Shown piece by piece: positions 1-64,000 of a stretch of 64,000 nucleotides of DNA (position 1 is its first letter; each line of letters begins with the position of its first letter). Source of the stretch: Octopus bimaculoides (taxonomy: Eukaryota); NCBI RefSeq assembly GCF_001194135.2, contig NC_068994.1, positions 59,306,641-59,370,640 of the forward strand, read 5' to 3'. Below the pieces are notes generated by a model. That model ran no database searches. It was not told where the DNA came from and was given only the letters and a program-made list of their open reading frames with translations. The translations under genes and the position numbers were made by a program.

Positions 1-455
1 AAAGAAAAGAATTATTCTCCAGGGAAATTCAATGTGTTGAATTTCCCTGGAGAACATTCTTTTCTTTTGTGGTTTGACCGTTGATGGTCGATTTCTAACG
101 TAAAGGATGGCCACTTAGTGGTCATCCCTTCTCACATGTATGTAATATTTATATAAATATATATTTACTTACATTTATATATATACATATATACATATTT
201 ATATATACATGCATGTATGTGCAGATCTGTATGTTTTATGCATGTATTCTCATGCATACAGTTGCATATCTAGACATGCTCATATATGTTTAAATGATAA
301 ACTTCTGGGAAGTTTTACAGATTTTTACAGTTCCAGTGTTGGATTGGATCTGTAGTCTTCGAATTAACCTTCTAATTTTGAGAAACCTAATTTCTCAAGA
401 TTGGTATTTAGGCAGTGTGTTACATATCCCAGGGCCCCAGTAATTACAGGTATAA
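1..455 (-). mobile_element. 3' end of an RLE-type non-LTR retrotransposon (R4/Dong/NeSL-like): ORF C-terminus plus structured 3' UTR
   Basis: Minus strand from about 455 reads YQIQFIPVITGALGYVTHCLNTNLEKLGFSK, then after a frameshift LIRRLQIQSNTGTVKICKTSQKFII*. The 'IPV.TGALG' block is typical of RLE ORF ends. Hairpins at 15-54 and 105-127. Confidence 0.6.
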
Positions 456-518
456 ACTGAATTTGATATGACTGTTTTAATATAAAATTATCTTAGAATA
501 ATTCTTAGTATTTTCCAG

Positions 519-3041
519 CGTCTGACTCTGGACTCCATGTCCAGTTGTGGTTTTGGTTTCAATACATCTGCCATTCAAAATCCCAATGATGTCTTTCTCA
601 AGAACTGCCGCCAAGTTCTTTATAATACAACCAGACCAAATCTTTTTTTCCTCATAGGTTGTAAGTATGACAGAATTACTTCAAAAAAACATCTTTGAAA
701 TGATCTTTTCTTTAATAAGGGTTTTAAATTTTGGCACAAGGCTAGCAATTTTGGGGGAAAGGGTGAGTCGATTACATCAATCCCCACTACACAACTGGTA
801 CTTGTTTTAATGACCCCAAAAGGATGAGAGGGAAATTGATATATACTAGCAGTATAACCCGACCTTGTCCGGGTGTGATTTATTATGCCATCTACGATAA
901 GTCTTGCTAGCTGAAAATTAACTAAAAAAGAAAGCCTTACAACGAAAAAACCCTTATGATATAAATATGTTCATAATTCAAAAGACGATGAAATTAATAT
1001 ATATATATACACACACGTGTGTATATAGATAGATAGATAGATAGATATATAGATACGTGTCTGTGTGTATACACACTTGTGTATATTTGTCTCGCAAATG
1101 AACATGTATTTTTATTATTTTGCTTAAATTGTCTGTTCTTCAGTTCTTTTCCCCAGCACTGATAAATTCCTCGTCAGGCTTGCTCGTCTAAGAGACTACA
1201 TTTTTGGTAATCCTGTCTTTTGGTTGGAGAAACAATTTGAAAAAATTATTGCAATGAGAAAAAAATTTGATTCTGTAAGTTTTTATTTTACTATTGGACT
1301 GGCTAGCTTTTTTGTTTCTTTTGCTTTTTGTTTTGTTTTTTTCTCTTTTTGTCCCCCAATAAGCTGTATGTTTAACAAGTTTGCTTCCCAACCAAATGGG
1401 TTCAAGTTCAATCCAGTTGCATGTTCTATGAACATACATTATAATATATAATTATATATAATATTACAATTGTATTATACATCATAAGTGAAGGCACATA
1501 TCTTAGTGGTTAGGTGTGTTGCATTCATGACTGTGAGATTGTGGTTTCAATTCCCAGACCAGCTATGCTTTGTGTGTTTGAGTTGCTCCAGTCCACTCAG
1601 CTGTAAATGGGTCACCCCTGCAATGGATTAGACATTCTGATCAGGGGGAACGGACATTGGCCTGCTCGCCTAACCAGTGGGTTGGCTTCATTCAAAAACT
1701 AAAACAATGCAAAGCGCATTGTGACCAGTGATGCATAACAACTTGTAATAGTATGGCCAATCACTTGATCACATGATAATATACATTATTACAATTATCA
1801 TATCCATTATATAGCCATTCAATAGCTTATTATTTATTGTAGGTGCCACGCATGGATTTACTTCATATGATGATTGAGGCTAATAAACTGACCCATTCCG
1901 AAGAGTCTCTCCACGTCCCAGAGACTCCAACACAAAACATTCCGGAATCAAAATACAAATATGCAAAACTCTCTTTATTGGTAAGTTTTTACAGACTTCT
2001 ATGCTCTATAAATTCTAAGAAACAATGCAAAAAAATATATTCCACAAAAACCAATTCTAAAGACAGTATTGTACAAACATCCAATAATTAATATCAATAC
2101 CTTGTAAGGCAACAAGCAGACAAGATTGTTGGCAGATGGGGAAAATATTTAGCAGGATTGCTTTTGTCTTTATGTTCTAAGTTCAAACTCTGCTGAGGTC
2201 GATTTTACTTTTCATCTTTTCGGGATCCATAGAATAAGGACCAGTCATGTACTGGGGTTGATTAGATTGACTTAATCCTTACCCTGGAATTGATAGCTTT
2301 GTGTCAAAATTTGAAATCATTGTTAATATCTTGTAATGGTCTAGTGGTTAGGGTTTAGGATCAGAAGGTCATAGGTTCAATTCCTGAATGACACCCATGA
2401 AATTGTAATTATGGCCGTTGCCGGTAGCATGATCTTCGAAATGATCCTTGAATGTTGGGCCTCACGGAGGCGAGGAACGAGGTGGTGAAGCATGATCTCA
2501 GAATGCTGAGCCTCGGTGAGGTGATGACAAGTGACCAAGACTTTGGAGATATGCTGTGCTTGAGAAGACTCATCGAGCCAAGTGAAACCAAAGTCATGAC
2601 CATTGCCAGTGTCATGTAAAAGGTACTCAGGCCAGTGGCACATAAAAAGCACCCATTACTCTCTCTCTGAGTGGTTGGCATGTTAGGAAGGGCATCCAGC
2701 TGTAGAAACCAAGCCAAATCAGACTGGAACCTGGTGCAGCTCTCCATTTTACCAGTTCCAGTGAAACTGTCCAACCCATGTCAGCATGGAAAGCAGACAT
2801 TAAAAGATGACGATGAGAATGTTACTACCAATTTTGCACCGACAATTGCATTTAGTAATATTAGAGACTCTTTGAAGTTGGTGGCTGGAAGCACACAACC
2901 TCTTTTATTCAGGAGGTATATATGGTCTGTGTTGGGAAAAAGAACTGGAACCAGAATGTGGTAAAAAGTTATCACATTTTCCAGGTGGGAAAAAAAGTTG
3001 CTTCCCTTGGATCAATGTCGACCGTGGCTGAAGCCTGCCAG

Positions 3042-3073
<32 letters not shown>

Positions 3074-5627
3074 ATGCGTGCACGCACACACACGTCTGTT
3101 GTTCTCTAGTCTGAAAATGGATGACTACATTGCCAGAATGGGTTTCCATTCGTGAGGGCAGCATTCAACCATTTCACTTTTTGAGTTCAGGAAAGCATCT
3201 GGATCATGTGAATTTTTTAGAGTGATTCTCCTCTGTCAAACAAAGCTTGCAGCACCTACTTCCATGCAGATATGGTCCAGGCCATTACAGCAGTTTTCAG
3301 TTGATATCATACATTTTTCTTTGCTTTATAAGTCACCATATATAGCTGGCTAACGTTGCAATGTCATATCTCACCCTTGGTTTCTAAAAGACCAGTGATT
3401 ATTGATGGTTATGACAGAGAGGAGAATCACGCTAAGAAATTCACTTGATCCAAAACTCAAAAAGAGAGATAATTGAATGCTGCCCTCATGAATGGAAATT
3501 CATTTTGGTAACGTAGTCATCCCTATTTTCAGACTAGAGAACACCAGACATATATGTGTGTGTGCACACACACACACACACCTTAAAAGAGACCTCTATT
3601 GTCTCAACATATTTCTTTATGCGTGACCCTCCATTCTTCAAAAAGCCAAAAATTTTGATGCTGTCCTCATGAAAGAAAATTCACTCTGGCAATGTGGTCA
3701 TTCCCTTTTTCAGTCTAGAGAATGGAAAATGTGTACATGCCAAGCTGATACCCTTTGACCACAGCTTATATCATCCCATGGGAGATTACTCTTTTTCCCT
3801 TTCTGGAAAATGTTATAACTTTACATCACTTTTTTGTTCTGCTTTTTATCACCACCACAGAAAACAGGACTGTCTGTTTACCTTGAGCATAAAAGAGGCA
3901 TTGAGCTTCTGGTAAGCATACCCGAAGGGTTGTCAATATTGCCATAACCAGTAATAGACTTCTCAACAAGTTTAATCCTAGAGTAGGGCTCAGCTGGATT
4001 CATATCAAAAGATATTTTCAAGATATCTAACAATCTTATAAGCTGAGCTTGTATTGAAATAATTCTTGGTGGTTATATTCTGCTGTTCCATAAGTAACAT
4101 CATCATCATGTCATTTGAGATTTGCATGTTTATAACTTTGGATATTCAAATAAAACAGAAACAGAAGGAAAATATATTGAAGTTGTTATAAGAATTATGT
4201 GAAATAATATATTTTAGGAACTACGTTCACAATGTTTTTTATTCCTGATGGCTGGCTATGAGACAACTGCAACAACACTTATTTACACAGCTTATGAACT
4301 GGCTTATAACCAAGAAATACAATCCAAGCTCTATGATGAGATTATAGAATGTTTCCCAAATAAGGTATTTTATTTTTTTATTTCTTTCTTTCTATAAACA
4401 TCAGCATTTTGTTTTTGTGTTTGGTTTGCAAGATTCTTCATGTGAACTCATATGTTGTAACATATCTTGTATCTTGGGAGTGTCATTATGCCAAGGATAA
4501 ATACATGCACTGGTTCTATTTCACTTTTTCACTGAGCCTTATGGAGGAGATGACACAAGACAGATATATACCACATCACTGCACTCGAGAAGACCCATCC
4601 ACCACAACAGAATTGATATCCTAAAGCCATGGTGCCACATAAAGAGCACTGGAGCTTGCGCCATTTAAAAAGCACTGGTGATGGTGCCATGTAAGAACCA
4701 CCCAGTACACTCTGTAAAGTGGTTGGCACTAGGAAGGGCATCCAACTGTAGAAGCCGTGCCAAAACAGACTATGGAACCTCGTGCAGCTCTCTAGCCTTG
4801 CTAGTTTCTGTCAAGCCGTCCAACCCATGCCAGCGAGGAAAATGGACATTAAATGATGATGATGTAATGCTTCCTTTCTTTTTTTCTGCTGCACAGGATG
4901 ATGAAATCACCTATGACATTGTAAATAAAATGGAATATCTTGACAAAGTTTGGTGTGAAACTCTCCGTAAATATCCACTTGCAAGCACGTAAGAATCATC
5001 ACTCTAATTATATTATTCTTTAATTAAGAATGTGAAAATTTTAATTAAAAACAAAAATTTGCTTTCAAATGTTAGAGGAAGACACTTTGTAACTTTTGCT
5101 AATTAAAAATAGAAAATAATCATCACAATTCTATTTAGCCTGTTTATACTACCAAAATTTTATAACGTTAATGAATGACAAATGAACAGGAGTTATGTAA
5201 CCCCCTTCATCAGTTACGAGAAGTGATCATAAGTTTATTCAACCAGGAGTTCCCATGTGATTACAGCTGTTTCATAACTTTCTTCATGCAGTAATTAATT
5301 TCAGTTTGTAAGAAATGACATGCACATTTTTGCATTAATATAAATGCACAGCATAATACCACTGTGTATTCACAAATGAATGCAAGCAATGAAGGCTAAC
5401 TCATCAGATCACTAGAACATTAGGGTTGCATCGGCAGTTTGGCTCCAGGCTATAAGCTGTGTAGTTTCCTCACTCAAGAATTTATTGCCTGTATTTTCTG
5501 TTACACAAACATTTTCCATTACACTACTTTGTGATTGATTACTGCATGGACTGATAGCCAGGTCCATTGGAGGAGCTTACTGTGATAGCCACATGATTCT
5601 CTGAATCCATATTTTATACTATTCCTT

Positions 5628-5662
<35 letters not shown>

Positions 5663-7162
5663 ATCCATAACTCCTTGTGTAGAAATAAATTCCGTATGAA
5701 TGATTTCATTTTGCAGTGTGGTGGCTCGACAAGCAGAGAAATCTTGTAAATTGTCAGAAGATTTGACAATACCTAAAGGCATGATTGTCCAAGCAAATAT
5801 CTGGGCAATCCACTACAATCCAGACGTATGGGGAGCTGACCCACACAAGTTTAACCCAGAAAGGTATTTATACCATTCATTTATTTGTTGCTTGGAATAA
5901 ATTTAATGATTTAATGATAAACTAAATTTGAAGAGAGACACCAAGGTTACAAGAAACTCTTACATGTTTCAAAACGAGTAACAAAGCCCTAATTTTCTAT
6001 CAAAAGTGTTGTGGATATTCACACAACCAACATGGCTGCTCCTGCATAAATTAACATTTTTTGACTGTTTACTTTTAAAGATGAACCTTTGTGCCTGAAA
6101 CACATAAAGGTTATAAATCTTTTTCCTTTTCATTATTTTACCAATTAAATTACTAATTAAAAGCAGCTCTAGGAATGTTAACATTATTGGTCACATTAAC
6201 ATTTTCTTCATAGACCAAATTTGCTGTGGGATAGTGTCAGATCAAGTTCACTTGGTGTTGTCTAAGCTTTCCCCATGACACCATCCTGCAGCAAACATGG
6301 TGTATAAACAAAATACAAAACACTATGCATGTGTAACTGATACTATTTGACCGAGTTTCTATATTTGTCATGAATAACTCAATGTTAATAACGTTAGCAG
6401 TGGTGTGTGCTGATGTCTGGCTTTTTCTGATAATAAATTTCTCCTGAATTTCTAAAGCTTTGGATGAAAATGGTTCTGATTTCCAGAGACACTACAAATA
6501 TAGTTTATAGATATGTTTAGAAAAAAGATGACGTTTTCCAAAATTTAATTAAATTTTTAAAATATAAAATATTTGAAGACTAGATGAATTGATCTCTAGT
6601 TTTTTTTTTTTTTTTTTAAATTTTAAACAAAATCAAATTTCAATGTAACATTAAAGAATTGACCCATTTGACGTCAATCCACCTGTGACCATTCCTTCTG
6701 ATTGTCTGATACAATCTTCCTCTTTTAAAGCAATCACATTTAAAACCCTTACATTAAAATTTCATTTAAGCCTCAAATATCAGTTTCTCAATGACAACTA
6801 AATAAATGCAGAATATTTCAACAGAAAAATGGTAAAAAAAAAAAAAAGCTTAAAAAGTTTTTTTTAAAATGATTTACAAACAAAACTAATACCTTCTTTT
6901 TTCTTTTTCGTTTGGTTCTTCCAGATTCATACCAGAATTAGTGGCCTGTCGTCACCCCATGGCATATTTGGCGTTTGGGGCTGGACCCCGTAAATGTATT
7001 GGCATTCAGTTTGCCAAAATGGAAGGCAAAATAGCAATTGTAAAGTTAGTTCAAACATTTCACATGATTCTGTCTGAAAAGCAGGGTCCGTTGGAGACGA
7101 TTGAAGGGGCCACAATAGCCCCTGTAAATGGAGTTTATCTACGACTATCCCAGAGATATTGA
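519..7162 (+). CDS. Cytochrome P450, clan 3 (CYP3-like); 3' seven exons, 5' exons lie upstream of the window
   Basis: Exons 519-660, 1144-1274, 1843-1980, 4218-4364, 4897-4988, 5717-5863, 6925-7162, all AG/GT bounded with matching phases. Motifs: I-helix AGYETT, K-helix ETLR (ExxR), PERF-type FNPERF, heme signature FGAGPRKCIG, stop TGA at 7160-7162. Confidence 0.95.
846..1000 (-). mobile_element. Helitron 3' terminus (non-autonomous remnant)
   Basis: Minus strand ends ...acccggacaaggtcgggt-tatactg-CTAG followed by T: a GC hairpin (857-874) a few bases before CTAG (846-849). The inner boundary is approximate. Confidence 0.55.
2335..2820 (+). mobile_element. SINE family A: tRNA-like head, GC-rich body, RTE-like 3' tail ending in (ATG)n-like sequence
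   Basis: A-box-like tggtctagtggttagg and B-box-like ggttcaattcc near 2338-2385; tail gtggttggcatgttaggaagggcatccagctgtagaaac...aacccatgtcagcatggaaa...taaaagatgacgatga. Similar tails at approx. 4620-4863, 13630-13835, 16755-16940, 19748-19975, 22305-22600, 41700-42095, 53590-53793 (+) and 30860-30975, 36935-37062, 43500-43640, 59700-59900 (-). Confidence 0.8.
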
Positions 7163-7301
7163 TCAGGAGTGAAGGAGAAAAAAACATTTTTTAAAGAGGA
7201 TTTTATGTGATAGAAAAACCAAACCAAAAGACTGACATCCTGATGCGTAAAGAAAAAAAACCCAGTGATCTTTCTTCCATATTTAATAATTATTATCATT
7301 A

Positions 7302-7495
7302 AGGCGGCAGTATCGTTAGTACGCTGGGCAAAATGCTTAGTAGTATTTCACTGGTGCTACGTTCTGAGTTCAAATTCCGCCGAGGTCGACTTTACCTTTC
7401 ATCCTTTTGGGGTTGATAAATTGAGTACCAGCGAAACACTGGGGTTGATCTAATCGACTGTTCCCTCCCCCAAAATTTCAGGCTTTGTGCCTTTA
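7302..7495 (+). mobile_element. SINE family B (tRNA-derived)
   Basis: Recurrent unit aaatgcttag...ttctgagttcaaattccgccgaggtcgacttt...tttcatcct...gataaa...agtaccag...gccttgtgcc. Other copies at approx. 29600-29825, 31515-31680, 40408-40622 (+) and 21805-22015, 38953-39163, 46180-46312, 62325-62525 (-). Confidence 0.8.
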
Positions 7496-8866
7496 TTATG
7501 GTTAATCCAAAACACCATTTGACAAGTCATCTTTTTTGCTTTTGTTGTTTATTTGGCCGTCTTTCTTATGTAAATAGATTTTCCATTGTTTTCACTGACA
7601 GATATTTGATCAACTGAACCATCAAATGTGTATGTGGCTGAGTACTCCACAGACACATCGATCCTTAATGTAATCAATTCTCAAATACAATCAACATGAC
7701 ATAAAGCTGTCCCTTTAAATTACAGATATTGCCCCTCTGGTGGGCTTCCTCACAGTTTCCATCTCCCCATTTTCACCCACCAGGTTTCGATTGATGCAAA
7801 ACTGTGGTAAAAGACAATTGCCAAAAACGCCATGCAGTAGGACTGAACCTGTGACCTTAACCACTCAGCCAAACTAGAGATACTTGTTTTGTTGTTGTTG
7901 TTGTTAGATCCAGGACTTGAAACAATAGACTCCCAATGAAGAATCATAAACATTCTACAATTTATCAAAAATATATTCTATGAATCAACAACTCCGGAAA
8001 TAAATTTAAAACAAAAAAAAACCAATAACTTATTTTAATATTATAATATAGTTGTTATTCTTTATCATATTGAAATTGTCATCAGGATCATTAATTATCA
8101 CACCCTAATTATAAAAAGAGTGTTCAAATTTAATAATTCATTCTGCTAAAGGCACAAGGCCATCAATTTTGAGGAGGAGGAGGACCATCTGTTGTTACAC
8201 AGACCATTTTTATTGCCTCCAAAAGGATGAAGGGAAAACTTGACTTCAAACCGTGAAGGACGAGAAGAAATGCTACGAAAACATATTTGTTCAGTTTACA
8301 GCCTTTAAATCTTAATAATTGGATCTAATACTGACACGAGGCTGGTAATTCCAGAGGTGGGAGGGATTAGTGTAAACTATTGATCCCCCAATATTTCACT
8401 GGTATTTTATTCTTAACAAGCTGGCAGAAGTGTTAGCATTACAGACAAAATGCTTAGCAGCATATATCATCCTTTCTTTATGGCCTGAGTTCAACTTTCG
8501 GGGTCAATAAAACAGATACCAGTAAGACACTGAGATTGATGCAATCGATTCACCCCTTGCTGGAAAGACAAAAGCAAAGTTGACCTTCGTGCCAAATAAA
8601 CTAACAGTGTGAAGGGACCTTTCTAAATACTACAAGGCAATTTGTCTGACACTCAAAAAGGCTTCCATTCATTATTCTAACATACACAAAAAAAAAACTA
8701 AGAAAACAAGTTATTTTGCAAAAGCCAAACGACAATAGTTTGATCAAAATACAAAGAAATAGAAATAACAATGACATTCAACCAACGTAATTTTGTTAAA
8801 AATGTTCCCCCTCATTCTTTATTTCACTTCTTTCTCTTTGAGCTCAGTCTTTATTGNNNNNNNNNN

Positions 8867-8935
<69 letters not shown>
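8867..8935. repeat. (CA)n microsatellite next to a 10-N gap
   Basis: Direct reading. Confidence 0.95.
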
Positions 8936-9176
8936 ACCCACAGGGTGATATGCAGCTGCTGCCTGCAGTGGGCAGTCATCAACATCACAATTATCTGACA
9001 GCTCTCCTCAAAAGTCATTGAAAAGGAATGCATATTCCAGCCATTTGTATAAAAGATGATGCCTAGATACCAAAATAAATATCTTTCAAAGTAGTTGAAT
9101 TACTCTGATTCCTTGATTGACACTCTTGGAGCAACAGCTGAGGTAGATAGAATTTACCAAGCTAAAATATGGGTTT

Positions 9177-12100
9177 TCAAGGAATTTCTTGAACATGTAT
9201 AGTCTGTACTGGAATCTCAGGTGAAGTTGCGGCTATCAACCTGTGCTCTACATGGCCATTTCTTTGATGTCCGTATTCAAATTTTATTCGTAATTCTCCA
9301 ATGTGAGATTTTGGTAGAATGTCAGGAATCCATTCAATGATAAAAGGAGTAGGATCTTTCTGGTCCACACTAGTGTTACCTGAAGAACAAAATAAAATCA
9401 TCAGGTGTTTGTGTGCTCTTCAAGTTGTACAATCAACACAACGGAAATCTAAAATGTGTAAAAGGTAAATGTTTGTGTGAGAGTAAAGCCGATTTCTTAA
9501 TTTCAATCTAATTTTTTCTTTTTATTTTATTTGTTTCAGTCATTAGACTGTGGCCATGCTGGGGTACTGCCTTGAAAAACTTTTGGCCAGATGAATTGAC
9601 CTCAGTACTTGTTCTTATTTTATCGGCACCACTAAAGTTATTGGAACATAAACGCACCAACACCAGCTGTCAAGTGGTGGTGGGGACAAACACATACAAA
9701 TATATATATATATATAAATAATTTTAATTAGAGGTTAAAATAGCCTCATTAAGGGATAAAAATATCCAATGAATTACTGGTTCATTGCCTATTATTTTTT
9801 TGTGAATAGTGATATTCCTAAAATAGCATGTCTAAGTATAAATCTTGGTTAATAAATATTAAAATTCAGAAAATGGAGATGTAGCATTAATATAATTTAT
9901 TAACTGCAAAAATCCAACATGTATATATTTATTTATGACAGGCTTCTTTCAGTTTCCATCTATCAAATACACTCACAGGGGTTTGGTTAGCCTGAGACTA
10001 TAGTAGAAAAGACTTGCCAAAGGTGTCTCACAGTGGGACTGAACCTGGAACCATGTGCTTGGGAGACAAACTTCTTACCACTCAGCCACTCCGAATTCCT
10101 ATTGCATTTTAAATTTGACAAAGACTTTCAAGCTGACCCCTCCACTATTTCCTTAACATAAAATATTGCAAAACTCTAGTAAAATCAATTTCCACTGGTG
10201 CTAGCAGTGATAGTTATACTTATTTTATTATCATTCAAAAAAAAAAAAAAAAAAAAATCTAATGAAATTTATTCCTGGTAAGATTTTTCCAAAATCTCAA
10301 AACTTACCAACTTTTAAAAAAGTTTTCAACTCAAATGGCCGGATTGGTGTTTGATGTTTGCTTTTATAAGTGTCATCAATGCTTTCAACTTGTACTTTGG
10401 GGACTTCATATAAATCATATGTCCCGTCACGATTTTCAACAAAGTTCCGAGTAATTTCTAATGGCATCTACAAAATGAAAAAGAAAATTTTTAATTTATT
10501 ATCCATGTGACTTCTACTTAAAAGGTTTCGTTTTCTTTTTTTTTTTGTCTTTTACAATTTCAGCAAACAAACTGTATCCATGCCATCAATATATTTTCCA
10601 TTTTTTTTAACCCATTAGCATTCAAATTACTCAATCAAATCTTATGCTTATCTATTCATATTGCTTTAAATTAATCATGCATTATCTCGCAGCATCAAGA
10701 TTTTGATGTAATTGTTTATTTGTAGAATAACATTGTAGGGAAGGTTTGAGGCCAGATCTAGCTGGTTTGAACATATTTATGCTGCAGGGTTAAATATAAA
10801 ATCATATGTCAAAATTTGTTTATTTTAATCTTATATAAAATGAATAAACTCAATAAAATAAACACTTGAAACAGCATTGAATTTAAAAACCCATATTTAA
10901 CATATCTGCCAGTGAAAGGCATGATGCTGTGGCTTTTGTGTGAGAGAAAATCTTTTCACAGACAAGTTGTGTTAAAAATAAAATATATATATCAGAGCAA
11001 GGCAAACATCATCTGAGGAGTGACACACGAGAACATTAGGACATATTTCAGCCTAATTGAATCTTGTCAATAATATTGTGTCTCTATGAAGAGATATTCT
11101 CTCAGACAAAAACTACAGCATCATACCTTTCAATGGTGTATATATGTTAAGTATGATACACAGGTGACTATTTTAATTAAACTAATTTTAGCTAATTTAT
11201 AAGATAAGAGTAAGTCACCACAAATTAGTTTAAGAAAGATAATTAGTTTGTTTAGGTTTCCTAATTAGTGGACAAATGAATCATTTACAATGATGAGAAA
11301 AGTTTCCCAATTACATGATTAGCCTCTACATGGTCATTTCATCTTCTAGAAAGAGCAGTCAAATTGCCCACAAATCACATCCTACAGTTTCAAAAGAAGA
11401 AAACGAGAGAGTGTGTCCAGTGTATTCTCTCTATGTCTAAATAAAAGAAGGGATGGTCACAGCTGGATCGCTTCGATCTCTCAAATCATAGCTGATCTGA
11501 GGCTCAACAATATAAGGTGCACAGAAATAGAAACAATATTTGCTTTCTTGTCCTCCTCTACAGCAAGTCATTCACTTACGTCTGACGTGTCAAATATTTG
11601 TTTCACTTGTAAAATATTGGTGATGTGCCACGTATATTTAGTAAACATTCCGAGAGGAAGAGCATCCTTGCGGACAAAGCCTGTTGTATAGTTTGGTAAA
11701 CGCTTTTTCTTGTTTCCAGAAGAGATTCTTTGCTGTAAACAATCAAAGAATGCCTGAGGTGCATGGAATACTAATGGTTCAGGGCTGCCTGGAAAAACAA
11801 CAGAAAATACTACAGTGAATAAATTTATACAGAATTAACTTTATAAGTAAACACAAGGGTCTAGAATTGGAGGGGGGGAGAAACAAAGTATAATTGATCA
11901 AACTGACCCCAGTTGGAGCAGGGACCAGAATCAGGAGTCAAGACAGAATATAATCAAGCAATCATATTCCTCCACCCCCACCCCTTCAGTTGACCATTAT
12001 TTTATTTCCTTAGGAAGGATGAAAGTCAAAGTCGGCCTTGACAGAATTTAAACATAAAAAGATGCAACTGAAAGGTAGTTTGTGTGGTGCTCTACCGATT

Positions 12101-15100
12101 TTGTCAATCATTGCCCTAATTTATAAAACAATTTTTAATACAGACATGAAGGTTTCAAATTTAGGGGATGTAGACCAACTGGTATCTTATGAAAGCAAAG
12201 TTCTCTTTGTTAGGATTCAAACTGAAAGGGTGTACAAATACGGAAATACCAAGAGATATTTTGTCTGGTGCTCAACCAATTCTAATTGAGAAAATGGTGA
12301 TAATGAGAACGTTTGCTCTTTCAACACAAAAACCTCAAGTTCTAAATAAGCACAACAACAAAGAATACAAACAAACAAAAAAAAAAGAGTGTCTCACCTT
12401 CAAACTGATAATGCATTGTTTGGTTAATTCTCTCTGTCACACTACCTAACCATTGATGGAATGTCACAGCTACAGAATTTTCATCAAGTGGAACTGTAAC
12501 TGGGAAGATAAGAAATTTGACAGAGATGATCTCATAGAATATAGTCAAAGCAAGAATTTCAAAAATAGCCACAGAATATAGAAACAGATAGAGCAATGGA
12601 GAATCATCGTTTTAAAATCTAGTTTTGCATGGGTCAGACAAGAATAAGTTGGGGCAGAGTTTTCTACAGTCAGATGCCCTTCCTGATGCTAATATATACC
12701 AGTCTAGAGAATGAAAACAACCCAGACAACGTTACACAAGAAACTGGAAATGAATGACACCTGTTGAATGAGTTCTTGATTTACAAAGATTGCACAACAT
12801 GCCAAGGATGCTGGACATAGGGGTGGATATTAAAGATCTGAACACAACAATGCAGGACTGTGTAGTGTGGAAAGGGATTGTCAATGGAGTTCTAACCAAC
12901 CATAGGTTGGTCAAAGGATGATGATGATTATGTGTACCTGTGTGTGTTGCTGAAGACACGTACACACACACACGTATATATGTATGCATGCAATCATGTA
13001 CGAGTTTCATGGTGTAACAAACCAAAACAGTAGAATTCCAATCCAAAACTTCATCATTAACAAACACAGATCTGCTAACCTCTTCATATTGTACTTACAG
13101 CTTAATTTACTATAAACAGGATAATATAAGAGAAAAGATATTCTATATCAGCAACAAGATGCAAGAAAGATATCAACTTGAATGAATTCAAAGACAATCA
13201 CCAATTAATTTTCCTGACTTTTTTGGTGGTGTACTTGATTTTGTTGGTTGTTGAATGGGTGTCGTTTGTTTGACTGGACTGGACTTGCGAGTCTCAATTC
13301 CTCCATCTTGTAATGTTAACAATGCGCTACTTGCTTGAACTGGAATAATAAAAATCAAGGAAAAATATAGAAAGTCACATTCGAAATTGTTGGTGTGAGC
13401 TTGTCCAACTGTAACAAGAAACTAAATACAAAGGACATTGGTAGCCACTCTTATGCATCATACCCACTTTATTCCCTCTGTACTACTTATGCTCTCCAAC
13501 CTCTGTTCCCTGTGGGTAGGCCCCAATAAATCTCCAACACCTGCTCTCTCTCTCTCCTTCTATCTCACATGGCACACAGCCACTTCCCTCGGTTCCACTC
13601 CCTCGCTCAGCTGAGAGTCTTGCAAGCTACTTGGTGACTCCACTGGTGCTGGTTCCACATAAAACAGCACCCAGTCCACACTCTGTAAAGTGGTTGGCAT
13701 AAGGAAGGGCATCCAGCCGTAGAAACCAGACCAAAATAGAGAATTGAAGCCTGGTGCAGCTCTCTGGCTTGCTGGTTCCTGTCAAACTGACCAACCCATG
13801 CCAGCATGAAAAACAGACAATAAATGATAATGATGAACTAAAGACAGGACACAACTTATGATGGTTGTGGAGGGACTTATTAAAAGATGTAGAGGTGTTG
13901 GGGTTATAGCAAGAGATAGGGACTAGGAACAGATATAGGAGCAATACTCCATTATGGGTCTCCCCTGGACCTTGTAGAATATCAGCAGCTGTAGGAGTCT
14001 GAAATATCTCTGGGCCCTAAAAAAAAAAAAAAAAAGGTTCGGCTAGTCTTTAGAATGTTGTCCTAGCTATATTTAGAATATATTTTTGCCAGGAGGAAAT
14101 TTACAGCAATTGTGAGGGTTCTAGTCGAGTGTCATTCATGCTTAGAGAGAGTGCTGAGCTGTGGTGTTTCTTGAAATGAGTAGCACTTGAGTTTTTATTT
14201 TGATCTTTTATAATAATCATCACATCAACTTAATTTGAGGAAATTAATGGAGAAACAGAGGAATAAAAAAAACAAAGATGTATACAAGCTCACCAAGCAT
14301 GTCATCCTTGCGTAGCTTTTTAGCTGCCGGCCCTAATAAATGTTCCCCAGTGACAACTACTTCTAATGTGGTGGTATCACTTGGTGTAATACTGTTCTCA
14401 GTTGATGGTTGGTAAATTGTGATCAAATTATCTGCTGCAGGAGCTGGGGACAAACAACAACAAAATGTTAACTTTATCAAAAACAAATCACCACTCCCAT
14501 ACATAAAATTAATATTGATATAATAACAAACAAATCATCATCCCTTATATTTTCATAAGCTACACTCTTTATTCATACACACACACTGTAGACATTTGCA
14601 TCGAATATAGTATAGTAAAGCACAGCCCAAACATAACAATCAATCTGTTCAATAAATAAATTTATATCCCTACTTAATAAAGCCCCAATAATTAAACTGA
14701 ATAAAATCCAGCTAAAAAAGGAAATCCATACAACACTGTATTTGAAATATTAACATTGATAGTAAAAGGTAAATCATATCCAACCCCTTTAATATCTTGA
14801 ATACCCTAAGCCCCTTACTCTCACATAAAGAACAGGAAAGCTTTAAATATAGCACGACTATAGGGATGAAATAAAGACAGATTAAGTAAGTCTATTCCCA
14901 ACGACGATATCACCACTCCGAATTGCCTCAAAGTAGATAAGGCAATAATCTGTTTTTAAATCCTACTCATAAATAGCACAAACCCCAATGTGAAAAGAGT
15001 TATAATAGTGGAGTACTTTTAGCACTTGTACATCTTTCACTGGCACTCCGTCGGTTATGACGACAAGGGTTCAAGTTGATCCGACCAATGGAACAGCTTG

Positions 15101-17761
15101 CTTGTGGAATTTACGTGCATGTGGCTGAGCACTCCACAAACATGTGTACCCTTAATGTAGTTCTCAGAGGGAGGTTCAGCATGACACAGAGTGTGACAAG
15201 GCTGAACCCCTTTGAAATACAGGTACTACTCGTTTTTGCCAGCTGAGTGAACTGAAGCAACAACGTGAAATAAAGTGTCTTGCTCAAGGACACAACAATT
15301 GTGAACTGAATACCCTAATCAGAAAACCACATGCCTTCACTAACACATCAGTGACACTCTTTTACAATTACCATGCAGGGCAAAAACAAGGAGACACAAA
15401 CATACACAGGTGTACATATCTGAATAAAGAAATTTTTTTCAAATAAAAATTAATTATACAAAAAAAAAAAAAACAGAATGACAAACATTTTAGAAAGTTT
15501 GTTTTTACAAACATATGTTATGGGATAATCTACATAGAAGAACTCCTGCTATACCAATTATCCCATAACACGCCATGCAGTGGGACCGAACCTGGAACCA
15601 TGAGGTATGGAAGCAAACTTCTTAACCACACAGCCATATCTGCACCTGCATACGTGTGTTTGTGTATTGGTGACAATACTCGACAATCTCGCCCAACCAG
15701 TCTTTTATTACTCAACCCAACAATAAAATGTCTGCCATAAAACATGAAAACAGAAATCTTGGCCTAAATTACATTTTCAGCCATTTTAAATCATGGGAGA
15801 AAATTATGAAAGCAAAAACTTAAAAACAATTTTATTAACAGTTTTTCCCATTAAAATAACAATGTTTCCTTTAATGTAACTAAAGGAAAGCCAGGTAAAC
15901 AATACTTACACTCACTTGTAGAATCTATATTTATGTAATATGCAAACTCTTCAGCAAGTTTATCATCACTGGCAAATGCACAGATGCAAGCATAAAAGTG
16001 TACACATCTTTTGGGACTGTCATCTTTTGCCAAACCAATTTTGTAATTCTGAAGTAAAAAAAAAAAATATATATATATTATTTTTCTGTTTTCCAGATAA
16101 TATTTTAATTTAAATGGTGGATTATTGCACACAAGTTTTAAATGTTTTCATTGTTGCTTCACGAGGAGGAACAGACAGCAAACAATGTCTATTTTTTTAA
16201 TAATTTTTAAATTTTTAGCACAATTCACTTGCAAAGGGGGTTTTCGCCAACAGAATAAACATTTCTTACATTAACACAATACACATACATATACATAGGA
16301 TTTTGTTTTGGAACTGGATCCCAAAGCATATATAAGTTATAGCGTAGGCTGCAACTAGAGGGAAACCTGGAACAATAAAGTGAAACTTGATTTCCAAATA
16401 ATCATCACAAATATGAAATGTTAACGAATGAACAGAAATGGAATATTTTGAAATGAGCTTTCAATTTGCAATTACTTTCAAATTTATTATTTTATAAGGA
16501 GTGAGGTTTTTTTTTTTTTTTATGATGGTGGCATAACTTCCAAAAATTAGGCTGTTCAGCAATTCAAAAAAAAAAGAAATTTGTAATAATGGCATTTAAT
16601 ACATTTAAATATTGACTTTGCTGACTCAAGACACCCAAGCTTAATTTTCTATTTTCCTGACTTGCTTTAGTTTGGTTATCAATCTGACAGAAATATGTAC
16701 TTAAAACCAAAGACTGTCAAAGCAATTTATCAGATTTACCCTTGAGGCAGATACTGGTGTCACGCAACTCGCACCAGTGCCACATAAAAGCACCCATTAC
16801 ACTCTCGGAGTGGTTGGCATCCAGCCATAGAAACCATGCCAAATGAGACTGAAGTCTGGTGCAACCCCTCCGCTTACCAGCCCTGGTCAAACTGTCCAGC
16901 CCATGCCAACATGGACAAGAGACGTTAAATGATGATGTTATCATCAACATATGTTATAAAACAAATGTTATCAACATACCAACGTGCAGCATCAAGATAT
17001 TTGACAGAAAATTTTTGAGCATATCAAATAAATGTGCAAAATATTGATAAAAATTTGAAATGTTCCAAACTTACTTTGAAAGCTTTACAACTGCACTGGA
17101 ATTTATGTTCTGGTTGAGTTCGGTTCCGGCTAGTTTCAAAAAATGCAAAATGTAAAAATCCCAATGGTTGTTTACGATTCACTTTGCATTTAACCACCAT
17201 TATATTTTTGGTGACACGCTGGACAAGAGGTCCAGTAATCTCAGTAGCCATAACCCATATTTCTTGTTTGGTCTCATTTGTTACCTGAAGAGAATTCAAG
17301 GCAGAATTTTTTAAAATAAGTGGGACAGCCTCTTCATCACATTCTATTGCAGCTTTGATATGTGTACATGTTTGGTCCGCAGTGTACTGTGTGTTCCGAC
17401 AACAACTGTCAACATAGCAACGGGACGCTTCTAACAACATACTTGGATTGACTTCAGAGGCTGGGTTGCCTTCAATGTCTTGAACAAAAGGTAACTGTAC
17501 AAATCCCCGGTAATCGGGGCCACGATCACGAAGTCTTACAGAGAACACTTGCATTGTTGAACCAGTAATGATTCGAACCGCATCGGCACTGTGGCCACGC
17601 TTTCTTTCCTTTTCTTTAAAAACAACATCACAAGCTTTGTTTTTGCAACTGATCCCACGTGTGCCATTGTATGTCCCACATTTAGGGCACTTACGAACCC
17701 CACGCAATGTAGGTTTACCAAGGTCCTCAAACAATGCCTTCAGTTTCTCAGCTGTGGTCAT
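9177..17761 (-). CDS. C2orf42: C2orf42 homologue (uncharacterised protein with N-terminal zf-tcix treble-clef zinc finger), 593 aa
   Basis: Coding exons in transcript order 17761-17075, 16048-15916, 14443-14294, 13339-13202, 12499-12398, 11788-11580, 10467-10308, 9379-9177; total 1782 nt, phases consistent. Translated blocks [88 protein letters not shown] and [29 protein letters not shown] match human C2orf42 as recalled. An acceptor at 17799-17800 implies an upstream non-coding exon. Confidence 0.93.
10611..10789. mobile_element. piggyBac-type MITE (TTAA-CCC...GGG-TTAA)
   Basis: TTAA at 10607-10610 followed by ccc; ggg at 10787-10789 followed by TTAA at 10790-10793. Related decayed copies at approx. 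29170-29400, 50790-50970 and 63060-63165. Confidence 0.6.
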
Positions 17762-18884
17762 ACTGATTACTCCCAATGGCAATTTCAGGCAAAGAAGCCT
17801 AGAAAAGAAAAAAATTAGACACAACTATAAATACAAATACAATAAAGAAAATGGTGAATGAATGCGATATTTTGGAAGGAGGGTGGTGTGACCTGCTCTT
17901 TGCAAATTTAACACACACCTATATATATATTCGTATACTGAAGGTAGATCCGGTATGGCCTTAGTGGTGATGACTAAAATAACATCATCTCAACATACAC
18001 CAGTTTTCACTTCAATAGTGCTGACCATTGCTAATCCTAGCAACCCTACTAAGTTTATATTTCTACAGGGATTAAATAACAAAAGTCGTCAAATACTCTT
18101 TCTGGCCTATCTACACTAAATCTCGGTTTAAAAGACAAATAAGCAGCAAATAAATAAGATAAATACCAAATATGACTGTAATTGTTTATGAAACCCAATA
18201 AACTGTGAAGGGTCTGCGTTTTCTTCCAGTTTCATGGTTTGAAAGGCAGGAGATATCTTTTCATGGCTAAAATACTGGTCAATATCAATTAATATTTTGA
18301 GATGATATTGCCTCTACCCTGGTGAACTTAAGGCAATAAAGTATTCTATCCAGGAACCTAAGGAAACACTTCACCCATGGAGTTTGAACTATCATTCTAT
18401 CAGCAGGCAATTCAATACAGTGTCACCTGAGCCACCTCACTTGTACAGTACAGGTGAAGTATTCAATGGATTTCACATGTTTCAGTACAATATAAAGGTG
18501 AACAACAGAATGCTAACAGATGACTTACCTATGAGATCTAGCTAAGCAGTTAGATGTGTAAGACGGTTTATTAAAGAAATCTATTTTGAAGAGGAGGCTG
18601 CAATAACATGGGAATAGAGAAGTGAAGAAAACTCATCTTGATTTTGTTCTTTCACAAAGTTTATGAAGAATTGCCAAACACGTACGTTCCAATTTTAGGA
18701 GAACCAAAGGTGGTACAAACATCTCTCTGCTTTATTTATTATATGTACAATCACAACTGTTGAGAGAACATACAAATAAAGGGGATTATAAATAATGATT
18801 TTCAACCAATAATTATTTTAACACAAATCTGAAATTTTGTGGTCAAATGTGGTAGAAAATGGCAAGTGATTGTCCTAGCTATAA

Positions 18885-19224
18885 CAGGAAACAACTTCTA
18901 TCTCATTCCAGGGTGAAAAACTAGAGGTAGTCGATAGCTTCCGCTATCTGGGCGACCAAGTTAGTAGTGGGGGTGGGTGCGCTGAAAGTGTAGCTGCTAG
19001 AATAAGAATAGCCTGGGCAAAGTTTAGAGAGCTCTTACCCCTGCTGGCGACAAAGGGACTCTCACTCAGAGTAAAAGGCAGACTGTATGACGCATGCGTA
19101 CGAACAACCATGCTACATGGCAGTGAAACATGGGCTGTAACTGCTGAGGACATACGTAAGCTCGCAAGGAATGAAGCCAGTATGCTCCGTTGGATGTGTA
19201 ATGTCAATGTGAATACCCGTCAGA
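18885..19224 (+). mobile_element. RTE-clade LINE fragment (region C-terminal to RT), runs into an assembly gap
   Basis: Reads GEKLEVVDSFRYLGDQVSSGGGCAESVAARIRIAWAKFRELLPLLATKGLSLRVKGRLYDACVRTTMLHGSETWAV, typical of RTE ORFs. Confidence 0.85.
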
Positions 19225-19747
19225 NNNNNNNNNNNNNNNNNNNNNNNNNNNNNNNNNNNNNNNNNNNNNNNNNNNNNNNNNNNNNNNNNNNNNNNNNNNN
19301 NNNNNNNNNNNNNNNNNNNNNNNNNNNNNNNNNNNNNNNNNNNNNNNNNNNNNNNNNNNNNNNNNNNNNNNNNNNNNNNNNNNNNNNNNNNNNNNNNNNN
19401 NNNNNNNNNNNNNNNNNNNNNNNNNNNNNNNNNNNNNNNNNNNNNNNNNNNNNNNNNNNNNNNNNNNNNNNNNNNNNNNNNNNNNNNNNNNNNNNNNNNN
19501 NNNNNNNNNNNNNNNNNNNNNNNNNNNNNNNNNNNNNNNNNNNNNNNNNNNNNNNNNNNNNNNNNNNNNNNNNNNNNNNNNNNNNNNNNNNNNNNNNNNN
19601 NNNNNNNNNNNNNNNNNNNNNNNNNNNNNNNNNNNNNNNNNNNNNNNNNNNNNNNNNNNNNNNNNNNNNNNNNNNNNNNNNNNNNNNNNNNNNNNNNNNN
19701 NNNNNNNNNNNNNNNNNNNNNNNNNNNNNNNNNNNNNNNNNNNNNNG
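19225..19747. other. Assembly gap (N run); additional 10-N gaps at 8857, 22295, 33100, 59549 and 62889
   Basis: Direct reading. Confidence 0.99.
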
Positions 19748-22026
19748 GCACATAAAAGACACCATTTCGAGCGTGGCCGTTTTCGTGCGGGTGACACGTA
19801 AAAGCACCCACTACACTCTGAGTGGTTGGCGTTAGGAAGGGCATCCAGCTGTAGAAACTCTGCCAAATTAGACTGGAGCCTGGTGTTGCCATCCGGTTTC
19901 ACCAGTCCTCAGTCAAATCGTCCAACCCATGCTAGCATGGAAAGCGGACGTTAAACGATGATGATGATGATGATAACATTAGGGATAAGACACAAGTAGG
20001 AAAAATATCAATCTCCACAAGACACCAAAGTAGACTGGATTGGATTGAAACTTGGTTTCAGACGACTTTCAATAAGGTTGATTATCATGTGCCACGTAAA
20101 AAGCACTGGTGTTCGTGCAAAGAAAAATGCACTGGCGGTGCTGGTGCCACATAAAAAGCACCCAGTACACTGAAACCTGGTGCAGCTCCTATCAAACCGA
20201 CTGACAGCATGAAAAAAACAGACGTTAAATGATCATCATTAGCTCCTCATAGTTCTAGATGCTGCAAGGTTAGGATACATTGCCAGCTTCCATTTGACAT
20301 CGCTTTTCCTATTATGAATAATTAAAAACACAACGTTAGGTGTTCTTCAACTTGAGTAAAGGCTTCAGTCTTTTGTTACTTCAAGCAGACGAAATTATAA
20401 ATACCACCAGGAAGACAGAAAACGACACTGATAGTGATTGAAGTAAAATCATGAAATAAGGGACTGCAATTATGTTAAAAATTTGGAACCTTAATAATAA
20501 ACTGCATTTCACCACGTGTCAAGAAGTAATTGTTGTTTTCCAGCCCCGCCATCTCTACATGTGCTTTGAAAGCAACCAACAACAACAAAAAAGAAACTGA
20601 TGAGATCATTGTCAGCTTCAATAAACAATCGATAGAAAATTAACGATTAACATTCGTCGTAATTTATATATTGATTTCAATACGTTGTACAAGCAATAAA
20701 CTAAAAACGTGATTGCTAATTATTGTGGCAGGTGAAACCAAACTCGTTAACTCTCTGTTGTTATTAATTATTGAAAACCGAAGCCAACCTGTCTGTTATG
20801 TTTGAAATTAAATGTACACAAGAGGAAACTGAAAATAGGAGCTATTGGGATGTCTTTAAGAAATAGATGAAACAATTCATCTCAAGAAGATTCTAACTTG
20901 AGACATTTTAGGAGATTTAGACATCAAAACATTCAATGTTAGAAGACGACTGGTGACGGAGGAAAGAAAGCATAATCAAAAAGCTCTCCATTAGCCTTGG
21001 ACTGAAACACAAAAGTATTAATTAAACTGTAATTACTGGCAGGATGAGGGAGATTTTTTAGAATTATTATTAAATAAAATATTCAGGAGGAAGGAAGGGA
21101 AAAAAATAACAGAACGCTGATATTGGAGATTAATAGGAGGTAATAATGGAGAAATATTTAAGACGGATGTTGTGGAATTGGTTAAACGAAGACAAGAAAT
21201 TACAGTGGAAGATCTAAAAGACATAGTTACCTGTTTAATAATTGCTAAACCATGTTCGAATGATTATAATTGTTTGTATTGAGGAGAGAAACAAATACAG
21301 ACGGACATGTTGGAAATTTATCTAAAAAACGAAAAGTAGGCGATTGTTGATTGGCTGAATTTAACCACATGATATTAACTTTTATTTCATTGGTTAAACA
21401 CAAAGACTCGTACACATACACAAACACATACATACATAGACACGCATACACATACACGCATGCACACATATACACACACACACACACACATGTAATCAGA
21501 CTCAATAACTAATGCTTTCATATTCACCTCTCCTATTTGCTCTCTTCCCCTCACCCCCACCTCTATCTATGCAGTTATTTGGTTATCGACTAGACAAGAA
21601 TAATAATGATACCCATCAGGAGTCCCTACTGCATGAAATCTTAACAGTAAGGCTGGCACACTTGATGTACTAACACCAAGAAATTTTACTTCATTAAATT
21701 TCATTCTTGTTGTTGTTGTTGATGATGATGATGATGGTGATGGTGGTGGTGGTGATGGTGATGGTGATGATGATGATTATTATTATTATTATTATTATTT
21801 CTACTAAAGGCACAAGGCCTGGAATTTGGTGGGGAGAGGGCAAGTCGAATACACCAACCTCAGTGCTCCACTGGGACTTATTTCATTGACCTCGAAAGGA
21901 TGAAAGGCAGCGTTGACTTCACCATAATTTGAACTCAGAATGTAGCGACTGGTGAAATACTGCCGAGCATTTTATCTAGCATACTAACGATTCTACCAGC
22001 TTGCCACCTTGCCCCAGCAAAACATT

Positions 22027-22057
<31 letters not shown>

Positions 22058-22604
22058 GTAAGTTTTATGTGTACCTTTCCTTCATTGGACACTAAACTCC
22101 GCTTGCGAAGACCTGTTGAGGCAAGTGAAATCGAAACTGAACTAAATTCGATAACTGGCACCCATGCCAACGTCGTCTCCTTCATTGGATACGAAACTCA
22201 GCTTGCGAAGACTTATTGGGGCAAGCGAAAGCGAAATCGGGATGATACCTGTGCCCAGCGTCGCCTTTCTGGCACTTGTGCCCGCAGCATGTGTNNNNNN
22301 NNNNCGAGCGAGATCGTTGCCAGTGCCCCTGGACTGGCTCTTGTGCGGGTGGCACATAAAATACACCATTCGAGCGTGGCCGTTGCCAGTACCACCTGAC
22401 TGGCCTTTGTGCGGGTGGCACGTATAAGCACCCACTACACTCTCAGAGTGGTTGGCGTTAGGAAGGGCATCCAGCTGTAGAAACTCTGCCAAATCAGATT
22501 GGAGCCTGGTGTAGCCATCTGGTCCACCAGTCCTCAGTCAAATCGTCCAACCCATGCTAGCATGGAAAGCGGACGTTAAACGATGATGATGATGATGATG
22601 CTAC

Positions 22605-23290
22605 TTCAAAAATGAATGACAATGATCTCATCTTCATGGCTAGGAATTTCAATGGTCATGCTGGGCAGTAGCCGGGTATCTTCCATGGTGTATATGGGGG
22701 CCCTGGAATTGGTTCCTGAAACAAAGAGGAATCAAGGCTACTGGAGTTCTGTGATGCAAATAACCTATTGATCTGCAACACCAACTTCAGGAAGCCAGCC
22801 AGCCACCTGATAACCTGGCAATTGGGTGACCACACTAGCCACATCAATTACATTCTTGCCAGACAACCAGATACATGATTACTCATAAATACAAAAACCT
22901 TCCTTCGTGAAGAATGTACCCCCACAACATAGACTAATCATTAGTGACTTAAGACATTCGGCCAGAAGGATGGCAAGAAGCCGACCAATCTGGAGAAGAA
23001 GGATTTGGAAGCTTAAGGATCCTGTACATGGTCAGAGATTTAGGGACACCCTAATTGAGAAATTTGATGATAGAGAGGAGAAACTGCTGACCTGTAACAT
23101 AGAGGACAACTGGGAATTCCTGTAGGACAGCTTGCTGAGTGCCACAGACTAAATCTGTGGCTGGAACAAAGTCCCATCTAAACCTTGGGTGATGTGGTGG
23201 TGAAATGATGCTGTAAACAAGACTATTAGAGCAAAGAAACAAACTTGAAAGGATTGGAAGTGTGGAGGTAGTAGGGAACTCAATTCTTAA
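22605..23290 (+). mobile_element. Decayed RTE LINE, AP-endonuclease region
   Basis: Reads DLIFMARNFNGHAG, LEFCDANNLLICNTNFRKPASHLITW...HINYIL, ECTPQHRLIISDL, RRRIWKLKDP, with stops and frameshifts. Confidence 0.75.
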
Positions 23291-23700
23291 TAACCATTCC
23301 TGGCATTTTTTCCATGATTGTTTCCTTTCCAACTTTACATTTACTGCGCACAAGTCCACCCCCCCCCATCACCGCCACAACCATCTCTAGTCTTGTTTCA
23401 TCAAGGACTAGTCACCTTGTATAGTGAAGGAATGGAGCACGAGAAATTACACCCAATGCATTCTGTGAACTGGTTGGTGATAGGAAGAGCATTCAGTGGG
23501 TAGATTTGAGGAGCCTTATCTACCAGTAGGAGGCTACAATGAATGACAGCCCTTCAACTGATGCCAGCACTGAAAGTGGAAATGAAAAGATGAGGAAGTG
23601 GAATGACGTGCGCGTGTAACAAGTGTAGCTGTTTATCGATTAATAAGAGATCCTTCATTCATAAAATTCGGTTATGAAAATTTTAAATGTTGTTTACTTT

Positions 23701-23739
23701 GTATGTATGTATGTATGTATGTATGTATGTATGTATGTA

Positions 23740-23775
<36 letters not shown>

Positions 23776-23828
23776 TATGTATGTATGTATGTATGTATGT
23801 ATGTATGTATGTATGTATACATGTATGT
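23701..23828. repeat. Compound (TATG)n-(TG)n-(TATG)n microsatellite
   Basis: Direct reading. Confidence 0.95.
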
Positions 23829-23859
23829 ACAGTTTTTCTCTCTCTTTTTTCATTCTCTC

Positions 23860-23945
23860 TCTCTTTATTTTCTCTTATTCCTTTCTGTCGAAGAGCGTAG
23901 GTTCGAAACGTAAAAGACTTCGTCTTTTGTTTTTCTGTAATTTGA
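23860..23945 (+). mobile_element. Penelope-like element terminal-repeat fragment with a minimal hammerhead-like motif
   Basis: cttt-CTGTCGA-a-gagc(gtag)gttc-GAAA-CGTA-aaag at 23881-23916. Confidence 0.45.
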
Positions 23946-24599
23946 ACTGTATATATGCACAGTTACAAAGATTAAAAAAAAAAATCAACCCAAACTACCA
24001 GAGTCTTCGAAAATTTTTTCCTAAAACATGTGGAAAGAAATGAAAGTAGAAATATGTTGTAACCTACTTATTAGAGAAATAACAAATTGCTAACATTTTA
24101 AGTGTGTCACAAGTTCAAAACGAGTTTTACAGTTATCGATCAATTTCTGGGCTGATTGAGAACCATGTCAACAGTGTTTCTTTGTAACTTCTTAAAAAAT
24201 GCGTATTGTAATGAAATTTTTCAGAGATACGTCTTTAGAATAAACAATATTTGGAAGAATTTCAAATCATTTCCCCCATCTTGACTTTGTTGACACTAAT
24301 TTCCGTAACTTTCATATTTTTTACTTTTTAAACCACTGTTTGAATCATCAGCTGTATGTAACCTAAAATCTCAAAAACCTATTTATTACAAGTGACATTA
24401 AAAAATAGGTATTCTTTCGTTTCATAAAGCATAGTTGTCAGTATAAGAGGAAGAACAGTCCGAAATTCCTTAAATAAAACAAAACTATACCCTCAAAAAT
24501 GTAGCTCTGTAAAATTTCGTTAAAAAATATGCACTCTAAATAGATTAATGAAAAGTTGAAGGATCACAATATATTTCGTGTGTGCGTTTGTGTTTGTTT

Positions 24600-24942
24600 T
24601 GTTGTTATTGCGACGAATTATTTCGACCAAGTTTATTCAATGCCATCGATGCATGTCATATAAAATAGTCACAACACAATCACCCCGTGCTGCTGTTTTA
24701 CTGTTATATTTTTATTAAATGTTTTACAATAATTAATATTAATGTTCCTAATGAGCAGAGGGTGTAGCCGACGGCCTCATAGGAGACATGCCTTTTGTTT
24801 ATTTACATTCATACAAACTAACACACTTTTAAGTATTTAATTTATATCGATAGAATTAACTTTTAAAATTATTTTCAAAAATTATTCGCAAGAAATTAAA
24901 TTGAAACTTTTTTTTTTTTTTGGTTTGTTTTCTTTTATAAAG
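24600..24942 (+). promoter_or_regulatory. Probable promoter/5' UTR zone and 5' UTR intron acceptor of the sugar transporter
   Basis: Local CpG enrichment against a CpG-poor background; long pyrimidine tract ending tataaAG at 24941-24942, 83 nt before the ATG. Confidence 0.4.
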
Positions 24943-25024
24943 GTCACTTTAACTTTGAAGACGTTTATTTTCATTGATAGAAGGGACAACCGCCATTCTT
25001 ACATTGAAAACCGATACCGGAAAG

Positions 25025-26404
25025 ATGTTCTCCGAACGATTGCACCGTAAACATTTGTCTGTATCCAAGCAGTTTATCACGTCATGCCTTGCTGCCTTCT
25101 TCGGACCTTTCTCGTTTGGTTACATCCTCGGATATAGTTCTCCTGCCATCGCTGAATTACTCAAGAGCAAGTTCTTACACGAGCAACAAGCTGCATGGTT
25201 TGGTTCTATGGTAACGATCGGAGCCATGCTGGGTGGACCCATGGCTGGGTGGTTGGTCGAGAAATACGGACGCAAATACACAATGAATTTCATATCAGTA
25301 CCGTTAATTGTTGGTTGGTGCCTCATCATGGCCACTCCTAACGTTGTATTATTCTATTTGAGCCGCATTGTTAGTGGTGTAGCAATCGGAATGACTTGTG
25401 TTGCCTCACCTATTTATATCGCTGAAATTTCAACCCGATCTCTACGTGGAATGCTTGGCTCCAGTGTTCAGCTCAGTATCACAGTTGGCATTTTTGTGGC
25501 ATATATCCTAGGAATGTATATGAATTATTTACAAATGGCTAAGTTCGGAATCCTTATTCCATTGCTTTCCTTCTTTTTTACGTTATCAATGCCGGAAACC
25601 CCTCGCTGGTTACTGTACAAGGGCCGCCGAATCGAAGCCATCCAAGCACTGACTAAACTTCGATCTGTCAACTGCGACGTCGAGGACGAAATCCGTGATA
25701 TTGAAGAAGGATTAGACATACAAGATATATCCTACAGAGACATGTGGAGAAAACCAGAACTTTCCAGACCAATCTTTATTTCCTTAAGTCTAATGATTCT
25801 GCAACAACTGACTGGTATTAATGCCGTTCTCTTTTATGCTGTTCCAATATTTAAAGAATCTGGTTATGAAAACCAAAGTTATTTTGCAAGTGCCATTATT
25901 GGAGCCACACAGATCCTATTTACATTCCTTGTTTCCCAAATAATGGATCGTGTTGGACGTCGTAAATTATTAATCAGTGGAGGATTGAGTCTAAGCTTTT
26001 CTTGTTTTATCCTCGGATCTTACTACGCTTTGAAAGAACACAATTATCTTGTAGCGAATAATTTGAAGACTCTTCCTCTAATCAGTTTAGTTGTGTTTAT
26101 TGCAAGTTTTTCCATTGGATGGGGGCCAATTCCAATGCTTATTATGTCCGAGATTTTCCCATCTCATGCTCGAGGCAAAGCTAGTGCCCTTTCAATATTT
26201 ACCAGTTGGTTGTTTGCATTTATAGTCACCAAAGAATTTATTACAGTGAAAGAAAGCTTGGGACCAGCAGAAACATTCTGGTTGTTTTCCCTTTTTTCTT
26301 TTACTGGGGTTTTTTTCGTGTGGTTTGTGTTACCCGAAACAAAAGGGAAATCTCTTGAGGAAATTGAATTATATTTCCTCGGTAGAAGTATGCTAAAAAA
26401 ATAG
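25025..26404 (+). CDS. SLC2A8: MFS sugar porter, GLUT8/GLUT6 (SLC2A8-like) / Tret1-like facilitated transporter, intronless CDS, 459 aa
   Basis: Uninterrupted ORF (stop-free frame 24974-26404, first ATG 25025) with many hydrophobic, TM-like segments. Sugar-porter motifs: GYILGYSSP, EKYGRK, YIAEIS..RGMLGS, PETPRWL, QQLTGIN, DRVGRR, GWGPIP..MSEIFP, LPETKGKSLEEI. Strong poly-T acceptor ends at AG 24941-24942. Confidence 0.92.
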   Translation: MFSERLHRKHLSVSKQFITSCLAAFFGPFSFGYILGYSSPAIAELLKSKFLHEQQAAWFGSMVTIGAMLGGPMAGWLVEKYGRKYTMNFISVPLIVGWCLIMATPNVVLFYLSRIVSGVAIGMTCVASPIYIAEISTRSLRGMLGSSVQLSITVGIFVAYILGMYMNYLQMAKFGILIPLLSFFFTLSMPETPRWLLYKGRRIEAIQALTKLRSVNCDVEDEIRDIEEGLDIQDISYRDMWRKPELSRPIFISLSLMILQQLTGINAVLFYAVPIFKESGYENQSYFASAIIGATQILFTFLVSQIMDRVGRRKLLISGGLSLSFSCFILGSYYALKEHNYLVANNLKTLPLISLVVFIASFSIGWGPIPMLIMSEIFPSHARGKASALSIFTSWLFAFIVTKEFITVKESLGPAETFWLFSLFSFTGVFFVWFVLPETKGKSLEEIELYFLGRSMLKK

Positions 26405-29400
26405 CCTCTGATGTAATAATAATTCATTTGTTCATTATTTTAGCCTGCAATTTCTTCATTCGATGAATATTTACAGACTTTAAGGGATTCATGAGCTGGT
26501 TCACCCTCGGCCCAGGTCGAAATTTCTCTTTATTTCCCTACAGTATTTCTTTATAACTTTCTCAATAATGCATATTTTTTAATGAAATTTAGCTGGGATA
26601 TGTTTTCAAGGATTTGGATTACGATTATGTCGGCAGTTTTAACCCCATCGTTTTTTTTTTAAAGGAATTTTAAAACCTTCTTCTCTCCTTCCGACTGTTT
26701 CCTCATAGCTCTCTTTAAACATTTTGCAGAAATACGTTTTCGAGAGTTTTAATTATATAATATTGATGCTTCAAACATAGCTGGTTTAAAAAGTTTTCTA
26801 AAAATGCTAAAATTATGGAAATTAGTACCAACAAAGTAAGTACCGAGGTGGGAGAAGGAACGGTCCTAAAATACTCTAAAAAATTGTTTTACTAAACTTT
26901 GAGGACATAATTGTAATCTACACCCGCGAAAATATATTTCGGCAATATTTGATTTTTAAAAAATATACACTTCTCAGAAAGTTGTAAAGAAACAAAATCG
27001 GGAGATGGGGCACCAATCTGCATTTATACCCATTTCTCACTATTTATGTTTTTTCCTTCAGATTTATTCTTTGCTCTTGATTTTCTAAGAAATTGTTTAT
27101 ATTTCTTTGAATGCGAGAAAATATTAGGAACTACTTAGAGATTATAGAACCGACCTCAGAACTTTGCTGGTTGTGTAATTAATAACTTATTAATAGTTAG
27201 TGTTAAATTTAAACGCTACTTGCCAAGTGATAAATTAAGCAAAAACAGAAACTTGAGTTAGTAAGTAAAACTTGTCGGCTATTTTAGGAACCCTCGGTTA
27301 AGCAGTTAACGACATACTTTCGGTAGTAGTATCGTGTCAACACCAACTGGTCGGGTCAAACACACAACATACTAAACATTTCTTGGTATCTTTTTCGGTT
27401 TTATATGCACAACATGAAAGCTGGACATTATTCTAAGCATTAATCGACTGGGAGGTAGGAAAGGAAAACAATAATTGAGGTGTTTTTTTTAAAGGTGGGG
27501 AGAAAGTTGTAAAGACCTTAAAATTTTTTTTTTATATTGGGAATGGGGAGGGAAATCAGAAAAGAAGGGAGTCTCTTGTTGAAATACATCCATTTGGACA
27601 TTTCCAAATGGCTTTGATCTTTCAGTTTATGTTCACAAACTAAATATCTTTTTGTTTATCAAATGAATTTCCACCTACTTCTCATTATAATTAACATTCT
27701 TATGAGTATTGCTACTTTTCGGGGGGTGGGGGTTATTTTCCATTTTGATCATAAATTTCATTGATAAAAATTCTTTGATTCCTTTTTCTCGTTGATGCTG
27801 TAATTTTATGAATATTTGATATTACAATATTCATAAAATTACTAGAAATATCAACAGGAAAAATAAAATGAAAATTAATTTGATCAAGAAAATCTATGAA
27901 CCAAAATGTTGAGCCTTACACATTTCTCTACCTTAGAGATTTGCTACCAACTCTGCTGGTCAGAAAGCATTGCAGAATGACTGGTTACATAGATTTGAAG
28001 TTTCAGAATTTTCCCAAACACATGCATTCAACATTGTATGTGTCGAGTAGTAGCAACAAAAGTATAAATACTGGACAACTACTTAATGCACAAGTATCTC
28101 CCCAATCTCAATGCTAATTTCAACCTCATCTCAGAACTACAACTTCCTCCTTTCTCTCGTTTCTCATTCTCACCCCCTCAATGCAGTTATACACGTACAT
28201 ATACATTTGTTCATTGATGAAGTAAATTACAAAAAAGAAAAAAAAAAAGTAAATACTGACTAGAGTTGCAGGACCCCCACCCCCCACCCTAAAGCAGGAA
28301 ATCTAATTGACTGAAAATCACAACATTCCCCCTGAAACAGGATACCAGTTGATTGCAAGTTCACTCATTTACAACTGGGTGGCCTGGGCAACATGAAATG
28401 TTTTGATCAAGAACTCAACACACCACCTGGCCTGGGAAGTGTCACGATGCTCTTGCAATTCTGAGTGTCACGCCCTAATCCCTCAACCACATGCCTTCAT
28501 ATTAGTCAAGTAGAACTCATGATATTGTCCCATTTATTAATCATATAATTAGTTTCCATACTTATTTACAAACTAAGTTTTGAGTTATTAAGATATAAAT
28601 ACATATAAATATTCTATTTTTCTAGGTGCTGGTGCCACATAAAAAGCACCCAGTCCATTCTGTAAAATGGTTGGTGTTCGGAAATGTATCCAGCTGTAGA
28701 AGCCAAGCCTAAACAGACAATGGAACCTGGTGCTGCTCCTATCAAACCGTTCAATCCATGCCAGCATGGAAAATGGACATTAAGTGATAAGGACTTCCTT
28801 GTTAATTATTTTTTAAGTATAAGATCATTCCTTTCTTTTCTTTTTGCTTTTAGAACAAATTAACAGCAAATCATTGTTGTTAATTGGGGTGTGGCATGAT
28901 GGAGTATCTTGGTAAATTTATTCTGTTGTCCTTAAAATATTCATATCCATTGTACAGGGAATTCAAGTAACTATTTGGAATATAATATCCAGGGTTTGAG
29001 GATTTAAAAAAAAAATTATTTATTTAACTATTAATCATTCAAAATTGGTGCAAAAAGAATAATTGGTTCTTTTCATTTCTCAGAAATATCAAATGTATAT
29101 TTTAATTTTCATTACATATTTAAAATTTGAAAAATTTAGTTTTCTCTTATATTTTCTTGTTAAAGATATAATTAACTTTTCAGCATTGACATTACTTTCA
29201 CATGTAATGTTTGTTTATTCAAATTGTTTTGAATTAATCATGCATTATGTTGTGGCTTTGAGATTTTGATGATGTGACTGTTTACATTTAAAATGACATT
29301 GCAAGGTAAGTGTGAAAGGATGGATCAGGCTGGTTTCAACTGAAAGCTGGGAGAATATTTGGGCCGCATATGGCCAGTTTAAATGCTAAAGGGTTGAAGT

Positions 29401-30999
29401 AAATTTGTTATAATTTAAAATGGAAATATAATTATTTTATTTATAACTTATACATGCTGGGCAGGGTTTGGACGGGTCAACAGGATGTTCAACAACATCC
29501 TGTTGACCTGTCTAATCCCCTACAAGTACAGAAGACAGACAGGAGCAGATGATGAGAAGCAACATATTTATCATAATTAATATTATCTACACTTCGTAAG
29601 ATGGCATGCTGGCAGACTCGTTAGCACACTCGTTAACACACTGGGCAAAATTCTGTGTGGCATTTTGTCTGTCTTCACATTCTGAGTTGAAATTCTGCCA
29701 AGGTTGACTTTGCTTTTCATCCTTTCGGGGTTGATAAAATAAGTACCAGTGATACACTGGGAATAATGTTATTGACTTAACCTCTCCCTGAAAGTGCTGG
29801 CCTTGTGCCAAAACTTGAAACCATTATTATTTCCACCTAATATAGAAATAAAATGCAAATATACAAAGTAATTATATTTTCATTATTAAATTATAACATA
29901 TTTTACATTCAGTATATTTTTAACAAAAAACAAAGAGAAATTTTTCTTCTTTTATTCTTCATAATACTCATGTTTTTTTTGTATTTAGTTGTTGTTAATA
30001 AATTACTTATACGGTTTGTTTTGTTTTGTAACTATATTAAGACATCTGAAAGTTTCATTTTTTTTGTAGACATTTCGAATCCACTTTGCTCAAATTGTTG
30101 AAACCCTTCAATAACAAATTTTCTTCTTGCTTTCTTGTATTTATGCATTGCAAGTTCACCTCCCTCCACACTCATTAACCTACACATCCACCTCTCCTTG
30201 ATCCTCTCTCCCCTTTTCTCTCATACTCACCTTCCTCTACCTTGAAGGTATCCCCTGACGTCTCTTATCCTTTCTCTCTTTTCAACTGTTCCTGTTCTTC
30301 TATTCCTACTCTTGCCTCTCGGTAGTTGGTGGCACAAAGCCACTGCCTTCACCACTGCAGCTCTCCCTCAGTCCAAGGGTCTTGTCTTGTGAATTTCTTG
30401 GTAACCTCACAAGGGCCACTATTACAAAGAAAAAAAAAAAAGCACCTGGTACACAGTGTAATGTGGCTGTCTTTACGAAGAGCATCTAACTGTCGAAACC
30501 AAAGCTGACATTTTAGCTCATCCCAGGTGTTCTGGTTCATCAGATTCCACAGTATCCTCCAACCCATGCCAGCATGGAAGACAGAAGTGAAACTGGTCCA
30601 TTAGACAGAATCACTGAACACTTCCATGTTCAGGTGTCTCAAGTTACTTCTTTCTAAATCAGAACTTTTCAAAATTTTCACACTGGTGACATACATCTTA
30701 AAAATTTATTTTGCCTTCACTCATTTTTAACAATTCAATGCTACCCGTGGTCATGAGTGAATCATGTCTTACATAGTTATACAAATTTACTTGATTTCAT
30801 GACACACCTAGGAATGAAGGACAATGAACTAAAATGTTGTGGCACAATTTTGAAGCTTTCCATCGTCATCATCATTTAACGTCCGCTTTCTATGCTGGCA
30901 AGGGTTGGAAGGTTTGACTGAGGACTGGCAAGCCAGAAGGCTGCACCAGGCTCCAATCTGATCTGGCAAGGTTACTACAGAAATCAAAGTACAATCATC

Positions 31000-31500
31000 A
31001 GCAAAGTCACGTAGAATCTTTGGTCTTTTTCTTTGATCTGAAACTTTGCCCTTTTGGATTTAGTAGTCCTCCTTCTGTGCAAAACTGGAATCTTCTACCT
31101 TCATGGTAATCCCTGAAAGCATGATGGAGCACCACTGAAAAGATTATGGAAAAAAGTGCAGGGGTTAAAACACATCACGGTTCGGTTCCAGTGGCAACAG
31201 AAAATACTTCTCAACATTGGCTACTAGATGTCACTATTGCCACCATTCCTTTATGCAGAGATACTATTTTCCCTTATTTTATTAAGAAGAACAACTTTTG
31301 ACAAAATTTTTCAGACTGTCTCACTGTAGCAAAGGCCTTGGTCAAGTTGACCAAGTAGAGTTGATTTAATAGCAAAGCCAACACCATGAATTCTTGGTCC
31401 ATCTGCTGGCTTTCCACTCCCCAAAAAAGGATAGCCATTTACAATTCTTGTAATTCCCGTGTCTGCAAGCCTCATTTACTTAATGTAGCAATATCAATTT
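31000..31500 (-). mobile_element. Heavily decayed RTE (BovB-like) reverse-transcriptase fragment
   Basis: Minus strand gives QLYLVNLTKAF (cf. FVDLTKAFD) and CVLTPALFSII (cf. GCVLAPTLFSI), broken by stops. Confidence 0.5.
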
Positions 31501-32329
31501 TATAGAAGTTGAAGATGGCGAGCTGGCAGAGTGGTTAGCACGCCAGGCAAAATGCTTAGCGGTATTTTATCTGTCATTATGTTCTGAGTTCAAATTCCAC
31601 CGAGGTCGACTTTGCCTTTCATCCTTTTGGAGTCAATGAATTAAGTACCACTTGTGTACTGGGGTCGATCTAATTGAAATAGGAAATATATGTATGTTCA
31701 CTGGGTTTGTAAATGAGAGCAAAGCTACAGGAAACCAAAAGACGAATGATCACAAGAAGCAGTCAGCTCCCCTACCCTAGTCGTTACTACTCCCAATGTA
31801 GGATTCCTCATCATACAGGTGACAGGCACAGCCGTAAGATGCATTACGAATCTGTAGCAATTGGAAGGGCATGACCCAACTCAAACATTAACAACTATGT
31901 GACATGAGGGCTAAGGAGAAATGAAAGTGTCACCTCTGGAGTTTGCAAATGGCCACTATACTGATAGGTAACTGGACAGAATAAATTTACAATCTATAAA
32001 TGTCTTTCAATAACCAGTCACTCATCTGGGAAGGCCTTGAAATCAATGTTACCATCTGGGGACTATGTGTGTCCCAGTGATAATAAAAAGACTCAAAGGA
32101 GGCCTGCAACCAAATAACTTTACTGAATCAGTGGAGGGAAAGATACCTCTCATTTACTTGACAATTTATGCCCCACATTGCAGAAATCACAATGTAAGTA
32201 TATCTCAAAGCAAACTCTTACACTGTTGTACCATTGAATTACAAATAACGCTTATCTTTTATGCTTGGGTGACCCTACAGCTTCCAAGAGTTCAATTGTA
32301 TTTGTCTTTGCTTAGATAAAATGACTAAA

Positions 32330-32830
32330 TTGTGGGTGTTAAGTCCCCATGAAGGGGTCTTTCTAACTTCTAAGATGAAATTTTAGAAATATTACTTCAT
32401 TTGTGTGTAATATCTATGGTTAAAATTTCATCAACAGCCAAAATATATGAATTTTCATGGGGGTTATGGCCCTTATGCAAAGAATATAATTTCCAAATTT
32501 CATAAAGATCCATTGAGTAGTTTTGGATCATTAAAAATGACTAAAATTTGAGAGTTAAGGCCCTCATTAGGGGGTCTTAGAATCCTTATGAGAAGTGGAA
32601 ACTTTGAGAATACTTCTTGATGTGTGTCGATTACCCATGGTTGAAATTTCATCAACATCGAAAATTTATGAATTTTCATGGGGGTTCTGCCCTCTTTAGG
32701 CCATCTCAAATTCAAACCAAACATACTGCATTATACCCGCCCTTATGCATTGAATCTAAGTTCCTAATTTCATTAGGATCGTGCAGTAGTTTTCGAATGT
32801 ATAAGTAACAAACGAACACACATAATGACA
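32330..32830. mobile_element. Helitron-like non-autonomous remnant with two diverged copies about 220 bp apart
   Basis: Blocks ggggtctt...atggtt(a/g)aaatttcatcaaca...atgaattttcatggggg at about 32343-32463 and 32559-32687; ends cagtagttttcgaatgtataagtaacaaacgaacacaca, resembling Helitron-derived repeats. Classification is by resemblance only. Confidence 0.35.
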
Positions 32831-32836
32831 TTGACT

Positions 32837-33409
32837 GGATCTTTTTTAAAATGGGGGCCACATTTTTCATTAACGAAACACTTTGAAACTTGGAACACTG
32901 GTAGAATGTGTCATATAAAACATCTTTTTCTCTTAGTCTTCTTTAAAAAAAAAAGAAATCCATAAGTTATTCCATGTTAAAGTTGTCGTATTTCTGTAAT
33001 TTCAACCAATCACTGACGTCCATTCAGCCGATATACATTAAGTGCCGACTACATAAACAAACGATTCTGAAACAATTAACCTTAACCCTAACCCTAACCN
33101 NNNNNNNNNTAGTGTTAAAGCAAATTTAAAATGAAAAAAAGCAAATAAAACGAAGGTATGGAGATTAAATACGCTTTACATCGCTTAATCAGCCAAAGGA
33201 GTAAATATAAACAACTGAATACTTGTCAGTGATTGGGTGAAATTATCGAAATAAGACAATTTTTTACATGAAATAAATTCGAATACAAAAATATTTTTCT
33301 GTTCTATAACACAAAATAGATAAGTATACGAAGTTTGAAAATCTTTCCGTACCAAAAACACTACGTAAAACATTAATGAAAAATGTGGCCCCCGTTTTAA
33401 AATAGATCC
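32837..33409. mobile_element. Non-autonomous DNA transposon (Merlin-like MITE) with about 37-bp TIRs, perfect 8-bp TSD and internal (TAACCC)n
   Basis: Left TIR ggatcttttttaaaatgggggccacatttttcattaa; right end ttaatgaaaaatgtggcccccgttttaaaatagatcc. TSD cattgact at 32829-32836 and 33410-33417. Contains a 10-N gap at 33100-33109. Confidence 0.8.
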
Positions 33410-33936
33410 CATTGACTTTTATATAATAGATATGAATATGCACATATACATACATGTATATATGTGTGTATTATATATATATACACAAACACAAAAAGAT
33501 AGATTGATAGATCCAACTGAGTGGGCAAAAAAAATATGAGACACTGCCTAGTGCTTTTTTTAAAAATTTTGATAAGCCTGGTACTTATTCTTCTTGGCAA
33601 ACCAGTAAGTTATGGGGATGTAAATAAACGAACAGCAGTTGTGAAGCAGTGATGAATGAAGTCTTAACATAATTACGTTGAGTGTATACTTTATTGTGAT
33701 TAACAAAAGGCACTACGAGGAGCTTCTCCATTTCTAGGATCTAATGAATATATCGCTATATCAATTGAACCCATGAAGTGGATTGCCTCACTGCAAGGAC
33801 ATTAAAGGCGCTGAAACCACTTTCCAAAATTACTCACTTAAATTAATTCACAGTACATTAAATTTACGTTTCCATTGAACTGGAATTGGCTTACGTAGTG
33901 ACATAATCTTCTTCAGGACCGCCTTCTTATACAAAC

Positions 33937-36900
33937 ATGTCACATTTCTACGTTCTTTTACTGTTTCCACTTTATTTACAAGTTTTTGGCTATCATGAAA
34001 TATCTGATTCGAATTCTACACAATCTCTCACGATTGCGGTGCTTGTTTATCCTGACATTGTTTTACAGAATATTTCATCACGATTCCTTTCCGTTACAAT
34101 TGACACAGACACTCTGAAGAACAACTGGCAATATCTGAATACCAGGTAGTTTTATTTTCATATATAATAACATTCTGACATGTTTACCCGGCGCGGCTCG
34201 GGGTTAAAATGGCATTGTCTTTTTTGTTTACTCTTTTACTTGTTTCAGTCATTTGACTGCGGCCATGCTGGAGCACCGCCTTTAGTTTGGAACAAATCGA
34301 CCCCAGGACTTATTCTATCGGTCTTTTTTGTCGAACCGCTAGGTTACGGGGACGTAAACACACCAGCATCGGTTGTCAAGCGATGGTGGGCGGACAAACA
34401 CAGACACACAAACACACACACATATATATATATATACATTTACATATATACGACGGGCTTTTTTCAGTTTCCGTCTACCAAATCCACTCACAAGGCTTTG
34501 GTTGGCCCGAGGCTGTAGGAGAAGACACTTGCCCAAGGTGCTACGCAGTGGGACTGAACCCATGTGGTTGGTAAGCAAGCTACTTTATTTCATTAACGAT
34601 TTGCCATGAAGGCATTACAAAGAGGGGACGATCAAGGAAAGACAGACAGACATAAAGTAACTGCGGGCTGGACACAGACATTAATGGGATGAAAGGGATA
34701 ACAAAAATGATGAAATAATAATGGGAGGGGCACCGGCGCCCGCCGACCGATAACCCCTCGAAAACATTGTTCGATAAGTTCAAATAGTGTTCAATCAATA
34801 AATCAAAAAAATTTTTAAAGTTCAATTTATCATCTTCATCCGGGCCACCAAGCAAGCTTCTTACCACACAGTCGCTCCTGCGCCTATACTTATTCCATTT
34901 TTTTTTCCAAGTTCAAAATTGTTTTCACTTTGTTAATCGTTTTACAAAATCAAACTAGAAAACTGGACAAAACAGCACAATTGAAAAAAGGGAAAGACTC
35001 CCCACCCCCACCCCGCCTCATTTTCTCCCAAATTTGTTTATTTAATTTTTTTTTTTTTTTGCCAAAAACCTCCGTTTTCGGATATGGAAGTTCCGGAAAA
35101 TTGCCAAAAAATGGCATTGTTAAATTCCTCGCCCTGCCCTAATTCTTAAATTTTGACTTTTTCCCCCAACCCTAACCCTAACCCTAACCCCATGACCGTA
35201 ACCGTAACTACAGAAATATTTTGAAATTTTTGTCAGAATCGTAATCTCCGTATTTTTCCGCATATTTAGAAGAAAAAAAGAAGTAAAAAATGAAGGAAAT
35301 GCGTGTGGGGGTAGGAATTTAAAAATGGTGATTTTTACTAAATGTTTTCCTATTTTCTAGTTCTACCAAAGTACAAACTTTGGCTTGTGGGCTGTCCCCT
35401 GTATATCTGAGGATTGGTGGAACTTTAGAAGACTTTCTCTATTTTCATGATGATTCCAGTGCCTTAGAAAACGTGAACAACCACTTGAAGCCATTTAATA
35501 TAACTGGTAGGATATCTTTTATTTGTTTCAGTTATTAGATTGTGGCCATACTGGGGCACTGCCTGATATATTATTGATATGTATTGATGAATATAGTGAG
35601 GATTGAAAGCAGTGTCATGGCTGAACACTTCGTTTATTTTTTATGTTTTAAGAGTTAAAGCAGGTCTCACGATCATTTTTAGTGGGCAGGAATGTGGGGG
35701 AAATTATTCTCAGACTGGACCTTTGGCCGGAAACCCCTGCTACAGAGTGGGTTTTGTTTAAAGTTTATTGTTCTAATAATATTAATTCCTTACAAAGGAA
35801 TTATTGTTGATAGGGACACATAGCGGGTACATAATGGTTTTAAATTGGGAATTTATAAAGATTTGACATGTGTTTAGACAAAATAGTTATTCTAGTTATT
35901 CAATGATTTCCTTATATTCATTAACAATTCATGTTTTATTTATCTATTTTATTTGTTGATTTGAATTTAAATGTAATTTGTTTATTAACTGTTTCTCTTA
36001 TATTTAGGCCATCAGATTGATGAACTCTTTAAGTTTACCAATTCTGTCCACTGGGATGTTGTTTTTGGTTTGAATATGTTGAATCGGCAACATGGTAAAT
36101 GGAACGCTGATAATGCAGTGAGACTGCTTCAGTATATTGCTAAGAAAGGCTACCCTGTCGCTGCCCTTGAATTGGGAAATGGTGAGTTACTTCAACCATA
36201 TAGTAGTGTCATTTTGCAGTTCAAAGTATTCCTTATGAAACAGACAGACTCTAAAAGATGTAGGGAAATAAACATCATCATGATCGTTATAATCCTTTGA
36301 TGCCTGTTTTTCATGCTGGCATGGGTTCTATAGCTGGATACCCTTCGTAACACCAACCACTTTGTGCCACCAGCACTCGTGAGGTCATCAAGTGATTTGT
36401 AAGACAAGAAAAGAGAAGGGAAAAGCCCCTCCCTCATCCCCCACCCTCCACTTGAATAAGTGGGAGAAGTACTCAAGAGGTGGGATAAGTGAAAATATGA
36501 AAGTGAGACAAGCACAGGTGCTGCCTTACTATGCAGGAGATACACGGTTACCCCAACATTATATAAGAGTAGGTGGGAAGAAGAAAGAAGATGTTAGTGA
36601 TGGGGTGCCAGAGTAAAGCCTCAAGGAACAAAGAGGTGGACGTAAGAGAGGATAGAAACAGTGTATTAGGGAGTGGGGTATAAGAGTGTGAAGTGGGGAT
36701 TAACATGGTTAGAGATGGGGGTGGAGGTGACTGTAGTGAGATGGAAGTGTGACTTGATGGGAAATATGAGGGGAACGGGTTGGAGTAAGGTGAGGGAGAT
36801 AGAAGTGGGTCAGGGATGACAGATCAGGAAGTAGGGGACGATGAGCAAAGGTACATAAGAGAGAAAGGGAACCAATGCGGTGCTTTTGTTAATTTGAACT

Positions 36901-39900
36901 GAAGAACATGAAGAGGAGGTTTTCATTCATGGTTTCATCATCATCGTTTAACGTCTGCTTTCCATGCTAGCATGGGTTGGACGGTTTGACTGAGGGCTGG
37001 CAAGCCGGAATGCTGCACCAGGCACCAATCTGATCTGGCAGAGTTTCTACAGTTGGATGCTTAAAAAAAAGATATATCTGAAACTGTTAATGTTGAGCTC
37101 CAGATTGGTCCCCAAAAAAGAGAACAAAACACACCTATCACTAAAGGCCTTCCAGCCATGCCTTGTCCATCATTTGATACATCCTGGATTACATTATTCA
37201 ATCTGCTCTTTTTTTTCTTGAAATGGTAGGTGCAATTTAGGATAGGTTTGGCTGCTAATATCAGCAGGTCAAACATCTGCATGGCAGCTCTCTCGGCTCA
37301 TATTTGAAACTAATTTCTGTGCTTTTAGCCATTTAAATTCAGATATGAAATAGAAAACTCGAAATATCTGTTTAATTATATCATTAACAAAAAATAATCC
37401 TATGTTTTGCAGAACCAGATGTCTACCAACTGATTCTGCCTCACAGACCAGATCCAACGGTCTTAGCAAGTGATGTTTCATATCTTCGTTCTATCATGGA
37501 TCAGATACCACATTTAAAGGGGACGAAACTGCTGGGGCCTGATGTCACTAATCAATGTGTTACTCAACCGTCATATAAAAATTTCTTTAAAAAGTAAGTT
37601 TTTTTGATAAAATTCTGTTAGATTTTTAAGATTATTTTACAGATTTAATCTTTCATCTTTTACTTGTTTCATTCATTAGACTGTGGCCATACTGGGGCAC
37701 CGCCTTGAAGAATTTTTAGTTGAATAAATTGACCACAGGACTTGTTTTTTAAAAGCCTAATATTTATTCTATTGGTCCCTTTTGCTGAATCGCTAGGTCC
37801 TGAAGATGTAAATTCATGAACACTAGTTATCAAGCAGTGGGCAGGTAGACAAACACATACACACACACACAATACGCTTCTTTCAGTTACTGTCTAACAA
37901 CTCCATTCACAAGGCTTCGGTTGACCTGAGGCTATTAATTAAAAGACACTTGCTCAAGGTGCCATGCAGGGGGACTGAACCCAGAACCATGTGTTTGGGA
38001 AGCAAACTTCTTACCACACAGCTACACCTGCACCTTAATGTTATATAGAGTAAAATATGTTGATTATTATTAGAAATGTTACCAGCTAATTTGCATGTAT
38101 CAATTGTTCTTTTAATACAGGTTCACTATCAGTTTTCTGGCAGCCATTGATCTGCTCCTCCCTCTTTTAATTCAGACTTGATTATGTGAGGTACTTAAAA
38201 TTTCCCATGACCATTACTAACGTGCATTCCACAATGAAGCCTTCATGGCACACATTCACTAGTATCGTATCATGAAGGTGGAAACACTTCCCCCTTTAAT
38301 AATATCATGTGGTCATGTGATTGATCAAACTATTGGATGTTGTTATACATCACTGGTTACAGTGCACTTTGCATCATTTTTTAAGCTTTCAAATGATGCT
38401 ACTCAGCAGCTGGCTAGGTAACCAGCCTAATCGGAAGAGGGTCGTCCGTCGCAGGGTTGGCACCCATTTACAGCCGAGTGGACTGGAGCACCATGAAGAG
38501 AAGTGTTTTGGCCAAGAGTACAATGCATTGCTTGATCTTGCCCCAGCTGAGCTTTCAATCATTTACTGATCAGATCGGAATCAACTTGCTGCCACACCTT
38601 ATTCCAGATGAATCTAGAAGCAGCATTTATCTTGATAAAATCATATCGCTTCACACTTCACTTTTCACTCTATTCTACACCCCCCCCCAACCTTGAACCT
38701 TTGATAAATAGCAGCTAAATCTCCTTCAAACTACACTCTACTCTTTAAAAAGAGAATCATTTGATAATACAGTCTTAGATACCCTTTACCTGAAAAATAA
38801 AGAGACTGGATTGTCATGTCTGGGATGCCTTTGATTAGTTCTTAGGTCTACCAGATCATGGACGATCTGGGAACTAAACAACATCTGATCCTTTGACCCC
38901 CATCCTCCTGATGGAGAGACATTCTTTTCATTTAATCCAAGCACTGATTATTGGTTTCACGTTTTGGCACAAGGCCAGCAATTTCAGGGGAGGAAGTATG
39001 TTGATTACATCGCCCCCCCCCTTTCGTTACTCAACTGGTACTTATTTTATCAGCCCCATGACAAGCAAGACTGACCTTGGCAGAATTTGAACTGAGAATG
39101 TAAAATTGGAAGACACGCCTCTAAGCATTTTACTCGGTCTGCTAATGACTGTGCCAGTTTACCAAACTGTAATTCTTGCAATCGCAACAACAAAAAATGG
39201 TCATTTCATCTCCAGCAATGCCACCTTTTGTTAAAAATACTGTCAAAATTGTAAATGAATTGAATTCCTCAAACATATTTTGTTTTATTCTTTTTTGTTT
39301 TTTATTTGACAGATACCTGGATGCAGCCCACACTTTCTTGGATGCTGTTACCCTACATCAGTATGTTATTGAACTTGTCTTATATTCTTAGCATTTTAAG
39401 GTCTGTAATTTCATGGATGGATGATATTTGGATTATGCACGATGACGATATATTTATATCATTTAATGTACTCGGTATTTAATTAAGAGCTTCTAATAAT
39501 TTCTAACCATTAAGACTTGTGGTTATCCAGGATCTATAATGGGCCTTGTGTCTCCAAGCAACATTTGGGCTTTGAACTCATGGGTTGTTCTATTTGAAAA
39601 TTATGATGCAAATACATGAGAAACGACAAAAGACGAGGAGAAGGTAAATGCAAAAGAGTTGAATTAGAAGAAAGAGGTGGGGGGTGAAATCAGAAAAAAG
39701 AAGGGAAAGAAAATGAGAGTTACGTCCCCTTTGACTGTAGACTTAAAACCCAGTAAAACCTAAAATCAGTTTAGTTGCCCCCTGAAACAGTTTCTTAAAC
39801 ATTCCTGTTTTCTTCCAGATATTATCTTGATGGCAAATATGCCAAACTTTGGGAGTTTTACGATATAGCAGTTATGGACAGGTTGGAAAATGAACTTGCT

Positions 39901-42900
39901 TCAGCCAATGATATTTTGAGAAAGCATGCTCCAGGAAAGAAACTTTGGCTTGGAGAAACCAGTGCAGCCTGGGATTCTGGTTCTGTTAATGTCTCCAATT
40001 CATTTGTGGCTGGATTTTTGTAAGTTATTTTTTAAAGATTTCTGGTAATTCTTTTATTTATTCTCTTTTCATTTTTGGCATTCATTGAAAGCAGTGCTTC
40101 AGCATGGCCTCAGCTCTAACAACTAAAACAGACTAAAGGTATGTCATATAAAAACCAAGTATGGAATCAACAAGAGAATTTTCACATTCTTGTTGAGTCT
40201 GCTAAAAACAATAGCTAATTGTCTCTCATTAGATAATGTTGTCCTGCAAACTTGTAAAACTATGGGATGGTCATGGCTGGAATAACTTTGATCATAGGTC
40301 AGGAATGACCTAATTCTAAACAACAACAACAAGTGGTGCTCAAGCATAGCCACAGCTGAACGGAGAAACAGCTTAATTGGCCGTGTATTGATCGGTTACA
40401 TATATTAAGGCAGTAAGCTGGCAGAATCGTTAGCATGTTGCGCAAATTGTTTAGTGGCATTTCACGTGTTTGTATGTTCAGAGTTCAAATTCTGCTAAGG
40501 TTGAATTTGCCTTTCATCTTTTTGGGATCAATAAAATGAGTACCGGTTGTGTACTGGGATAAATGTAATTGACCTTCCGTACTCCCCCGAAGTTGCTGGC
40601 CTTGTGTCAAAATTTGAAATCAATATTTCATATATTATTAGACATTGAATAAATTATATGGGAATCATTTTCTGTCTTTCTGAAGTACAAATCTCATTGA
40701 TTTTATTCTGCAAGTCACAAAGAGTTGATAATCAAAGAAGTATTGATTATTAATTGTTGAGTTTAATTTCTAAACATTTTATCTTGTAGGTGGTTGGATA
40801 AACTTGGATTAGCTGCTAAATACGGAGTTGAAATTGTGATGAGACAAGACTTCTATGGTGGAAACTATGGACTAATCCAGTTTAAGAATCTGGATCCAAA
40901 CCCAGTAAGTGATTGAAGGAATTAAAACTGACAGTCCACTGGTTACGACAATGAGGGTTCCAGTTGATCTGATCAACGGAACAATCTGCTCATGAAATTA
41001 ACATTCAAATGGCTGAGTGCTCTACTGAAATATGTTACTCTTAGCGTGTTTCTCAGGGAGATTTAGAATGACACAGAGTGCAACGAAGCTGACCCTTTGA
41101 CATATGAATACAACTCATTTTTGCCAGTTGAATGGACTGGAGCAAGATGAAATAGAGTGTCTTACTCAAGGGCACAAGACACTGCTTGGTATCGAATTCA
41201 TGACCTTGTGGTTGTAAGCTGGACACTTTGACCACTTGGCCACATATGCCAACATTGTATTTAAAACAATGTCTTCATGGCATATCTATCAATTGTTATG
41301 GCTGGTGTCTGACTGTTGTCCGCATCAATTTTTTCAGACAATTTGAGCCTTACAAGTCAACTGATGGACTTGTGTAGTTGTCAAATAGTAACAAAGACAT
41401 TGAAAGAGGCCACTCAAAAGTCCTTCAAGATGATAGGAAAACAATTTGGACCCAAATAAAAGAGTAGGGTGGAAGTGGATTGTGACCAGTGAGGAATCAG
41501 GACATCTAATTCCTACAATGTCATCCCTTTGTTATTTCTGCAATGTTACTCTATGTTCACTGTTGTATCTCTTTTTTGTTTTGAGATTTCCTGAAATTTT
41601 TATTTTAAATTTAAAAGAAAATGAAGTTTATAATATTTTAGGTCAATAAATTTCTAGATACAGGCACCAATACTATTCAACAGTTTTACTGACTTCAACC
41701 GAGTGAAATCGTAGTCATGGCTGATGCTAGTGCCATCTGATTGGCACCCATGCTGGTGTCATGTAAAAAAGCACCCTTCGAGCGTTGGGCCTCACGGAGG
41801 CAGTAACAGGTGTCCAAGACCCTTGGCAATATACCATGCTTGTGTTGACCTGCCAAGCCAAGCGAGACCATAGCTGTGGCCGATGCCAGTGTCAGATCAA
41901 TGGCACTAGTGCCGGTAGCACATAAAAAATACCCACTACGCGCTTGGAGTGGTTGGCGTTAGGAAGGGCATCCAGCCATAAAAACCTTGCCAAATCAGAC
42001 TGGAACCTGGTGCAGCCCCCTGGCTTACCAGTTTTCAGTCAAACCGTCCAACCCATACCAGCATGGAAAGCAGACGTTAAATGATGATGATGATGAATTT
42101 GAAGTAAACTGTGGACCACTTCGTAACTCTTGAGTGATAATGTTAGTGTTTTGGTATTTCTGAGATGAAATGATGGGCAAGAAAGAGTTTAACCAAAGAG
42201 CTGAGGAGAAAAGAAGACCTTCTTGAAATGAGAAGTTTGAAAGGAATACACAAGATGTTAAGGATAATACATGGCTTGAGTGAGGGGATTTGAAGTGTAC
42301 CACCGAAAGCCTGATCATTGCTGCACAAGACCAGGCTCTTGTTACCAATTCAATGAAGTATAACATCTATAAAACTTCTGATACCCAGAAATGCAGACTC
42401 TGTTGAAAGAGTGTGGAAAATGTGACCCACTTGGTAAGTGGATGTGAGAGCCTTGCACAAAAAAAATACAAGCGCCACCACGATAAAGTGTGTGTGTATT
42501 TTCATTGGCTCTTATGCCGTAAATACCAATATGAAATAACGGAGAACTGGTATGAGAATGTACCAAGTATAGTTATGCAGGAGGATGGAAAAGTAACGAT
42601 ACTCTGGGACTATGATTTTCAGACGGATCGTGTAATCAAACACTGTCGGACGGATATTGTCATATTGAATAAGAGAGACAAGTACTGTCAGATGCAGGTT
42701 CAAAATTTAAAATACACAGAAATTCAAAATTTTAGCTGGAATATTCTGTGTTCCTTTCTAAACAAAATGACATCAATTTTCACTACTCAATAATGATGAT
42801 GATAATAATAATAATAATAATAATAATAATAGTAATAATAATAAAGTTTGGTATATTCATCATCATCATCATCATCATCGTTATAATTGTTAAGGCCATA

Positions 42901-45723
42901 AAAGACTGAATATTTCTTCTTTTTAAGGATTATTGGTTGAGTCTCTTGTTCAAGACATTGGTTGGTGGCCCAGTTTTTGAAACTGTTGCCTTAGATCCTA
43001 CAAAACATTTCAGAGTTTATACACATTGTACCAACTTACAAAGGTAATCTCACTTTCTTTTATCTTTTTGTTTTTAACCCTTTTTTCCTTACAATAAAAA
43101 TGGGATGATCACAACAGTAGCTCCCATGCTTTGGCACAAACTGTCAGAGAAACAACTAATAACAATATATGAATGACTATATTTTCTCAACTGAATAGAT
43201 TTAAGGAACTGTAGATCAGTGGAAAGAAGAAAAAAAAAAGAAGAAACATAAGAATCCATTTAAAAGAGTGAAGATGTCTTTGAGAAGAAATGTTTTCACT
43301 TCATGGTAAAACTTTATTAAAAGCCAATATTTGTTACCAGCATTTTGACCAGAACCCCACTGGTCCCCTTTAGACAATGAATTGCAGATATTCAGGCTGC
43401 GCATTGGTCACCTCAATCTCATCAGTGTGGGAGGCTTAGAAATTATTATAAGTGCTGCCCCTTTTTTACTGACTTATAAACTAATGAAAATAATCTCATT
43501 GTGTTTTAATGTCTATCTTTCATGCTGGCATGGGTTGGACAGTCTGACATGATCTGATGGGTCTGAAGACTGCATTCTGCTCCAGTGTCTGCTTTGGCAT
43601 GGTTTCTATCATTCAATGTCCTTCCTAATGCCCACCACTTTATGATTAAGACCCTCTTTAACTGAGTGGGGGCAGCTTAGTGCTACAGGAGGAAAGGTCA
43701 AAGTATAAGAAGGGGCCACAATAGGACAGGTTCCACCTATCCATAAATTATATAATGTATTTACAGTAATCCCTCGACTATTGCGGGAGTTATGTTCCAA
43801 AGCCTCCCACCGAAATAAGTAAAATCTAAAAAAATATAAATACCTATTGGCTGCAGAAACCCGGATACACTGAGGAGTCTGCGATTTAAACTTACATATA
43901 TTAGCCAGAAAAATACTGTTTAGGATTTAGCTTGGTTCCTTTACGTATTGAGTTCAAACTGTACCAGAATCAACTTGGCTTCTCAAGTATCCCCAGCGCT
44001 AATAATACAAAAACTGCTATTGCATTAGAACCACAGCTGACTGTGGTTCTAATGTAACCACAACCACCACAACAACAACAACAACATGTACATTAGAAAA
44101 AGACTTGCAAATAAACCACCTCAATATATGTTTTATTTCCGTAGGACAAAATATGGTCCTGGTGCAATAACCGTTTACTTCCTGAATGTATTTTCAAACA
44201 AAACTGTAGCCATTGATTTTCCTAAATACAGTAACCAAATTGTTCATTTGTACCTGTTGGAACCTGCAGATGAAATGGGTCTCAAGTCAAGGTAAGTGCT
44301 ACACAATTTAATCTTTTCTTGTAGAGTGATAAAGTTGTGGCCTGTATGGTTTATTGAATATTGTTTGATTAGGATATTTCACTCTATCTCACTTTGGCAA
44401 TGAAAGGTAAATTTGGTGAGATTGTGAAGATGTAGGGTCAGAGGCAAGAGATAAGTGGGAAGGGATCCTCAATCAGACTCTTCATATGCAATCCCTGTGG
44501 GTGAGTAATAGTGAGAGCAGGGATGGGCATGGTCGTACTCTGAGCTGAGAAATAGATGAAGTAATTGAGGCAGTCAGAGCATGTGACAGGATAATTAATA
44601 TGAGACTAGTTACAGGCAATTCAGAAGCGATAGCTATTTCTGCATATGCTCGACAGGCAGGGCTCCCAGAACCGAAAGATCGCTTCTTTCAGAATCTTTT
44701 GCACACTACCTCAATGATGACTGACAGTAACCTCATTATTATGGCTTTCGACTTCAATGTACAGTAGCCATCAAAATTAACCGGAAAATTTAAAAGACTA
44801 ATTGGCACGAAATAAAACCATTGCAATGATTCTTTAAATAAAAAGAATTTGTTCAATTCTTTTCTGTTGAACAAAACTGGTTTGTAGTTTCTTCCTTCGT
44901 GCTTTGGTGAAGTAGTTTTGCCTCTTGCCACCTTCACATTATTTCATGGAAATACTTATCAAGTAATTACTGAATTTATAATGAAATGTTCAGATGACAA
45001 CAATATTTGCTGTTTGTGTACATCTTCCTCATTTAACTTTCATCTTCCATGGGTTGGATCCAGTGTGTCAGAGGATTGTATTGTGCTCCACTGTCTGTTT
45101 TGACATGGTTTCTATGGCCAAATGCCCTTTCCAACACCAACCACTTTACAAAGTGTACTGGGGGGGCCTTCTTTCATAACCTTGACACTAGTGAGGTCAC
45201 CAAGTAACTCAGAAGACTAAGATCCCCTTCCACTGAATGGGGCCACCATAGAGAGGGATACAGTTTTGTACTAAGGTGATGAAAGGTTTGGAATATGAAG
45301 GAAAGGGTCCAGAACAAGATTTTGCTATGGAGGAGATACACTGCTACCAGCAATATAGAAAAATGGGATTTAAGAGAGATTTGATTGTTATTTCTAGCAA
45401 GTTAACTTTTAATTACAATTCTATGTTAATGTAAATATTATGAATGAAGTGGGAGGAAAGTTAATTAAGCCCAAAGAGAAATTGAAGAAGCACCTCTGTT
45501 GGTTTATGCTTTCAATGGTTTGACTTGTGTCGATTCTGTTTGAACTTTCAATATTTTATTTTTTAGGAATGTCAAGTTAAATGGAATCCCACTTCACTTA
45601 TTAAATAACAACCAGTTACCTTCTTTGAAGCCGAAACCACAAAAACAACCAGTCCTGATACCACCGTTAACATTTGGCTTTATTGTTCTTCCGAATGCCA
45701 AAGCAAGGCCTTGCTATATATAG
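33937..45723 (+). CDS. HPSE: Heparanase (glycoside hydrolase family 79), 497 aa, signal peptide
   Basis: Exons 33937-34145, 35361-35506, 36008-36181, 37413-37593, 39313-39360, 39819-40019, 40790-40904, 42928-43043, 44145-44291, 45567-45723; total 1494 nt, phases consistent. Motifs: [11 protein letters not shown], acid/base ELGNEP (Glu codon split across exons 3/4), LLGPD, nucleophile [24 protein letters not shown]. Confidence 0.95.
34190..34887 (-). mobile_element. SINE family C (tRNA-like head, internal microsatellite), this copy interrupted by a nested insertion
   Basis: Unit seen on + as tgtttcagtcatttgactgcggccatgctggagcaccgcc...ccactcacaaggctttgg...gacacttgcccaagg...cagtgggactgaacc...ttaccacacag. 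Other copies at approx. 9525-10095, 37665-38035, 54340-54500 (-) and 55252-55575, 61555-61710 (+). Confidence 0.8.
34586..34849 (-). mobile_element. 264-bp nested insertion, probably a 5'-truncated non-LTR retrotransposon 3' end, with 13-bp target-site duplication
   Basis: Flanked by aagcaagctactt (34573-34585) and aagcaagcttctt (34850-34862). The minus strand ends ...ccttcatggcaaatcgttaatgaaata running into the TSD to make AATAAA. Confidence 0.65.
35165..35207. repeat. Short interstitial telomere-type array (AACCCT)n decaying to AACCGT
   Basis: caaccctaaccctaaccctaaccccatgaccgtaaccgtaact in heparanase intron 1. Confidence 0.85.
42150..42790 (+). mobile_element. R4/Dong-clade non-LTR retrotransposon 3' fragment (CCHC knuckle plus start of the restriction-like endonuclease)
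   Basis: Reads [13 protein letters not shown]...[33 protein letters not shown]...[25 protein letters not shown]; abuts an (AAT)n tract at about 42791-42843. Confidence 0.8.
44575..44765 (+). mobile_element. Decayed RTE LINE AP-endonuclease fragment
   Basis: Reads DRIINMRLV...[10 protein letters not shown]...KDRFFQNLL...LIIMAFDFN (cf. ISAYAPQ...GDFN). Confidence 0.6.
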
Positions 45724-46559
45724 AAAAGGTATTGTCCTAAACCATTTAAAGAGTTCTGTGATGAAGAAGTCCTTTCTAAGCAAATATTTACACTTAATTC
45801 TTAGCTGATTCCACAAAACAATTCAACTAAATTTGTACATAACCTTCATCATGTCTACATAACATTTTTTAAAATCAATTGCCGGATCCTGCCATAGAGA
45901 TATGAAGACAATAATAAAAAAATAAACAATAAGAGATTTATAATTCTTGATAAACGCAATCTTTGTTGTTATCTATACTTGTCAAGAGTCCTTGACTCTC
46001 AACTTGCTGGTAGAATGGTACAGTAGTCAGAGTCATGAGAGTCGAGAAAATGGGAAGAGCAGAGAAGTTAGTGGGTAAAAGTCAGAGGTTTGCCTCTGTT
46101 CTCCATCACAAGGATTAGAAGTGTGGGGTGTATAGAGGGGCGAGGGGCAAAGTGACGCTTTTGAGACCAGCTCTGGGTTGTGACTTAACCCCCACAAAAG
46201 AATGAAAGCAAAGTCGACCTCAGTAGAATTTGAACTCAGAACGTAAAGACAGACAAAATACCACAAAGCATTTTGTCCGGCGTGCTAACGACTCTGCCAG
46301 CTCACTGCCTTACTTAAGCTTAATAATGACAGATATTTTATTAAATTCCTCATTATTGTCAATTAAGTGAAATAAAGGCCGCATATATCAACAGAAATAA
46401 CAAAAAGGTCAAAGCAAGAAGTACGGATTGATAGCAACCCACTTCTTTTTCTTCTTACAGAAAAAAGAAACATGGAAATGATGCAGGAAGCATATCTCCA
46501 GGATTGGTAACAAGTGCAAAATAAATGCCTTCGAAACAACCAGAGACATTGAACTGATG

Positions 46560-46720
46560 GAATATATAAAAATGGTAAAGATAGAGAGAAAGAATGTTTT
46601 AGCAAAGCTACTCAAGAAGTGAAGTAGATTTGTGAAATTCAGTTTTTCGAGTTTGTGCCAGGGTGTGGAGCCACTAATGCTCTTGTTTTTACTAAGGCAA
46701 CAATGGAACTTCTTAACCAA
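46560..46720 (+). mobile_element. Decayed RTE reverse-transcriptase fragment
   Basis: EFVPGCGATNAL resembles the QFGFMPGRGTTDAIF motif. Confidence 0.4.
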
Positions 46721-49700
46721 GGATCTTTATATTATTGAGTTGGAGAAGGCTTGTTGTCAGATGAAACCTTGATGAGGGGGCGTCTTGTGACAGCCATGAA
46801 AGTCATGTATAGGGACGTTGTGAGGAATTTAGCCTGCAGCTAGATGTCTAACAGAGCTTGGTTTTAAGCTATTTCCTGTTTTGTAGAATGTAAGGAGTTG
46901 AAGACAGATTGTAGTTCTCATTGAAGAATTAAAGAGTTCTTTATCTGAAAGAAAGGACCAGAATTGAGAGGCATGGAGATATATATTGCTGTGTTGCAAA
47001 CCAGTTTAAACTAGACCATTGTAGAAAACCAGAGATTATGATTAAAAAAAAAAAATGATGATAATGATGATGGAAGGAAAAGCAAGGTTTGTTTTCATGT
47101 TAAACACATGGGATACCTCGTTAGACTAAACTAATTAAAGCAAAGACCCAATGAGGACAAATCATAAAGTTATGTTACTTTGGAATTATTTAAATTTGTC
47201 TTGTTTTTCCTCGTGTTGCATTTAAATATGTCTCATTAGGTTTTACTAAATATTTCTTACACATTAAAATCAGTCATAGTGTTGTTATGTTGTTTCTTTA
47301 TGTCATGTCCTATTTTAAGAACAGAAATAGCTATTTTTAAATTCATTTAAATTTCAGAGAAAAAAATAAACATTAAAAATGTTTTTAATTCTTTTATTTC
47401 TCCATAATAATTTGTTAAGCAATGTTGTACAGAATCATTTAAGAGTAATATAGTCTAACATTGGAAAAAATAAAATTTGATTCAAAAAGGAAAAAAAAAA
47501 AACATATTCATAACAAAACAGAATAAACAATAGCTTTTTCTTTTTCATCTTTGAAAGATACTTAAAATTATTAATAACAAACAACCCCATTTTTGGCCCA
47601 CAATAGGAGAGAGAGAGAGAGAGAGATGAAGAAAGAAGCCTTTTTTTTTATTACCAACAACTTTATTGACAATCTAAAAATAGAATGTGTGTGTGTGTGT
47701 GTGTGGTGATCTGAATAAAATCTAATAAAAATCACTTTAATTTTCCTTGTTAACAATGGTCATTGATGATTAATATGATAATTAAGAGATGTTTTAGAAT
47801 AGGCTTAATGTAATCAAACCATTGTTTCTAACGTAATCATGGTGTTATAAGCTGATAGTTTAGTAATGTCTTGCTTAAATCTAAGTTTTGTTGATTGTTC
47901 AAAATATATATTTGTATTGTTTTATGAAATAATCTTTCTTTCTGTACTTTGAAAACTAGATAAATATCCTGATAAAAAGAGTATTATTTAATTAACATCT
48001 AATACCAATAAATTGAAAAAAAAAATGTAAGTATAGTTTTTATTAAATAAATTTAGGAAAAATATTTAAGATGAGAAACAATAATGGTATTTGCTTCTTG
48101 AAAAAGAAAATAATTTTAGAATTATTTCCCCACCAATTGAAGTCTAAGTTGAATTTTTACTTCCTTTTGTGCAAGTGATGAATAATTAATTAAAAGTTAT
48201 TCTAAATAGATTTTAAGCCATCAAATATTAAACTAAACACACACACACACACAAAATAAATCACAAAACATTTTATACGCATTGATTGAAATGTTTATCG
48301 ACAGGTAAGATGATATCACAGTATGGATTCTGAAGGTAGTCTTATAAATATCATCATCATCATATTTATTACAAGAAATGCAGCCATTCTCTCCTCCAAA
48401 GCACAGATTCGTTAACCTACTTAATAATCTAATTCTGGTGAGAAGGGGTGGGGGCGGAAATCAAAATAGACAAAACCTAATTATATGAACATTTGGATAA
48501 CTAAGACAAAGTGTTTGAAATTACTGCCAATGTTAAAGTCTGGTAAAGACTGATATTTCTAATGTTTCCAAAGTCATTAAAGAGGGACAAAAGGTCTAAG
48601 AACTATTTACAAATAAAAGGAACTTTTCAAGGTGGAAAAAAAAAAAAAAATGATTGCTGTTTTGTTACTAAATGAGATCCAACAGAAACAAGCGTCAGAT
48701 TCACTTTTTTAAAGCTCAACTGTCAACAATTTCCTGATTTGTTCTGAAAGTTTATATTTGAAAATTTTTTTTTGTTTTAAATATTGCAATATATATTGGT
48801 AAGTCATCTGTGATATTCAATATGAATTATGAAGTATCAATTTTAGATGAAATAATTAAGGTTTCCAATCCTTATTTTATAAATATAACTAATTAGACAA
48901 GGGAAACCTTGCTGTTCAAATGGCAGAATGCCTAAGAATGGTATCATGGCAATGTATCAATTAAGATGACGAAATGGAGAGATAATGCGTTCTAATTTAG
49001 GTACAAGGCCAGCAAATTTAAAGGAAGTCGGTTAGCCAGTGCCATTGAGTCCAGTATTTCACTGGTACTTTATTTTATCAACCCCAAAAAGATGAAAGAC
49101 AAAGTTGACAATGGCGAGATTTGAAACCAGAACAGAGATCCAGAAGAAATATTGCTTGGCATTTTGTCTTCCATTCTAACAATTCTAAAAGCTCATCACT
49201 GCCTTAAATAGGAAGATACCAAAACTGAATGAGATTTTGTGACTCTTGATAGAATGAAAATGAGAGTACTTATCAGATATTTATATATATGAACCAAAAT
49301 CTTTTTAAATGCTTTTAAAACACAAAAAAAGAAAAAAATTAGAATAATTTTTTTTCTTTTTCTCAACTTGGCAGAGATTCTAAATACTTTTTGCTTTAAT
49401 GAAAGAAACCAGTGATGCTGATCAACTCTGTCTCATAAAAAATGTAAGAACTGTTTTAGCAGACATGGATATGTTATTCTAAAAGATTACTAAAAACGTA
49501 AAAGCTCTTCTGTAGTAACACCTAAGAAATGAAACAGGGAGAAGAAGAATGCACTCGAAAAGAAATACCGTTTCTGAAAGAATGTCAAATAAATTATGCA
49601 TAGAAAAGGTTTAAAAAGAATAATAATAATAATAAATAAAACGTACATATCACTCCCCCTACCCGACCCCACCAAAAATCAAGATTAAGATGGAAACGAA

Positions 49701-50217
49701 GATAAATTATTTTGACTAATTTTAATGGTTATTCATATTTTCTGAACATTTACCGATTATCTCCCCCTCGCTTGCTCTTTCACCAGATGTGTGTATTCAT
49801 ATATATATTTACATACATCGCTACATTTATAGACACTCACACATTCACAATATATATATACATGTGTGTATATAAACACACACACAATCACACATACACA
49901 CACGTATTCCACACTCACATACATACCATCACCTATGTATATATATATATAAATAAACACACAGACAGATGTTTGTGAGTTTTGTGGTAGTGAGTTAACA
50001 AGTTGAGGGCGGCAGTCCAGGAGCAGAGTTTGAAAGTAGCTATTATACGTAGCAACGAGTAAGGTGCAACTAGAGAAGTCTTTGAGAGAAGCAACATCAG
50101 AATCTGACAAATCTCTTTTCTTTTTTTTGTTTCCTTAAGAAAAAAAAAATTCAGTAACATTTTCTTTTTGGAATTGAAAACTATTTCTTTTAAAAATTCT
50201 CACACATTATTTCAACC

Positions 50218-50248
<31 letters not shown>

Positions 50249-50567
50249 CATATACATATATATATATATGGACCTCTTTGTGTGTATGTGGGTGTGTGTG
50301 TAAAAGAGAATATTGGTATGAATGTGTAGATGTATGTGTGCATATATGAGTGATTATGTGTGTAATATACCTTCATATATATATATTCATGCACACACAG
50401 AGCTAAATATATACACAAATACATCTATCTACAAATATATATATATATATACATACATACATATATAAAAGGAGAGAGAGAGAGACCTATATATGTATGT
50501 ACACACACACACACACACACACACACCAAAACATACATGGACACAGATTTCTAATTAACTATTATTC

Positions 50568-53500
50568 TCAATGAACTTCCGCCCTTAATGCAGAATTGTT
50601 GTTTTGATTCTGGCCTTCTTGTGTAGCACAACTTGCAACGATTGCTGCACCTTTTCCACTTCCATCATGGGACAGCATCAGACGAAACTGGAAAAGGAAA
50701 AGAAGAAAACTAGAAATAACTAAAACTCAATTTCAAAAGACATCTTAGCATCCGGATTATTCTGTCAAAAGGGTTTGCTTATTTTTAATCACATTGGTTT
50801 TGTTTTTTACAATTAATTATGCATTATTTTATAGCTTCAAGATTTCAATGATGTGATTGTTTATTTTTAGAATGATATTGCAGGGTAGGTGTGAGGGGTC
50901 AGATCTGGCCAGTTTGAACATAAAATGGTCAGAATATTTGGATTGGATATGACCAGTTTAAATGCTAAATGGTCAAGCCTTTCATTACAAAATCCACTGA
51001 CTTTATTTTGTTTAACTTTTTAAATAAAAATTTTGTAAAATAACTAATGAAGCTAATGCTTAAAACAGAATTGGTATCACAGAACCAGGAGCAGTTTCAG
51101 GTGGGTTGACAGAAAAATTTCAGTTAAATGAACTTAGAAATCTACTTACTCTAGTAAGGGGACAAAGTGCTTTAATTTTTTCTACCATTAAGTCATGAAA
51201 ATGAGGATGGAATCTGTAGAGAGAGCCATCTACAGCAACAGTAACTTCAGATCGACCCATCTTGTGAATCAAAGCAGCAGTACCTGAAACAACAACAAAA
51301 CATTGAAGTGAAAGTGAAACTTTGACCTGACAAGACTTTCCATTGCTTTCAACTGCAATACAATTACAAGACAACTTCAGCAACCAATATTACATGCAAT
51401 CTATCATATCTTTGGCTAAAATATTAGATTCTGGTTGAAACGTAAGTATTATAGCCAGGATCTGTCCCTCTTCAGTTAGTACAGACTTTATTGAGGTTTC
51501 ACTACATATTTCTTACACCGTACCTCTTATATTTCTTACACCGTACCTCTTAAGACTACACACTGCTTTACTAAATTAAATAAACACTAAACAAATTTAT
51601 ATATATTTACATCTATATGCAGCATGAGTTGAGCAAAAGATTTCAGAGATCATCTTGGGTGCTCCCTAGCCATCAGCCAATATGAAAGGAGGAAAACTCC
51701 TGCTCTTATTAAAACCCTGTTCTATGAATGGTCCTTTGGAAATGATGCTATGTTATTAAGTGTATTTAGAGCAGCAAGGTAGACCAAGCTTAATTTCTCA
51801 TTGTGCACTTGTACAGGTAATGCCAATTTGATGGAGGGATTGAGCTAATGAACATTGCATCACTATCAACAAATCATTTGTGCAGGTTGTTCTGCAAGAA
51901 GTAGCAGAATCCTCACCTGTTGGCTAAGACAGTAGAATCCACCACATATATATATATATAGATCTGGTACGGTCAGGGGCTGTACCCGGTTCTATAGTCT
52001 GTTTTGGTTTGGTTTCTATGGTTGGATGTCTTTCCCTTAATGCCAAACACTCCATAGAATATATGTATATATATAAACACATATAGAAATGGATATCCAA
52101 GAACAGTTGCTAAATCTATTGTCTCTGCTGTAGACAGACACAATCACTTATCTGAAAACATCAATCAATGAAACTGCATATAAAAGGTTTAAATATTTAA
52201 TGAAACATTCGCTTACCTGCGGCAGATAAATAGGCAGCTCGTGTGGAAATAGTTGAGCAGACATACTGAGCGATACGACAATCTTCCACCATAAAGTTTG
52301 TTAAGTTAAGATCTTGAAAGACCTGTTTAGTATTTTTGAAGCTATCATCAATATCACTGCAACACGAAGAAAAAAGTTAAATATCAAAGAAAAGAATTAT
52401 TTTAGAATGTAATAAAACTGTTAAGTAAATGGATAAAAAAATACAATTTTGATGATTCTTAAAATTTGCATGCATTTCAAGGCTTAAAACTCAAAATATT
52501 AACTACAGACAAAAACGATCTTTCTTTCTCTCTCACACACACAAATGTAACTGTCTGTGTTTCATACTTAACATATATACACCCCTGAAAGGCCTGATGC
52601 TGTGGGTTTTTATCCAAGAGGAAATCTCTAGACAAGTTGTGTTCAAAACAAGGGAGTGAGACGAACACTATTTCAGCCAGTGACTTACAAGAATGTAAGA
52701 CATGTTTCGGTCTTTTTTGGACCGTGTCAACGACAAGTATCCATTTGACACATTGCATAAATAAAATGTCTCTTCTGATTAATAGAAAATAGTGAATAAT
52801 ACATTCACTGATATTCTGGAAAGCCTGTTGGGTTGTAATAAACTCAGGGCATGCAACTGAAACAAGATTAAATTAAAACAGTTATACATGTACTGCATCT
52901 GTATAGTGTATACACACTCCTGAAAGGCATGGTGCTGTGGCTTTTGTTTGAGAAAATATATATGCATGCACATATATATAATGTATCTGGGCAATGTATT
53001 GAATGTACAACAAATGATGCAGCACCTTTGAAGTGTTCTTTCCAGAAGATACAGCTAATAATTTCAACAACTGCAATTTGGACTTTTTCTTTTTTCAAAG
53101 CTATTTTCCATCAATTTCTCTTTGCTAACAGAAAAATAAACAACAAAACCAATAAAGAAAAAAAAAAAGAGAAAAGAAATTATTGAAACCCATAGATTTT
53201 ACATTAGAAAATATGTCAAGAAATATTTTAATGTTTACCTTTCAATTTCAGAAACATATTTTGTGTAAAACCGTCCACGAGTTGATAACTCTTCTGAGCC
53301 AACGCCATTGAAAATCAGTTTATGTCTGCGTAACTTTTCAAGTATAAGACGGACAAGTTCCCCCATGTACATTCCAGATATTGTCTTCTCAAATCTGTAA
53401 AGTAAAATAAAAATATATCACACTATAAGCATCCCAATCACCTCCACCTTTATCTTCTTTCCAGTTCCTTACAAATGGGGTAACCATGGATACCCCTCTG

Positions 53501-54594
53501 TAGCAAGACACCTGTGCTTCCTCTCAATACCTGGCATAACACCCACCACCACTCACAAACACCTCTTCCCACTTATCTCCTGTCTTGCACATTACTTGGT
53601 GACCTCACTGGTGCAAGTGCACAATAAAAGCACCCAATGCACACTCTGCAAAGGGGTTGGCATTAGGAAGGGCATCCAACCATAGAAACCAAGCCAAAAC
53701 AGGTAATTGGAGCTCAATGCAGCACAACAGATTTTGTCAAACCATCCAACCCATGCCAGCATGGAAAAGGAACATTAAATGATGATGATGATGTGTGTAC
53801 ACATGCATGCACACACACACACATACAGAGAGAAGAAATCTAAGCAAATTAGGCAGAGTGAGCATTTTAGGTGCAACAGTGCTTTTCTATAAAATGGGAT
53901 CAGGTTTCCATGGCGACTTTGTGATTGTTTTACCATTCTTGCATGGAAGCATTGTTTTCGAGTCAGATACCATTCCTGTCATTAACCGTTCTGCTTCTCA
54001 AGTAGGTTTTTTTTCTTATTCTGCACCTGTTTGAAGCGTGAAGTGAGATGTAAACACACACACACACACACATTGATACATGTACAAATACACTTGCCAT
54101 GCAGTGGAACTGAACCTGGAACAACAATGTCAGGACGTAAACTTCCAAGTACCGCCTTGTCATACATTGTGTAACAAGGCAGTACTTTTGTCACATTTGT
54201 TACTGTGCCTTGCTGATTGTCTGTCTGAGAATTATAATAAAGGTAAACGTCTGTGGAATATTGAGCCACTTAGATGTTAGTTCAGGGGTAGGCAACACAG
54301 TTGACCAAGCAACTGAATCTGCATCACTGAAAGATCCATGCATGACAGGCTTCTACTCAGTTTCCATTTCTTAAATTCCACTTACAAGGCTTTGGTCTGC
54401 CTAAGGCTATAAGAGAAGATACTTGCCTAAGGAGCCATGCAGTGGGACTGAACCTAGAATAACAAGGTTGTGAAGCAAACCGCTTAAGGACAGAATAAGA
54501 CCTGCACCAAGTTGGGGAAAGGGATTTTGTTTTTAAATATGAACATTTCTTCATGACAAAATGTTGTTTGACATGTTTTATTACACATACCACC

Positions 54595-54626
<32 letters not shown>

Positions 54627-57600
54627 CAAATCTTCAGATACTTTACACAGAACTAACACTAGATGACAGAAAACAAAAACAAAAGCTAAACTATAGAGAG
54701 ATCACACACATACATACCGTTGCTTTCCTGGGTTGATGGAATGCTTGTCAACCTGCCTGTCGTAATCTGTTAGAATCTTGTCCAAACAGCCATCATCTCC
54801 AAATGCACCCCATTCTGTGTTAATTATAACCTTTTTGCAGAAAAAAAAAAAATGAAACAAAATTATATCACTTTTTGGAGAATCTGGATCCATCAGAATC
54901 ACACCATCAGGCATCATGAAACAACAGTAAAATCAAAAGGAAACCAGAGGAGGAGGAGGAGGTAGTATTACAGGGTCACAAGAGTGACATAACTCGTGGA
55001 GAACTAAAGTATAGTTCAAACTGCACTTTGGTTCCATTTCTCTCATTTTTCTTAGATATTTGAAGGCAAGAAGCTTTAAGTAGGTTTGAACCACAGAAAA
55101 GTCTAAATATGGGAGATTAACAAAAAAAAAATCCATTCTAGCTGACCATTGCTGAGGCAGACATTGTTAGTGTCTCATCAGAGCCACTGAAGTGTTTTAG
55201 TTGGGGGGGGGGGGGAGATGGAAAAAGAATTATAAGGTTACTGAAAAGTTTATAGGCACAGGTGTGGCTGTGTGGTTCAGTCTCACTGCAACGCACCTTG
55301 GGCAAGTGTCTTCTACTATAGCCTTGAGCCAACCAAAGCCTTGTGAGTGGATTTGGTAGACGGAAACTGAAAGAAGCCTGTCGTGTATATATATATATAT
55401 GTGTCTGTCCCTCATCATTACTTGGTAACAGTTGTTGGAATGTTTTCATCACTGTAACTTAGTAGTTCGGCAAAAGAGACTGACAGAATAAGTACCAGGC
55501 TTGAAGTCGCTTCCTTCAACTAAAATTCTTTGAGGTGGTGCCCCAGCACGGCCACAGTCTAATGACAGAAATAAATAAAAAAATAAAGACATGAAGAAAA
55601 GAATAAGGCAACAGTAATGCTAAGATAAAGAGAAAGCAAAATGTCCTCACTTGTTTTGGTTCGTTTTTATCTTCATTCCAAATGTCGACATTTTCCAGTC
55701 TCTCAATATAACAAGCATTAGTACCTGTACCTGAAAGAAAAATTGGAAGAAGAAACAGGTGAGAATTTGTCATTTTCACAGGTTTTTCTGTGGCAACAGA
55801 TTATATTTTGTACTATCACCCAGTCCCTGGTCCAGCAGATAATAAAAGGGCCAAATTGGCAGAATCTTGGAGACATGAATTATGCTTTTATTGTTTTAGG
55901 TGATGGCCATGGAGTTTTGAAGAGATAATCTCAACAATGTATTAGTGAAATCCAGTTGATCTTAGAAGAGTCCAAACAATTCAAATTTAATTTTTCTCAA
56001 ATAACTTTCTTTCTTTGGAAATAAAAAATGTCCGTTTTTTTTATATTGTTTATTTACACTGCCACCAAACTGCTTTCAGTAGTTTGGTCTCTCTCTCTCT
56101 CTCTCTCACATACGTGCACGTGCACACACACAACCCAGTTAGAGGAGGAAAGAGTGAAAACGTCATGACCTTTTTAATTGACCTTGAGATGGGTAGTGGG
56201 TGGTGGGTGGATAAGAAACCACATCTTTGAGGTTACTGCAGAAAGAGGCAACACATGAAGACAGTGAGTTATCCTCAAAGTGGATTCTTGTTGGTAGTGG
56301 CAGAGCAAACACCACTAAACACCATAGCCAAGAGCCCTCATTCTAGTTTAGTGACAAGGTTTTATCAACCTGAAGCTTTGGTAGAAAATACTTGTCCAAG
56401 GTGCCTTCTATTAGGATTGAACCTGGAATCACATGAGTGACAAGTGAACTTCTTAACCACATGGCCATGTATAAAAGTGATGGAGTGTTTCCCTTTCACA
56501 TCATTTTCAAAATTATAATTTATTTCAAGAAAGTTTTGCCCAAGTGTTAATCTCTGAATTAAATAAATCCCAATTTCTTCAGTTCTTTGCCGGGAGCAAG
56601 GCTCTAACACAGACAGCTTCTCTGTTAAACATATTTTGTCAGAGAATTTTAGTTAAAATGCATCAGATGAGTTAATAAAATCCTAAATGTCACATTTTAA
56701 ACTCACTTTAAGAGAAGAAACATTTTGAAAAATGTTTACGTCTACATCACATTTTTGTGATCATCATGAAGTGCCTCTTTATTCCTGAATATATAAGGAT
56801 TGTATGCATTCAATACTTATATATTGAAATCCAGATTGGAGTTCAACTGGAAACCATTATGTCTAAACTAAGGAATTTTAGAGAAGATACTGAAAACAGT
56901 AGACATGAAGCGTAGAAAAAGAAAAAAATGGGAAATCTAAAACAATTCACAAGGCTTCTTAAATGCATGAGAACATTTTTGTCTGAATTTTAACTTTTCA
57001 CAAAGTTTCTCCTCATTATATTCTGATATTTTATTTGACAAGTCTTTAATTCTAACAAATTAGAATAACAAATACCTACCTAATATAATACCAACAGAAC
57101 ACATTCGGTCACTGTGGGCGCAAGACATCAGGGCTCCAACAGTATCGTTGATCACAGCCACACATTTAATATTAAGTTGCTAAAAGATAGAAAGAAAAAT
57201 GCATATTAAACATAAAATGGCAAATTTTCAGAAAAAATATTTAAGAAACACTCAAAATATAATAGTTAAACAAACCCTATTCTCTCTCTTCGTCTCTCCA
57301 CTACCATCCTTTCACATCAATAAATCTGTTTCGTCCTTTACAAAGGATCTCTATCACTTTGCAAGCTCTGAGATGACCCCCACCCCATCACCCACCAGTG
57401 AGGGTGCCATGAAAAACTACACCCTAAATCCTCTCATCATCATCATCATCGTTGTTGTTTAAGATCCACTTCTCATGATGGCATGGGTCAGACGGTTTGA
57501 CAGGACTGGCAAGCCAGTCGTAAGTGACAAAGCCAGGGTTCTTTAGTGTTGCTGATGGCAAAATAGCCTCACCAGTGCTGGTGCCACGAAAATGTACCAG

Positions 57601-60069
57601 GTACACTCTGTAAAGTGGTTGATACTAACAAAGATATCCAGCCATAGAAACCCTGCACCAAATGAGACACAGGAGCCAGATGTAGTCCTCTGACCCACTG
57701 GACCCTGTTAAACTGTCTAAACGATGCCAATATAGGAAACAGAGACACAATATGGTGGTGGTGGCAATGAGCCACTGCAAAGCAGGAGAGGAAACTTATT
57801 CCAGCCACACAAACTGAAGCAAACGGTCGTGTGTCCTGACCCAAACACAACAAAATGCCTTTCAATATAATAAATACAAATGTAAGTTATTTTTGTTAGG
57901 AGAGGTGATAAAGTGCTCGAAATCTATAATAATATTGGTCTCAAATTTTGGCACAAGGCCAGCAATGTTAAGGGAGTGTTAAGTTGACCTCAACAGAATT
58001 TGAGCTCAGAACATAAATAGAGATAAACTACCACCAAAATGTAACCTGTTTTTGTTTGTTTGTTTTCTTAGTTTGACACTGGATCAATTTCCCAGAGTAT
58101 TTGGAAAAGTGGGTGAGTGATGTTTATCTTGAATGATTTTAGATTTAAGTAAACAGGGCAGAAGTACATTTTAGGGAAAGAAAACTAGTTTTAAAAAATC
58201 CAGAGACACTTTGGTAGGGATGACAACTAGCAAAAGAAGAAATGAAATTGAAACAACATTGAAGTTGAAATGAATAAAAGAAGTGTGTTAAGGATAGTAG
58301 AGGGTTGGTCCTTATCTTGGAGTGACTTTACCATCTCAAATGGAGAATATGTACTTTTTAAAGAGATAACAGCTAGAGAGGGTCAAGTTTATGAAAGTAT
58401 AAAGGAAATCCAACAGATATGATGCAATTTTTGGCTATGTGAAGAATGTGGGGTCATCCTTAGGGTGGAACAGGAGAATCTAGCCCTGAATGGGAAGGAA
58501 GTTTGCTTGTGTCCTTTGTTGTTCATGAGAAAAAGAATTCTGAGCTACAGTCAACCAAAGACACAATTCAAGACATTCAACTAATAATGTCATCGTCTTG
58601 TATTCTACAAGTTTTATAGAATTTAGTTCAACTCTATGAAAACTCTTCCTTAGACTAAACATCAGATGTTTTTGGTTCAAGTAGGAGTTAAGGAATTGGA
58701 CTAAATTCCATAAAACTTGTACACTACAAGAATGACATTATTAGTGGAATATCTTGAATTGGCCAAAATAGAATATGTCAAACAACATTATTATAATATC
58801 ACTGATTAATGGTAAACAGGGGATCAACTAGGGTCAAAAGGTCATCCACTGAGATGATCGCACCAATACTGATGAGGGAGCCTCTATGTGTTTGCTGAAC
58901 ATGGTAGAAATAACAGCCAAATCTCCATCAAATCACACTGTATTGTATTTTAAAATAAAAAGTAAAAAAAAAGGGACATTTTAGATAATGTGCACTAAGA
59001 CGAACTATGTTGGAAAGGACAGAATGGCTATGGTTAGAAAACCTTTACTGGGTTGAACTGGGGTCAAATGTAGAGCTGCTGGACCTGGGACTGAACAATA
59101 ACTATTGCTTCTAACAAAGCAGTTATAGGAACAAAACAACCAGGTAGTCGTATTTACTTTAGTAGCAAAGCGCTTAGGGCAAGAGAAAGAAAAGAAAAAA
59201 AGAGAGAGAAGGTGCAGAAAGGTAAATCCAAAAAATATGAACAGGTTTGTACTTCTAAGACATGTTTTGACTTGAAAAGCATAAAACATTTTCGATTAAT
59301 TCTTTCTTGTTAAAATTTAAAGTCATTTTAACTTTTTGTGCAGGACTCAATTATGAGAGAGATCCATGTGTGACTATGTAATTATGTAGGTTAGGATTAT
59401 ATATAATCTTCAACTATGTGTGTGTGTGTGTGTGTGTGTCTATAGCCATAACAATGTAGGTCAAAATTCTAATTCTTCTATACTTGTTCTTGTCAACACA
59501 TGCAACGTTGAAAAGAGTTGCTATAAATAAAACCACTCCTTCCGGGGGNNNNNNNNNNAGTTGCTATAAATAAAACCACTCCTTCCGGGGGGGGGGGGGA
59601 TGAAAAATGAATGACCTCAAAGCATTCTGTAAAGAAAGAAAAATGCAAAAAAATATAACAAGAAAGAGAGGTTAACCCAACTCCTTGGTATTTTTTGATC
59701 ATCGTTCAACGTCTGCCGTCCATGTTGGCAGTTTTCAGTCAAACCATCATGGTTTGACTGAAAACTGGTAATCCAGGGAACTGCATCAGGTTCCGATCTG
59801 ATTTGGCAAGGTTTCTATGGCTAGATGTCCTTCCTAATGCCAACCACTTCGAGAGCGTAGAGGGTGCTTTTTCAATGCCACCAGCATAGGTGCCATTGAC
59901 CTGGACTCACTTGGCTTGACAGGTCTTACACAAGCACAGTATATTGCCAAAGGTGTCGGTCACCTGTCACTGCCCCCATGAAGCCCAACACTTGAATGGT
60001 GCTTTTTTATTAGGTGCCAGTCAGATGGCACTGGCATATTCATATAAAATGTAAGGAAGGGTGTAGTGA

Positions 60070-60125
<56 letters not shown>

Positions 60126-62124
60126 ACACAGAGAGAGAGAGAGATGGAGAGAGAGAAAATATATATAATGTCCAAGGAATTGAAGTGATTAAATATTTTA
60201 AGTTGCAAAAGAAAGCCTGACACCGTTTTGTTACCATATTTCTGTTGAAATACACAGTATTTGTTTCAATTAATTTTGAAAATAACGAATAGCTTAATAA
60301 ATTTGGTAAAATTTTGATTAAAGGTTTTAATTTAGACCCCTTTAAAACAGGAAGTTTGTACCATAGAACCAGGAGGGGTGGTCACAGGTGGGTTAATATC
60401 AAAAACGAGTCTACATGAGAGGACTATTAATAATAATAATAACAATACTTACTCCTTTCCGTTTTATTGCAGCATGTAATAATTCCACAATATTTTCTCC
60501 CTCCACTCCTTCACACTTAAATCCTTTCGTCCAAGTGGTAAGAATTGCTCTATCAAGACCTTCTTGTCGACAAGGAAATGAAAATGTGAAGCCCAAAGGT
60601 AAATAATGTGTCAACAGCTGCTGCTCTTTGACAAATTTATATATACAATCTGCTATGTGATCAAAGAGCTAAAGAAAAAGAAAAGCGAAAAAGAAGTAGG
60701 TTAGCAAAGATAAGGATGAGAAGTAAGGTTGACTTCAGTGAAAATTGAACTCAAAATGCAGCAATGGGTGAAATACTGCTAAGCATTCCATCCAACGTGC
60801 TAACAAATAATAATAATAATAAAAATAATAATAATAATATTAATAATAAAAAGACATTTGTCTTCCAAATCAACAAACAGTACTTTAATTATGTACATGG
60901 CTGGGTACCACTGATGGAATCAGCCCATAGCCATCAACTCATCTGAATAATTGCAATTATTGTTAGTTATGTTTTACTGAACATGAGTGAATAAAGGAAA
61001 CAAATACACACACATGTAATAATCTGATAGCATGCTTTACAAGGCTCCTCCACAGGTATCGGCTACCATATGCTATCATACAGAAGGAATACATGCGAAA
61101 ATCTGTTGATATCTCCAGAATTCATACCAAAAAATGTAACAGGCTTTAATCCAAATCACTACAATTGTTTCTGTTCTGGTAACTGCCAAGTGTTTCACAT
61201 ACTTTACACATTATTGCATTAATATAATCCAACAACCACTGTGTACCTGCACATCTTCATGTGAGTAGCTTTGAGTTTGCTAAAAATATTCTATTTTTAG
61301 CAAACATACACACACAAACACACACACACATGCATATATCTATCAATCCTGTTGTCATAATTCAGAAAAGTAAAACTAAATTTAGCAAAAAGAAAAAGTG
61401 CCAGCTGTTTGTAAAGGGTGCATGAGAGAGAGAAGAGGCTGGGACTGACATGAAATGAAACCTCATCTAGATTATATCGATTGTGAACACATCCAACACT
61501 AACGAGGAGAAATAACGATTAAAATGACTCAACCACACAGCCATGTCTGTGCCTCGTTCAACTGAGAAGTTTGCTTCCCAACCATGAAGTTTCAGGTTTA
61601 GTTCCACTGCATAGAACCTTGAGTAAACATTTTCCACTATAGCCCTGGACTAAGACCAAAGCCTTGGGAGTGCATCTGGTGGAAGGAAACTGAAGGAAGC
61701 CCGTCGTATATTCATAGATATTAATAGGTGTTGTGTGTGCCCTCTTGCTTTCCTACCACATGATGGTCGTAGTTTCCAGTCTGCCATGAAACATGTCTGG
61801 CCACGGGGGTGGAGTTTATTACCTCCCTTGGAAACAGGTGAGGGTTGCTGACAGGAAGGGCATCCAGCTGTAGAAAAGCTGCTCCAACCAATTCCTTCCA
61901 GTCCATAAAAGCATGGAAAAGTGGACTTAAAAACAATATCAGATGAAACACAAAAAAAGAAGGGAAAAGGAAAATGTTACTTACTTCGGCTCCAGTTCCA
62001 GACATAATCTTCTGAGGAATCAGAAATATTTTACTTTCCATTTTAGTGTCTTGACCATCAAGTTTGATATGAAGTACACGGAAGTTTGTGCCACCTAAAT
62101 CCAGAGCAAGGAAATCTCCAACTT
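50568..62124 (-). CDS. HK: Hexokinase; 3' nine exons, N-terminal exon(s) not found in the window
   Basis: Exons in transcript order 62124-61985, 60668-60453, 57179-57080, 55730-55651, 54830-54718, 53394-53239, 52356-52217, 51283-51150, 50687-50568 (stop TGA). Motifs: [77 protein letters not shown]. Confidence 0.95.
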
Positions 62125-62629
62125 CTACAAAAACAAAATAAAATATAAATGTTCATTAATCAATCCTAAAATATTTACCTCGTTAGGGACATTTTAAAAT
62201 ATCTAAAATAACAAATTTTGGTGGAGGGGGGTAAGTACTTTTTTCTTTTAATTAATTGCCATGGCAATTTTTAATAAACCTGTTACATAAGAACCATACC
62301 AACATATAAATATTCTTTTCTATTCTAGGCACAAGGTGGGAAGGGGGGGAGCAGTCAATTAGATTGACCCCAGTATGCAACTGGTACTTCCTTTATAGAC
62401 CCCGAAAGGATGAAAGGCAAAGTCAATCTCAGTGGAATTTGAACTCAGGACGTGAAGACAGACAAAATACCGCTCAGCATTCCACCTGGCGTCCGAACGA
62501 TTTCTGCCAGCCTGCTGCCTTCCCAACGTATAAATATTAACTCATCAATGACAGTTACTGGAAAAGCAACATCAAGAAGAATATAAATGCTGACAAAGGT
62601 TGGGAAATCAAAGCCAAGGTATTGTGACA

Positions 62630-63050
62630 TTATCATCATCGTCGTCGTCGTCGTTTAATGTCTGCTTTCCATGCTAGCATGGGTTGTACAGGACATTTTC
62701 TCTTGTCATATCAAGTGATGTCTTTCTCACAGCATTTCTGCTTTTAAGAAATCTAAATTTATTTTCCCAGTCTTTTCCAACCCCTCCTAGTCTTGGACTT
62801 TCTTTCTGACCCTGCTCGCAACCAATCTATGTAATCTCTATTCAAGTGTTCGAGTGGGCTACATAATTCTGGCAATGCCCATCTCCCCNNNNNNNNNNCT
62901 CAGATATGGAGTCAATGGTTCTCATCAAACCCATTTGACAAGTTGTTGCTTTCTCCCAATCCTGCTCAGGTGTCCTCCTCGCGCATTCCTTCCAATGAAC
63001 AAGCTCAGTAGTAGGAGGGGGGGGGGGGAGTTTGGCCCTTCAGCATTCAG
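62630..63050 (-). mobile_element. Decayed RTE LINE 3' end with terminal aacccatgctagcatggaaagcagacattaaacgacga...gatgat tail
   Basis: Tail essentially the same as the last ~50 nt of SINE family A; upstream sequence is weakly RTE-like and interrupted by a gap. Confidence 0.45.
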
Positions 63051-64000
63051 ACTGATTTGAATTAGTCATGCATTACACTGTAACTGAGATTTCAATGATG
63101 TGATTGTTCATCATTAGAATAATATTGAAGGGGAAGTGTGACAGGTTTAAATGCTAAAGGGTTAGTAGTAAATGCATCAACCATGGGCAGGTAGTGCCTG
63201 ATTATGTGGTTACCAATAGCAAATAACCAGGGATGGAATCTGTTTCTAGGAGGTTGAGTAACACTGAAGAGATTCTCTCACTGAGTCGTTAGTTTGCCTT
63301 TAGCCAGAACATGTATATAAAATATATATGTAACATATATAACATAAGTACAATATAATACAGATTACGCATTGGTCTACATGTATATAGTATATATGAT
63401 TGAAAAATATAAACTAGAGAGAGGCGAAAGAACTACAAACAGGGTGTATTAGTTTGAGGCTCAGGAAAAATAGTGTCTGTTATATGTGTATGATGTATAA
63501 TACAAGATAGATTACAGATACAACAAAATGTACAATAGAGAAATTAGAACAGGTACGTTAGACATATAAACCCTAGCTTAGTCTGTTGATGCCATCACAA
63601 CATACGACCACATATAACAACAAAAAATTCTATAGTAATATCTAATGAGAAATTAAATATGTAACATCCATGAACCATTATAGCTCAAGTTGAAATGTTG
63701 ATATGAATTAAGATAGTTAAACGAGGATAGCTCGGCGAGGAAATGAAGGAGAGAGAAAGATTAATGTAACAACAGAGAAAATATATTTTTACTAGGACAG
63801 ATAAACATGTCATCAATTGGGAAAAGAAAAATTCATTAAACTAGAACCTGGTTGTGTTCTTGGTTAACTTGTTTAAAAAGAAAAATTGTTACATCTACAA
63901 CAAATATCCATATGTATGACTTGAATGGTTGATGGAACATGTTCAATGACTGTCACAAAGATTAGTCACACCAACTTGCAATTGTCATTAATGGCAAACA

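What the first reader, a model, noticed from the sequence alone, without database searches (positions are those of the whole stretch)
35430..36025. Heparanase lacking most of the proteolytic activation linker
Seen: joining exon 2 to exon 3 (phase 1/1) leaves only 23 residues ([23 protein letters not shown]) between DFLYF and IDELF. Known: human HPSE has about 65 residues here, including the Ser110-Gln157 linker removed by cathepsin L. In GH79 enzymes this loop governs access to the cleft and the exo- versus endo-glucuronidase mode. Inference: this enzyme may be a single-chain, activation-independent form, or have shifted specificity, as with leech hyaluronidase or bacterial GH79s. Both catalytic glutamates (NEP, WLGET) are intact.
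Basis: partly seen in the sequence, partly recalled or inferred. Interest (0 to 1): 0.7.

Follow-up and report, generated by a model that had tools for sequence, protein, structure and literature searches.

The report
Octopus heparanase with short linker loop
The octopus heparanase gene really does encode only a 23-residue loop where the human enzyme has a 65-residue segment that must be cut out for activation, but this gene is already annotated and loops this short are common in invertebrate heparanases, so the finding is correct but ordinary.

Summary
Exon 2 (35361-35506) joins exon 3 (36008-36181) in phase 1 and gives [33 protein letters not shown]. My 10-exon, 497-aa model is identical to RefSeq XP_014782571.1, heparanase of Octopus bimaculoides.

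No hidden exon was found. The splice sites are conserved in O. sinensis, O. vulgaris and Argonauta. Every intronic candidate of 42 nt or more is broken in O. sinensis. Argonauta's intron shares no similarity. None of the six non-cephalopod invertebrate genes I mapped has a separate linker exon. Mouse has one (126 nt, phase 1/1), most likely from an intron gained inside a long ancestral exon 2.

The short loop is not unusual. Across 124 homologue clusters the median is 35 residues and the commonest bin is 21-25. Stony corals, crinoids and a tubeworm have 22-23, abalone 18, a chiton 14. Jawed vertebrates have 64-68.

The loop matches the length of the engineered human GS3 construct, which is constitutively active. 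A single-chain enzyme that needs no cleavage is therefore the best-supported mechanism, but it is inferred, not shown.

One cephalopod-specific oddity remains: the glucuronate-binding loop reads WDSG instead of YGGG, so substrate specificity is open.

It is a known kind of enzyme and of low interest.

The parts
33937..34145 (+). Coding exon 1. Start codon, hydrophobic signal-like N-terminus [18 protein letters not shown], first beta-strand and FLSVTID with Asp55 (human Asp62 equivalent).
   Evidence: The translation is identical to RefSeq XP_014782571.1.
35361..35506 (+). Coding exon 2 (146 nt, phase 2 in, phase 1 out). Encodes ...[13 protein letters not shown] plus the first 20 loop residues, [20 protein letters not shown]. 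The N116-I-T sequon lies at its 3' end.
   Evidence: The donor AATATAACTG|GTAGGA is conserved in O. sinensis and O. vulgaris, and Argonauta has AATGTAACAG|GTAAGA.
35446..35506 (+). Exon-2 part of the 23-residue loop (residues 99-118 plus the first base of Gly119). Positionally this is HDDSS (the human DPKKE equivalent), ALENVN (6 residues standing in for the 48-residue human linker), then NHLKPFNIT.
   Evidence: AlphaFold2 gives mean pLDDT 65 for residues 101-110 and a strand at 115-118. The first 12 residues are 3/12 identical to Argonauta and the last 11 are 8/11 identical.
35507..36007 (+). Intron 2 (501 nt, 31% GC), with no hidden linker exon. It begins with a truncated SINE-like fragment (~35520-35565).
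   Evidence: There are 39 mechanical AG..GT phase-1/1 open candidates. Only 8 remain intact in O. sinensis and all of those are 39 nt or shorter. There is no blastn or tblastx similarity to the Argonauta intron. One-base indels interrupt the long candidates.
36008..36181 (+). Coding exon 3 (174 nt, phase 1 in and out). Encodes G119-HQ, helix IDELFKF..., FGLN and ...ELGN plus the first base of the catalytic Glu177 codon. It is the homologue of the 174-nt mouse exon 4.
37413..37593 (+). Coding exon 4. Completes Glu177 (acid/base, NEP) and holds the region aligned to human heparin-binding domain 2, here [14 protein letters not shown] with two basic residues.
39313..39360 (+). Coding exon 5 (48 nt), [16 protein letters not shown].
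39819..40019 (+). Coding exon 6. Holds Tyr254, WLGET with the nucleophile Glu299 (39946-39960), and the cephalopod-specific WDSG (39970-39981) where the family consensus is x-GGG.
40790..40904 (+). Coding exon 7, WLDKLGL...MRQ(339)...GNY(346).
42928..43043 (+). Coding exon 8, DYWLSLLFK...HCTNLQ.
44145..44291 (+). Coding exon 9 (beta-sandwich domain).
45567..45723 (+). Coding exon 10, ending ...NAKARPCYI and the stop codon.

Best explanation
This is the annotated heparanase gene (glycoside hydrolase family GH79) of Octopus bimaculoides. It has 10 coding exons on the + strand and encodes 497 aa. [quoted passage not shown] In octopus it is 23 residues: 5 that correspond to the C-terminal end of the human 8-kDa subunit, about 6 that stand in for the linker, and 12 that correspond to the N-terminus of the 50-kDa subunit. 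The most likely mechanism is this. The protein is secreted or sent to lysosomes via its signal peptide. It folds as one chain into the (beta/alpha)8 barrel plus beta-sandwich. Its substrate cleft is already open because there is no helical lid, so it works as a retaining endo-beta-glucuronidase (acid/base Glu177, nucleophile Glu299) without cathepsin-L-type activation. Shown here: the gene model, the loop length, the absence of a further conserved exon, conservation of the catalytic pair and most -1 subsite residues, and a confident heparanase fold. Inferred: the open cleft, activity without cleavage, endo-acting mode and the substrate. The short loop is a common condition among invertebrate homologues, not a special loss. 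The region is encoded at the variable 3' end of exon 2 in all bilaterian invertebrates examined. The vertebrate linker is a long version that also acquired an extra phase-1 intron.
For: Gene model and junction. The model is an exact match to RefSeq XP_014782571.1, and the O. vulgaris and O. sinensis orthologues are also 497 aa with the same segment.

Splice sites are conserved in four cephalopods. No conserved intronic exon was found.

Gene structures: exon 2 is 119 nt in chiton, 131 in abalone, 143 in crinoid, 146 in cephalopods, 182 in mussel and 236 in amphioxus. Mouse has 146+126. The same phase-1 boundary lies three residues before the helix in all of them.

Loop lengths: median 35 over 124 clusters, 26 clusters at 23 or fewer, with values by taxon and names.

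Family assignment: Pfam Glyco_hydro_79n E 1.2e-11 on the 193-aa part. Human proheparanase scores 294 bits in two stretches and leech hyaluronidase 238 bits in one stretch.

Structure: AlphaFold2 mean pLDDT 94.4 and pTM 0.92, with only residues 101-110 of the loop at pLDDT 65. Foldseek gives TM 0.88 to 5la4, 0.84 to 7eyo, and rmsd 1.6 A to the mature 50-kDa subunit.

Residues conserved: D55, T91, N176, E177, Y254, E299, Q339, Y346.

Literature: human heparanase with a GSGSGS peptide in place of the linker is catalytically and constitutively active (PMC4847616; PMC11633225). The linker of proheparanase and the corresponding loop of the exo-acting Acidobacterium GH79 occlude the cleft (PMC9500389; PMC12406646).
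Against: No enzyme assay or transcript reads are available here. The AlphaFold2 coordinates could not be inspected, so an open cleft is inferred from loop length alone.

Residues 349-350 of the glucuronate carboxylate-binding loop are Asp-Ser instead of Gly-Gly. Gly350 is described as absolutely conserved in PMC9500389, so activity or substrate could differ.

Most basic residues of heparin-binding domains 1 and 2, and Lys231/Lys232, are absent. Heparan sulfate is therefore not assured as the substrate.

Short species-specific micro-exons (39 nt or less) in intron 2 cannot be formally excluded.

A second GH79 gene is reported for this species (PMC7560691 Table 1) and was not examined.
Confidence: 0.72

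Rival explanations
1. The gene model misses a linker-coding exon. A phase-1/1 cassette lies inside 35507-36007, as in mammals, and the real protein has a long, cleavable linker.
For: Mouse Hpse has exactly such an exon (126 nt, phase 1/1, 42 aa) between the homologues of octopus exons 2 and 3, and 65-23 = 42. The intron holds 39 mechanical open AG..GT candidates. One of them (35653-35769) contains [12 protein letters not shown], faintly like human KLRLEWPYQEQ.
Against: Every candidate of 42 nt or more loses a splice site, shifts frame or gains stops in O. sinensis, including 35653-35769 (115 nt, 2 stops). The Argonauta intron (399 nt) shows no blastn or tblastx similarity. Three independent annotations give 497 aa and Argonauta gives the same 23-residue loop. 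No invertebrate gene examined has a separate linker exon. The conserved N-x-T sequon sits at the end of exon 2 in invertebrates and at the end of mouse exon 3, so mouse exons 2+3 together correspond to invertebrate exon 2. The model folds with pLDDT 94.
Confidence: 0.03
2. The enzyme is single-chain and active but is not a heparan-sulfate endoglucuronidase. The short loop, the WDSG loop and the loss of the basic heparin-binding clusters mark a shift to another glucuronide substrate, such as hyaluronan (as in leech hyaluronoglucuronidase), low-sulfated or unsulfated glycosaminoglycan, or exo-glucuronidase activity.
For: The alignment to leech hyaluronidase 7eyo runs in one uninterrupted stretch (residues 33-495, 238 bits) with structural TM 0.84-0.86. 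Human YGGG (348-351) is WDSG in cephalopods only. R272, R273, K274, K231, K232, K158, K159 and K161 have no basic counterparts. RefSeq names short-loop abalone paralogues 'hyaluronoglucuronidase-like'. Subsites -2 and +1 are known to be poorly conserved among GH79 enzymes with different specificities (PMC9500389).
Against: The sequence is closer to human heparanase (294 bits, 38-40% identity over the 50-kDa part) than to the leech enzyme (238 bits, 32%). The nearest relatives are mollusc 'heparanase' genes with the canonical GGG. Loop length does not correlate with core net charge across 108 homologues (rho 0.16, p 0.10). The neighbour-joining tree does not resolve subfamilies. Backbone amides, not side chains, bind the carboxylate, so Asp-Ser may be tolerated (my inference).
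Confidence: 0.2
3. The protein is catalytically dead or non-enzymatic (a heparanase-2-like binding protein), and the short loop is irrelevant to activation.
For: The Gly350 position described as absolutely conserved is Ser, and 349 is Asp.
Against: Both catalytic glutamates and N176, Y254, Q339, Y346, D55 and T91 are conserved. The WDSG loop is itself conserved between Octopus and Argonauta at 70% overall identity. Catalytic Glu residues are invariant in 121 of 124 clusters, including this one.
Confidence: 0.05

Closest known systems
Human/mammalian heparanase HPSE (GH79; PDB 5E8M mature, 5LA4 pro-form)
   Same: Same fold: TM 0.88 to 5la4 and rmsd 1.6 A to the 50-kDa subunit, with 38-40% identity. 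Same catalytic pair, most -1 subsite residues and a signal peptide. Intron positions are shared: phase 2 before SSxK, phase 1 three residues before helix 2, and phase 1 inside the catalytic Glu codon. The 174-, 48-, 201(94+107)-, 115- and 147-nt exons are homologous.
   Different: The loop is 23 residues against 65. There is no helical lid, no Tyr156/Gln157-type cathepsin L site and no extra 126-nt exon. The basic residues of heparin-binding domains 1 and 2 are mostly missing. YGGG is replaced by WDSG.
Engineered single-chain human heparanase GS3 (Nardella et al. 2004, as described in PMC4847616 and PMC11633225)
   Same: Same topology and the same connection length. GS3 has DPKKE + GSGSGS + (Q)KKFKNSTYSRSS, which is 23-24 residues between the same anchors. 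Octopus has HDDSS + ALENVN + [12 protein letters not shown], which is 23. GS3 is constitutively active without cleavage.
   Different: GS3 is an artificial construct on the human scaffold. The octopus loop is natural, carries an N-glycosylation sequon and has not been assayed.
Leech hyaluronoglucuronidase LHyal (GH79; PDB 7EYO)
   Same: It is a single-chain invertebrate GH79. It aligns with the octopus protein in one continuous stretch (238 bits) with TM 0.84-0.86.
   Different: Sequence similarity is lower than to HPSE (32% identity). The leech enzyme cleaves the beta-1,3 bond of hyaluronan (PMC12254123). No evidence here assigns that specificity to octopus. I could not retrieve the leech sequence for a residue-by-residue comparison.
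Short-loop invertebrate heparanase-like proteins (stony corals, crinoids, Ridgeia, Solemya, Haliotis, Liolophura)
   Same: Loops are 14-23 residues and are encoded at the 3' end of exon 2, with the same gene architecture and both catalytic Glu residues.
   Different: These proteins are 29-43% identical to the octopus one. Most keep x-GGG or have other variants of that loop. None appears to have been characterised biochemically in the papers I could search.
Bacterial GH79 enzymes (Burkholderia BpHep 5BWI, Acidobacterium AcGH79 3VNY)
   Same: They are single-chain GH79 enzymes with a TIM barrel plus beta-sandwich, TM 0.72-0.75. In them the equivalent loop decides exo versus endo mode (PMC9500389; PMC4847616).
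   Different: Identity is only 16-18%. AcGH79 has a 41-residue occluding loop and is exo-acting.

Membership tests
Glycoside hydrolase family 79 (Pfam PF03662 Glyco_hydro_79n) | Significant match to the family profile | tested here: met
   PF03662 scores E 1.2e-11, 44.7 bits against a cut-off of 23.1 on the 193-aa N-terminal part. PF03662 is also precomputed for the whole protein.
Glycoside hydrolase family 79 (Pfam PF03662 Glyco_hydro_79n) | (beta/alpha)8 barrel plus C-terminal beta-sandwich fold | tested here: met
   The AlphaFold2 model has pLDDT 94.4 and pTM 0.92. Its best Foldseek hits are all GH79 structures: 5la4, 7eyo, 5e8m, 5bwi, 3vny.
Glycoside hydrolase family 79 (Pfam PF03662 Glyco_hydro_79n) | Catalytic acid/base Glu in NEP and nucleophile Glu in GET | tested here: met
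   Glu177 and Glu299 align with human Glu225 and Glu343. Both are invariant columns in the 104-sequence alignment.
Metazoan heparanase (HPSE-type endo-beta-glucuronidase) | Closest sequence and gene-structure relationship to HPSE | tested here: met
   The best PDB hit is human proheparanase (1.6e-86). Intron positions and phases are shared with mouse Hpse. Three sources name it heparanase. Orthology to HPSE as opposed to other metazoan GH79 branches is not resolved by the neighbour-joining tree.
Metazoan heparanase (HPSE-type endo-beta-glucuronidase) | -1 subsite residues for glucuronic acid (Asp62, Thr97, Asn224, Tyr298, Gly349, Gly350, Gln383, Tyr391) | tested here: inconclusive
   Six of the eight are conserved (D55, T91, N176, Y254, Q339, Y346). 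Gly349-Gly350 are Asp305-Ser306. PMC9500389 calls Gly350 absolutely conserved.
Metazoan heparanase (HPSE-type endo-beta-glucuronidase) | Basic heparin-binding domains lining the cleft (HBD1 Lys158-Asp171, HBD2 Gln270-Lys280) | tested here: not met
   The HBD1 equivalent [14 protein letters not shown] has one Lys. The HBD2 equivalent [14 protein letters not shown] has two Lys and no Arg. K231 and K232 become L and I. Several other invertebrate homologues are equally poor in basic residues.
Metazoan heparanase (HPSE-type endo-beta-glucuronidase) | Cleavage of heparan sulfate at internal GlcA residues | not testable with these tools
   This needs a recombinant enzyme assay.
Proteolytically activated pro-heparanase (vertebrate type) | A linker of about 48 residues forming a helical lid that is excised by cathepsin L to give 8-kDa and 50-kDa chains | tested here: not met
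   Only about 6 residues (ALENVN) stand where the linker would be. The segment is 23 residues against 64-72 in vertebrates. No helix is predicted in residues 99-114. There is no dibasic or Tyr-Gln site. Actual processing was not tested.
Leech-type hyaluronoglucuronidase (EC 3.2.1.36) | Specific cleavage of the beta-1,3 glucuronidic bond of hyaluronan, and closest relationship to LHyal | tested here: inconclusive
   It resembles 7eyo structurally and in being single-chain. It scores lower against 7eyo than against HPSE. The activity cannot be tested here.

The most novel reading that the evidence does not exclude
Cephalopod heparanase is a naturally constitutive single-chain GH79 whose glucuronate-binding loop was remodelled in this lineage (YGGG to WDSG, conserved from Octopus to Argonauta) and which lacks the basic heparin-binding clusters. 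It would therefore act on a substrate other than highly sulfated heparan sulfate. More broadly, the cleavable linker would be an add-on of the chordate or vertebrate lineage to an ancestrally lid-less enzyme. Some bivalves would have evolved long linkers with furin-type sites independently.
Probability: 0.2. Interest if true: 0.45.

Novelty: already known. Interest (0 to 1): 0.15.

Why it matters
It matters little on its own. The gene and its protein are already in RefSeq and UniProt, and it is established that GH79 enzymes without the linker, and human heparanase with a 6-residue substitute, are active as single chains.

The modest value lies in context. The cathepsin-L-activated zymogen design familiar from human heparanase appears here only in vertebrates, where the linker length is nearly constant. 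Invertebrate homologues vary from 14 to over 1000 residues at this one loop.

A naturally lid-less animal heparanase could be a convenient recombinant reagent, or a comparison point for how latency evolved. The WDSG loop is a small, testable question about substrate recognition.

Tried and rejected
1. The first homologue search, with the 193-aa partial protein, returned nothing. Exact look-up and the exhaustive representative search worked instead.

2. I first read the result as 'octopus lacks exactly one exon', because mouse exon 3 is 126 nt (42 aa), 65-23 = 42, and exon 2 is 146 nt in both species. I rejected this after mapping six more genes. Invertebrate exon 2 varies from 119 to 236 nt. 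The N-x-T sequon and the phase-1 boundary show that mouse exons 2+3 together equal invertebrate exon 2. The equalities are most likely coincidence, and the vertebrate intron is a gain.

3. The intronic candidate 35653-35769 has a faint resemblance to the human linker (LRL-WP). I rejected it because it is frameshifted and stop-containing in O. sinensis.

4. Weak tblastn hits to 'FLWLD' elsewhere in the window (16851, 42020, 53697, 57665) are repeat-derived and do not mark a second GH79 gene.

5. I tested whether loop length correlates with core net charge, as a proxy for heparan sulfate binding. It does not (rho 0.16, p 0.10).

6. A neighbour-joining tree of 19 named sequences did not resolve subfamilies. 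Only the chordate clade (80%) and the cephalopod pair (100%) were supported.

7. I tried to obtain the leech LHyal sequence through PDB alignment output using an annelid query. Human heparanase chains still ranked first.

8. A literature search for the use of the Hirudinaria loop in single-chain heparanase found nothing in the library. That detail of Nardella et al. 2004 rests on my memory only.

9. The profile search with names was dominated by vertebrates. It did not reveal squid or cuttlefish orthologues or the second octopus GH79 gene.

10. Spliced proteins cannot be looked up as window proteins. Two mollusc proteins, from Pecten and Patella, had no genomic record.
Full report
WHAT IS THERE

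The window is cephalopod DNA: AT-rich, with long introns full of SINE-like repeats. On the + strand between 33937 and 45723 lies a GH79 gene with ten coding exons, all with GT-AG boundaries. The exons are 33937-34145, 35361-35506, 36008-36181, 37413-37593, 39313-39360, 39819-40019, 40790-40904, 42928-43043, 44145-44291 and 45567-45723 (confirmed by an exact spliced mapping).

The 497-aa product is letter-for-letter identical to XP_014782571.1/XP_052828847.1, 'heparanase isoform X1 [Octopus bimaculoides]' (UniProt A0A0L8GAZ4). The O. vulgaris and O. sinensis orthologues are also 497 aa. The gene and the exon 2-exon 3 junction are therefore already in public annotation.

THE OBSERVATION

Exon 2 ends AATATAACTG|gtagga at 35506. 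Exon 3 begins ttatatttag|GCCATC at 36008. The Gly119 codon is split G|GC, so the junction is phase 1.

The join gives DFLYF(94-98), [23 protein letters not shown](99-121), IDELF(122-126). Human and mouse heparanase have 65 residues between the same anchors. The HMMER alignment to proheparanase 5la4 breaks exactly here. NEP (Glu177) and WLGET (Glu299) are intact.

IS AN EXON HIDDEN IN THE 501-NT INTRON?

The concern was reasonable. Mouse Hpse has a 126-nt phase-1/1 exon at just this place. Five lines of evidence argue against one in cephalopods.

- The donor and acceptor are conserved in O. sinensis, O. vulgaris and Argonauta hians, and Argonauta (70% identical protein) has the same 23-residue length.
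- The intron holds 39 mechanically possible open AG..GT phase-1/1 intervals. In O. sinensis every one of 42 nt or more has lost a splice site, shifted frame or acquired stops. Only eight intervals of 39 nt or less survive, as expected by chance at about 93% identity.
- The Argonauta intron (399 nt) has no blastn or tblastx similarity to the octopus one.
- Exact spliced maps of Mytilus, Haliotis, Liolophura, Antedon and Branchiostoma genes show no separate linker exon, and Nematostella has this region fused into one exon.
- The model folds with mean pLDDT 94.4 and pTM 0.92.

Tiny species-specific micro-exons cannot be excluded without transcript reads.

HOW THE LENGTH DIFFERENCE AROSE

Three intron positions are shared by all bilaterians examined. 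One is phase 2, before SSxK. One is phase 1, three residues before helix 2. One is phase 1, inside the catalytic Glu codon.

Between the first two lies exon 2. Its length varies: 119 nt in chiton, 131 in abalone, 143 in crinoid, 146 in the four cephalopods, 182 in mussel and 236 in amphioxus. Mouse has 146 + 126 nt with an extra phase-1 intron.

The conserved N-x-T sequon lies at the 3' end of exon 2 in invertebrates (FNIT|, NFTMS|, NFTMI|). In mouse it lies at the 3' end of exon 3 (KNSTYS|). Mouse exons 2+3 together therefore correspond to invertebrate exon 2.

I had first noted that octopus 'lacks exactly one exon' (42 aa, and 146 = 146 nt). The wider sample shows this is most likely coincidence. 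The loop is simply a length-variable 3' part of exon 2, and the mammalian gene has an added intron within a long version of it.

IS A SHORT LOOP UNUSUAL?

It is not. An exhaustive HMMER search found 2738 homologues. Among the 124 top cluster representatives that carry both anchors, the segment has a median of 35 residues. Twenty-six are at 23 or fewer and 51 at 30 or fewer. The most populated bin is 21-25, and only 30 exceed 50.

Lengths by named taxon (names; lengths):

- chiton 14
- abalone 18
- Solemya 21
- four stony corals 22
- crinoids 22-23
- Ridgeia 23
- cephalopods 23
- scorpion 27
- mussels and limpets 35
- insects 39-41
- sea anemones 43-44
- scallops 46-58
- amphioxus 53
- priapulid 63
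- Mercenaria 65
- Mya 82
- jawed vertebrates 64-68
- lamprey 72

The near-constant long linker is thus a vertebrate feature. The octopus value is typical of a widespread short class.

MECHANISM

Positionally, HDDSS corresponds to human DPKKE, the end of the 8-kDa chain. [12 protein letters not shown] corresponds to KKFKNSTYSRSS, the start of the 50-kDa chain. Six residues, ALENVN, are left where human has 48.

That is the same length as the GSGSGS spacer of the engineered human GS3 enzyme. GS3 is described as catalytically active (PMC4847616) and constitutively active (PMC11633225). In proheparanase the linker forms a lid over the cleft. The equivalent 41-residue loop makes Acidobacterium GH79 exo-acting (PMC12406646; PMC9500389; PMC4847616).

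The AlphaFold2 model predicts no helix in residues 99-114. It gives a flexible stretch at 101-110 (pLDDT 65) and a strand at 115-118 pairing with 96-99. The first half of the loop is also the fast-evolving half: 3/12 identical to Argonauta, against 8/11 for the second half. There is no dibasic site.

The best-supported mechanism is therefore a single-chain retaining endo-beta-glucuronidase with a permanently open cleft that needs no activating cleavage. The fold, residues and loop length are shown. The open cleft, activity and endo-acting mode are inferred.

SUBSTRATE

Structurally the model matches human proheparanase (TM 0.88), leech hyaluronidase 7eyo (TM 0.84-0.86) and the mature 50-kDa subunit (rmsd 1.6 A, 38-40% identity). 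By sequence, HPSE scores 294 bits and LHyal 238 bits, the latter in one continuous stretch.

D55, T91, N176, E177, Y254, E299, Q339 and Y346 match the human -1 subsite. Human Y348-G351 (YGGG) is WDSG, a variant seen only in the cephalopod sequences among 124 clusters. PMC9500389 lists Gly350 as absolutely conserved. Most basic residues of HBD1 and HBD2, and K231/K232, are absent.

These features leave room for a different substrate preference, but the hints are weak. Loop length does not correlate with core charge (rho 0.16, p 0.10), and a neighbour-joining tree does not resolve subfamilies. I give the shifted-specificity rival about 0.2.

COMPARISON AND NOVELTY

The locus is a GH79 member by profile, fold and catalytic residues. 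It is nearest to metazoan heparanase by sequence and gene structure. It does not meet the defining feature of the vertebrate zymogen, the excisable helical linker, and it lacks the basic heparin-binding clusters. It works most like the engineered GS3 enzyme and like single-chain invertebrate GH79s such as leech hyaluronidase.

Nothing here is a new kind of system. The protein is annotated, and the principle that a short connection gives an active single chain is established. A molluscan GH survey lists two GH79 genes for O. bimaculoides (PMC7560691 Table 1). The second was not examined.

VERDICT

Interest is low (0.15).

Noticed in passing
window 39970-39981 (residues 304-307): The glucuronate carboxylate-binding loop reads WDSG where the family consensus is x-GGG (human Y348-G351). 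Among 124 homologue clusters this variant occurs only in the cephalopod sequences (Octopus x3, Argonauta). Gly350 is called absolutely conserved in PMC9500389.
   Followed up: partly
window 34383-34570 (inside intron 1): RefSeq isoform X2 (XP_052828848.1, 490 aa) uses an alternative first exon made of a CA/TA microsatellite plus SINE-like repeat ([23 protein letters not shown]...). It lacks the signal peptide and the strand carrying Asp55, so it is probably a non-functional exonised repeat.
   Followed up: partly
window 26000-26401, + strand: This is the last coding exon of an upstream sugar transporter gene (Pfam Sugar_tr PF00083, E 1.7e-26, profile positions 331-450 of 452).
   Followed up: partly
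window ~34230-34590, 35520-35565, 37650-38030: Copies of a SINE-like repeat (core GACTGTGGCCATACTGGGGCACCGCC) lie in introns 1, 2 and 3. The copy in intron 2 is a short fragment starting about 10 nt after the exon-2 donor and is also present in O. sinensis and O. vulgaris. Another repeat family yields spurious 'FLWLD' tblastn hits at 16851, 42020, 53697 and 57665.
   Followed up: partly
window 33080-33097 and 35164-35187; N run near 33100: There are interstitial telomere-like (CCCTAA)n runs, with 0 expected by chance in shuffles, one of them next to an assembly gap.
   Followed up: no
L001 10605-12154 and L003 9336-10885 (O. sinensis / O. vulgaris intron 2): Intron 2 is 1550 nt in these species against 501 nt in O. 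bimaculoides, because of an insertion of about 1067 nt. The whole gene spans about 27 kb there, against 11.8 kb in O. bimaculoides and 6.3 kb in Argonauta.
   Followed up: no
proteins P0292 (Mercenaria), P0233 (Mya), P0012 (unnamed, Logan): Long-linker bivalve homologues carry a furin-type motif inside the linker, about 10-15 residues before the NFTMT sequon (RRRKRD, RRSKRD, KRRNKRD). This suggests independent evolution of proteolytic processing by a different protease class.
   Followed up: no
proteins P0071, P0072, P0094, P0100, P0101: In some homologues the same loop is expanded to 240-1122 residues of Thr/Pro/Lys-rich, mucin-like sequence between the two halves of the barrel. Their organisms were not identified.
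   Followed up: no
proteins P0006 (Batillaria, 1021 aa) and P0185 (Dimorphilus, 920 aa): These proteins contain two GH79 units in one predicted protein. They are either true tandem fusions or merged neighbouring genes.
   Followed up: no
L004 (Mus pahari Hpse) exon 3, locus 11994-12119: The mammalian linker core (DICRSEPVSDDVLRKLQVEWPFQELLLLREQYQKEFKNSTYS) is a symmetric 126-nt phase-1/1 exon. Its skipping would give an in-frame protein with a 23-residue loop, the same length as in octopus. Amphioxus has the 'DIC' motif but no intron there.
   Followed up: partly
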